Positions 1-64,000 of a stretch of 64,000 nucleotides of DNA are shown here, piece after piece (position 1 is the first letter of the stretch; each line of letters opens with the position of its first letter). A program made the position numbers and the translations under genes. The notes beneath the pieces are model-generated. The model was not told where the DNA came from. It was given only the letters and a program-made list of their open reading frames with translations, and did not search any database. Where the stretch lies: assembly GCA_051362555.1 (NCBI GenBank), contig CM120640.1, positions 17,298,001 to 17,362,000 of the forward strand. The letters run 5' to 3'. Source of the DNA: Lingula anatina (Eukaryota; Animalia; Brachiopoda).

Positions 1-1212
1 GCAAAATCTGTAGTCAGTGCTCAGAATGTGGAGTGAGCAAAATCTGGTTAACAAACTTGGCTATCCCATATTTTCTCTGTGTCCAGAGGATGAAAGAAGT
101 GAGCAATGATTATGTAAAGCAGTAACCAGGTAAAACTTCACCTTAAGTCAGTAGAATCTAATAGAATCAGCAGAATGTGCTGAGTCAGCAAAAGTAGATC
201 AAAATGAATCAGCAAAATCTGCAGTCAGTGCTCTGAATGTGGAGTCAGCAAAATCTGGTTAACAAACTTGGCTGTCCCATATTTTCTCTGTGTCCAGAGG
301 ATGAAAGAAGTGAACAATGATTATGTAAAGCAGTAACCAGGTAAAACTTCACCTGGTTATAGCTAGGTCACAATCAATTGAATGTTATGCAATGTTAGGA
401 TCCACATGTTTTTTACAATATTCATCATCATTAACTATGGTTTGGTTAATCCTGACAAGCCATTGTGCTCTGCACCATGTACTTCACCTCCAACAATTGC
501 AGTTGTAGTGTAGAAAACTACTGCATAGTCACTGTAGTTAGATTTTTTAATTTAAATTTATTCCCTGGGAAAACCCCCTCTGCTGACAAACGTAGTCGCA
601 CTCCTAGCCAGGGAGGTTTCGGGGTCCGTAAAGGTCCCAGGGGCCAAGAAAAGGTCCCCTCTGGGTAATATTTTATACACCATTTCATGGGAAAAGGTCA
701 GAAAAGAACACCCTTCTTGAAATTCCTGGCTACGGGCCTGGTAGTCTTTTGTCAGTCACGGTAAAATATATCAGTAAGTAAGTTGAAGCAGCATGTGACA
801 GCCGTTACCGTAGTAGTGCCAATAGAATAAGAAGTTAGATGAATATGAATCGGCAAAATCTGTAGTCAGTGCTCAGAATGTGGAGTCAGCAAAATCTGGT
901 TATCAAACTTGGCTGTCTCATATTTTCTCTGTGTCCAGAGGATGACAGAAGTGAGCAATGATTATGTAGAGCAGTAACCAGGTTAAACTTCACCTGAAGT
1001 CAGTAAAATCTGATGGAATCAGCAGAATATGCTTAGTCAGCAGAATAAGATGAATGAGCAGCAGCAAAATCTGTAGTCAGTGCTCAGAACATGTAAGCAG
1101 AGTCAGCATAATCTGATCAAAATACTTGGCTGTCCCATAACTTCTCTGTGTCCAGTGGACGGTAGTCTAATTGAGCAATGTAGAACAGTTACCAGGTAAA
1201 ACTTCACCTGGT
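1..1212. repeat. ~211-bp tandem repeat, 4 copies in two pairs (about 1, 212, 853, 1064)
   Basis: The unit gcaaaatctgtagtcagtgctcagaatgtggagt...aaacttggctgtcccatattttctctgtgtccagagg...gtaaccaggtaaaacttcacc recurs four times with 211-bp spacing inside each pair. The 4th copy is the most diverged. Confidence 0.9.
560..740. mobile_element. Partial hAT-like MITE fragment between the repeat pairs
   Basis: GC-richer block ending in cctggctacgggcctg (a ...CTG terminus, reverse complement CAGGCCCGTAGCCAGG). The matching left end was not found. Confidence 0.35.
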
Positions 1213-1663
1213 TACAGGTCACAGCCAGTTGAACACTACTCACAACACTATATATACTGGCACACAGTTACTCTCATGCAGAACAGTACATGTCTATAGT
1301 ACATGCCTAATGATTATTAGTTTTCTTTTGTCTAGAGAGAGAGATAAGTGTCTGGAATTGTTTTTCTTTGAGAATTAAAAACTAAAATAAACAACAGTGC
1401 AACTTAGCATCAAATTAAGCAGATTTAGAGATTTAATGGAGAGAAGGATCAGAGGCTACTTCCCTTTATATAACGGGAATGTTTCTCATCTTAACTCCCC
1501 ACCATCATTACCCCCTGCACCAGTAATACTGGCATCTATACTTCCCAGCAGTTTAGATTTTCTGGTGAAAATTCAGAATGTGATAATAAAACATTTATCT
1601 TAATTTCAGATTCTCTGGCTGCCTAAATGAATTGCCTGGTGATATTTCTCCCCTTATTTCAAC

Positions 1664-4600
1664 ATGACTGACCTAAGTCTAAGGAAGCAGAAACTGGTGA
1701 AAGAACTTCATGGCATCTTCTCTCTTGTTGAGCAACATGTCCTTGAGGACTTGGTCCATAACATGTGTACTCAATACCCAGAGTCAGATGATAAGGAGAT
1801 TCTGTTCATTTGCTCAAATCATTTGCTGAACAACATTGCCATGGAAACTGATGACAGTAAGTATAATTAAGCCTTCATAAAACGGCCTCAGAAATATTTT
1901 TGCCTATTGAATACTGAACAGTTGCATCAGGTAAAATAATAGTTGGGTGATTTTTAAACATTTAGTGTCTTTCGTTTTTTAGCAACATCACTAGCCCAAG
2001 GTTTATCACAATTAAAGGAATGATCCTGATAAACATACATTGAGTTATAAAATAATATTGTGATGAATACAGATTGTGTGACTAACATTGCTGGTATTAC
2101 TGATTTTTATTTAGGTAATTCCAGTAGTGCCAATACAGTTGTAAAAGAATGTGGGCAGAAACAACAAGTGGATGAGGTGGTAAGTGTAAATAACTTAGGC
2201 AGTATTCAAAGAATACTTTTATGTACACTGTATGCTATTTTATTTGATTGGAATATTTTTGACGAGGAGTTCATTGGAAAAGTTTTTACTAAGAAATTGG
2301 TGTTGTGCCAATTCTTGGGCACTAAGAAGAAAAATATATTTAAAAATAGTTGTTGAGTTTCAACATGTGTTTTGTGCTGTATTGGTATTAAGTGTTTTAT
2401 CATTTTTTCCTCAGTTGTCCATATTCCCAGACGCTGACCAAGGGTGGATCCTGCAGCAGTTAACTATAAACGCAAACCACAGGGGTTTTGATGTGCAAAC
2501 TTTGATCAACAGAATGCTGGAGAACAAATATCCAAAGAATTTAAAACCCCCACACACTGGAGCAGCCTCTCTGAAGCCAGCGCACTCAACTAGTGAACAA
2601 AATTCAGAAGCACACAAGAGACTTGTAAGTGGTTTAAATTTAGCTGCTAACGAACCCGGTGTGGTTGGTGCTTCTGTTGTGCCTGACAAACCAAACACTG
2701 TGCAGGACTCAGCTTCTCCAGCATGGGGGAGGACAGGTCAAATGATGTCCAGTGATGTCCAGATTCCAAATGATGTCCAGTTACAGGCTGGAAGCAGTGG
2801 TGCGAGTTTGTCATCCCCTGCAACCAACAACAAAGAAAGAATGGGCAGGAAAAGCTGGAGGCAAGAGGGGCATTCCCCAAAGCGCATATTGGAAAATCAG
2901 GGCCAAGAGCATGCCTTTAAACATGGTTCAGAATCAACCTTGATTAGAAAAAGACTGAAAGTGAAACCACACACGCCTGTATCATCTTCATGTGGGAAAA
3001 ATACTGAGCAGTCAGCAAACTTACAGATGGATAGTAGTTTGCACCTTGGTCAGCCATCTAATGGTCATCAGAAGAGTGATGAGTTCGGGTCATTATTCCA
3101 GTCATTATTCCCTCCACATAAGCATAAGGTTCCAAGTGCCAACAATAATACCACCGTTTTAAAGCAAAGAGAAGTAATGCAGCAAATGAAAAGGTTACAG
3201 GAAATATTATCTTCACATGAAAGCCCTTCTTTGCACCAAAATTCTGCTTGGCATAGAATTTTTACTCCGCAGAATGCACCAACATCATCTAATTCCACTC
3301 ATGGACTACCCTGTTTACATCACAGTCAAAGACAACATCACCATTCTACTGCTGAGAAATGCACCCTTACTCCAGATTGCAATTGCCTGGTTGGCAAGAA
3401 AAAACTTGTTAAGGGGCTATTTGATGGGAAGTCAAATCAGTGTTCGCCTATGAGAAGAACAATGCCAGTTGGGGCCGAGAGTGGAAGTCAAAGACCTGCG
3501 ACCAAGCCACTGAGGTCAGAGGCAGAATTACAAGGGCTAAAGGTCAGACCACCAAGGTTGGAGAATTCGACATCTTCGGCAGGGCCTAGCACTAGTAGGT
3601 CAGTTAGCTCAACAATAAACCCCAGTCGTTCCAATGAGCAGCATGACAATGATCCCAAAGAAAGCCTGTTGAGTGAAAGCCGAAATCTAAGGTCGGAGAT
3701 CAGATTACAAGGTGGGAAAGACGTGCCACCTAGGCATAAGAATTCAACATTATCATTAGCAGCATCCAGTACTAGTAGATCAAACAGTCAGATAATTGAA
3801 CAGAGAGGTTTTGATGAACTGAATGATAGTGATTCCAAGGACAGTTTGTTTTCTCTCGAACCATCTTCTGCTGAATCATCTTCAGATGATGACTGTCTCC
3901 CTGATCTTGAACCACAGAAAGGGGCATCAACCACCTCAAAAGTGAATCATGCACCTGCGGGTGCAAATCAGAGGTCTTTAGGCAGTCAAGTGGCCAAAGG
4001 ACACAACTTTGATAAAAGCGATATTTTTTCAACCATAAGTGTTCCCAAAGCAAGTGTCATGCACAATGTGCCTGGCATACAAAATGAACCTAGTAGTAGA
4101 AGTCCACGCTCTTTTGTAGTACTTGATCTTACAGAGGATGATGGCACTACCATGACAGTGGAAACAACTGATATGGTACATGTAAGTGGAAGTCATCTGT
4201 TGGCAGGGCAAGAAAAATCTCCACTGGTAGATAAAGAGAGCAACAGTAACCAAATAGATGGTGTGGCAGGAGTTGACAGAGCTGGTGGTGAAAGTATGAT
4301 ACAAGAAGATGCTGAATATGGTAGTGATGATGGGAATATATCACCTCTGGATCCAGGTATTGGCAGTATTTATGTTTTTCTCCCCCCTCTCTGTGTCACA
4401 TTCTGTTTTACAGTTTTCATTATGATTGTTGTCCTGGAAGAAAACCAAGAGATTGAATAAGGTTTGGAAATGAATGTAACTTATGTCTGAATGTTTCTTG
4501 CATATTTTCTTGTACCTGAAGCAACATGTTGAGTTTTCACATTTCATCATGATTCTAGATTCCTTTGAGATGCCGTGTGAGAGTTGCAGTAGGAGGGAGG

Positions 4601-7600
4601 CAATTAAAAAACTGATCCAGTGTTTTGATGGTCACCTTTCCTGTGCCAGGTGTGTACAAGATGAGGCCAAGGAAGCAATTACCGGAGATAAAAAGGTAAA
4701 GTGTTTGATATTTTTCATTGCCAGTAATTTCAGTACTATATATAGATAAATGTGCATTTTAAAAATAATGTACCCTTTGCCAAATATTTAAGTTCCTCTG
4801 ATAACACTATTTATACTAGTAGTTTCATAAATATTATTAAGACTTTTTGTGAAAAAAATACCTGGCTTTTACAAAAATAACCATTCAAAAATGTTATATT
4901 AAAATATCTATGCTCAGGGATCAAGACTATATTGACCTGTTCATTCATAAACTCTTAAGAACTCATTTCTCGCTAAGTATAACTCATTACCTGCATTGCT
5001 TTTCAGGGTTTATTGAAATGCCCTAAGGATGGTTGTGATTGTCTAATGCCAAAAGGTGAGTATATTTTTGTTGCTTGCAAATTATTGTATTGTTGACAGT
5101 AATGTAAGCTACTTTTAATAATTATAATCGATAAGGTAAATGTACAAAATGTTAACTGCTTTTCTGCCAGGTTGCTTCTCAATTTATACTTAGCAACAAT
5201 TTTTTGGCACATAGCAAGCATTTAGTCCAGCAATCTGTCTTTTTACTACATATAATTACAAATAAAATATTAGGTTTTGGAATCGTGGTTATTAAAATTA
5301 TTGAATTTTATGTTATAAGAACATAATGCTTTGGACATTATTTGTCATGACAATTAAATAACATGAAGAAAAACATATAATTTACCTGACTGAAATGTTT
5401 TGTAGAATTGCTAACATCTGTGCTGCCCGAGATGGTGTTGGACCTGCTGGAAGAACAGAGACTGAAAGCAGAGAGGGAACAAATTGTTTGTATGGATGGC
5501 ATAGTTCAGTAAGTATCATAGATAACACCTGCTGGGTAACAAAATACTCTTATTATGAAACAGGTTTAGGGTAAATTTCATGAGTTGAAAAATATGTTTT
5601 GATAACTCTTTGTAGATAAAATTATTCTGATGATAAGCAAGTTGACGAGTAGAAAGTTGATAAAAGCAACATGCATTTTATGGACAGAAATTGATTGATT
5701 TACTCTATATGCTATGGTATGTCCTGCCTAATTCTTGTTAGGCATTGTAGTTTTACTTCACAATAATAAAAAGGTTTTGTTTATCTTTGAAACAATCAAA
5801 AGTTTTTCAGAAATCTAAATATTGGTAATTTTTAAATTGTGTTATTCATATCAGTGTGCAGTTGCTTTTCATTTGATATTATTATTCTTCATCAGGATGG
5901 ACACATTTTTTGTATAGGCTTGCATTGTTTTAAATAGAGGCAGTGCAATGCTTTATTGCATTTGTTACAGATGTCCATTTTGTGAATATGCAGCAGAGTT
6001 GGATGCAGCTGTGAGGGTGTTTGCTTGCCAGAACACTGGTTGTTTTAAGGTATGAAAATGCTTAAACACAATTGAAAGTATAATAATAGTTAAAGATAAT
6101 TAAAAAAATATTTTTAAAAAATTAAAATACATAAAATCTAATATATTTATTTTTATTTAATTATTTAATTTTTTTGAGTGACAACCATTTTCAGAAGGTA
6201 TTTTAATGAAGTTAAGAAATAGTTTATTAATTGATAAGAGCATTTTGTAAACCATTTTAATGCTTTAAATGATAATTTAATTACATACAGTAGCAGTGTA
6301 ACTAAGTTTTCAATGGGATATTTTAGCAGCTGAAAATGTGGTAAATGAGGCTGGTTTTCCATTTTAGGAAAGCTGCAGATACTGCAAAAGTGAAATGTCG
6401 ATTGGAAACCACACAAACTGTGGCAATGCCCAGCACATACCAGTGAATGAAGCTGGAACTACCAGAGAACCTGACACCTGGGAGGAAGCTGATACAAAAG
6501 AGAAGGTAGACATTTCTAACATAGTTAATACCATAGTAGAGGTCAGGAACAAAAAACCCAAATATGGGGAGCCTTGCCTATATATACGCTAAACATGAAT
6601 GCCTGTTATACTACACCACATTGAGTCTTTAGATCTCAACTTCTTCCTTGGTGTTAGCTACATTGCTTGTCTTCTTTGCACTGGTGTATATTGCATTCAC
6701 CTCACAGACTCTTGGTTTATCAAGTTAAAAAGTTTTAGAAAAAAAGTTGCATTGTTTGTTCATCGTAATATCATGTACATGTAATTTTCCTGTGAAAAAT
6801 TGCCATCCTGTTGAGAAAGAAGACTGAAGTGTTTTTATCTTTGGAAAAATAAGATTCCAGTAGGTAGTAATGTCATTACTTTATAATTTTAAAAAATCCT
6901 GGTTAATTTCTTTAATTAGGTAGATTTTTTTATTTGGGATACAGTTGCAGTTTAAGTTAAGGTCATTGAAGCCAGTGTTGGATGAGTTTCTTTGTTAACA
7001 TAGAATTGAAATGATTGTCTTATGATGAGTAACATTAAAATACATCTTGTGCATGGTCTTGGCAGGGCTTTGCATTAGTCCCAGTGGAAAAATCTAAAGA
7101 AGAATATAAAAAAGTGGAAAAATTGTTCTTGCGAACTCTCCCGAGATGCACTATTCTGTCCATTCAGAGGTTACAGAATCCAAAACTATGGCAAACGTAT
7201 AGTCTGTAAGTTGTTACTATATTTAGCAGTTAATTATTTAATCAGCCTTCGGACTTTCAATAATATCTAACACATTAGAATACATAAAAAAAAAATTTGT
7301 GTGTATATGTGTATATTGTAAAAGATGGACCCATTTAAGGTAAACTTCTAAGATGATCTGTCAGTTAAAGGTATCATGCCTGTTACTCAAAAATACCAAC
7401 TTGAGACTGTTGATCTTTAGAGTTGTAGGGTTATTCTGCTTCAATCAACAATGTGCACAAAAACAAATGTGCAACCCAAAGATGTGTGTATTGCATGTAC
7501 TAAAATGCAACCTATGTGCATGTTTTCTTCAGTCAGAGGACACATATGCTGGAAGAAAATGGACTACAGAACCTTAATGAGATGAGGCTGTTTCATGGCA

Positions 7601-9213
7601 CACATCAGGCAAATATTGATGCAATTTGCAGACAAAACTTGGACTGGAGACTGTATGGGAGGAATGGATCTGTATATGGACAAGGTATTTAACAGTGCAT
7701 ATCTTAAGGAACAGTGCATATCTTAGGGGTCGTCAATATCTGTATATATGGACAAGGTATTTAACAGTGCATATCTTAGGGGTCGTCAATAAAACATTCC
7801 TGTACATTTGGTTACACTCAAAGTGAATTGAAAACCAAGATCACTCAATAGTGTACTACCCCCTACTGCTCGAGGAGGCGTGTCTTTCAGTTTATCTAAC
7901 TGGTATTCAGCAAAAGTCCAGGTGGAATTGGTTCAATAAATGTAGAAGGATAGTTTTATTAGGAATGCCCCCTTATATGCTACTGAACCATTATGCCATT
8001 AAGTTTAAAAAAGCATAATTACACAGTGTATTTATGTGTATGTAATATTTGTTTGGGCTAAAGGGTAGAATTAAGGTATATTTGACTTTGTTTTCCAGGC
8101 ACATATTTTGCCAGAGATGCCAGTTATTCCAACAAGTATAGTTTTCCTTTTCATGGTGCACATGGCTTGTCAACGTTAATCAGAAAAGTCAGAAGTGGGC
8201 ATGGCTTCAGGCATGGAGTTACAGCAAACAAAATATTTACACAGACCAACCAAGGTCCTCTGGTGGTTAATGGTATTGCACAAACCAACCAAAATGTGGG
8301 TTCCAATCCTAGTGCTATGCAGACAAACCAAGGAACAATTTCTAATCATGGATTTATGCAGACCAACCAGGGTGCAGCTGTCAATTCTGGATTTGTGCAG
8401 AACAACCAGGGTGCAGCTGTCAATTCTGGATTTGTGCAGAACAACCAGGGTGCAGCTGTCAATCCTGGATTTGTGCAGAACAACCAGGGTGCAGCTGTCA
8501 ATTCTGTATTTGTGCAGAACAACCAGGGTGCAGCTGTCAATTCTGGATTTGTGCAGAACAACCAGGGAGCAGTTTTTAATTCTGGATTTGCACAGACCAA
8601 TCAGGGAGGAGCTTTTAATTCTGGATTTGCACAGACTAACCAAGGTGATAGGTTTTCACTTCTGTTAGGGTTGCCCCAGGGTCAAAGAGATGCAAGACAA
8701 GGCAATGCAGTTGCGACAGATGCGAACAAGCAAAGCCATATGGCCAATCTCCAAGGAAGAAATATCCCTAAGGGATACACATTAAGTCTTCCTTCACCTG
8801 GCATGTCTCAGCAGTCTGCTTCTACATCTGCCAACCATGCTGGACCCTCAGGCCTTTCTTCTGGTAGCAACAGCCAGACAATATCACTGGGGCAGGCGTT
8901 TCATGACCTTTTCCAGCAGTCTGCAGCACGTTTCCACACCAGGCAACAAGCCACAGCCGTTGCTGCTGTTCACCATGGAAACATGGGGCAATGTGAGACA
9001 GAGACCGGAGGGCCTAGGTATATGTTTGTGGTACGCGTCCTTGTGGGGAGATACACTAGGGGAGATATATCCATGAGGAGACCACCCCCAATCCCTGGTG
9101 ATCCGCATAATAGTCAGTATAATTCATGTGTGGACAATCCGAATGACCCCACCATTTATGTGATCTTTGAAAAGTCTCAGTGTTACCCGGAGTATATCAT
9201 TGAATACAAGTAG
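1664..9213 (+). CDS. RNF216-like CUE/RING1/IBR fused to TiPARP/PARP12-like mono-ADP-ribosyltransferase (11 coding exons)
   Basis: Phase-compatible GT-AG exons at about 1664-1856, 2115-2179, 2415-4357, 4559-4695, 5007-5055, 5406-5508, 5971-6049, 6368-6504, 7066-7205, 7533-7684, 8099-9213. RING: CESC..QCFDGHLSCARC..CPKDGC. IBR: CPFC..CQNTGC..CRYC..HTNC. PARP motifs: IQRLQNPKLW, LFHGT, YGQGTYFARDASYS, YMFVVRVLVG, SCVDNPNDPTIYVIFEKSQCYPEYIIEY. Confidence 0.85.
8239..8646 (+). repeat. 39-bp coding tandem repeat (about 10.5 units of xQ(T/N)NQGAAVNSGF) inside the PARP domain
   Basis: Near-identical units gtgcagaacaaccagggtgcagctgtcaattctggattt in the centre, degenerate at both edges. Confidence 0.95.
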
Positions 9214-9559
9214 TTTCAGATGTATATGGATGTGGTATGAAAAAAGTGTTAGGTAATTACGGAAACAGGATTTCATGTTACATATTCAGATAAATACTTT
9301 TATTCACTTAATTTGCATGGATCATATGCAACATTTAATCAGATTAAGATTTTAACTCAAATGTTACATCATGACTTTTAACTTTCTTCATACATGTGGG
9401 AGGATATTATCATAAATGTTATACCTTTGCAGTGTTCATACAGGTTTGAAAGTGCTTTAATTTAGCTTTGCTCCCTATATTCAGTATACAGCCTTAAAAA
9501 GAGTTTGAATTTATCACCTTGTCATCATCAAGACCAAAATGTGTAAGGCCTTAGGTGCA

Positions 9560-10420
9560 CCCAGGCTTTGACATCTGCTCTCCATTTCACACTAGCTTAA
9601 TTTTGCCACCTTGCCTCCTGTATGATGCAACTTGTCCATTCCCTGATGTCATCCTTTGGGTCCTCATAGGCATCCCTTGAAACTTTTTTCTGCTGTAGCA
9701 GCTTTGAATTAAAAATTCTTTTGACATCTCTTTTTATTTGATGTCCAAAGAACCTTAGTTTTCTCTCCATGATAGTATTTATAAAAGGATTAGGGGTCTT
9801 AGAGTCCTAGTAATTTTGGTCTTTTTTCTGTCCAGCTGATACCCAGCAATCTCCTTTAATTTAAAAACCATGATCTTTTTCTTCATTTTTTTTCTGATAA
9901 AATCCAACTCTTGCACCTGTACATTAAATGCACTTAAAACGCATTGAGCTCATTAGTTGGATCTTGTATATATTAGATGAATTTTCCTCACTCTCCAGTT
10001 TTGCCAATGCACTCTTAACTGCTCCAAATCTTCTTTTTAACTGTAACTCACTTATTGCATTTTCAGTGAAGGTAGCACCTAAGTGTTTGAATTCTTTGAC
10101 ATGTTCTAGGTCTTATCCATTCAGTTGTACTTTTTGGTGTTTACAATGCCCTAGCTTACCTGTAATCATAGCTTTACTTTTCTCTGCACTTATTTCCATG
10201 AAATATTTCTTTGATGTTGAATCTAATCTGGCAGTCAAATTCAAAAGTTCCTCCAGATCCTGTAATTTCAAACCTCTTTCATTGTACCAGTACCTACTCC
10301 ATATTTTCCTGCAATGCTTTCCCAATTTTCATTCTGCATGTAACAAATCTTTGCATTCCAGTCACCTTGTAAATCATCACCTTGGAATTTTGTCAAAAAA
10401 ATTTTAATTTGGCAGTTTCT
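9560..10420 (-). mobile_element. Degraded non-LTR retrotransposon (RTE-like) reverse transcriptase C-terminal fragment
   Basis: The minus strand reads MEISAEKSKAMI..VQLNG*DLEHVKEFKHLGATF..AVKSALAKLE and later RKLRFFGHQ. These match typical late-RT motifs (I(N/S)xxKTKxM, FxYLGS, LRWFGH), and the frame contains stops. Confidence 0.75.
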
Positions 10421-12027
10421 GACAGTAATTTGCTTAAAGACAATAACTTTCGGAAGAGAGGTTTACCTTGTTTTGGACATTATGTTATTTTATTCTTTTC
10501 ATAATTCACAGTACTTCATAAATTGTTTCATCACTGTGTAAAAATGCAAAGCTCACATGGTGTCTTTTTTTCCCTCTTGTATGTACACGTATAGTGTAAA
10601 GTAGTACATATTTATTTATAATATTTCACTATGTTTAGGCAGAATGTTAGGCCTATCCTTTGTTCCTTTATTTATGGTTATATTATGCTTAAATTGTATG
10701 GAATAAATGGATTGGCATTTATAAAAAGTTGTGTACTATTTTTAAAGCTTTTAAAAAGATTTTTTCAATAGTCCCAGCAAACCAGAAAATTCAATTTATA
10801 TCAGGAACACTGGTCTTTAAGACAATTTACAAATGACCCGTCACTATTAACTAAATCATTGACAAACCTGACCTCTGCCTTAATACAATGTTTGTAAAAA
10901 GTTTTCTTTAGAAGGTGGCTATTAAGAGATTATTTCCACTGTCAAATGTTATATTGTCAACTCCACCCATGCATTTACAAAAAATTACAACTTCATCCAA
11001 ACTTAATTGATCAAGATAATTTTCGAACTAGTACTATGAATCAGTCCTGCAAGTTATAAAGCAAAATGTGACATGGTTTTCATGTTATTTGTATAACAGT
11101 AGATGAAATATGCTGAAAAAGAGAAAAAAAAAACAGCAAAACTTTATGGAAAAATGGTCTGATCAAGCTGATTTTTGAAGTCCACTTGTATTTTATAAAT
11201 ATTCATGAGTTTCGTAAGTTTGAAGACCAAAGGTAAAACGATTTTCCACTCATCTTGTTATCACTGAAATTGCATGGGAACGACAGAGATGACAAACGCA
11301 GGTGATGGCTCCCATCTCCCATGAAAATGCACAAATTCCCAGACTTCAATAGTAACTTTTCTCATCATTTCTTTGGTTTGGGAAATATCAAGCATTTTAT
11401 TTTTTATTTTTTAATTTGGACAGGGGTGCATTGTGACTAATGCCATACCATACTAGTGCCGTACTAATGCCATACCTAGGCCAGTGCACTGACAGTGCCC
11501 AAAATTTAAGTGGATCAAGTTGTGACCTAAATCCAATAGAGGTATTCTTTAAATGGTCATATACATTGGCTACTCAATATGTTACCAGTAGATTATTCTT
11601 CATTGTGATGATCAACTCATTTTTGCCAAAAATAGTTACTTTATTATACTTGTTATTCATGCCCCTAAGACATTAAACAGACAGACTTGTTAGGATAAAT
11701 GTTATACACTTGATTATACAATAGTACAAATTAATAGCAATAGTAATATTACTAGGTGTTTTTAAAAATCATTTTTCTGGAATATAAACATGGACTTTTA
11801 TCAATTATAAGATATCGATAGCAAGTTACCTAATATTTTTCAAGGCAACCTTTCAATATCCTGAATATATTACAAAAGACATGTTAATAAGAAAATGGTA
11901 AAAAAAAGTAAAATGTAGAGATTGTTCAGATAAACCTATCACACTTGCTGGATCAATCCAAGGAGATTTTCCCAAAGTGTAATCACTGTAATCGCCCTTA
12001 ATGCCTAACACTCCTCCTCTACTTGCT

Positions 12028-12054
12028 TGGGGGGGGGGGGGGGGGGGGGGGGGG
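12028..12054. repeat. poly-G tract
   Basis: Run of about 26 G. Confidence 0.9.
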
Positions 12055-13015
12055 TAATTAACTAATTAGCTCGTTACTCGAGGAGGCATGTCAGACACTT
12101 AAGTCACTTAGTACTGAATGCACTTAAGCAAGAATCTCTCACAGAGTTGATTGATCAAGCTGTATGAATCTGAACACAGTCGTAGACTTCACATTCATTT
12201 GGTCCAAACAAATTACATGTATGCAAAATATTAAAATAATGTATAACGTACATGAACACACAGACACACATTTTACATAATTTGTTTATGATTCCAAGCA
12301 AATAAACAAGTGACAAATTTTGAATAATAGCATTCATTTACACATTTGATTTGCTCACTGTTAACAATAAAATTATGCTTAAAACATATATGCAATATAT
12401 CACAGCGCAATTGGCATTGAAGCAACAACAACACCTTAATAGAACATAATTATGCAATAAAACAATTTATGTAGATACAGTTGGCCTAAGTTGGCAACTT
12501 TGGTCCCAGCTGGTACAGTTTCAAAACGTTAGGGATCATATTCTACCTACCCTGGCAAAACTGAGTCATGTTTGGAAACCTCCTCACTGACAGATAGCAA
12601 CCAAATATTATCTTCATATTAACACAGTGGGTCTAGTAAAAGAAAAATGGAACAAAAAAAAAAAAAAAAAAAAGAAATCTTTCAGAATGATTTACCAGTC
12701 CAGTCACAAAGTACTGGTAAATATCTACAAGCCTGAGAGACACAGGCTTGTTAATAGGTCTTGTGCACTCACAGCTTCAAAGTACTACGATCCATTTACA
12801 TGTATCCATTTACATGTACATGTAGTAAATAATGGTGGCCATACTATGTTGTCAGGGAGGCAAGCTGCTATTTAAAGAATTTTGAAACATTAGGGTCTCA
12901 TGCTACAACTTAGATTATAGTTAATTATTGTTACTGTTCTCCACTTGCAAAAATCCCAGTACTAAGTAAAAATGCCAGATGTTACTAAATGGCAAACGAC
13001 AGCTAGGTTTACCAT

Positions 13016-16000
13016 TTACGGCTCCAAAAGACTGTTAAGAAATTCCTCATAGGATATTTTTCCATCTAAATTCTTGTCAAACTCTGACATGATATGATAT
13101 ATATCTTCTTCAGAGACATTGAGTCCACAACTTTCCAAAACTCGACGGAATTCGATCACTTCTAGGTATCCACTGTTGTTCAAATCATTCTTCTTGAAAG
13201 CACGGCGCAGGCTCTTCCAATCCAGCAACAGCTGTAATAAAATGTCACATTTCATTACTTTAACTTAAAAACATCAAAATTTTAACATTTGAAATGATCA
13301 TTCAATAAACTGGACTATCCAAACAACTTGATTGTACTGTATAGAGGTTGACAATGATGTATGAAAAATAATAATAAACCAAAAGCTTATTCACAGTAGT
13401 ATATATCTTGCATTGCGAGTACAGAGTAACAGCAAAAACATCCAAATTGTAAAAGATAGCATAGAACTAAATCCTTCAGCTTATTTCTGCTGACAATTGC
13501 CCACCTTTTCTCTGACCCTGTGCAGTGTGGGAACTAAGGTCAGTGTCTCCTCCTCTCCATTCTGTGTGCAAGTGTGGGTTAGAAAGCAAACAGCAACATT
13601 TGAAGTTAGTATAAAAAACTGTGCAGACTATTTAAATACCATGTTTTGTACTGCTAACACATAATTTGTTATTTATTAATTCAAGTGTGATTTGATCAAA
13701 TTAGTATTGGATATTTGCTGTTTTATTTACCCCAAACATTCAATGGGCATATTACATACACATGTACATATATTTTTTGTTTGGTGCAACTTCTATAACC
13801 TTACCAATCTTTAAGTGTAGACCAGACAAAAACTGCCACTCTTAGCCCAAAGTATGGTGACAGTTTCACACAAAACACTTTTTCACACAAAACACAAAGC
13901 CACAGCCATGCAGTCATCTATCATATCATTTAATATATATCTTATCTTCTTTGCCAATGCTGCAGATAAAGCACATTATCACCTGTCACTGTCACAACAT
14001 GCACAGTATCACCAGGTAAAATTTGTAACATGTTGCCCAGAACTTTGAGATTTAAACCATGTCACAAAGCTTTCAGTTTCAACACAGTTTAAACAATGTC
14101 ATAATATACCTTTTGCCTTAGTTTATACATCCTGTTTTTATATGCTGAAGACACTGCTTGCTTCTTTGGTGTTTGTGGCTTTGGTGATTTGACAGCAAAA
14201 GCCTGGAGAAATTTCAGATAATGGAACCTGGAAAATTGTGAACATAAAGGTAAATTCAAATTCTTTTTCAAAAGACATTTTGTAGTAAGTAAAGAAAAAA
14301 GTGTTGGAAGTGGATTTTGATAAACTGATATCTAAGAAACAAATACATACAAAAGTATCACTATGATTTTGAAGGAATATCTGTCACTCCATGATTCCAC
14401 ACCACAGAGTTAATTAAAAGAGAGAGAGAGATCTGTCACTTACTGTCCATCTTTGTTCACATCATACTCCTGGCATAATTCTTTAAGTTCCTCTGCTGTC
14501 AGGTTGAAGCCAAGAGTGTTCATACATTCCTGGAAATTTTGATAAATGAAATAAGGTGACGTTTATCATTATCAACAGGAACATGGTTAAAAGCAAAAAA
14601 AAAAAAAAAAAACTTTATTCGATCACCAGTGTACACATTTATCCCTTATTCAGAATATCATGGCAACTATAAGTCAATTCTCTACCATTAACTTCACTTT
14701 AGTAAACATGGCTATGCTAGGGAATTTTACAGTTAGAAAAATGTCACATGAACCAGGTGCACTGTCACAAAATACAACAAAATACACACAATATACACAA
14801 AATACAACTCCTTCACTCCTGCACCTAGCAAACTGAGAGGTTATGCACTGTCACATTTTGTGCACTGTCATATTTAGTAAACTTTGACACCTTACACACT
14901 GTGACACAAACCACCTCACCCATCCTTACCTTCATTTCAGTACAAGGTACATATGCTGTGCCAACTGTGTCCAAGTTTTTAAAGATGAACTTCAGGTGTT
15001 CCCAGTTGGTCAAAACCTAGAATGAAACATGGGCATGTAATATGGAAATTATCCTAAACTGATAATAATCAAAACAAAGGATTAAAAAGTCTTAGAGATG
15101 CATTATTGTATACAAATATTATGTGAATTTTACAACTTAAGAAAACAACATTAAAGCAAATTTAGTTGTCTATAAAAGCTAGAATATCATTTGTCATATC
15201 CATTTTACTCATAGTCAAAGATTGTCTTTATTCTTCTCCTTTTTGCATGTACAGAAAGAACTATATAAATATAAGTCCGAAAAAAGATATGATTTCCTAT
15301 TCAAGAAAAATGACATCCCAAGCTTACATCTGATTTGATCTTATTCATGAGTCCTTCCTTGCCTCCTGAATGTAGCTCAGTGGCAGCATTCTCTCTGGGC
15401 AGGAGAGTATCTAGCTTATTGTCACGCTCTTTTTGCTTCCTTTCTGCCTCAGCAGGAGTCAATTGGGAGGCTTTGCTTACTAAAATTATATAGAAGTTAC
15501 ACTTTCAAAAATCTGCTCATTTAAAATCTGAGCAGAAATGGAAAAAGGAAATTGGAGTAAAATATAGATTAAGTCTATTGTTGCAGTTGCATTCTAGCCA
15601 TGTCAATTCAATTAGAATTCAACTAGTGGTGAAGAATATTTTAACAAGTATCTCTGTGATTTTAGTTTTGAAAAAGGGTGGAAGCAAAATATGAGTACCT
15701 GGTGGTAAAGGTGTTCTACTTTCAGACTTCTCTGGAGATTTTACTAGACCATTTACTTTGACAAATTGTGCCATGAATTTACTCCATGTAGTGAGGTGAT
15801 CCTCAAATAGTGGAATATCTTTCCATACCAGGTCTACCTCTTCTGGTCCAAATCCCAAGAATCTGAATAAAGATACAGGAATAAAAAGCAAATCCTGCCA
15901 AGTCATGATTGAAAATTACACCTATCATTTGCTTGTATGGTGTTAATACCAGAAATCTTAAATTGTTTAATACAACTAGAATTAAGAGTTGCCTAAATAT

Positions 16001-16704
16001 AAAAAGAGAAAACTATCCTCTTGACTTTAAAGTAAGGCAAACCATGAATATGCATGAATATACAATTTAGTGCACAAGTAGAGACAGCTATTTATGGACT
16101 TTAAATTTTTCAATTGATGTCTTACTATTTTCACTTTTAATCAAAAGAAAATGTTTAAATTTTACACTTACTCCTTCAAGATGGCCCCCATCTGTTCTTT
16201 ACTCAGTCTCCCTGTCTGTCTTCTGTCCATTTTTTTGTACAACTTTAAAAGCAAAAGTGTGAAAACACAGGTAAGTGAATCAGAAATGCAGACTCCGTTA
16301 AATTAATGTTTAAATGGTAAGCGCATAAAATGGTTGGGTATAATTTTCAAAACTAACAATGTTTTTTTTCTAGTTTTAGATTCTTCTGGGTTTGTGAAGG
16401 AACTTCACCTAACTTACCTTGTCAACTGCATGGAATTTTTCTTTTAACAGCTGCTTGATTTTTTTATTTAACTGTATGAAAATGAAAAAGAAGCAGATTT
16501 TAAAATAAAGTCATTGCATTAGAAAACATTCAATACTACAATCAATGATCTTTTTTAGATAATCCATTTTGTATCAAAGAACACCTGGTTTTCATGCTTG
16601 AAGTGAGATTTTTTGGGACAAACTCACAACTTCTTGCAGATTGTGGTTCACCATATTTGTGTTTTATGCAAACTAAACATTAAATTTTCTCTGCCTGTGC
16701 CAAA

Positions 16705-16766
<62 letters not shown>

Positions 16767-19700
16767 AAAAGTTTCATCACCAGCACTCTCAGAAGTTCGG
16801 CTCTTTATTTCTTTTCAGTCTTGCTAATAAAAGCTAACCTCTTCCTTTCTTGTAGACCCTTTCTTAATATCTGCCACCTCTTCCCTCTCCTTGGCTTCTC
16901 TGAGCTGCTGTACTTCAGGAGGAGTTCTCATATCAGACACTTTCCTCTCAAGGAAACCTCCCACCGTCTTCTGGTTCCAACCACCTGGGGTACTGGATTG
17001 TATGCAATGGAATGAAAATTGAAGAATGATTTGTATATAATATGTGAAAGTTTTATCGTTAGAGAGACCAGAAAAGATGAAGTTTATTTCTGCTTAATGC
17101 AGCTATATTACTTTGATGCATTACAACTCCCCCTTGAAGATAAATTTTAAAGACAACACATTTATGAATGCCACAACTTTTTGGCTAAAGATCCAAAGCT
17201 TTATTTTGGAAATTAAATATATCCCAAAGAAAAGTGGCTAAAAACACAATTCCTTATCCCACAAAGCTACTAATCAAACAGAAACCCCATAACTAACCTG
17301 CAAGCGAACTGTTCCAGAAATGTATTGTATGGGATCAAACCATCTGCATCTTGGCCTACTTCAGCTTTCAATTTCTGCCACTCCCCATCTGATAGCGTCC
17401 TTTTTAGCACTTTCTGAATGGCATCCCTAAACTCATACTGTGGAATAACACCCAACTCATACCTATCTGCTCCCCTAAATACACCAAAGCAAGGTAAATT
17501 TCATTTTTATCGACTTGGCATTTTCTTTCAATGTCAAAAAAAGCTAACTTTTTTCTAGCACCATATCTTGTTTAAACATTTGTTTCTACAGTCATGAAAA
17601 ATCATGTTTGAGCAGTATGAAAGTTGTAATCAATACCTGAGGGACCCTATCAATGCCAGGAAGTCTTTGTGTAGGAACTCAACCAATCTGGCTTCCAGGT
17701 CTTCAGCCGTCATGTCCTCAGTGAGGGGAGGCAGGGCAGATCTGCTGAACCTGAAACAAAGATGATGCAACACTGTGATTAATATGATGTCTGTAACTGC
17801 ATGCTTGTTAGTTTATATGTGTTTTTACTTTGTCAGTCTGTCAAATATTATTATTTGACTTCATTATTGTGATTTGAGTGACAGTGTGTTAGGTTTTAAA
17901 TGCTAAGTGTGGGGATGCTTTAGTTGTGACAGTGTGTTATGTGTGAAATACTAAATGTTAAAGTGAGGAATTCTTCAGTTATGACACATGAAATGGCCCT
18001 GAATTGTACTTACACATGGAAGGAATCATTGACCACTCTGGACAGCAAGCTTTGATTTGATTTGTTCATATATTTCAACAGCAGTTCATTATAGTTTAGC
18101 TGACCCTGCATGGTTCGGACATGACATCTTTAAAGAAAACAGATGTGTGGTTAGTGCACATGAAGAGTTATCAGGAATGGTGCATCTGAAAGGTTTACAG
18201 TCATGAAATGATAACAGTATTTTTTTTTTTAATGATTAAAAAGATGCAGTGTAGGAACCACTACACTGTAACACTCAATACAATCACAACAAATATATGA
18301 ACAATATACTATATGTATATATATATTTATACCACTGTTGACAATCTATCATTACAAATACTGTTATAGCTAATAGCCATGGGTAACCCACTGTCACATC
18401 TAACAAGCTGTACAACTAACACAATGAAATCTGCTTGTGGCATTTAAATGCATATACCTGGCCAGGAAGCTTTCTAGCTCAATGGAAGATATAGGAAAGC
18501 CAAATGCATGCAGAACTTTTTTCAGGTCTATACGTGCTATGTGACCATCACCAAGGAAATCAAACAGTCTGCATCCCAGCAATAGGGAGGTGTAGTTTTG
18601 CTCAAACTGGAAAATGAGATATATACTTCATGGTCACACAATAATATATCATCTTTTACTACTTCATTTGTTTAAAAAATATTTTAGCATAATTCTGTTG
18701 CTGACTTAGATTTAAGATCATTACACTGTAATTTAAATTGCGTTTTATGTAACTTATACATTGCAGGGTTTTCATCAAAATTTGGTTTATCTAAGTCCTG
18801 ACTGAAAAATGCATATGGCAAACAAGTCACTGAGTGTTACTACTGGTATATCAAAAAGTGATGTCACTTTTATTGCATATGGGCCTTCAAAAAGTTACAC
18901 TAACATTTTAACCATCCAAAAGATAAAATTAAATCAACCTGATAATGCAGACAATCCACAACACTCTCAAGTTTTGGTGTTTCCCTCCTTTTGTTGACGA
19001 CAGTCTTTATTTTCCTCTCAGCTGTCTCCTTTCTCCTGGCCCTGTCTTTCTCATATGCCTGCTGATCTAACACCTCCTCTTTAGGATCAGAAGCACCTTG
19101 TCTCATCTTTGGTCCATCATCTACACCAATCACTTTCTTGAAATTGGACAGTTTGATCCCACCAGTGCCTTCTAAATTAAGTCTAATATAAAAAGTAATT
19201 GATTCAAATTCACAAATATGAAAGGCACTTCCTGTACATTCAAAATAATCATTGGAAAAAAAAACAGCATGTGATGTATTGCCATCCTGAAGTAGCTTTA
19301 ATCACAACAACATGAAATAATCCCTTTGTTTTTTTTTAATGTGATTTTCTTACAATAGATAACTTTCTTTACTGTAGAAATAGAACATTCAACCATAAAA
19401 AATGTAAGGGATAGATTTATGTGCACTCATGAACTGTTTGTAAGTTCTATGCCTGAATGATTTTTCAAATACTTCGGAACTATCCAAACTGCATTAGCAA
19501 CCAACTACATCAATGCAGTCCATTACTTCACTTTTCAAATTTACTTTCTAGAGACAAAAATCAATAGCTAGTCCATTTTCATTTAACCTGAGTAGTGAGA
19601 AGTGAATCAATCTCTACGCTTCAGTACTCTATGTGATTACACTTTAACTTTCAGCTTTATGCACCATGCAAATTCTCATAATTAATCAAAATGGTCTTGT

Positions 19701-22700
19701 CAAACAACCTGTAACTGGAAGGAACACTCCAAAAAGGATATTTGAATGACACATCCTTTTATCAGGTCAATAATATGCAAATAATACACCACATGTTATT
19801 AATGGATCTTTAAACACAGTGACCAACCATAAGCAAAACTGATAAGATCTATCAATGAAAATCACTGCAAGGTTTTGGGCTTAAAGAAATAAAAAAATTA
19901 AGTATATATTACAAGAGAGATGGGGAACCACATATATCAAGGATGCCCCAAACTTCAATCATGGTATTGACTGTTGCAGATGACTGGCTTTTTTCTTTTT
20001 ATTGTATCTTACCTATCCCATAATTTCTTGAACTCATCATCAAAAAATCTCATGCCCAGGGCAGCCATGGCCTCTCTTAGCTGTGGTGGCACTATAATCC
20101 CACGGGGTTCAAAGCATGCAGGAGGCAGAATACGAGACAAATTGAGCTTCCTGTAAGCCAAAGATTTTTCAATATCTTAGCACAAGTACTGAAACAACAG
20201 TGATTAATCACTTGGTTTTTCATTATCAAACAACTCCATTGCAAGTTGCAAAATCATTTCATGATTATTCATTTCTAAAAAAAGTGTGTTTAAATTACAC
20301 TGGTAGATCCTGGATTTTGATAAGTGATAGAATATTGTTCTTGTCTTGCTTTGTTTAGCACACATGTAATGAAAAACTACATGTAGTATGTTTTAGGCTA
20401 TGGGTGTGTTTAGACAAAAACTCCAAAATTTCTGTCTACATGTTTTGGATAACAGATGAATCTTCAGTGTTCACTTACTAAATTCCTTTGTATTTACACA
20501 AATGTTATTTTACCATTGATGTCATAATTGCAACTTTGGGATTTAAAAATGCAAAATCGGTTTATCAAATTTCTACTTTACCTGAGCATTCACGAAGACT
20601 AGCTGTTTCAAAGCCAATTTAATGACACCACTGAGTACTTAAAATCCCTGTGAGGGATTTTTCTTAAAAGTCTTCGTCAGAATTTATTGTTTAAAAAGGC
20701 AAAATAATACCTTTGTTCAATGAATCATTGTAATTAAGGTCTCATAATTCCATGACAAAAAACTTTCAAACCAAAATGACGGCATGGGATTGAAGCCCAT
20801 ACCTTTGTTGGCAACTATGCCAAATTTTGTGATAAGATCTCGTTGAGGGATGAAGTTACACCCTATACCAATTTGCTATCTCACCTCAAAATGGAAAGCT
20901 GTTAAAGTAATGAAAAATGCTTTGAGGTCTTTATGTTTATGCTTAGCAATTAGAAATATAAACTATTTAGTGTTTTTAATTAGAAAAATGGTAGATGTAT
21001 TGCTAAATAATTAGATGCACAAAAAATCATTTTTGGTATTTTGATGGTCGTAAAACCTGAAACCAAAAGGAGAGATAGAGAGAGAGAGAGGAGGGCATGT
21101 CCTCTCTATTCCCCCTCTTGGTTCCACTTATGCAATTATGAACACATTAATGTACATTTTAATAAACCAAATCAAATTTGAAAGCCAAAACCATGAATTA
21201 AATTTTGAAAAAAATTATTTATTTGATTTTGAAAATTACCATATTCCTTAAAGTGACAATTTTTCCTTACCCCATTTTGGCTTTCTCTCTCAGAATCATC
21301 ATGCAGTGTGCTGCTGTGGAGAACTCGTTGTTTTGATGAATACTGGTACTTAACAAATTAACAGAAGTGTGGCCTCTAGGTCCCAAAGTTATTATCTCTT
21401 TCTGGTGTGCAGGGGCCAACCATTCTCTCTGCACAGTCTGAAAGAGGGCAATTATTATTATTTTTTTTTTTTTGGGGGGGGGTTCTATAGATATGCTACA
21501 CAGTCTGTTTTAGCTTAGATTTATTTTTATTGAAACTGAATGTAACTGCAGCCAAATTCTAAACCTTCTTAAAGGATGACTTACAAAAGGAAAAAAAACA
21601 CTCATTCACTCTGCAGAAATTTTGAACTGGATTAAAGATAAATCTGCATAACCATAGAATTAATGAACAGATAATTTTGGATTCCTGATTTATCGTGGTA
21701 TAAGTAATTAATCAAAAGCATTTACCTCATTGTCCTTGAAACATGAGATAAAATCATCAAATGAAATAGACTTTTTGTGCCCTAGACCCAATCTGGAAAA
21801 AAGGGGATATTTGAAGTAATAATCAATAAAAAAAGATAAAAGACATTCTCCAGTTAATTTTTCTCTTGTAACTCAATGCAAAAATCTTTACAAAACAATG
21901 AAAAGAAAACACATAAAATTTTACACTTGGGCAATGATCCTTGCAGACATATTGCAAATTAAAACAGCAGCGTTCTTCATATTATCTGTTTTTTGAAAGT
22001 AAAGTTCATAAAATATTTAGATCTTTTTTTTGCTGGTAAAAAAGTTTTGTTCATGTGACAATTGGGACCTTCCATCTGGGAGAAGGAAAACACACCAACA
22101 ATAAAATCAGAAATTGCATTTCCAACTTCCAGTTTGAAAAACTCCAGCCCAATCAATTCCCCAGCAGACACGGTTCAGGAAGTCACATAGAACACGTCAT
22201 ACACATTAGCAATTGATTTCCCAACATAGCAACATATAAACACCCCATGCTGGGTTGGCAAGAAACTGAGACTGAGTCAGAAACAGAACTTTGTACACAT
22301 TTCCTCTAACACTGCCCCAAGGTTTCTTTTGTGGGATAACAATATGTTAAGCTGGTTTCCATATAACGATCATTCAATCTATTCAAGCAATCTGCAGATC
22401 CTAAGTACATTTGGCAATCAAGGGATTTGTATATAAAATCAATAAAATGTTTGATTTAACTATTTCATTTAGAGTCCCCATAATTGGTACCATTTAAATC
22501 ACAGAATATAAAAAATATAATACAGATGACAGCAAAAAAAAAAAATTATAAAGTTATCTCAAACCCTCAGTCCATATTCTTAAGTCTAAATATCAAAACT
22601 TGGGAATGAAATAATTCATGTCACATGTTCCATATAGATTTTCTCAGCATTCTCAAATATTACTTAACTCATTACTCAAAACATCCAGACCCATGTGCAT

Positions 22701-23123
22701 TAAAATCTGTAAACCAAACATTAAACCATCAAGAATATTTCACAGCCTTTACCTACCTTTTCAACACTTTTGGAAATTGCTCTTGTTGTAGGTGCCCACA
22801 TAGTATCAACAGGATTCTGTACAAAGCCTCCCTGAATGGAAAGTTGTAAATATATATTTTTATAAATGATTAAGATAAAGACTGGTGAGTTCACTTTTCA
22901 CAAACAAATATTTGATATCATTGAAAATTCATGCAAAAGTTAGGCACTTCAATAAATATATAAACTGTTCCTGTTACTCTGTCAATTAAATGCATCCTGG
23001 ATTTTTCAAGAACTTTACAAAAAATTAAAAACAATTATTTTCCTTTATCTGCACACTTACTGTGGCTTATGTGTTATCAACATTATAGAGGTCAACATCT
23101 TCCTCTTGTCCAAACAAGTGCGT

Positions 23124-23159
<36 letters not shown>

Positions 23160-24793
23160 GCACACGCGCATGCACAATGATCTTACCTGGAGACAACTCC
23201 CTGTCCTGTAGGGTCATTTGATTTAAAGAGATGCCTTAATGCGTGAAACCCTGTCTTCAGTTTTTCATTGATAAGGTCTTTTACCTAAAAATATAGATTA
23301 CATAGATTACAGATGCGTTACTGTGAGAGACCCTGTCTTTTCTTTCTCATCTCTCTGTATACTTCAATATATATTATATATGAATATGAACACTTTTTGA
23401 TTAATGTTTTTGGTAAATGTACATGTTTCTTTTACATAACTTATAACATTTAAACTGCTTCAGTATTATTAAAAGAAAAATTTTTGGGGGGGAGATATTA
23501 ATGCATGGGAAAACAGGGGCAGATTGAGTAATTTCCTTCTTTTATTTACTTACTGTGATTTGTTGAAAACAGAGGCAGATTGAGGCTGTCTTCTGGGTCT
23601 TCAGGAAGACATTCAGATTTTCAAGTTTACATTGATATGTATCTAATTTTTTCTGTCAGAATACAGTCAAAAATAGAGAATAGATCAACAAAGATTATTT
23701 GGAAGACTGTCAGAAAATATCTATGGATCCACCCCTGCAGAAAATGCATTATAATTTGCTAATAATTAGCTGCAGCACCTTAAAGCTGACATCTATATTA
23801 ATTGTCTTAGAAGTGACATTTACCTCTTCAGAACCATCTTTGTTTTTTCGTTGAAAACTGTCTTCCGATTCTTCTACTTTTGATTCCCCACCTGGGATAA
23901 AAGATTAACATGAAGCTAATTTACAAGGTTGTTATAAACATTTTATGGAGGATACATATAAAGTCTGAGTAATTTCCTTCTTTTATTTACTTACTGTGAT
24001 TTGTTGAAAACAGGGGCAGATTGAGGCCGTCTTCTGGGTCTTCAGGAAGACGTTCAGATTTTCAAGTTTACATTGATAGGTATCTAATTTTTTTAACGTG
24101 AAGGCATTATTAGAATCTGTCTTAATTTTTTCTTTGCATTTCCTCTTTTGAGAAAAAAAATGAGAAAGATCGCGAAAAGTTCTGGTATGTCCATTTACTT
24201 TTTAAAAGTAAATGCCCCCCTTCCCCACTTGCCCCCCTTCCCCACCTCAAACACATAAATGGACACATATGAAAGATTTAAAACGACAATGTTTAATTTC
24301 AATAAATTAATAAAATCACTTGTCTATGCTTCAAACAGTTTAAAAGAAGGGGGAAAAGCTAAATTTTAAGTTACTAAATCTTCTATAAAATATTTAATTC
24401 AAGTAAATATATAAGATACAGTATAGTAATATTCCGTAAAATACTAGTATCTGAAATATTAGCTAAAACTTATTAAATCTGTGTTCGTACAAACATAAAA
24501 GAAAATGCCTTTATCTGTATTAATTTCAAGAGATAATCATAAAACAGCTGCAGTAACCCACCAGGCGGCCAAGACATCACTCTGTGGTGCTTCCTTGGTT
24601 TCTCAGTCGTCCTCAAAGGCATGCTTGGAAGAGTGGCGTGCCTCGAAAGCGCATGAGGGTGTCTAGGGCTTTGCCGTGAAGAGCCTCGGACAGTGAGCTC
24701 GTTGTTGTCAAGCCTTGACGCAGGATGCGAAATCACAGGCAGGGTGGACCGTCTCGGTCCCATTGCGGGCCGCGACTGTGTCTCCAAAGCCAT
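13016..24793 (-). CDS. EF-hand calcium-binding domain-containing protein 6-like (about 20 exons)
   Basis: Putative start MALETQSRP at 24793. Exons encode repeated EF-hand units: LFKSNDPTGQGVVSR (~23187-23284), LFDFLGDGHIARIDLKKVL (~18458-18607), VGQDADGLIPYNTFL (~17300-17470), IFKNLDTVGTAYVP (~14930-15016), YDVNKDGQ (~14445-14530). The last exon (13016-13232) is WKSLRRAFKKNDLNNSGYL..EFDKNLDGKISYEEFL, which resembles the EFCAB6 C-terminus. Confidence 0.8.
16702..16763. repeat. poly-A followed by (AT)n microsatellite
   Basis: A run of ~21 followed by ~20 TA units. Confidence 0.9.
23123..23175. repeat. (CA)n microsatellite
   Basis: About 16 CA units. Confidence 0.9.
23570..23737. mobile_element. 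~168-bp CAGGGG-type MITE copy (same family as 33583-33750); partial copy at 24011-24095
   Basis: Sequence is collinear with the 33583 copy (gtcttctgggtcttc.ggaagac..tcagattttcaagtttacattga...ggaagactgtcagaaaata) and ends in ggatccacccctg. Confidence 0.85.
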
Positions 24794-25023
24794 GTTTTGA
24801 ACAAAATGTTCAGGAGTTACTTGCTTTTTCCAATCACGATGAACTTCCAGTCGGCGCAAAGCTGCCGTCCAGCTCTTGTGCGAAACTTAAGTGATCTCTC
24901 ATTAAATATTAATTCCTCGGATCCCTAACGCGATTTTGATTGCACACGCATTAGCTGCTTTGTAAAGGGAAGTCTACAATTGGGAACAATTATCCGCTAA
25001 TTCAATAGTCCACAACTTATCGA

Positions 25024-25222
25024 CACGTGAAAGCCACTTGGAAACTGCAAACACAAAGGTCACGTGAACAAATAAGGTCAGGGGTCATGTCGAGCTTGTT
25101 GGCAAATATTGCTTTAAACTTTCGGGGGTCATGCATATTTATTGTGTCACTTGAAATGGAACTGCATTTAATGTGCTAAAGAATGAAACGAACACAGCGC
25201 ACTTGTTAAATAAATTCACGTG
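25024..25222. promoter_or_regulatory. Three CACGTG E-boxes upstream of the EFCAB6-like start
   Basis: CACGTG at 25024, 25061 (in GGTCACGTGA) and 25217, in a locally CpG-richer region 230-430 bp upstream of the putative ATG. Confidence 0.4.
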
Positions 25223-26599
25223 TCAGTTTTAGAATACGACAAACGACGTTTTTTAAGTTGTGATTTGCATAGGTAAATGTACATGTACAGGTACTTACAT
25301 TAAGGTACACTAAGGAATAAAAGGATAACTCCTTGGTAACATGTACATTTTAGCTTGAGGACTAAGAGGCAACTTGTCCATGTTTGATTAGCCTAGATGT
25401 AAGAGTTATGAAACGCACACAATGCACCAGTTTAACAACTTGTGTTTTTTTTTTATCTTCAGAGGTCTTTTATTGGAGAAAACCTAATTTCAAACCGAAA
25501 CAAAATGCTTTATCAAGTAATTCTTTCATGGTGTAAAGTAACATGAGTATGCATGGATTGGTACACTAATACAGAATTTTGGAAACAAAACTTAATGCTG
25601 ATCTTTTCAGTGATATACCTGTATACACAGTAAGATCTTGACTTAACAACAAATACATTGAAAATAACAAAATAAAACAAAAAATATTCTTCGAATGAAA
25701 GAACATAAAATGAATTTTAAAAAATGTCAAGTTATATAGAAGGGCTGTTTATTTAATAGAAAACAATCAAGTACAGTGACATTTTAAAATAAACACATTG
25801 AACCAAATTGAAAAAGAACACTTGTTTTCCAAAACTTATAAAGATTTTCAAAAATGTAGAAACATGTTTAAGGATAAAACATTTTTTCACAGCCTTATAA
25901 CAATAATAACTCGCACTGAATACCTACTAGTAGAAATTAAGTTACCAGAAGACTTCGATTGCCGTTTCCAGTGGCAGACACTTCAACAACAGCTCCTAAA
26001 GAAAGAGCTGCTGTAATAACAAATCACATTCTACCTTGACATCAAAATCTAATTAAATAATAATAATAATAATAAATTTAAAAAAAGAATTGGGGGAAGA
26101 TTTACGAGGAAGGGGGACAGGGATGGATCCACTCATTGACATCTTTTTTTTTATCAGTTTTTAACAGTCCAGCTACATAATTATGACATAACATACCTCT
26201 GCATGCTTACATTAACAAGATATCAACTTTATAGATAAATTTCTCAAAAATAATTATAAAAGAGAATTGCATAACAGGTTAAATGCAAGATATCCATGAT
26301 CGATTCGATTATTCATATATATATATATATACATAACCAGACCCTTAAAGACTCAGTTTCAAAAGTTGATTAATGATATGCTTGGGATATACTTAGCTAT
26401 AATATGAGGGCAACTTCAGAAAATCCATGTTGTTTAAAAAAACAAAAAACTTTGGGGGTAGTTTTAGGTCTTAAATGCAATATAAAACTTCAATAAACCA
26501 ATTCTCATTTTTGGTCACTATGCACACATTTTGTTTCTTTTTTTCTTTTTTTTTTTTTAATAGCCCCTTTCGCAGATATCTTCAACTGGTCGACTTCAG

Positions 26600-26812
26600 T
26601 AAGGATGCATTCCCAGAGATTTAGATTTAGATCGACCTAATTCCCTGGGGGTTCATGCTAAATTGAAGTCAGCTGAGTGCGCACCATAGTTAATTACCCC
26701 CTTACAGCTTTAAGTAGGCGGGACAGACGCTTAAGCCGGCTAAGCTGACAGTAATCTACTGAGATTCCCCACAGGGATAGATCGATCTAAAATCTATGGG
26801 AATGGGGTCTTA
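26600..26812. mobile_element. Degenerate MITE with imperfect ~45-bp inverted termini
   Basis: Left taaggatgcattcccagagatttag..atcgaccta..ccctggggg matches the reverse complement of right ccccacagggatagatcgatctaaaatctatgggaatggggtctta. Confidence 0.6.
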
Positions 26813-28203
26813 GAAAGAACCCTTTTACCCTTATCAGGGCATTGGTTGTTTGGAAAGTGAACAGGTTTTCTTTTTGTATAAAAACTTAGCAATAGGGAGG
26901 TTTCACAAACCAATGTTTAAATACTTATTGTTTGAATTTTTTTGGAAAGTGAAGATATATTTATTCATTTGAATGCCTTACTGACTGCTTATTTCCGGTG
27001 AAAGGGTAGAAATTACGTAGTCAACTGAGCAACTTTTAACACTTTAGGAATCTTAATGTTTTCATGGGTGTATTTTGTTAAGCAAGCAAAATAGCTCTAA
27101 AAAGTAATTACTAGGCTTTTTGTGCTTCTTTTTTGTTCTTCTTCATCTGTGAAATCTCCCTATCACCACATCATTTCACAATTGAAATGGTAAAAATGTC
27201 ATATTTTCATTACCACATTTATAATAAATGACACTATTTTTAACTGATTAATTTTTTGAAAAGTCTCCTTCCAATCAAAGTTCTGATTGAACTCTTCAGT
27301 CCCTTCATAATTAAGTATTGAAAATGAACCTCAAACAGTGTGGTATACATGTGAAAGATGGAAACCAGCTGCATAGATGTCTAAACTATTCATTTACTAA
27401 CTACATTTACATACCTTGTAGATCAAGTTTTAGCTTGATCCCTTATATCTGCAATAAGATTTAAAAGATGCCTTATAAATAGACAGTATGTTTTTGAAAC
27501 ATACCCAAAATTTGGATATTTCTTGGTGTGCATCAACCTGAAGGTTTTCTAATCGACATCAAACAAAAGAATAAATAAAATGGGTACACTGAACACATAT
27601 AAACACACATGATACAGAAATCATCAAAAGCAAATATGCTTGCTTATAACATTGCAATAATTCAGGTTTTAACTATACAAAGCATAATGACCAGAACGTA
27701 TGACACACTATAAAACAAGAAAAGAAATATCAACAACATTAAAATATGTTCTCTTGTGCCAAGAAAAGCACCATGTGCACACTTCTGACCAAACAAGCAA
27801 AAGATACCCGTTTTTGAATGTGTGTACCAAATAGACAACATTTCTTTACCTATATTAATTGCAAATACCATATCATCATTAACGAATGCAAAAGTTTTAA
27901 TTGAAGTATAAGCCAGCAGTATAATAAATAAAAATACTAAATATAAACCTTTTTGCCTTGGCAAGTACATGTAATTATCACTGGTTAAACTGACCAGGTG
28001 ACAGCAAAATTTTCTGGCACTTCTAAATTATATGCTTCACAAAACAAAAACCAAAATTTGCAAAAATAACAGGCATGTCTTCGATTTTCACTTTCATATA
28101 AAGCTCTTACATGTATAAAAAGACGAGGGGGAGCAGAGTCGTTGTCTAATTGCTAATGTTTTCACATTGCCTTGTTTATGTACCATTATCAGTCATCAGT
28201 AGT

Positions 28204-31200
28204 TCAGGTCCTGCACTCAGACACATTTTGCACACTGTCAGAAGTGAGAGTGCGCTCACTTGGATTCCCGCCAAATCTGGTTTCTGCTTCTTGGTCTTGA
28301 TCCACGACTCCAGCCTTTTCTACAGAGAGGTCGGACATCATAAATATGTCTTCTTCTTGCTGAAAACATGCAAAATCGAAATGAATAATAGTCTAAGAAT
28401 AATCTTTCAGTAAAGTACTCAGTTTAGCACCCTTCCTCAGTGAGGCCTATGGTACTGTTTACTGAATAATAAGTAAATAAATCAGCTATCTAGTATACAT
28501 ATGGTTTCTTTTGTTTGGCCTTTGTTTTGAATGTATTGTTTTTGTGCTGACACAAATACACAAACATGTAAAAATTACTATAAACTTTGAAGCAACTTTC
28601 ATAAATCTTTTTATGTGTCAGTGTGATGTAATGAACTCCACTTAAACAGGAAACATAAAATTGAAGTCTATCCATTACCTGACTTGTCATAGAACGGGGA
28701 CTGTGCCTATCAAGTATCTCTGAATTCTTCAGATTCAGCCTATTTCTTCGTTTTCTAGAAGACAGACTGTTGAATCTTACAGCCCTAAAAGAAAAAGTGG
28801 AGTTTTAAAAAACACATTGAGTATTACATTATTTGGATTCTGATTTTCAACAAGTTAGCCATAAAAAGTTGCACACTGCTTTATTCTTTTATTGTACCTT
28901 TTTTAAACTGTAGGGGTCTGCCATATCAATAAAATTTTCCAAATTCAAAATAACTCAATATTCGTTGTATTGTTTGTTATGTTTGTGGAAATGTGTGTGT
29001 GTGCATGCGTGCGTGCATGCGTGTGTGTGTGTGTGTGTGTGTGTTTCTTTCACAAAGGGAAACTGGTATTTCTGACATAAAAGAGGAATAAGACAATGCT
29101 GGCAATTATATTTATTACAAGGATTTTGGCTCCTACAGTATTCTCTCCCCTCCCTCATTTGCCCTTTCCTCCTGCTTTGTGGCACCCTCTGCATGCACAG
29201 TTGTTTTACATGTGGCAGATGAGTTGTGGGCCAAATTATATTACTGCTGTTTAATTGTTATTATAGTAGGGAAATGGTTTTAGAGACACCTGTAACAGTG
29301 GCTGGGTAACAAAAGTTTGTGTGAGTATTTGTAATTTAATTTGATTTTTATAATTATATACTGGTATCTATCTACTGTATTTCTTTGTTCATTTAAGAAG
29401 CTTTTTGTGTATTTAACCTGATAATGTAATTTAAGTTCTTTGTATTATTACTTGTTTAACCTTTGTTACTGTAATTCTATTTTTTCTGTAACTGTTCTTT
29501 ATGTAGTTTTTTTTAAGTGCACCATACAAATAAAAAAAAAAAAGACTACTACCACCATTCTGAGTCAGTTGTTCAAAAGGTGTAGTTTACAACAATGCCT
29601 TACGTTGATTCCCTGGGTACATCCTGTGGTGTGCTGATGGCATGGACAGGTTCCTCTGGTATGGAAGCCAGAGGAACAAACTCTGAAGCATGCTCTGGCA
29701 CCCTGAAATTAAAGGTTTAACATAACAATCCATTACACATTAATGCTATTATATAACTGGTGAAAATCTCTGAGAAAAATTGATTATCAAAAAATATGAC
29801 AAAAAGAGGGATATTATGTGCCCTCTCCTCTCTGACTTACATGTGAATTTTTAAACTCTAGTTAAATATATACATATTTGTATACGTATTCAAGACTTGA
29901 GATTTGGAACAATGTGCTGTAGGTGGTTTAATGCTTACTCTATGTCAGCAGCAGATCCTACATGGGGGTCTGTTACTTTAAACTGCTCTGAGGCAGCATT
30001 GTATGGTAAAGTGAAGTCTGCTTCATCCCAAAACTGATCTTTAATTAGATCTGGATGTTCTGAATGCATTTCATCAACAATCAGATACGCAACCTAATAA
30101 TAATGATAATAAAAATAATAAAAATTAAATTAAAAAAAAAACACCTAATAAATCAGGCCATTTTGTTTTATCTGTGCACAGCTACAGGTTTTGCATTAAA
30201 TAAGGCTGCGTTCACATGAAAAATCTATTTTCTAAAAATCTAAATATCTATTTGCAGTATCTTGTGATCACGGTCGGTGCCCTGAATACCCCGCGGCGTA
30301 ATTACTGGTTGCGCCGTGAATTAATTACAGCTTTGGAAGTAACTGGCTCCCGCTGCCCGTAATTACGCCGCGGGGTATTTAGGGCACAGACCGAGATCAC
30401 AAGATACCGCAAATAGATTTTTAGAAAATAGATTTTTCATGTGAACGCAGCCTTAAATTCATGCTTAATTCTTTGAAGATAACATAAAATATAATGTAAA
30501 ATAAAATATAATCATAAATATAATCAAAATTTTCAGAAATACTACTTTAATTACATACTGTGAATTTTGTCAAATTTGATAGCAGTGTTTGATGAATATC
30601 ATTACCTGCAGATTTCTGTCAATAAGCCAATTCATTTCAAAGTCATCATCATCTTCCCCAAATGGATTTAAAAGACTTTCAGCAACCTACAAAGTAAAAT
30701 GTTTAAGTCTTCTGAAATTAAAACGATATAAAAGGGGAGAAAAATAAGGTTGTGTTTTGATAAATATTGTACCTAGATCACTTCAGGTAGATGGAAAGAG
30801 AAATAACTGTGGGGTTGTGCATCAACGTGGAACTGGGCGTGCCATTGTGCTACGTGGCACATCTTATCTCAACTACCACAATTCATTCCTAAACCTATAT
30901 AAAACCTTTTGTCATATTATTTTTATTTGATATAATGAATTGAAACATTTGTATTATCATAAACATGTGGAAATATAGGACATACAAAATTTTATGAATT
31001 CACACATGTACAGAATATGTGCAAATAGATGAGCCTATCCTTATCCAAAACATATACATTTCCTCTAGACCACCATGTTGGAAAGCACTCTATTATACAG
31101 ATAACAATGAACATGCACCTACAAGCAAACATTATTGGTATTAGCCTTTTCTCAATTTATCCAGAAATTGGTGGCTGGTTAAATACTGGCTGCCTCGCAC

Positions 31201-34200
31201 AATTAAAATAAATTTTGCATCCCTCTCCATAGAAACAGACAAAATAACACTAAACAGGACCTCCTATGGACTAATTACTTCTTACTATGGGGCATGCACC
31301 TACATACTGTAAATCACCTTACACGGTAACTGCCACATTATATAACCCTTTTTTCTTTAATTGACCATAAATTAACATGACATAACCATTTACTGTCTGT
31401 GCACAGTACACTGTATATTTTTTTCTCCCACTGTAGAGAACATATGATCAAACACTTGGTTCTTGGGAACTATTTAATACTGACTGTTTCATCTGGTCAG
31501 ACTTAAAAGTGGAGTTGAAAAAAAAGCAGCCCTATCCTTTAACTACCCTCTCAGTGATTGGGAAGGTTCAAACCACCCATGGGACAATGGCCCCTCCTGG
31601 GTCACCCTTAATGGGCCATTTTGCATATCAATGGGCCATTGATTGACATTTATGGGCCATTTTTAAACATGACAAATATATTTGAAATATCTGTATCAAT
31701 ATTTTTGGGAATGATATGATAAAGTTTTGCAGTTAAACTTTGTTAATATATTTATTTAGTTAAGACTTTTATTTGTCTTTTTCAATAAAACCATTACAAT
31801 GCCTTCTTTACTGAACTTATTTGAAGACTAAATGAAAAAACAAAATGATCAGAAAACATGTAATACTCATTAGTAATTGGGTTTTTATTTGATGAAACCA
31901 TCAGCAAGAGGTAAACAATCTAGATCTCTGAAAACCTTGATTTCTCAAAACTGAGAAAATGTAAATGAAATTGTCTGCACATTCTGTCTAGTACTTATTA
32001 ATCAGTCTTACTGAAAAAGAGATTTCCTTACTTAATGAAGTAATCTCTTTTTCCTGCGCCATACATTCAGTGCATCCTCCTAACTTATCTTACTCCCAAG
32101 AATCTTAACTCTTAGCAGGTGATTCGCAGAACATTTTCGTTTGGGTGCTGTCGTACTGGAGCTAGGGCCATAGTTGAAGCCATCGGGGTTTGAAACCTCG
32201 TGCGACCTGAGAGTGAGAGGTGCTAGCACTAGCAGTAACACTACTGTCAGTGTCACTACTACTTGTTGTAGTGCAAGGACTGCTGCTCTCAGAAGTTGGT
32301 ACATTTTATTCCCCGTCTCCTTTGAGACTTTCCTGAACTTAGACGAAGCGGTTGAAGTACATAAACTAACAAATGTAGGCTAGTCTGGCAAGTTTTTAAA
32401 AATCTTTTTCGGCAGCATTTCTCTTTTCACTTCATCAAAGTGCTGCTTGAAAAAATCTCATGTGCTTTCAGAAAGAAAAGCAAGGTTACTTCTGGATAAA
32501 CATGAACTATAAACTGATTGGCCAATAAGATATCAGCTTTTATTTCATTAGCAAAGCTATTGGGACGATGAGCTCATTGCTCTTGGCAAACTTCGGCGAT
32601 TGCGTTCGATAGCTTCCGAATTCGTTCCTGAGACATCTTCAGGTATGAGAGGAAAATTACGCTAATCACTTGACGAATAGTTTATTGACGAGTAGACTCT
32701 TTTTAAAAACGCGAGGCATAACAAAATCACGCGCATTTATGGCGCACAAACAGGGCTTTTTATGCGCCCAGTTACGATTCTATGCGCGTATGGCGCAATG
32801 GCCCGTTCCTTCCCAATCACTGCCCTCTATCAAGATGGCAGATATTATAGGCACATTTTCCACATTATTTTATTTATTTATTTATTTTTTGGAAATGTGG
32901 AAAATGTGCCTATAATATCTGCTCCCCTGATAGAAGGTAACCTTAAACCATCCCTCCAAAAAATATAAAATGTGGTCCTTACCTTTAACCATCCCATATA
33001 AAAGATAAACTGCAAGATGGTGAATATGGGGATATAGAAGTCAATCTGATGGTTATCATAACCCTGCTGTGGATCCAGGAACTGTCTCCCCATGAGACAG
33101 GAAAGGAAGAAAGTGTATACAGCCATAGTCACAACCTGGAATATTCAAAACATATGAAATGAAAGGAAAAAAAAGGTCATAAAATTCAATGGCATCAATG
33201 GTGAATAGTGTGTTTGCCCACATCAGATGAATTTCTTCAAGAAAAATGATACAATAATGTCAAATTATTGCAAAATATAATTTGTGTACATTTTCTAATA
33301 ATATTTCAATTAATAATATTAAACATGTCAAAGATATGCATTTGTACAAAACACTGAATATTTAATCAATAAAGAAAACAAAACTAAAGGCCTATGCATC
33401 AAAAGCTTTATCAATTAATATGACATAACAGAATGCTATTTATATCAAGCATATAAATAAATTAAATTCTGGAACTCTGTGGTAAGATTCAGAGCCAAAA
33501 TACTGTGGTCCCATACCTGAGACATTTCACGATGTAATGACCTGGTGGGACTGGTCACCTCTGTAAGTTTGTTATTGAATTTCAGGGGCGGATTTAGGCC
33601 GTCTTCTGGGTCTTCCGGAAGACGGTCAGATTTTCAAGTTTACATTGACGGGTATCCAATTTTTCATGTTGGAAGACAGTCAAAATTAGAGGGTGAATCA
33701 ACAAAGATAATTTGGAAGACTGTCAGAAAATAGCTCTGGGTCGGCCCCTGAATTTTACCACATAATTCTATTCATATCTATTTTTAATTCTAATTCTACT
33801 GGATGACTAAGAACACAACTCATTCAAAATACTATCTGCTTTCATAACCATATACCTGTGTATAAATCAGAGGAACATTTATCCAATCATAGTTTAACAA
33901 CCCTCCAAGCTGCCCTCTTACAAAATTTAACTCCTGAAAAATAAATACAAGATCAGATGATGTTTTTGTTTTCAAATGATCATGGATTTTCATTTCTTTA
34001 CATATTTTATTCACAAAAGAGCATTCCAACAAGGGCTGAAGGCAGATTTTATACCTTTGGTAAGCAGTTACTTTTAGCTTCTGCAGTATGAAGATTAATC
34101 TGCTAGTTTATTTAATGTTTATTTTATCAAAGGTGTATTGAAATGTAACTTCATTGTACCTCCACTAGGGTCTTCATGGCAAAATCATCCCTAATTCTTC

Positions 34201-35654
34201 CCTCTTTTCTTGCTCTAGAAATGATGCTGGTGGTCCATACCAGTGGCACAAAATACTTACTATTGTTAGTTTTCACACCCTCTATAATTTTCTGTTCGTT
34301 TTCTGTTTGTAAACCTTGATTAATGAAAACAAAAGCTATAATGCTGTTTTATGTTCTCAACTAAAAGAAATAAACAATTCAAATTATCCAAATGTTGTGT
34401 AACTTCATAATGTGTTAATTGCAGAAACACAAGTAAATTCCCTTGGGACAGAAAACAAAAACCTCTGTACCTATTTCTACATGTAAAATAATAATTTAAA
34501 TTACAGACCTGCTTCTGTTAAATGGTCATCAGTCGGGAACCTTTTCTTTACTGCTGTACTAATAGCTCTAGCAGTCATAACAAAAGAGAGGCAAATGTAA
34601 CGCATTATGGTCCTCCTTATGAGACGCCCTCTATCATCATGACCATGTATGTTTGCAGTAACGTAAAGGGCCATCTTGTCAGGCCATGGGATGGACATGA
34701 ATTCCTCCCACCAACGGGTAACAACTATTGACACGTAGAAACCCAGCACAAATGCCATTGGTATTAAGTTGTTGTACAGTTCACAGTATATGGAGATTCT
34801 TTCAAAGGTTCTGAAAGTAAAGTGAGAACAGCAGAAATTAAATGTTGGCACATGAAACAATTATAGACAAAGTTGTTTACATATCATTTAGATATTAAAT
34901 TTGGCAGACACAAATAAAACTGATCTTTTCTTATTTTCAAACAGACAAAAAAAATAACAAAACTGACATTTGTAAGTGTAATAACTGCATATATATCCTG
35001 CATTAAAGTCTTTAGAAAAATCCAAAATATTATTTGACACTGATATAACCATAACAATAAATAATAATAAAGGTTTTCAGTCGTACCTTTTATGATTTTC
35101 GGGAAGAGCAAACCTGTAGATAAAGCTGATTGTGAAGTATGCCACAACAAATATCAGCAATTCTACCCACAGCAGTTTATACACACTGCCTTTCCACCTG
35201 GAATATATAGAGAAAAACTTATCATTTCGAAATTAACATACATGAAATTTTGGATGAAAGGGCATGACAAAAACTACACCATATATAGATTATCTTTTCT
35301 GTTAAAAAATTGGAGACACTTTCACCATTTACTTTCAGCTAAGGTAAAAAAAATTGTCAAAAAATTGACAAATAAAATAAAATACATACTAGTAATTGCA
35401 AATCAAAGAATGCATGTACATGTATGCATTAAATCATTTCACGACTGGATAATATAAAATTTCTAGATTTCACTATTTATAAAAACATTAAAATGACTGT
35501 TTCCTTATATAAAAATGCCATCTTTAGGAGTATTATCTTAGGCTCATATTGGTGTATATTTTGTTTAAATCAAATTAAATTTTTACCTGAGAAGGAGCCT
35601 CCAGAAGGTGCCAAAGTGACTGGTGGCAACCTCTGCTGTATAAGTCACCGTCAT
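28204..35654 (-). CDS. Bestrophin (Ca2+-activated chloride channel), 11 coding exons, complete
   Basis: Exons 35654-35587 ([22 protein letters not shown]), 35197-35087 ([10 protein letters not shown]), 34810-34509 ([24 protein letters not shown]), 34314-34160, 33933-33856 ([12 protein letters not shown]), 33135-32983 (FYMGWLK), 30686-30606 ([17 protein letters not shown]), 30093-29939, 29702-29604, 28784-28679, 28359-28204. Phases are consistent. Confidence 0.95.
28992..29044. repeat. (GT)n/(GCGT) microsatellite
   Basis: Direct inspection. Confidence 0.85.
30203..30453. mobile_element. Palindromic MITE (Harbinger-like, (A)GGC..GCC(T) termini) in bestrophin intron 7
   Basis: ~95-bp arms aggctgcgttcacatgaaaaatctattttctaaaaatcta...ccccgcggcgtaattac and their near-perfect reverse complement, flanked by TA on both sides. 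Confidence 0.9.
31552..32822. mobile_element. 1271-bp non-autonomous hAT-like element with 15-bp TIR and 6-bp TSD in bestrophin intron 6
   Basis: CAGTGATTGGGAAGG (31552-31566) and CCTTCCCAATCACTG (32808-32822), with CCCTCT directly repeated at 31546-31551 and 32823-32828. Subterminal atggg(c)cca/atggcgca motifs are present. Confidence 0.85.
32838..32922. repeat. Perfect 29-bp inverted repeat with 27-nt loop
   Basis: gcagatattataggcacattttccacatt (32838-32866) and aatgtggaaaatgtgcctataatatctgc (32894-32922). Confidence 0.9.
33583..33750. mobile_element. 168-bp CAGGGG-type MITE with 5-bp TSD (hAT5-like) in bestrophin intron 5
   Basis: CAGGGGCGGA..TCGGCCCCTG termini, with AATTT at 33578-33582 and 33751-33755. 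Confidence 0.85.
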
Positions 35655-37143
35655 TTTGAAATCTCAGAAGACAAATGGCTACAAACACTACACAGGCAAT
35701 CTACACATCTGAAAAAAAAAGACTTCAAATAGTCTTCATGATAACATAACCAGGTCAACTTTACTATAGACATGAATGGCAACAAACAATTTACAAATGA
35801 GAGGTAAAAATTAACAAACACTTCTTCCTTGCAATTAATTTTTCTTATTTAAATTTCAGAATAACAAAATTTTGGTAATATATCAAAATGTTACTTAGGT
35901 GGTCTAAGACCCAAGGCATGGTGATATTATTATCCACTTGAAGTGGAAGCATTAGTCCATGTCTACACCATTGCATATGCAGGCATTCAGATACACTCTA
36001 ATATAAAATGGCCATGGATTGAGTTTTTACGATATATTCATAGATACCGGAACATGGTTGTCTCTGGTTAATTTCTGTACATCTCTCTTTTATTACACAA
36101 AAATTTTAGTATGTACTAGTAATTAACGTCATCACTCAGCTTGCTAAAGGGCTCATTACCAATGAAACTACTGTCCTCTTAAGATCAATCCAACTCCATG
36201 GGGACTCTAGCTGAATGCAATCAAAGTAACAGATTAACACTGCTCACAAAAGGTTGTTGACGAACCATTGCTTCACACACCCTTACACTTGGATTTGATA
36301 TTTTATAACATATTAATCATATAATTTAACTCATTCATATGTTTTCTGTACGTTCAATAGGAAAGATCAACATCACTACATTAATTGATAGGTTGTATCG
36401 TTTTAAGGCCTAAATGGGGGGAAATAAGTAGCTTTGCAAGACATGTAGACATAAGTGCTCACACATGTACAATATATGACCTTGGGTCAGTTTCAAAGGC
36501 AGGTGTAAAGTAAGTCATGTTGGCGATCCACCAACACTTTATGGATATTTATGGATAAAGTATTAAACATATTTAAATAAACAACTATGAAGTACGTTAA
36601 GAACCGTGTCGTTCTGTAAAATAAAGTAGATGCCCGGTGGCGATATGGCGACTAACGACCTATTTAGCACAGGCAACTCTGACGCCCCTTTACAACATGC
36701 GTTAAGTCTTTACATTTGTCTCTTTCTTTCGAAACTCTGCACCCAGGCGGCCTACCTGGAAATTATGTTGCCATTATTTACAGCGTCCTTTCAAAAAGAC
36801 CTAAGAATGTCTAAAAGCAATATAGAAACAAAACACACTACCGTTTACGTTAAACGTTCGCGTTAAGTGATTGGCTTATCTTGACAGAAAAGGGGTATAT
36901 GCTTGTAACTGATACTACAAAATCGAACACGAAAGCGAACTATCATGTATGGTCGGAGTAAGAAAGATTTTATTTCAGGCCATGTGCATACAAAATCACA
37001 CCCAGAAAATTGTGAAAAAAATCATAACCTCAAAAGGCCTGATCAGTCCAATCAGACTGGTTCTCGAGTTTGGAGATGGTATAATACATGCAACACGAAA
37101 CATTTATTTGGCTACTAATGAAAATTTGTGAAGACACGAAAAT

Positions 37144-37390
37144 AGGGACAGTCGGTCATCCGGGCACTTTGGCTTAGCAACTAGCATCTGGGGTAAAACA
37201 ATGCGGGAAAACATGGCGGATCGCATTGGCTTGTGTGTAAATATCGGCAGACTTTGTCCGATCATGTCACACTTCACAGAGCTTGACCACTTGTGTCAGT
37301 GAGGATAAGCTATTTACCTGGTTGTTTTCCTTTGATGGCCTGTGCAATTAGCCGCTGCTCACCTGATTACGGGATAAAATCGGCCCTTAC
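37144..37390 (+). repeat. Left terminal inverted repeat
   Basis: 12-bp perfect tip, ~17-bp divergent block, ~190-bp near-perfect core (37174-37365), then decaying similarity. Confidence 0.92.
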
Positions 37391-38182
37391 CTTCGACGTC
37401 CTACGCAAGTGCCAATATCTAAGCACGTGTGGTGAAGAAGTAAAAATGGCATTTATTCGAGTGTGGAACGTTGAGGGGACTTGGAAAGTGCATTGCACTG
37501 GAAGGTAATTAGAATAATTATTATTATAAGATTACTGTACACAGTGATTAAACTAACTGCTGCTGGCATAACCAATGGGAATGGGGTTTGGGTGATGTTA
37601 TCAAAGCTATGGCTTCTATGGCTTCAGCTCCATGGCTTCATTTGGTTTGTATATAAATGCAAGCCTTGCAGGAGAGCGTAAACACTTGCTTGCAGACTTT
37701 TTAGAAGAGAAGACATTGTTGTTTCCTGCATTCAGATTACCAGCACTTTTGATATATGTAAGTACAATGCTAATGTGCTATTTTCTGGCATGTTAAATTG
37801 TTACTACCCATGTATATTTGATTTACCACGTGCTTTCATTCTTTACTGTAAGTTGTAACCAGTAACATATTAAACATATGGACTTCTCATATCTATGCCC
37901 ATAATATATCTATGCTTAATTTTTAAACATTGCTTATTATTGTTTCGTGTAAATTAAAAGTTGCAGCTACCTTGTAACAGTGAATTATATTATCTACCGT
38001 AATATTTATATGAACAGAGTATGATCTTGTTAATAAGTGTCTCATTCAGTAATGGATATTATTTTTTTTTTCTTTTGGGAAGTTTGGCATTAAACAAAAT
38101 TTACAGTTTGACAAAATGCTCTTATTTTTTAACTTTAGACACTTTCCATTATATTTTGCAGCTTAATTATTGTACAAGCACA

Positions 38183-40491
38183 ATGGCATATGATTATCAA
38201 GAAGGACTGCCTAATGAAGCCAAGACTCGATACAAAATGAAGTTAAACCTGGTTGGGATCAATCAGTGCCCCTACAAAGAACCTGCTGACAAGTGGACTA
38301 ATGACATGAAGGAGTGGCCAGCTACATATTATGGAGATATATATCATTATTTGATCAAATCTCCTCGTAAGTAAAAATCTTTGAGTAAATATAGAGATTT
38401 CCATTGTTGTTTCATATAAGCAGAAATGAAAAGTGTTTTCATGAAAATGACCTCAGCCTGCCTTTATTTTCCAAGTGTTAATAGAATGTGTTAGTGTCCA
38501 GTCTTATATATGGTTAAAAAATTAAACCAGGTTCGGAAGATCATGTCAGCTTATTCAAACAGTGGAACACCTTTACAATTTTCACATCTACTTAATCAGA
38601 AATTTTTATTTATTTCTTTTTTCATCTTGTTGACAGGTCTGTATTCCCCAGAAGCAATGGAAAACTACAAGTCTTTGGATGCCCATGTTTTTTTCACCTC
38701 TGGCTGGGTACAGACTGTGTATCATTACAAGACAAGTAGAGGGGATTTTATCCTAAAAGCAGATGTGAAACCTTCATGGCGTGTGACAGAGGAGCCACAT
38801 CACCCATGGGTGGCCTTGAGCAAAGATGGAAAAGTTCTTACTGCACACTGCGATTGCATGGCAGGGTAATTATCTTTTTCAGTAGTGATTCTTGCAATTG
38901 CATGGCAGGGTAAATAGTTAGTTAATCTTAAACTAATCTTAAACTGTGCAATGCACTCTTTAGCCTTTAAAAATATTAAATATTGAAAATAAAATTTAGA
39001 TGGTTATGAAAATGCACATTTCCTCCATCTGGAGAGTAACCTGTACAAATTATGAACATTTGCTCTTTATTTTTTAGTTTGGGAGAGACATGTTCTCACA
39101 TTGGAGCAGTGTTATACAAGGTGGAAGCCGCAGTTAGACTAGGTTTCACAACCTCTGCCTGCACTGATTTACCTTGCCAGTGGAATGAGTGTTATGTAAA
39201 AGATGTTGAACCAGCTCCCATTGCATCTATAAAGTTCTATAGTGAAAAAGCTAAGAAAAAGCTCAGGGAGAGCACCAGAGTCCACAGGGAATTGCCGAGG
39301 CCAGCCACTGATGAGGAACAACACAGATTCCTACAGTCTATTAAACATCTAGGGACTGCTGTAGTAGGACTAAGTGCCTGGAGTGATTACAACGAGGCCT
39401 TTATAGAAGACAATTCTGATGATTTAGCCCCTGTATCCATGGTTCCAGACAATCTGAGAACTCTCTATGAGGAAAAGTATACAACCATTAGCAAGGCAGA
39501 TATGGTTGATCTGTGTAATGACATTTATAGAAAACATACCATAACCCCTGAGGAAATTAAAAGTGTTGAAGAGAAAACCAGGTTGCAATCCTCATCCTCG
39601 GCCTGGCATGAAGTAAGGACTGGAAGAATAACTGCATCTGTTGCTGGTGACATTATGCAGACAAGCATTGCCAAGCCATCCTCTACACTGCTACAGAAAA
39701 TTTGCAACCCATCTGACCAGCCTCTTAGAGTACCTGCTATTGAGTGGGGGAGGGAAAATGAGGAAAATGCATATGAGCTGTATAGGCATGTCGTTCAAGA
39801 AGATCCGCGCAAGCCAAAGCTGTGCCCATCAGGAAATGTATATGTGGCAGACCATGTTGGGCTTCAACATTCTGAGGCCCAATTAGCAAAGTCAGGATTG
39901 CTGTTATCACCAAACAAACCACATTTTGGTGCATCACCAGATGGAATCATCACATGTTTATGTTGCGGACTTGGTGCTCTTGAAATTAAATGCCCTTTCA
40001 GCTGTCGCGAGAAAACCATGGAGGACAACGTATCCAAGGAGAATTTTTGTCTGGATGATACATTTTCTCTCAAAAAAAAACACAAGTACTATGCCCAAGT
40101 ACAGCTTCAGATGTACGTGGCTGATGCCCAGTATGTTGACCTCGTTGTTTGGACCCCTGTGGATTGTGTGATTACGAGGGTAATAAGGGATGACCCTTTC
40201 ATCACAGACATGGCAACCAAACTGGATACTTTTTGGCTCCATTGTGTCCTGCCAGAATTGTTGACCCGGCAGTTGGAAAATGCTTCAGCAAATAGTCAAT
40301 CATCAACTGTGGGCAACAATTCCAAGGTTTATTGTCTTTGCAGGTCACCCAGCGAAGAAGAACCCATGGTTGGTTGCGATGCCTGTGATGAATGGTTCCA
40401 TATCAGGTGTCTTAAATTAAAACGTGTGCCAAGGTCTAGAGTTTGGTATTGTAAAAGTTGCAGAAACAAAAAGAGACAAAAAAAGCAGTAA
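38183..40491 (+). CDS. Transposon SWIM-zinc finger / YqaJ (lambda-like) exonuclease / PHD finger protein
   Basis: Exons 38183-38366, 38637-38865 and 39078-40491 join in frame. SWIM: HCDCMAGLGETCSH. YqaJ: WHEVRTGRITAS, WGRENE, GASPDG, LEIKCP, YYAQVQLQM. PHD: YCLC..MVGCDACDEWFHIRC..WYCKSC. Confidence 0.92.
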
Positions 40492-40885
40492 GTTAGATTG
40501 AAAAGTTTTGATTGGTGTCTGATAAAACCATTGATTAGATTCAAGCCTTGTGTTTAGTATCTTGTGATGAAGTACAGTTGGAATTTGTTGATTTCAGTAT
40601 ATATAGTTTCATATCAGGTGTCTTATATTAAAATTGAAATGTGTGCCAAGGTCTAGAGTTGTAAAAGGCGCAGAAGCGAAAAAGACAAAAAAGTAGTAAG
40701 TTTTATTGAAAAGTTCAGTGTTTAGATTAGTTTCTGATAAGATGATCGAGTTGGAATTTGTTGATCTCAGTATATATAGTTTCATATCAGGTGTCTTAAA
40801 TTAAAATTGAAATGTGTGCCAGGGTCTAGAGTTGTAAAAGGTGCAGAAGCAAAAAGAGACAAAAAATGTAGTAAGATTTATTGAT
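40397..40885 (+). repeat. Three tandem copies of the PHD-coding 3' end plus adjacent 3' UTR
   Basis: atatcaggtgtctta..gtgtgccaaggtctagagtt..gtaaaag..gcagaa..aagagacaaaaaa..gtaag at about 40400, 40611 and 40784. Confidence 0.85.
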
Positions 40886-40906
40886 GTTTTATTGAAGTGT
40901 TAAGTT

Positions 40907-41040
40907 TGGTTTCCAGTAAGGCCATTGATGATGTAGGTTACAGTTCTTTATTTCAGTTATATAGACCTCCAATATAGGTTTCCAATAAGGCCACTGATGA
41001 TGTAGGTTACAGTTCTTTATTTCAGTTATATAGACCTCCG
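40907..41040. repeat. 69-bp direct tandem duplication
   Basis: ggtttcca.taaggcca.tgatgatgtaggttacagttctttatttcagttatatagacctcc occurs twice. Confidence 0.9.
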
Positions 41041-41505
41041 GCCTTGCATTACAATTGTTCTTACATAACACTTTTTCCTTTAGAACAATAACAGAAGAAA
41101 TAATAGATGACTGCATGGTGCATTTAAACTTAAATAAAATTTATATTACAGTAGTAGTAAGCTGTAGTCTTCTTTTTTTGCATTTATCTGCGTAACACAA
41201 GAGTTTCTTTTGTACCCAAGGATCTTATAAATAAATCCTTCTTACTCACATTTCAATTGCAAAAGTTCTCTAACCATTTGATTCTAAATGTTAAATTAGT
41301 GGATAACCTGAATAATATTTAAAAATACACATTTTGACCAGCCAATTTTATTAATAAGTCCCTCTATTGAAATGACAATGCAATTTTAAATCTGTACAGC
41401 TACAACAACTTTTTGACAGTATTATTAATATAAATATAAAATACAAGTAAAATGAAATCACTGAACCAAAACCAACCCTGGGCCTGCACAAACTGACATT
41501 ACTTC

Positions 41506-43920
41506 TTAAACAATGCCAGGTCCCAAATTGGATAAAACAGCACACACTGTAATTATTTTATCTGCACTTGATATGGCCATGTCCTCACTCTCATCTTTCA
41601 TGCTTTGCACACACCGTAGTGGTAATGTGCCCTTTAAAATAGTGAACCTGTTTTTTAACAAACCAATTACTCTTTCAACATGTATCCTGACTGAGGAAAC
41701 ACTTCTCGACTTTTCAACATCTCTAGCAGATAATTGCTTCTGTCCTTTTGTAAACGAGGGACTTAAAAGGTGACAACCACACTTAGATGCAAAATCATCT
41801 TGCAACAAAAAACCCCTGTCAGCAAGAATCTGATCTCCAGGAAGATGATATTTGCTGCTAATGAAATCTGAGTCACGGACAATTTTAATATCAGATGCTC
41901 TACCACCCCAGGCTTTGGATATAAAGTTCACAGAACCACGTGGGTTACAAGAAATAAAAAATTTCATAGTAGTGTGCTTTTTGTAGTTACTATAAACCTG
42001 GGCACGTGCTAGTAGATTTTTGGGGGATTCAATAAACACTTCGAAACAGTCTATAATTGAGGTTAAACGTGGGAACTTCTTCTTAAACACTGATGGCAGT
42101 GTTTTAAACATGTTATCTCTATCACTCCATTTTACCATGAATCCTAGTTTACTGTACATCTCATCCATTAACCTCCAAAAAGTGTCAATGAAAGTTGATT
42201 TTGGTATGCCCTTGACATGTGCCAGAAACTCAAATGTTAAATTATGTCGCAACTTTACTAGTGTCAAAAACAACTGTTCTTTTAGAGGAAGACTAGAACC
42301 TGGTTGTAAAAATGGACTTAGAAAAGTCAAAATCTGCATGAACATAGTCCAAGAAATACCAGTCATCATCTGGCAAGCACTGTCGTTACCTTCGACAGAG
42401 GATGTGGAGAATGAAGTTAGGGTAAGTAGTTTCTCCATGCTCTGGATCCGTGCATGAGCATCATCTCTCTCCCTTCTCAGATTCTCAATTTCCAAGTATA
42501 ACTCATCTCTTCCCATTTCGCTCAGTGGCTTATCTATGAGCTTGGCCTCATCCTGGACAGGTCCTGAAAAAACAGTTGTATTGAGAGATTAAGTGAGATT
42601 ATAGTGTAAATTACTGGATTTAAAAAAATCATATTGTATAAAAATACTTCATCTTGAATCAAATGATATATACACTAATTCTATGCTTTGTGGCATCTGG
42701 GTCATAATAAATAATTTATTCAGCTTTAAGTGTTATAATTTAACATTGTTCCCTGTTTAAGCTTCTTCTGACACTTCCCTATTATGCTTATTCATAATCA
42801 AGGATTAATTAAAGTATAAAATATCTATCAAGGCCAAAAGATAATATATGTAATGGGTGCTTATTCATTGTGCTGTTAACTGAATATATTCTGACACTGC
42901 AATATGGTGTCATTCACATACCTTCTTCAGAAGTAGGCATGCTGGTTGAGGTATCATCTTCAGACTGGTCGCATTCTGTTAGCTCTTCTTTACAGCTCTT
43001 CTTTCGCCTTGTGTCAATAACTAGAAGGAAACATCACAAGTCAAAAGGGAGTTACTGTAAGAGTATATTTGATAATAAAGTTTGGTATAGAAATGCAGGT
43101 AAAATTCAAACATAGCAGTAATGTCCAATAAATACTAAAACAGGAATAAATTTGCATCAGCAGAAATTCTAAACCATTGATAATACACCTAAGAGAAAGT
43201 TTCACTCATATGCCGCCCTGTACAGCTAGAACAAGTAGAATTGCCTCAATATTCAAATTTAATAGATTTATGTATATTAACTATGATATATTGAATATGT
43301 ACCTGGTGTATCTGAGCTTCTTTTTGTCGCACGTGAATAACGTCCCATGATTGATGCAGACTTTTCATCAGTCTTTACTTTGTGGGGAAATAATGTAGGG
43401 ATGTAATCTGGGTGGCTGGCATCTCGAGCTTTCACTCCTGAGAAGAAAAAAAAAACTTATTTTAAGTATAATTTTGATTACAATATATAAGCATTAAAGC
43501 AAAAACCATCAATGAAGCCCCACACTTCATATTTGAGGAAGCATTACATGTTCTAATTACTTTGGTCTCAACGCTCCATCCCTTTTACTTTTAATACAGA
43601 TATAGGTACTGTATATAGATGTATATTAACATACATTTATAATGATTATCAATATAACTCTCTTAATCAAATACCAAACAATGTTAATTTACATTCTCCT
43701 TACCTGTTATGAAATGAGCTGAACAGACATACACATGTCTAGAACTAGGGGACCACATCTTGTTGTGATCGACAACCCCGTCTTCTGTGACATAAGCACG
43801 ACCTATGGCTTGTAACCATTTTTCTTTTCTCTCTTCATCTTTAGGAATTACAAAAAATTTCCTTTCTGGGTTTTTTACACTGTTGGCAGTGCAATCTGGT
43901 ACACAGCAAGCTTTCACCAT
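41506..43920 (-). CDS. THAP + HTH + DDE_Tnp_4 (HARBI1-like) transposase
   Basis: Exons 43920-43704, 43437-43303, 43020-42922 and 42563-41506 are in frame. THAP: MVKACCVPDC..W..VCSAHF..HPDYIPTLFP. HTH: EQLFLTLVKLRHN. DDE: IIDCFEV, YSNYKKHTT, LADRGF, RIHVERVIG. Confidence 0.93.
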
Positions 43921-44184
43921 CGTTAATGTGTGATTGAGTTAAAGATAAACATTGTACGGACCCTTTTATACCAGTAAATCTATACCAAACCAAATCTTAC
44001 CTGTCACATTTAGCAGCAGTGCAATGTCAACTGTAATTAGTACAACTGGCACCTACCTAGATAAAATCAATCGCTTCCTGAGGGTGTTCTATTTGGGGAG
44101 GTGTGAATCTTAGGCTCATCCAGGTACGCATAGTGTCTTTGTAATTTACTGCTGTCAGATTCCTATCAGAGATAACGATCGGCG

Positions 44185-44430
44185 GTTAAGGTCGATTTTA
44201 TCTCTTAACCAGGTGAGCAGCGGCTAATTGCACAGGCCATCAAAGGAAAACAACCAGGTAAATAGCTTATCCTCACTGACACAAGTGGTCAAGCTCTGTG
44301 AAGTGTGACATGATCGGACAAAGTCTGCCGATATTTACACACAAGCCAATGCGATCCGCCATGTTTTCCCGCATTGTTTTACCCCAGATGCCAGTTGCCA
44401 AGGACGTGTGACGTCAGCCCGACTGTCCCT
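44185..44430 (-). repeat. Right terminal inverted repeat
   Basis: Reverse complement of the left TIR, with a core at 44210-44400. Confidence 0.92.
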
Positions 44431-45792
44431 ATCGACAATTTAAACAACTTCAAGAAAGAAGGGGCTTGTTTTTGAACAAAAGCTGTATTAAAGTTATAAA
44501 GTTTGAACATAATAAGCAGTATACATGTACATGTTTTTCCTTTTATTTATTACTAGTAGTAGTCGAGAAGGCACATGAGATGGTGACGACGGACGCAGGC
44601 TAAATGTACATGTCCAGAAACACCATGTTTGGCCATGATATAATAACTCATTAAACGATTATGCCTCAGTCCGAGACCCACAGTCAACCAGCACCTAACA
44701 TCAATTAAATACATAATGAATGTTTTGACAGAATAAATATTTCATACCCCTCCCCCCCCCCCCAAAAAAAAAAATAAAAAATAATAAAACAGGTAGTAAA
44801 CAGAAAACCTACATTACATAGACCTTCAGTAGTTGCAACTCAAAAAATATAAAAGGACACAAAAGTCACTCCACATTTCTTTAAGGAACCAACCACAAAT
44901 CCAAAGCCCACCCTACTGGTACATCAACACATTGGCCTTTTGGGAAGTTGTTACTAATACACATAAATAGCTGCACTCAAAAAATACATTGTTCTGGAAA
45001 GTTATGCCACAAACCACAATTTGCTGTTTGTCTGAATGTTGAGTAAACTTTGTAGGACACATCATCATCATATGCATCTGTGGTGGATGGCCATTGGAAA
45101 TATTTCACTTTCTATGTTGGTTCTCAGTGCTAGATCTAGCTGTCAGCTCATAATAGTTTTATGTATCTCTTGATTTCCACAACTAATGTTCCTTTGCAAT
45201 GTTTCTAGGTAAATCTTTATTATCTTTTATTGTGGCTGGAAGTAAAAAGCTTCACAAGACTATTTTAAACACTATGAAACAATCCTGCCTCTGTAACACT
45301 GTACATTGTGTCATTATATTCATTCCACTATGAAGCAAGATGGTTCAGACCATGTATTTCAAGGAATAATGCTTTATATTTGCAAATACTACAGCTTTTC
45401 TTATTAAAATGTGAAAATGACAAAACTATTCTTTCTTCTGTCCTCGTCACAAGGAGACAAGAAGCTTCGTATATCATAATACATTCAGAATTAATACTGT
45501 ATTCTTGGCTTAGAGGCTATTTTTGGTATATAAGGTGAATAATAACTAACAATAACAATAAACTATATAATACTGATACATGATGTTTTTAAACTTTAAA
45601 AGTTTCACCACACTCAGTGGACTAGATGCTGTAAATGCACTTCTGCACATAACTGTTAAGAAATTATTTATATAAATATTGAACACAAATATCAATATAT
45701 TGCAACACAAAATCCATTCTATCACTGCATGTGGGGAATGTTCGATGAGCACCTTTAACATAAAATTGATGTCTAACAGAATTGGATGTCGA

Positions 45793-48700
45793 TTATTTTG
45801 TAAATAATTCTTGCTCTGGTGGTTTAACAACCCAACTGCCCCACCCACCAGCTTGCAAGTAATGGTAGAAAACTTGCTTGGCTTGCTGGTAGCTTTGAGC
45901 CGATAATTTGGCATCCCTGTAAGTGTTCACTTTGAGTAAATGATGCTTTTTGGCCATTTTTGCTATTTCCTTGTATCTGTGGAAAAATCCTGCCTTGCAC
46001 ATTCTGCTAGCTAGAGTTGCTCCTGTCTTGAATGGTGAGCTGCAAAAAGAAAAGTTCTGCATGTTATGAGGCATAATTCTCCACTTGTAAAATATAAAAT
46101 AATTCTTAATAACCCATTAATAATAACTTAATGACAAATATATTGAAAATGTGAAGCAAGTTGAACTTCATACAAAATTTAAAAAGTAAAGCTTTACTTC
46201 CCTTTTGCAGCCAGCAATTAACTTAACATTTTTAAAAAATCTAATTTTTTTTAAATTCAAATTAAATTAAAGGCTTCTAACATACATGAATATATGTATG
46301 CCTGTACACCTAAACTATAATATCCAAGAGAAACAGAGACCCTTCTAACCTCGGTATTTCCTTTCCAGACCTGGCATCTATAATTTCCACTTTCTCATCC
46401 CCCTGGCACCAGTTTGTGCTGAGTATTGACATCTTGGGGTTGGCATGGCGGAGTGTTTGGCAGTGAGTAGTGCGACCTATATAAGGGTGGTTGACACAAT
46501 AACCCTCTGGGAGATCTCTGATGATGCCCTCCAGCCGGCAACAAAAGGCTCTGGTGGCATGACCATGGTCATAGAGATTACCTGGAAAATATGATTTTAA
46601 TCATAATAACACTTAAAACCAAGAAAATGAGAATGGAGCTAATGGCTAACAGTTAATATGTAAAGGAAGAGCAATATCCTATAAAAAACTCCTTTCACAT
46701 TCTTCATTCAAACTTACTTCCCTTCATTTATATAGTCTTGTCTCACCAAACGCTCACCTAATGTAACTGAAGAGATATACACTGGTTCAAGAAAGTTAGA
46801 AAACAGAGCTCCTTGCAAGCCTAGAACATTCCACTTCAATATCTTGTCACTACAGGACATGCTCCTCAGTCTCTGCTGCCCACTCTTTATACCATCCCAA
46901 GTCTGGGTAGTTAGCTGGTCCTTCTCTGTGGGGATGGTACCTTCTCCTACAAACAGAGTGGTTCATTTATGTGTATTGAAAAGTTGAAAATTAATCAATC
47001 TGAATTACTGAATCTATCCTTTTTCTCTCTTAACAACAAGGTAAGCAATTTAATACAAATAAGTACTTCTTGTCTTAAATCTTTTTTTTTTTTAACCTAA
47101 AATCACTTAAAATTGTACCTCCTTCAATTTTTGTTCTTGCCACCCCATGGTCACTAGTTTCAAATGTTGGGTAATGGGCACCACTCTGTATTAATTCCCA
47201 TTCTTCATGTGATAAGGGAGGGGGTGTCCCAGACCTAAAATTTAAAAGTAGTAAGCAAACTAAACTACATCAAATTTACATACCTTAAAATCATTCCACT
47301 ATAATTCCCTTCTTTAAAATCATCTTTTCATTTCTTAAGAAGAAGAAGAAATGAAGCATTTGCACATTTATTATTTCACATTTATCTTACCTCACTTGCA
47401 AATTAGTTGTAGGCAAAGAAAAGGCAAAAAGCTTTTACCAATTAACAGAAAAAACTGGATTATGCCCTTTTGCAACAAATTCCTTGATCTTTACCTTGCA
47501 GAGAATAAAGCAGCATCTCCACAAGGTGCTGTGCTGATGTAGAGGTGTATTGTTATGTAGTCCTTCAGAGTCAGCAGTGGTGCACCTTTGTATCTTTCTT
47601 CAAATATGGAATGTACTGTGTTCCCCTCATAAAATGACTTCAGCTCTCTGTGGAAGTACCTGGTGTGATGGAATTGGGAACATTTCAGCATTCAGCCAAC
47701 TGTTTAATAATGCATTTAGACAATACGATCATAATAAATACCAGCAAGCTTAATTTTGTGATATATACCTTACCTTTATCCACAAAGCTATCAAAATAAT
47801 CATTATTACAAATTTAAGTTTTCCTTGTTATTTGGCAATAAATATTTACAACATTAATGCAAATAAAAGCATTTAAAACTAACACTTACCTTACAAGAGC
47901 TCTTCTGGCAATGATCTCTGCATGGCTATCATTGACTGTTCTTCCATCAGCACTAAGCTGTTCTCCAGTGATGGATAAACTTCCTGTGCCCAATGCTACA
48001 ACCTGGCCACTGTCTGCTTCACCTTGAATGTGAAGGTTGAAACATATTTTTACTGTCACACCTGGTGCTTTCTCATTCTGAATAATAACAGTAATAATAA
48101 TAATAACAACAACAGCAAATGGTATTTTGAACTAAATAAAAAATGCATGTCCCACAGTTTCAATATCTTACACTGATTATAAGTAACAATATAATAATCC
48201 TACAACGTTTTAATATCGTTGATTTTAAAACCTACTCTCCATCTCTTTAAAGTGGTTCTTGTAAGGAACTCTTTAAACAATGAAGCACTCAGTTACATCT
48301 TGCAACTACCGCAATAACTTACCTCGTTTGACCACAAATGCTGCCACAACTTTATTTCCTTCCTCTAGTTCTGGCAAAGAAGCTGTTAATTTGTGTAGCT
48401 GTTGATGACTCATACTGGCCATTTTATCATAGTGGGTTAGCTCTGCTTCCACTTCTTCTGGCTGAAAACAGTTCTTGTATAATTGTTCACAAACATTTTG
48501 ATTGAAGGGACTATAACTATTCATATGAGATTCAAAATTTCACAATAAATACATTATAAGCAACACATGGAAATGTAATAAATTCCATTTTACCATGAAA
48601 ACAGTGGTTATTGCAATTATCCTGAAATCTCTGCTTGCCAATGGACCACATGGACCTTCTAGATGGCTACCTGCTGTAATAATCTCTTAAGATTCCACAA

Positions 48701-51046
48701 TTCTGCTGAATAATTAAACAAACAAACAAATATTATGAAATCAGATTCAGTGAGTACTGCACAGAACAGAAATAAGTTAAATGCAAAATATAACTTTATA
48801 CACCAATAATACCTCATCAAATTCCAGCAGAAGACTCAAGGCTGCATCTGCTGCTTGTCTTTTAGCATCTTTCTTGCTTGGTCCTGTTGCTGTGGCAAAT
48901 GGCTCATCATCTACTGTTACTGTGGCTACAAAGCTATGTTTAAAAAGAACTAGCAATGAAATACAGTGTGGTACCATGCTATTGTCAAGACCAACATGGG
49001 AAAGAGACAAAACATGAAAGTGAGTAAGTAAACAAATTTTACCATTGCTAAATGAGATTACTTATCAAAATTAGTTATCTAATTCATAGCATAAAAATAA
49101 TTCTTCTGCAATATATGACATTTTCATAATGCTATGTTACTTTCAATTTCTAGGTATATCTATGAATACAAAATCCCACCTAACAAAACAGTAACCATAA
49201 TTTGCAACACAATTTACCCTTTAGGACCAGGTGTATCACTGATTTCAATAAGAAAAGGTATTCTTTTTTTGACACAGTATTCCTGTAGCTCACCAACAGG
49301 ATTTCTACCATATGCAACAGGTTGTGAGCCTGAGGACAGAAAGTAAAATAATAATAGACTACCATTTAAAGTACACTAGTCGACTGCATACATATTTTGT
49401 GTTCAAGCGTTGTCAGTATTTTGAGTTAAAAAATTATTATGATAACATATGTCAAGTGAATGGTGAATCAAAGTATTCTCTCAATATTAAAAAACATAAA
49501 TGTGTTAATTTAATATTGGGATTATGACAGGCATCTGTTCATACCTGCATCGTAAGGGGCATTTTCACTGTCAATTGTTTCTTCAACTGGAAATTCTTCT
49601 TTCGGCAGCATGAGTTTTCTGCCCATGACATCATACATCACACGTCCCGTTTCTGTGAATAATACATCAGATATTAATGGTTGTATATCCCAGTGTGTTC
49701 TACAGAAAAATAAAGCAGTTAAAAATATGGTAATGGAAAATCTAGACTCTGATCAAAACCTATATTATTCAAGCTTTAGTAAATTACTTATGTCATTGGA
49801 ATATTTTTTTTTTCTGTAGTACGAAAGTAGACATTAAATCAGCCTCCCTGTCACATCACAAATTTTGGAACGGTTATGCCATAATGATCTCAACCTAGAC
49901 AACATTACTTCTGTCATATTCTTTATATACCAACCACTTTCATCCTCGATGTCATCCTCTTCCATGCCAAGCATGGCTGTAAAAGCAATCTTTGCAGCAT
50001 TAACCTTGGCCTCTTTTTTAGTTTTTCCGACACCCTGTGGAAAAGGGCGGCCATCAATCTTACAAACATTGGCAAACTTGGCCACAATGGAAGGTGTTTC
50101 TACTGCAGCCTCTTCAAACACTGCAGTCATTCTAGTCATGGAGCAGTACTCCATCAGTGCACTAACTGGATTCTTTGTGCCATTTGTGAAAGCTTGGATA
50201 AGTTCTGGTGGAACCTTTTTGGGAGATTTTCTGGGAGATTTTTTGGGAAAGCACTGTCTAGGTTCTGTTGCTGCTGTTGTACATTCTGCACTACCTGGGG
50301 TGTTGCTGAGGTTGAAAAAAAATGAAGAAAAAAATATATGTTTTACAGCTTAAATTTGGAGTACAAATGCTCTTTTTAACATACATGGTAACATACATTT
50401 AAGAGTTAGTCACATCCATTACATGATATATAAAGAGGCAATAAGATTAATTAATAAATCTATATATTTTGACAGACACTCAACATATTTTGTCAATCAG
50501 ATTTGAAATTGAATTTGCTAAAAAAAGTTTAAAAAAAATCAAGAAGATCACTAGCACGAATTTTGGTAATTTACAAGGCATTTGAGAATTCCTTCAAAAA
50601 TGATTACTACGGAAAGCTTCATCCCTAAGGCTTAACAGATTAATTCACAAGTTGACATCAAATTAAAAAATTCACAAAGGCTGTGTCAAACTCAGTAGGA
50701 GTGGAGGCCAAGAGAGACAGACACTGCATCAGTAAATATTAATGCTGTATCATGTACCTAGTATGGCGCCCCGATTATCCCCAGATGGTAAAGAAAGACC
50801 AGGTATATATTTTTGTTGTTGCACTTGGGTCGTCTGGGGCTTCTTAACTGGTTGTTGTGCTCTCTGCGTTGCGTAAAACATGGAGTGTGCGTTGCTTGTG
50901 GAACTGCATTCATCAGCAAGTTTCCCTGGTTGAGAATCAAACATTTGAAGACATTTCGGCAATGTTTGTGGTGGACGCAAAGACCCTCTTCCTATTCCTC
51001 TTCCTGCACTCGTAGATATTTGAGTCATATATTGTGATCCAGACAT
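45793..51046 (-). CDS. ADAD1-like / ADAR-family dsRNA adenosine deaminase with two dsRBDs
   Basis: Exons at about 51046-50758, 50305-49936, 49631-49545, 49328-49218, 48933-48813, 48465-48323, 48022-47890, 47659-47495, 47233-47119, 46946-46758, 46581-46351 and 46039-45793. dsRBD1: [19 protein letters not shown]. dsRBD2: [17 protein letters not shown]. Deaminase: [55 protein letters not shown]-terminal [11 protein letters not shown]. Confidence 0.9.
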
Positions 51047-51199
51047 GACTTTAGCCAATCAAACCAACCCACAATGCCACACACGTCTGTCTTATCTGTC
51101 CTTTATCTGTGAAGGTCCGTCTTTGAAAGTGACATTACCTGGAAAGGAAATTACTATTCAACGATGTTAACGTTAAAGCTACTTACTTGACACTATTTT

Positions 51200-51700
51200 A
51201 TTACATAAATTCACGCCAGGCAGAATCGCCTTATATCATTTTATGGTATACTGATAATAAATTACATTTCCTTTTCTCAAAACGAAGATAAAATGTCTTT
51301 AAAAAGATTGCGTTTTTGGTACTGTCTTGACGAGCCAACAAGTGCTGACATCTGTTGATCATTACATTGTGGCAGCTCTGTACATGGCGCGGTGTATTGG
51401 GAGTGTTGTAACGTTATTTACATTTAACGCTACAGCTTTTCTGGGAAAACACATTAATGCCACAGACAAGAATGCAATTACCCTTGTAACAAGGATATAA
51501 ATGAAGCAAAAATATGTAAGTATTATTTGTTTTCAAACCGGCGCGCTTGTTTCGTAAGGTAAATTACGCGTGGGCAGTCTTGAAATTGACAACCCACAGC
51601 GTATTGCCTGTGAGTGTGAGTGGTTTTTGGCTAAAGCAGGTTCAGTAAAAATCCAGAGTCACAATGAGTCATGTCCTTTGTCCGCGTTCATCTTACCCAT
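51200..51700. promoter_or_regulatory. Putative bidirectional promoter between the ADAD-like gene and MICAL
   Basis: Locally CpG-rich region with a YY1-like ACATGGCG (~51382), AP-1 TGAGTCA (~51666) and a candidate + strand donor cgtaag|gtaaat (~51559). The two genes diverge from here. Confidence 0.4.
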
Positions 51701-54700
51701 GGGTTATTCAATCATATTATAGTGGTCAGCACCTAATTTTTATGAAGGCAAACAATTATTAAGATAATATTAAAAATATAATCAAGGGGACTGCTAATTG
51801 AGATGTATAAAAAATGAACTGTTAAAAAAAATTTCTTATTGAAACATTTACTTCAGTGTTATCATTGTTATGATGTCATGATTTCCCAGTTTGAACAATA
51901 TATGGCCAGGATGCTTGGATGACATGCATGCATAATTTTGCAGCTCAGAATTCATGCAGTGACTGCCATGTACATGTATACTAATAAATGAGTGTGACTC
52001 ATATAGTGACCAGTATTTGATACACTTCACAGTATGTGTATATTTTTTGTGTGTGCATCCAATGAAGGAAATCATGTGAGTAATAATTTAAGTACAGTGT
52101 ACTTCAAAGCATCTGTCTTGAAACTCAAATCAAATTGTGGTGGGTTGATAAATTTTCTGGATAGATTTTCAAAACTGGATCATTCAAAAGATAAAAGATA
52201 GTAGACAGATAAATTGGAAAAAAAGTGGAAACTGAAACCTCAATTTTTTTAGAAATGCTTAATTACTAAAAGTGTAGAATATGTGTGTTTTAGGCCTTGA
52301 TTGATTTCTTAAACTTATGCATCACATTTTGTTTGCTGCTGTTGACAACTTTCATGACACATTCATGTGTCCTGGCATGACACATGATAAAAAGACCATT
52401 AATGTCAGGATTTTTTATCTTTAGGGTACACTCCATACAACTGGTATAGAATCTGCAATTTTAGAAAACATGCTTCAGGTAATCCTAATCCTGAATTCAT
52501 GAACAGGAATTATAAACCAGTCAACCACAGTCACTTTTCTACAATAAATTGTTTCAATTAAACTAAAATTAAGGCCAAATGGATAAAGAATGAAATTTAA
52601 GTAGCAGTTATCCTTTGCTCTCTCCCCTTTTTGTAGGTCAAGTATTGATAGCATATAAATATGATATATATTTGCTTAGCAGTTTATCTGAAAATGTTTT
52701 TAACCGTTAAACAATATGGTTGAACCAAATATTTGAAAAATTAACTGTGGACATATTAGATTGAAGTGCGTTTCTGTGTCCCATGCTGAAAGAAAATGAA
52801 TGCAATATTAGTTTATAATCACATATGAATTTATAAAGATTGATTTTAGATCATATGCAAGTTATTATTATTCTGTACAATGCACAACGTTGGTCAACTT
52901 AACTAAGATACCATTTACAAAACTAGACCTGTCCAATTATACATTCATGTATTGCAGGTTTTTAAGGTTATTTGTTTTATTAATACATTGCCCAGACTGG
53001 TACTTGATCTTTAGTAAATTACTATAATATTTCGTAGAGCTCCCTATGTATTTTCTTGATATCAGTTTGATAAATTGGCTTCACGAATAAATTCTGCCGT
53101 GCCTACACGTTACTGATGTATGGTTAATTGACGTACTAGTAAAGTGTGTTAGACATACTTTTTAATGGGACTGGTCTGGGTAACCATATATTTTGCTCTT
53201 GGGGGGAAATTGATTATTTAACTTACTATACCCAATCTGTTATCTCATTTCTGGTATATTAAAACTTACCACAATCATTTACAAGCCAATTTCTTGCTTA
53301 GTGTATATAGTGAAGGTATGTATCACATAACCAAGGGTCAAGTCATTAAGATATTGATTTAACACTAATCTATAGTTATTGATCCACTTGAAGTCTGAAC
53401 TCGGCTGCATTATGTTCATGGTGAAGATCAGCTAAGGATCATTAGGGACTGAAAAATGTTGATACACATTTTACAGAATAAGGCCTTGACTACTGATATA
53501 TGATATTTATGCTACATTTCTGAACTATCTCTCCTTATTGATTGCAGTGCTATGATATATTGACTGAGATGACTTTATTTCAAGTTTGAAAATGTTGATA
53601 TAAATTACGATATTTCACACATAACCATGAAGTTAACAAAACATATCTTTACTCCTCTTGTCTCACTTCCATCATTTAACCAGATGTGGGGATGATTGAT
53701 CTTTGAAGTAGAAAATATCCCTCAGAGAAATGTGACTGTAACTATTTAGACTTCATTCTATTAAATAATTTTTTTTTCATTTTGCTTTTTATAACTGCCA
53801 AAAATGGTTGAGGGATGACATGTCATGGTTTATTAATCTCATGGTTTATTAATCTCTAAGTAAGTATTGCTCTCTAAGTAAAATGCTGGCCATTAATACG
53901 TATCTGTTTAAATCAATGAATGAATACTTAGAATGTTACATAGCCTTTTGCTTTGAAGCCACTGATATATTCAATTATCAGACTCAAGATGAATACTGTA
54001 TATATATTTGATGGCTTATGTCTTAAATATTTTTAGGTACTGTTTTCACCAGCAAGAAGATAAAATGATTTGTTTATTTACTTCATGCCTGGTCATAATC
54101 ATATTAGAACACACATTTAAGGTGAAGGTTTTACTGTGTGCTCTGGCGGTGAGTCGCCATGTTTTACCTTTCAAAATATATTCCCTAATAAGGAAGCATG
54201 TAACTGATATGTGGAAATTTGTGGCTGTGATGCAGTGAAAACTGAGACAGGTGAGAGTTTCCAAAAACTGAAACAACATATAAACATAATAAGAACAATA
54301 TGAGAAAAGTTTTAAAAAATGTGTATGTTATGCTAATTGAGTGCATGGGGGTTATTTTACACTGTCATGTCTTCATACACATGACATTTGACATTCTGGT
54401 GCCATGAGATCCAGAATGACAGCGGTTGTGTAAGCAGACATTTATTTACAGATGTTGATACAGGGTCTAAAGTCAGATCTCAAAGAGAAGATAGCATAGT
54501 GATCTTATTATGACAGTGATTCATATTCTGTAAGCTGCAACTGGCTGTAATGCATGAATACGTGTATATGATATGGGCTTTTAAAGTCGAGTCTCAAAGT
54601 AAAGAAATTTAGAGAATGTTGAGATAAGTGCTACATGTTACATGTGGTATTGGGCACACATAACAACTCTGTGCAAGTTATAGAACAATGCCCCCAGGTG

Positions 54701-57700
54701 TAAGAAATTATGGCTGATATATATAAACTGTTCTAAAGAAAACATTGACCTCAGAGGTGCACAGGTGTGTTGCACATATTTAACAGGTGAAAAAGCTGCC
54801 AGTTTTTAACTTGGGACATATTTTTATTGTCCGTTGAATGAAAACCGGTTCGTTGCCTGTATGCGTTGTGTATGTGATAGCCTCAGCAATAGAAGAGAGT
54901 TTGTGTTGTTGGTTATCTGACAAAGTGAGCCATTGCATTGTTATGTCCATATATACAAAATGGAAATCAGCCTTCAGCTAGACTCCTGCTAACTTCATGT
55001 AGCATACATTAACCTGTGTTTAAGCATAAAATAAAACATGTCTACTTAGCAATGACCAAAGCCAAATGTGACCACCACATGCATATTGTGGACACTGCAT
55101 GAGGTAGTGCAATTAATGCATCTCCATGTCTGTTGACTCTGACTTTGGAGGGCACAGGTTTTAATATGAAACCTTGAGCTTATATATGTTTGAACATACA
55201 GTTCGGCCAATAGGTGCATTAGTACTTGAATCAATAAAGGGTAAACGGTTGCACTATTGATTGAATTAAATTGTATATCATTCTAAATATAATGTTGCTT
55301 TGGTCAAGGGCCTTTAGTTCAAGATGGACAAGAATTTGTTCTGAAGGAAAAAAAATCAGCTGTGCAGCAGAGCTGTCAGTCAAAAGTGGTGCTTTCTCCA
55401 ACGTCTGCCAACTGCAACAATTAAAAGAAATTAATATAAATATTTTCAAACAGTATCTCTTTCAGATGATAAGATAAACTTGCAGAATGTAAAAAAAAAA
55501 AAAAGATAAACTTGTCTGCCCGGAGGCTGGTCCATGTGGCTGCATCAGATGTGTTTTATTAACGCATAGATAACCAGGCACAGAATTAACTGCTGATAAA
55601 TGTCCCACAGGTATATTGCATGCATATAAAACCCCTGTATAAAGTACTGGAGGCAATTCTGCCTCTTTTACTATGGAAGACAGCCCTATAGCATGTGTTT
55701 GAACCACCTGGCATACTTTTGTGGAAGTTATAAATGGCCAGTCTATATCAGATAGCATAGTTTTATGAAATATAACGAAAAAATAATTCATACTATGCAC
55801 ATTAAAAGTCATGCTTTTTTAACATATATCTTGTGCAGAATTTACTGGTATTACCTAAAAGGGCTACCATATTGGGAGGTGGCTATAATAAGATAAGATG
55901 TTGATAGCCAGATAAGTGCATTATTGCTGTTTGGACAATAAGCTATAGATTCTGTGTTAGCGGGTCACTGTTATCTACATGGTCCTGATGTTTGTCAACA
56001 CTGGCACAGGACATACAGAAGCTTTGCAGTTAAGTGCTCTTACTGTAGCTTTGCATGCTAATATAGAAATGCTGTAAGTGGTGGGTTATTAATACCCACA
56101 GTTTTAAGTGACACTTAATATTCAATGCATTATGCCATTTCCTCATTCATACCTAAACATCTTATGTGAGCTTTTCGCTATGTGATTTATTCAGTTTTAG
56201 GGGTGTTTTTGGTGGAATGCTAGTACTTTCTCTTGATATTCATGTCAAACAATATGCTGCCACTGCCTCAGGATATGTGCCTGGAACACCTCTACTAATG
56301 CTCGAGATGTTCTTTAATGCTTGGTTGACAGTGTCTTATCACACACATACTGGATGGCATAGTGATATGTGACAAGTTCTAATCCCATAAAATGATAATA
56401 TGCAGTCATTGGATTTATGTGTGCTATTTTAGTGGGGATTATTTATAGTCCGTTACCTCGGGTTGCAGTGATGGTATGAATCAAACAGCATCTTTTGTTG
56501 ATGTAACTGCATTTAGTGACTATAATAGTTAAATACTTTTTGATCTAGTGTTAACACAAGAACTTGCATCCAGTAGTAGTAGTAGTAGTGGTCTGACATA
56601 ACAAAAGTTGCTTGATCATTTAACTTGGGGAGACGAAACAATTCCGCCAACTTATGATGGTCATATTGTATTACAGTTATATATATCTTGAGGTATATCT
56701 GTGACAGTTTGATGGTTACAAATGTTTGCCTCTCATGCTTTGTAAAATTAGTGTTATACACTATCTATGTAAGTCAATATCTCCATAGGGGCAATCCCCT
56801 GCATGTCTCATTGTTGATTCAATATTAGGGGTTACATATTTGTAGACAAGGTGAACAAAGATCAATATACATGGTTCTGGTATTTGAGTGTGTGTGTGTA
56901 TGTGTGTGTGTGTGTGTTAAAACTGACCTTTATATTTTATTCTTCATATTCTTACTCGTATAAGACTGTTATTCAGTAATCTTCTTCAAAAAGCATGCTA
57001 TGTTTTAAAAACATTCTTATATTTCTTATTGTTTTATATTTTTTTGTATATTTCATTGCACAGAACACTGTTGCAGTTGGGTAATAAATAGCATTAAGCA
57101 AAGTTTATGTTGTTGATTTTTTTGACAATAATTAGATTAACTAGTGTTTGGATTTAAGTGTATTTTACTTCATGTTATAATCAGAATTGAATAGTCAGTT
57201 TCAACATCACCTGGGAAATAAAACTAAGGGAAAGCATAAAGGAAACAGTTTGTCAAAATTATTGTTTTATCATTATATTGTCATTCTTTTGTTCATACAG
57301 TCTTTCCCATCTCACAAGGGTTTCATTTTCTACTTCACAGTTTCTTATATATATACACACAGGTTTATATGGTGAAGAATGCTTGTTATGAAAACTGTAA
57401 GCTAGCTATGGTTAGGTTTCCTTTTTCTTTTATGTAACTTTCTTAATTTAGGTATAAACATTTTTTATTTTTGACTGTTTTGAATATTTAGTACTTTCAT
57501 GTTTTAAATAGTGCTCAGTAATGTTGGGAATATCTTCTGAAAGTATCTTGTTAAATTTTTTGCTCTGTAATTTCAGATGATGTTACCACATTCATAGTAG
57601 CAGTGATGAAACAGTTTCATCACTATGAGGGACACAGATTGGAATTTCCATTGTGCAGATAAGGAACAATTGCGTTAGCTGTGGCAAATTGTGTTAGTTG

Positions 57701-57720
57701 TGACATTGCGTTAACCAGCC

Positions 57721-60700
57721 ATGAATCACCACAGCTACCATCCCCACAACCAGGATGAAACAGCTGACCAAGTGTCAAAACTGTTTGACCAGTTTGTCAA
57801 CGCAAACACCTGTAATGCCATTATGAACACATTTCAACAGCTGTGTGAGCTGTGTGATCTCAAGCCATCAGAACACAAGGATTTCTACACGAGGTTGAAG
57901 GCCAAGGTGAAGTCATGGAAAGCACAGTCACTCTGGGCCAAACTGGACAAGAGAGCCAGCCATAAAGATTACAAGAATGGTCAAGCATGTGCTAACACTA
58001 GGGTAAGTTTATAAAGGAGCTCAAATTTTAATCATATAAGTGAACATATGTTGGATGCTTCACATGTGTTTGTTTACATATATGTATTTAAAGAGGTGCA
58101 AGATATGTGTGTGTGTGTGCGCGTGCGTGCGTGTGTGTGTGAATTTATAAAGGCCCCTGATTACATTAACTCTTTTCTCCTTAATCTCAAAATCGTACCA
58201 GTTTCTAAGAAACTCTTTTCCTGTGTGATATGGCACTTAGAAGTTCTAACTGATACCCTGTCCAATTAATGAAGAGCACTGGCAAGAGTGGCCATTTGAA
58301 ACCAGGAAATTTGACAATGCAGCTTTCCTAGGAGAACATGATAATGTATTTTAGCTGTTTGTCTCTATTTAAGTTGACAGTCCCTATACTGTGTATTCTA
58401 GAAGTGCTCTTAAACAGTATACTGTAGTGACAATAATTGAGATACATTTTTATTCTTAACATGTGTACATAAGTACATAAAAGTTTTTCCACTGCTTCAG
58501 CACAGTCTTTAACACTAAAAGGAAGGAATTCAGATAAAATTTAAAACTAAAAAATGTGGATGCATTTGTATTGCAAAGATCCATGGCATTAAGTTTGTTA
58601 TATTAAGGGCTACAAAATGCAAAGTTTATGAGTATAGTTACAGGTTTGTTGCACCTGAGGTCTGTGAGAATTGTGATTTAGAATGAGCTAACATCTAGCC
58701 AGCAGGTAATACACGTCACTCATCTTGTAGGTGATTACACAGTTGACTGTTAAAAATGATTGCATCTGTCAGGCACACTTTGTCATTCTTCTTAATTAAA
58801 TGTAGTTGAACCAGAGTCCTGTGGACTTAATTCCCTCTACATAGACTGTGCTTAGATTGATCATTATTAGTTGAGTCAGGTCAATCCCCTTTTTTTAGTT
58901 TTAGGCTAAGGAAATGACTCATTTTCACCCTAAAAATGTTATCAATTTCTCCCATGGTTTTGAGATGCCGTCTTGGCCGCTTATACTGCACTACATGCAG
59001 TTGAACTTGATATTCATTCCCTCACTCCTCAGGACAAATGATTTTTGTAAAGTCTCTCTTTTTCTCAGCCAGTTAAAATTATGTAAAACTTTTCTAGTCA
59101 TTATGATAATTTAGAGATTGTACTGTAAATCAAAGCTTGATGATGATGGTAAAAAAGCTTTATACATGAATGCGAATCATAATTAGTTTTTGAGTTTGTT
59201 GCAATAAGCGCACACTCAATCATAATCATTTAGTTTTCTAGGAGAGATCCATATTGATAATGACCTACGGTATACAATATTAGACATAGGTTGGAACCAT
59301 GTACACATTTTATCCTCAGTGTTGTGCTAATGAATACATGCAGTGTTTGTGAGGTATGATTCACCTGCCTGTGAGCTAGGAACTGTTTTCAGTACACTCA
59401 GCTGCACACACAGCAGACAGACAGACAAGGGGCTAGACTTTCTTTGGTGGCGAAAATATCAACTGCTTGCCAACTGAGCTCTATATGTCATCTTTGTGAT
59501 GTACACAGTGACATTTTTAACTGTTATCAAAAAGTTAGTATGCAGACAGATTGAAGTTGAAAAACACCCTTGTTTAAATACACAACAGGAATGTTTAAAT
59601 GTCATTGCTGCTTGGGTGCTTGGAATGAAAAATGATAAAACAAAACATCTTTGGAAATTAACTAAGAATGAATGAAAAAAAATGGCGTTTTTGTAACTCC
59701 CAGAAACTTATAAGCAAGGGTTATGTATGAGTCTGATGAAAAAGAATTGTTGCTAGATCACAAGTTATAAACATTTTTTTCTGTACATTCTTTTTGAATC
59801 AACAAACAACTCCTGACACATATTCAATACAAGAGAATTTGTAGAATGCCATCTATGTGAATGAGAAAGCACAAACTTGCTGTTCCTATGGCATGGAGTT
59901 ATTCTTGCACTTATTCACCAGAGCATTAAGCAATTTAATCACTCTAGATCCAGATCTTTTTGAACATTTACTGCTTACAAGTAACAGGAAGATGTGTTAC
60001 CTTAAAAATCAATAATCCCCCTGACGGTTGCAACGGAAGGGAAATGAGGATGTATTTCCAATGCTATGAACTAAGACATCTTCATCATGTACTTAGTGAG
60101 TGAATGCAGGGAAAGTGGATTGCAATGTCAATATTATGATGGAATAGGTTGTTCAATGCAGTACTAGTATGGGTATTTTTTGTTACAGATCTTTGTGAAA
60201 ATATTTATGGTTTGAGAGAACAAACTAGAGTCTTAAAAAATAAGGGGAATGAGTGGATATCTTTCAGTATGATTCTTTCATCAATAAATTGTGTGGACAA
60301 TGCACTAGAATATATTTTATTTGATACGCTCCGTCCTTTTGCAATAATATTATAATAAGTAAATTAGTTGTGTTAAAATGCTTTGCATGCCATATTGCTC
60401 TCCCTGCAATGTCTGTTAAAGAAGCGAACATGATACAGTCATTCAGAAAATTTTCACAGCATTTCTTGTTCCTCTCCAATACACAGAAGTTGCTGTTCAG
60501 TCGAGTTATGTATTTTTCCAGGTTTTGATCATTGGCGGCGGGCCCTGTGGCCTGCGCGTTGGAATTGAAGCAGCCTTGCTAGGAGCGACAACTGTGATAG
60601 TAGAGAAGAGAGACAGGTTCTCTAGGAACAATGTGCTCCATCTTTGGCCATTTGTTATCCATGATCTCAGAGCCCTGGGAGCCAAGAAATTCTTTGGAAA

Positions 60701-63671
60701 ATTCTGTGCTGGATCCCTAGATCATATCAGTAAGTATAACTATCTGCAGACCTATCAGATAATGTTAATGAGGTCTGTTGCCCTTAGTTTCAAGGGTCTC
60801 TGTCACTAGAAACTGATCCTTTTTATCTGCATGCCTATGCTGATTCTGTTATCCAACACATAGCAGGGATTCTGGAAATGGCGGAAGCATGCTAATAATA
60901 GAGCGATTTTCTGAATCTCAAGATAGCGTTTGCTTGAGGAACAAGTGTTTTTGATTTTTTTAGATATGGGTGATCTTTCCTCAACCACATGTTTTAATGT
61001 TACTGTTTCTGTTTTTAGGTATCAGGCAGCTACAGTGTATATTAATGAAAGTTGCTCTCATCTTTGGTGTTCAAATACATGTCAATGTTGGCTTTGAACG
61101 CTTGGTTGAGCCACCAGAAGATCAAACAGAAAGTAAGGATTTATTTTAAGATAAAACAGACTACAATCGATATAGTAAAATGTAAAGATTATGAAAAAGG
61201 AATACATTCCCAAGAATAGCCATAGCAGACTAGAAATGCATTGTAAAGATTATTTTAGAAAAATTGCATTTCCAAGAGTAACATTTCTTAAAAGATGTGT
61301 AACAGGTATTCTTACAAATATTCATCAATCAAAATTCAGTCTTAAACTGTTCAAATTCACAACATATTTGATTTATTTCAGAAACTGGCTGGCGTGCTGA
61401 GGTCACTCCCAAAGATGACCCCGTGTCTGTGTTTGAATTTGATGTCCTTATTGGAGCAGATGGGAAGAGGAACACAGTGCAAGGTAGGTCTGAACTTTTG
61501 ATTTGGTTATCATTTGGACAAAAGCTGTTCATTGCAAGAAACACATTGTGTAAGATGTAAACATAATAGAAAAATGGGCCATTTGGGTGTGAAATGAAAA
61601 AGGTTATTGCACTTTTATACAGACACATAGCATATGTTCTGATCACTGTCTTACACATTCTTCACCCTATTACTGACAGCTGTATTTTTGCCATGCTTAA
61701 GATTTTGTGAGGTTTTATTGTGTAAATTTGCAGTTCAAGTTGAATGATTCAGCAGTATTTTTCACAAAATCAGTGGCACTTTTCATGGGATTTTTGCATA
61801 TATTTCTGCCATGCTTGATCCAGTTGTATCAGACCTCATCTTTGTATTATTAATTAAGTTGAATAGATTGTTCAGAAGAAAGGTAAAATAAAGGCACTTA
61901 TTTGTTTAATTTTCATTTTTATTGCTTCTTCGTATTTGAATAGTAAATGTATTCACCTGGTTAAAATACAAATTGTTCTTTTAATTGCATGTCAGGTTTT
62001 AAAAGAAAAGAATTCCGTGGCAAGCTGGCCATTGCTATCACAGCCAACTTCATCAATAGGCACACCCAGCAAGAGGCCAGTGTGGAGGAGATCAGTGGCG
62101 TGGCCTTCATATTCAACCAGAAATTCTTTCTTGATCTCAAGTCAAACACTGGCATAGACCTGGAGAATATAGTGTATTACAAAGATGACACACATTACTT
62201 TGTTATGACAGCAAAAAAGCAGAGTCTGTTAGACAAGGGGGTGCTGAGACAGGTATGGGATTTTCAGTTTTAATGTATGTGATTTTGTAAATGTTTCTAT
62301 TATTATTTTAACAAAACATTAATACCGTAATATTTGTCTGTTGTATGTGCTAGCATTTATTTTGTTATACTTTAAACATTAAAATTTTATCCTTGTTGAT
62401 TTTTTGCAAGAAATTGAAATATTACTTGTGAATTCAATTTCTAGTAGAAAAGTTTATGGTTTATTGTAAGTATATTATCAAATACAATTCCAGGATCACA
62501 ACGATACCATACAGCTGTTGTCTAGAGAGAATATAGATCAGAGCAAACTATTGGCCTATGCCACAGAGGCTGCCAATGTATCCACCAATTACAAGCTCCC
62601 TAACTTGGAGTTTGCACATAACCATTATGGACAACCAGATGTGGCCATCTTTGATTTTACATCGATGTTTGCTGCTGAGCATTCCTCCAAAGTAATAGAA
62701 AGGCAAGGTCACAAGTTACTTATTGGAATAGTGGGAGACAGCTTGCTAGAGGTAAACAGAAGGCAATTCCTATTTGAAACAATATGAGCACCAGCTTTTA
62801 TAACTACTATGTGACATTTTGGCTTTTCAGATCATAGCTTTCAATAAATGGCAGTAACATCTTTAGATAAATTTTAAATCCTAAAATGGATTTTGTTGAT
62901 GAATTAAATTTGCAATTGTATTTTGATTAAATTGCTTAAATAACTTAAAAAGTTATCGTTAAAATTACCTATCCTTATGCCTTAAATCTTATTTCTTAAA
63001 CAGTTCTCTAAATTATAGTTTTGCCAACTTTGCTTTTCAGCCATTCTGGCCTATAGGCTCTGGCTGTGCCCGTGGCTTCTTGGGATGTCTGGATGCTGCA
63101 TGGATGATAAGAAGCTGGGCTTCTGGCAGAAAGACTCCACTGGAAGTCCTGGCTGAGAGGGAAACTATTTATCAGCTGTTGTCACAGACAACGCCAGAAA
63201 ATCTGAATAAAAACTTCAATGCATACAGCATCGATCCTACCACAAGGTATGGCTTGAGAAAATGTTTCGACTTTAAAGAAATTTAATTAAAATTCTTCTG
63301 TCTATGAGTTCCTACAAAGAAGTTTTTCATGGCTTCTAAATTAGATTTGTAAATGAATTGTTATGGTCAGTATCAGAAAATACATCTGTGTGAATGTAGT
63401 TTTCTTCTAAGAGTATAATATGAAACATGGCATATCATATACAGAACAAATAGTCCATGCCAGTATTATTTTATATGCTATAAAAGAATTTAATTCAAAG
63501 TTACTTTTGAATTTGTAATTGTTGAAGTAGAACCTGTAACTTTATCTGCTAGATACCCCAAATTGAACATCACCCAGAAGCCATACCAAGTACGTAACCT
63601 GTATGATTGCTTGGACTCCACCTATAAAGATGAAGTGGTAGAGGTCCCACACAAGAGAACCAAAACGTATG
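57721..63671 (+). CDS. MICAL: MICAL family [F-actin]-monooxygenase, N-terminal part (continues beyond window)
   Basis: Exons at about 57721-58002 ([14 protein letters not shown]), 60522-60729 ([21 protein letters not shown]), 61019-61132, 61382-61483 (DVLIGADG), 61997-62252 ([34 protein letters not shown]), 62493-62751 (VGDSLLE), 63041-63246 ([14 protein letters not shown]) and 63552-63671. Confidence 0.96.
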
Positions 63672-64000
63672 GTAAGTGAAGAGTGCAAATGAAAAGTAAG
63701 GTTAAAAATGTCTCTGGTAGATGAGGAACTACATATTGTGCACATTGAGGACTGAAAATGATTTTGTAAAAAAAATATATATACTATCTGTGAATTAAGA
63801 TAAAAAGGACACTTAATTTGTAAAGACTGTAACTGTTTCTGATTAATCTTTGTAGCATGCATATCTTACAGCCAAATAATAATGATTGTTTTAGATTTTG
63901 TGACAAGCCGGGGTTTGTTAAAATGCTTTTTTGAATTTTTTTTTGAAGAACAATTACAGATTTATCTTGTGGGTGGCATACTGTCAAAAGTATATGATGA

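Follow-up and report, generated by a model that had tools for sequence, protein, structure and literature searches.

A Lingula anatina gene joining RING1-IBR to an ADP-ribosyltransferase domain, and its apparently undescribed PARP subfamily in lophotrochozoans

The window analysed is a stretch of 64,000 nucleotides of Lingula anatina DNA. As shown in Table 1, 11 exons on its forward strand, at 1664-9213, form one open frame of 1370 residues (P0001); all 10 introns are GT..AG with consistent phases, and the predicted protein is 97.3% identical to L. anatina LOC106178183. The sequence-only reading had placed the gene at 4559..9213. Its end was correct, but the frame begins upstream, at 1664.

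Table 1. Exons and repeat array of the fusion gene (positions in the window)
Feature	Position	Strand	Content
Exon 1	1664..1856	+	Start codon, first helical bundle (CUE-like, weak); no meaningful Pfam match
Exon 2	2115..2179	+	Linker, then start of second CUE-like bundle
Exon 3	2415..4356	+	CUE-like bundle (IFPDAD 2421-2438), then about 600 low-complexity, likely disordered residues
Exon 4	4559..4695	+	RING1 zinc ligands 1-6 (CESC 4576-4587, CFDGHLSCARC 4621-4653), central helix; best match RNF216
Exon 5	5007..5055	+	RING1 ligands 7-8 (CPKDGC 5019-5036), C-x4-C loop
Exon 6	5406..5508	+	RING1-IBR helix (helix 71-89 of structure model)
Exon 7	5971..6049	+	IBR ligands 1-4 (CPFC 5972-5983, CQNTGC 6026-6043); RNA read ends
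Exon 8, fusion exon	6368..6505	+	IBR ligands 5-8 (CRYC 6374-6385, HTNC 6410-6421), 16-residue linker, PxxW ART start (PDTW 6470-6481)
Exon 9	7066..7205	+	ART N-terminal strands/helices, start of long helix with fusion-specific residues
Exon 10	7533..7684	+	Long-helix end, catalytic His (FHGT 7591-7602)
Exon 11	8099..9213	+	Triad Tyr, about 290-residue Q/N/S/G-rich insert within ART, triad Ile (in IYVIF 9154-9168), stop codon
39-bp tandem array	8349..8647	+	7.7 copies, 13-residue unit, inside ART insert

RNA reads came from 4 of the 9 raw-read runs filed under the species label (X1, X4, X7 and X8). The splice 6505>7066, which connects the IBR exon to the ART exon, was crossed by 30 reads (6, 0, 9 and 15, respectively), and loose ends of 11+7 reads ran on into exon 7 and those of 3+8+21 reads into exon 10. 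The junctions among exons 1-7 and the junction 10>11 are based on the frame and the match to RefSeq XP_013416716. The IBR and ART parts are joined in one spliced, expressed gene, in line with the proposal of a single transcript across RING1-IBR and ART. Two separate genes were ruled out by the RNA join and the single open frame. The proposed fusion exon, 6368-6504 with PxxW about 15 residues behind the IBR, was recovered as well, except that it ends at 6505 and the linker has 16 residues.

Every RING1 and IBR motif that had been read in the spliced exons was found in its place. RING1 has eight zinc ligands and the RBR-type C-x4-C loop, and its fold matched those of RNF144, HOIL-1, ARIH2, HOIP and the parkin RING1 (Z 6.6-9.4). 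The IBR likewise has its eight zinc ligands and aligns to the RNF216 IBR. Pfam reported PARP alone in the Lingula protein, with no IBR match, and found an IBR in 5 of 11 relatives. When RING1-IBR was compared with solved structures, RNF216 came out far ahead (E 7e-25; next ARIH2, 5e-08), which bears out the suggested RNF216/TRIAD3-like spacing.

The RING2/Rcat with its catalytic cysteine and the preceding donor-ubiquitin helix are absent, as judged from the RNA join and from the comparison with RNF216 and P0188, a full RNF216 relative. No cysteine lies in the linker between IBR and PxxW. The earlier claim that no RING2 precedes the ART domain was upheld: in intron 6506-7065 there was no RNA joint, and the read depth was at most 2-fold, from few unspliced reads. 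No RING2 motif was found in introns 7-10 or in 9214-20000. A tblastn search gave no RING2-like match near the gene, with a best E of 5.5 in the whole window, and this test is weak since the true RING1/IBR exons themselves reached merely E 0.06-6. A hidden RING2 exon was ruled out by the RNA joints, the intron depth and the motif search. That the IBR is a disguised RING2 was ruled out too, because its counterpart in the RNF216 alignment is the IBR and no cysteine lies between its ligands 2 and 3.

The ART domain had been assigned to the H-Y-I type of PARP7, PARP11 and PARP12; the triad was found, and the best solved match was PARP12. Among 44 fusions, H and Y of the triad are present in all 44, and the third residue is I in 38, V in 3, M in 2 and R in 1. 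An isoleucine at the third position accompanies mono-ART activity (excerpt of PMC2964712), and the fusion is likely a mono-ADP-ribosyltransferase to judge from its triad. Its zinc ligands and NAD-site residues are intact, and the Lingula protein lacks two ART residues typical of the fusions (T943 and S1348). The insert within the ART domain ranges from 4 to 622 residues among the fusions, and the split domain folds like PARP12 (TM 0.87 on target). In the tandem array of the insert, the RefSeq allele has one unit more than the present sequence. Pfam detected no WWE or CCCH domain in 11 members, nor in the fusion proteins among 15 scanned, and its scans gave no DTC, nor was any ADP-ribose reader resembling DTC or WWE found.

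The same fusion was found in a brachiopod, bivalves, gastropods, a chiton and an annelid, by which an accident confined to Lingula was ruled out. Its zinc ligands and the triad H and Y are conserved across the three phyla. There are two old subfamilies: A, to which the Lingula gene belongs, has RING1-IBR-ART, and B has lost the IBR and has linkers of greatly differing length. RING1 and the following helix are the unit common to both; all eight IBR ligands are kept in 18 of 19 members of A, and one Argopecten copy (P0028) has lost RING1-IBR. The ART tree was built on 70 of the 165 rows of an alignment free of near-identical cluster members and fragments, the rows left aside being P0021, P0024, P0026, P0177, P0190, P0191, P0204 and 88 other PARPs. 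Support was 93/83 for A and 99/97 for B; A and B lie together on one side of a branch with 83/91, which is not starred, and their neighbours are mostly CCCH/WWE-PARPs. The search profile contained the whole Lingula ART, and the best 150 of its 7701 matches (E 0.001) were fusions and PARPs, RNF216 being absent from them; this profile may have overlooked distant fusions. In the RING1-IBR alignment search, P0188 was the sole full RNF216 relative among the matches. We found no description of a RING1-IBR-ART fusion in the literature, which agrees with the earlier remark that the architecture lies outside the canonical PARP family, and a search of PMC2964712 for IBR or RBR gave no hits. The fusion apparently represents a conserved, undescribed PARP subfamily in lophotrochozoans.

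RING1 keeps E2~Ub open in RBR ligases (PMC9834252). We compared its E2-contact positions in the 44 fusions with a full RING1 motif, out of 49 fusions among 204 proteins (near-identical cluster members and fragments omitted); the RNF216 reference consists of two full sequences, neither from a mollusc nor from a brachiopod. The position of RNF216 Y519 is aromatic in none of the 44, a count unchanged by one row (P0062) that the motif script mis-registered, and 12 different residues occur at the C517 position. In RNF216 itself, C517A has no effect and mutation of Y519 merely lowers discharge (PMC9834252). The two positions flanking the second cysteine, hydrophobic in 4/4 reference RBRs, are both hydrophobic in 0/44 fusions. 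The E2-contact positions thus compared appear eroded and variable in the fusions. On the other hand, the RING1 helix has E at +2 in 34/44 and K at +6 in 39/44; position +4 is not diagnostic, since ARIH2 has His there. Within the long ART helix (P0001 numbering), residue 946 is aliphatic in 44/44 fusions, compared with 23/120 other PARPs, and residue 954 is acidic in 43/44 versus 10/120, and neither these nor the RING1 counts are independent, because near-duplicates are included and the 120 PARPs are interrelated. Subfamily A retains the RING1-IBR helix together with the IBR, which form the allosteric ubiquitin site of RBRs (PMC9834252).

A complex of RING1-IBR and ART from Haliotis P0031 was predicted without alignment and with no contacts given. 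The ipSAE was 0.49 (best of 3 controls, 0.02), which falls at or below 0.60, where the benchmark holds merely 5/78 solved pairs yet all 4 passing mismatches and a prediction is more often wrong than right; over its whole range, 51/78 solved and 2/108 mismatched pairs reached the mark. The runs agreed in at least 76% of contacts, with a partner pLDDT of at least 80. The model weakly supports a docking of RING1-IBR on the ART domain. In the snail clade with K at +2, inspection by eye showed no exchange of charges between the ART and position +2 of RING1.

Upstream, the fusions have a CUE-like motif (IFP/MFP/WFP) plus helices. Pfam CUE matched 4 of 11 members under the cut-off (best E 0.011). The counterpart of the first bundle in P0031 comprises three helices (residues 2-65), and the fold matches of the P0031 counterpart of the exon 3 bundle include CUE at Z 5.5-5.9 among unrelated bundles; 1otr, at Z 5.9 and rmsd 1.6 over 44 residues, is level with these. 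Our own CUE profile found none in subfamily B or in several A members, and it also missed the full RNF216 relative P0188. A CUE identity of the bundles is weakly suggested; RNF216 carries a CUE pair that binds polyubiquitin (excerpt of PMC7458406).

The fusion resembles RNF216 (PDB 7M4M, 8EB0) in RING1-IBR ligand spacing and sequence (Foldseek to 8EB0, E 8e-10, 33% identity), and it likewise has a long disordered arm and, upstream, CUE-like bundles. However, it lacks the IBR-RING2 helix, RING2 and catalytic cysteine, does not keep C517/Y519, and continues after the IBR into an ART. With the mono-ARTs PARP12, PARP7 and PARP11 (clade 3E, excerpt of PMC2964712) it shares the H-Y-I ART, but it has RING1-IBR in place of CCCH/WWE, a long low-complexity ART insert and long-helix residues of its own.

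We give about an even chance to the reading that the protein is likely a mono-ART without ubiquitin-ligase activity, in which RING1 docks on the ART as a regulator and the CUE-like parts and IBR steer the enzyme to ubiquitin-marked targets. A duplicate of RNF216 would have acquired, in a single event before the brachiopod/mollusc/annelid split, the catalytic exons of a PARP of CCCH/WWE type, and the founding fusion would then have duplicated into A and B. RING1 would have given up its E2 face and come to contact the long helix of the ART domain. In subfamily A, ubiquitin chains on the CUE and on the old RING1-helix/IBR allosteric site would localise, and may switch, the enzyme; the low-complexity arm and ART insert would favour condensates. 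Such a protein would be similar to PARP10, a UIM-bearing mono-ART, in carrying ubiquitin-binding modules, though PARP10 uses UIMs and RRMs (excerpt of PMC2964712), has no RING1-IBR and is a weaker ART match than PARP12.

The strongest competitor, which we still regard as unlikely, is that RING1, with or without the IBR, recruits substrates for an ordinary mono-ART by dimerising or by binding a new partner, ubiquitin being uninvolved. The retention of RING1 and the next helix in both A and B, with E+2 and K+6 as new, conserved residues on the surface, would fit such a role, as would the patchiness of the CUE-like parts; nevertheless, the matching fusion-specific ART-helix residues and the weak complex support suggest an internal contact, and the IBR ligands of subfamily A are kept.

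In RBRs, ubiquitin bound to the IBR and to the helix between RING1 and IBR straightens that helix (PMC9834252). It is conceivable, if doubtful, that K63-type chains shift the ART-docked RING1 via a rewired form of this switch and so turn mono-ADP-ribosylation on. If true, ubiquitin-to-ADP-ribose signalling would run in one chain across lophotrochozoans, opposite in direction to the RING ligases known to be activated by PAR.

The sequence-only reading had proposed that E2~Ub may be bound by RING1-IBR and presented to the ART site. Both parts do lie in one chain, but the presentation is weakened because the donor-ubiquitin helix went with RING2, the E2 positions of RING1 are eroded and B lacks the IBR. 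Capture of an open E2~Ub that puts the thioester or ubiquitin tail at the ART, so that ubiquitin or E2 is ADP-ribosylated or a ubiquitin-ADP-ribose adduct made, is improbable on these grounds; the linker lengths of B also differ greatly, and the Deltex precedent requires no ART domain (excerpt of PMC12687431). The analogy drawn with PARP9/DTX3L is loose: in PARP9/DTX3L, and in PARP14 or PARP7 with Deltex E3s, ubiquitin machinery and an ART are physically linked, but as separate proteins, and the Deltex RING-DTC, not PARP9, does the chemistry (excerpt of PMC12687431), whereas the fusion has no DTC and a RING of RBR RING1 type. Those pairs do lend precedent in trans in mammals (excerpt of PMC12687431) to RING1 as a plain RING E3, ubiquitylating ADP-ribose or proteins just marked by the ART as a one-chain writer of hybrid marks. 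The RING fold is intact, but an RBR RING1 holds E2~Ub open (PMC9834252), the E2 face is eroded, the loop is C-x4-C where canonical RINGs have two residues and no ADP-ribose reader was detected, which makes this very unlikely. It is hardly credible that RING1-IBR is a relic in decay or that the ART is a pseudo-enzyme scaffold: the loss of the IBR in B and of RING1-IBR in P0028 and a very long insert adjoining the nicotinamide-stacking Tyr helix would fit, but zinc ligands, H and Y are conserved in three phyla, the insert varies in length from 4 to 622 residues and the split domain retains a PARP12-like fold.

Fungal clade 6A UBCc-PARPs and the Dictyostelium U-box-Macro-PARP also combine a ubiquitin-system domain with PARP in one chain, and neither has RING1-IBR (excerpt of PMC2964712); the surprise is limited because such fusions are already known. 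The likely mono-ART reading would make the fusion a small, testable case of ubiquitin/ADP-ribose cross-talk hard-wired in one protein. The family also offers a natural experiment on RING1-IBR without RING2, with three states: RING1-IBR in A, RING1 only in B and neither in P0028. It is an old PARP subfamily in farmed oysters, scallops, clams and abalone and in schistosome-host snails, hidden by automatic annotation. As a lead only, the ESM Atlas returned one low-scoring cluster (0.79), labelled PARP and commonest in Mollusca.

The gene was resolved by six-frame reading and splice-site fitting into 11 exons (1664-9213, + strand) with GT..AG introns throughout and a single 1370-aa frame. Each motif listed in the sequence-only reading lies at its position; the start is approximately 2.9 kb upstream of the one proposed. 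P0001 (Lingula anatina LOC106178183, XP_013416716), annotated as 'uncharacterized', shares 97.3% identity with the encoded protein; the two differ by scattered substitutions, an indel of 3 residues, and a single 13-residue repeat unit. The bland annotation of P0001 is explained by its Pfam scan, in which PARP alone was detected.

RNA reads from four of nine runs were mapped over 6290-7255, the span to which the read evidence for junctions refers. The joint 6505>7066 was found in 30 reads (6 in X1, 0 in X4, 9 in X7, and 15 in X8), which bears out the proposal that a single transcript links the IBR exon to the ART exon. Loose read ends extend into exons 7 and 10. Within exon 8, the last four IBR ligands are followed by a linker of 16 residues and then by PxxW; no joint into the intron behind this exon was seen in the four runs, only a few unspliced reads. 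At 7685-7790, a local duplication of the exon 10 end and the first part of its intron provides another possible donor downstream.

A RING1-IBR profile built from eight such fusions matched RNF216 (E 7e-25) and then ARIH2 (5e-08). In RNF216 and its full-length relative P0188, a helix and then RING2 with the catalytic Cys come after the IBR. The fusions carry neither, and their sequence breaks away directly after the last IBR Cys. This break, the read joint, and the intron devoid of joints agree with the earlier claim that RING2 is missing. The best match of the ART domain is PARP12; judged by domain content, the fusion is neither an RBR ligase nor a PARP12 orthologue. In P0001, the ART is split behind the nicotinamide-stacking Tyr helix by a 305-residue Q/N/S/G-rich insert, which varies from 4 to 622 residues among the fusions and is FG/GF-rich in many. 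Foldseek comparison of an AlphaFold2 model covering P0001 residues 731-1380 (mean pLDDT 53.8, with low values in the insert) retrieved PARP12 (TM 0.87 on target) and RNF216 (8EB0).

The family was collected by word searches plus a single profile search covering 1.84 billion representatives. Among the matches listed, 47 of the 174 proteins collected at that stage have a RING1(-IBR) match and none of these 47 a RING2; the ART follows in 46, the remaining one being truncated. Members occur in a brachiopod (Lingula), bivalves (Saccostrea, Pecten, Mizuhopecten, Ylistrum, Argopecten, Pinctada, Sinanodonta, Solemya, Dreissena, Ruditapes, Mercenaria, Mya), gastropods (Haliotis, Gigantopelta, Patella, Biomphalaria, Bulinus, Physella, Bradybaena), a chiton (Liolophura), and an annelid (Owenia). 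Within the part of the matches covered by taxon assignment, every fusion is lophotrochozoan. Subfamily A retains RING1-IBR; in subfamily B the IBR is lost, and RING1 remains together with the helix that follows it. Pinctada and Haliotis have both. An IQ-TREE analysis of 70 ART domains gave 93/83 for A, 99/97 for B, and 83/91 for A+B (not starred), with Lingula as the first branch within A; the neighbours of the fusions are mostly CCCH/WWE-PARPs. The simplest reading would be one fusion event predating the split of these phyla.

The fusion is real, expressed, and conserved, and its architecture is apparently undescribed so far: no description appears in the portions of full text searched (including PMC2964712, PMC9834252, PMC7458406, PMC12687431, PMC8102003, and PMC11354881), while subscription surveys of animal RBRs or PARP architectures may mention it. 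Database names such as 'RNF216-like' and 'PARP12-like' are automatic. The portion of PMC2964712 consulted lists UBCc-PARP, U-box-PARP, and UIM-PARP10, which likewise combine PARP with a ubiquitin-system domain, and no IBR or RBR. P0149, a separate ligase-PARP chimera, carries a PARP domain behind Mind-bomb-like ZZ, MIB_HERC2, SH3, and ankyrin repeats, and Pfam lists no RING in it; as in Lingula, an ART stands in place of an E3 catalytic end.

In RBRs, according to the part of PMC9834252 consulted, RING1 recruits the E2, the helix preceding RING2 binds donor ubiquitin, and the RING1-IBR helix with the IBR forms an allosteric ubiquitin site. The second RING1 Cys is flanked by C/Y in RNF216, C/F in P0188, I/Y in ARIH1, and V/M in ARIH2. 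Among 44 fusion RING1s, which retain the zinc ligands, the following residue is never aromatic, the preceding one is any of 12 residues, and both flanks are hydrophobic in none (S/S in Lingula). Newly conserved on the RING1 central helix are E+2 (34/44) and K+6 (39/44). On the ART long helix (P0001 numbering), 946 is aliphatic in 44/44 fusions versus 23/120 other PARPs, 952 is aliphatic in 35/44 versus 16/120, and 954 is acidic in 43/44 versus 10/120; His950 occurs in 26/26 of subfamily A. Complex prediction of the Haliotis RING1-IBR with its own ART scored ipSAE 0.49 (best control, 0.02), in the range at or below 0.60 where 5 of 78 solved pairs and all 4 passing mismatches fell, with contact agreement of at least 76% and partner pLDDT of at least 80. 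The prediction lends weak support to docking of RING1-IBR on the ART. Recall of a similar complex is unlikely, since no solved structure among the matches obtained joins the two. Taken together, the eroded flanks, the new RING1 and ART-helix residues, and the prediction suggest that RING1 may have exchanged its E2 face for ART contact.

Two helical bundles lie upstream in both Lingula and Haliotis, and the second contains an IFP motif. The CUE pair of RNF216 binds K48, K63, and M1 chains (PMC7458406, in the part consulted). The model of the second Haliotis bundle matched CUE structures with Z scores of 5.5-5.9, and unrelated bundles scored equally. With a profile seeded from subfamily A, the bundle was detected in 21 of 204 proteins, each of them type A or A-derived, and in no type B protein. 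The joint retention of the CUE-like bundle and IBR in A would fit ubiquitin binding, a pattern that the A-seeded profile may itself cause. Separately, P0028 (Argopecten), nested in A, keeps the bundle and ART and has lost RING1-IBR, and P0030 (Sinanodonta), a fusion member, has upstream of the bundle an additional RanBP-type zinc finger that scores below cut-off.

We favour, with a probability of about 0.5, a predicted mono-ART on which RING1 would sit as a docked module, which in subfamily A would be steered toward ubiquitylated targets, and which would have no ubiquitin-ligase activity. A RING1 that serves new-partner binding or dimerisation, ubiquitin not being involved, seems rather unlikely; presentation of E2~Ub by the fusion is more doubtful still. 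A RING-type ligase acting on ADP-ribose is very improbable, and a relic or pseudo-enzyme slightly more so. For the predicted mono-ART, an immune or stress role would be a guess by analogy with the biology of PARP12 and RNF216.

Other features of the window
Feature	Position	Strand	Basis or context
Decayed frame, several stops, directly behind the gene	9640-10520	-	
Bestrophin exons	33800-34900	-	
Transposon-like pair, both long open frames, facing each other	38000-42600		
YqaJ nuclease + PHD finger frame	39040-40488	+	transposon-like pair
DDE_Tnp_4 transposase	41509-42588	-	transposon-like pair
ADAR-like gene, exons	45800-51100	-	dsrm + adenosine deaminase matches
FAD-dependent monooxygenase, exons	57700-63300	+	FAD-binding matches

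The decayed frame, which we take from its motifs to resemble a LINE reverse-transcriptase remnant, had no Pfam support. The monooxygenase exons are presumably MICAL-like. Upstream of the gene, at 1-1210, a repeat of about 200 bases occurs in several copies that have diverged.
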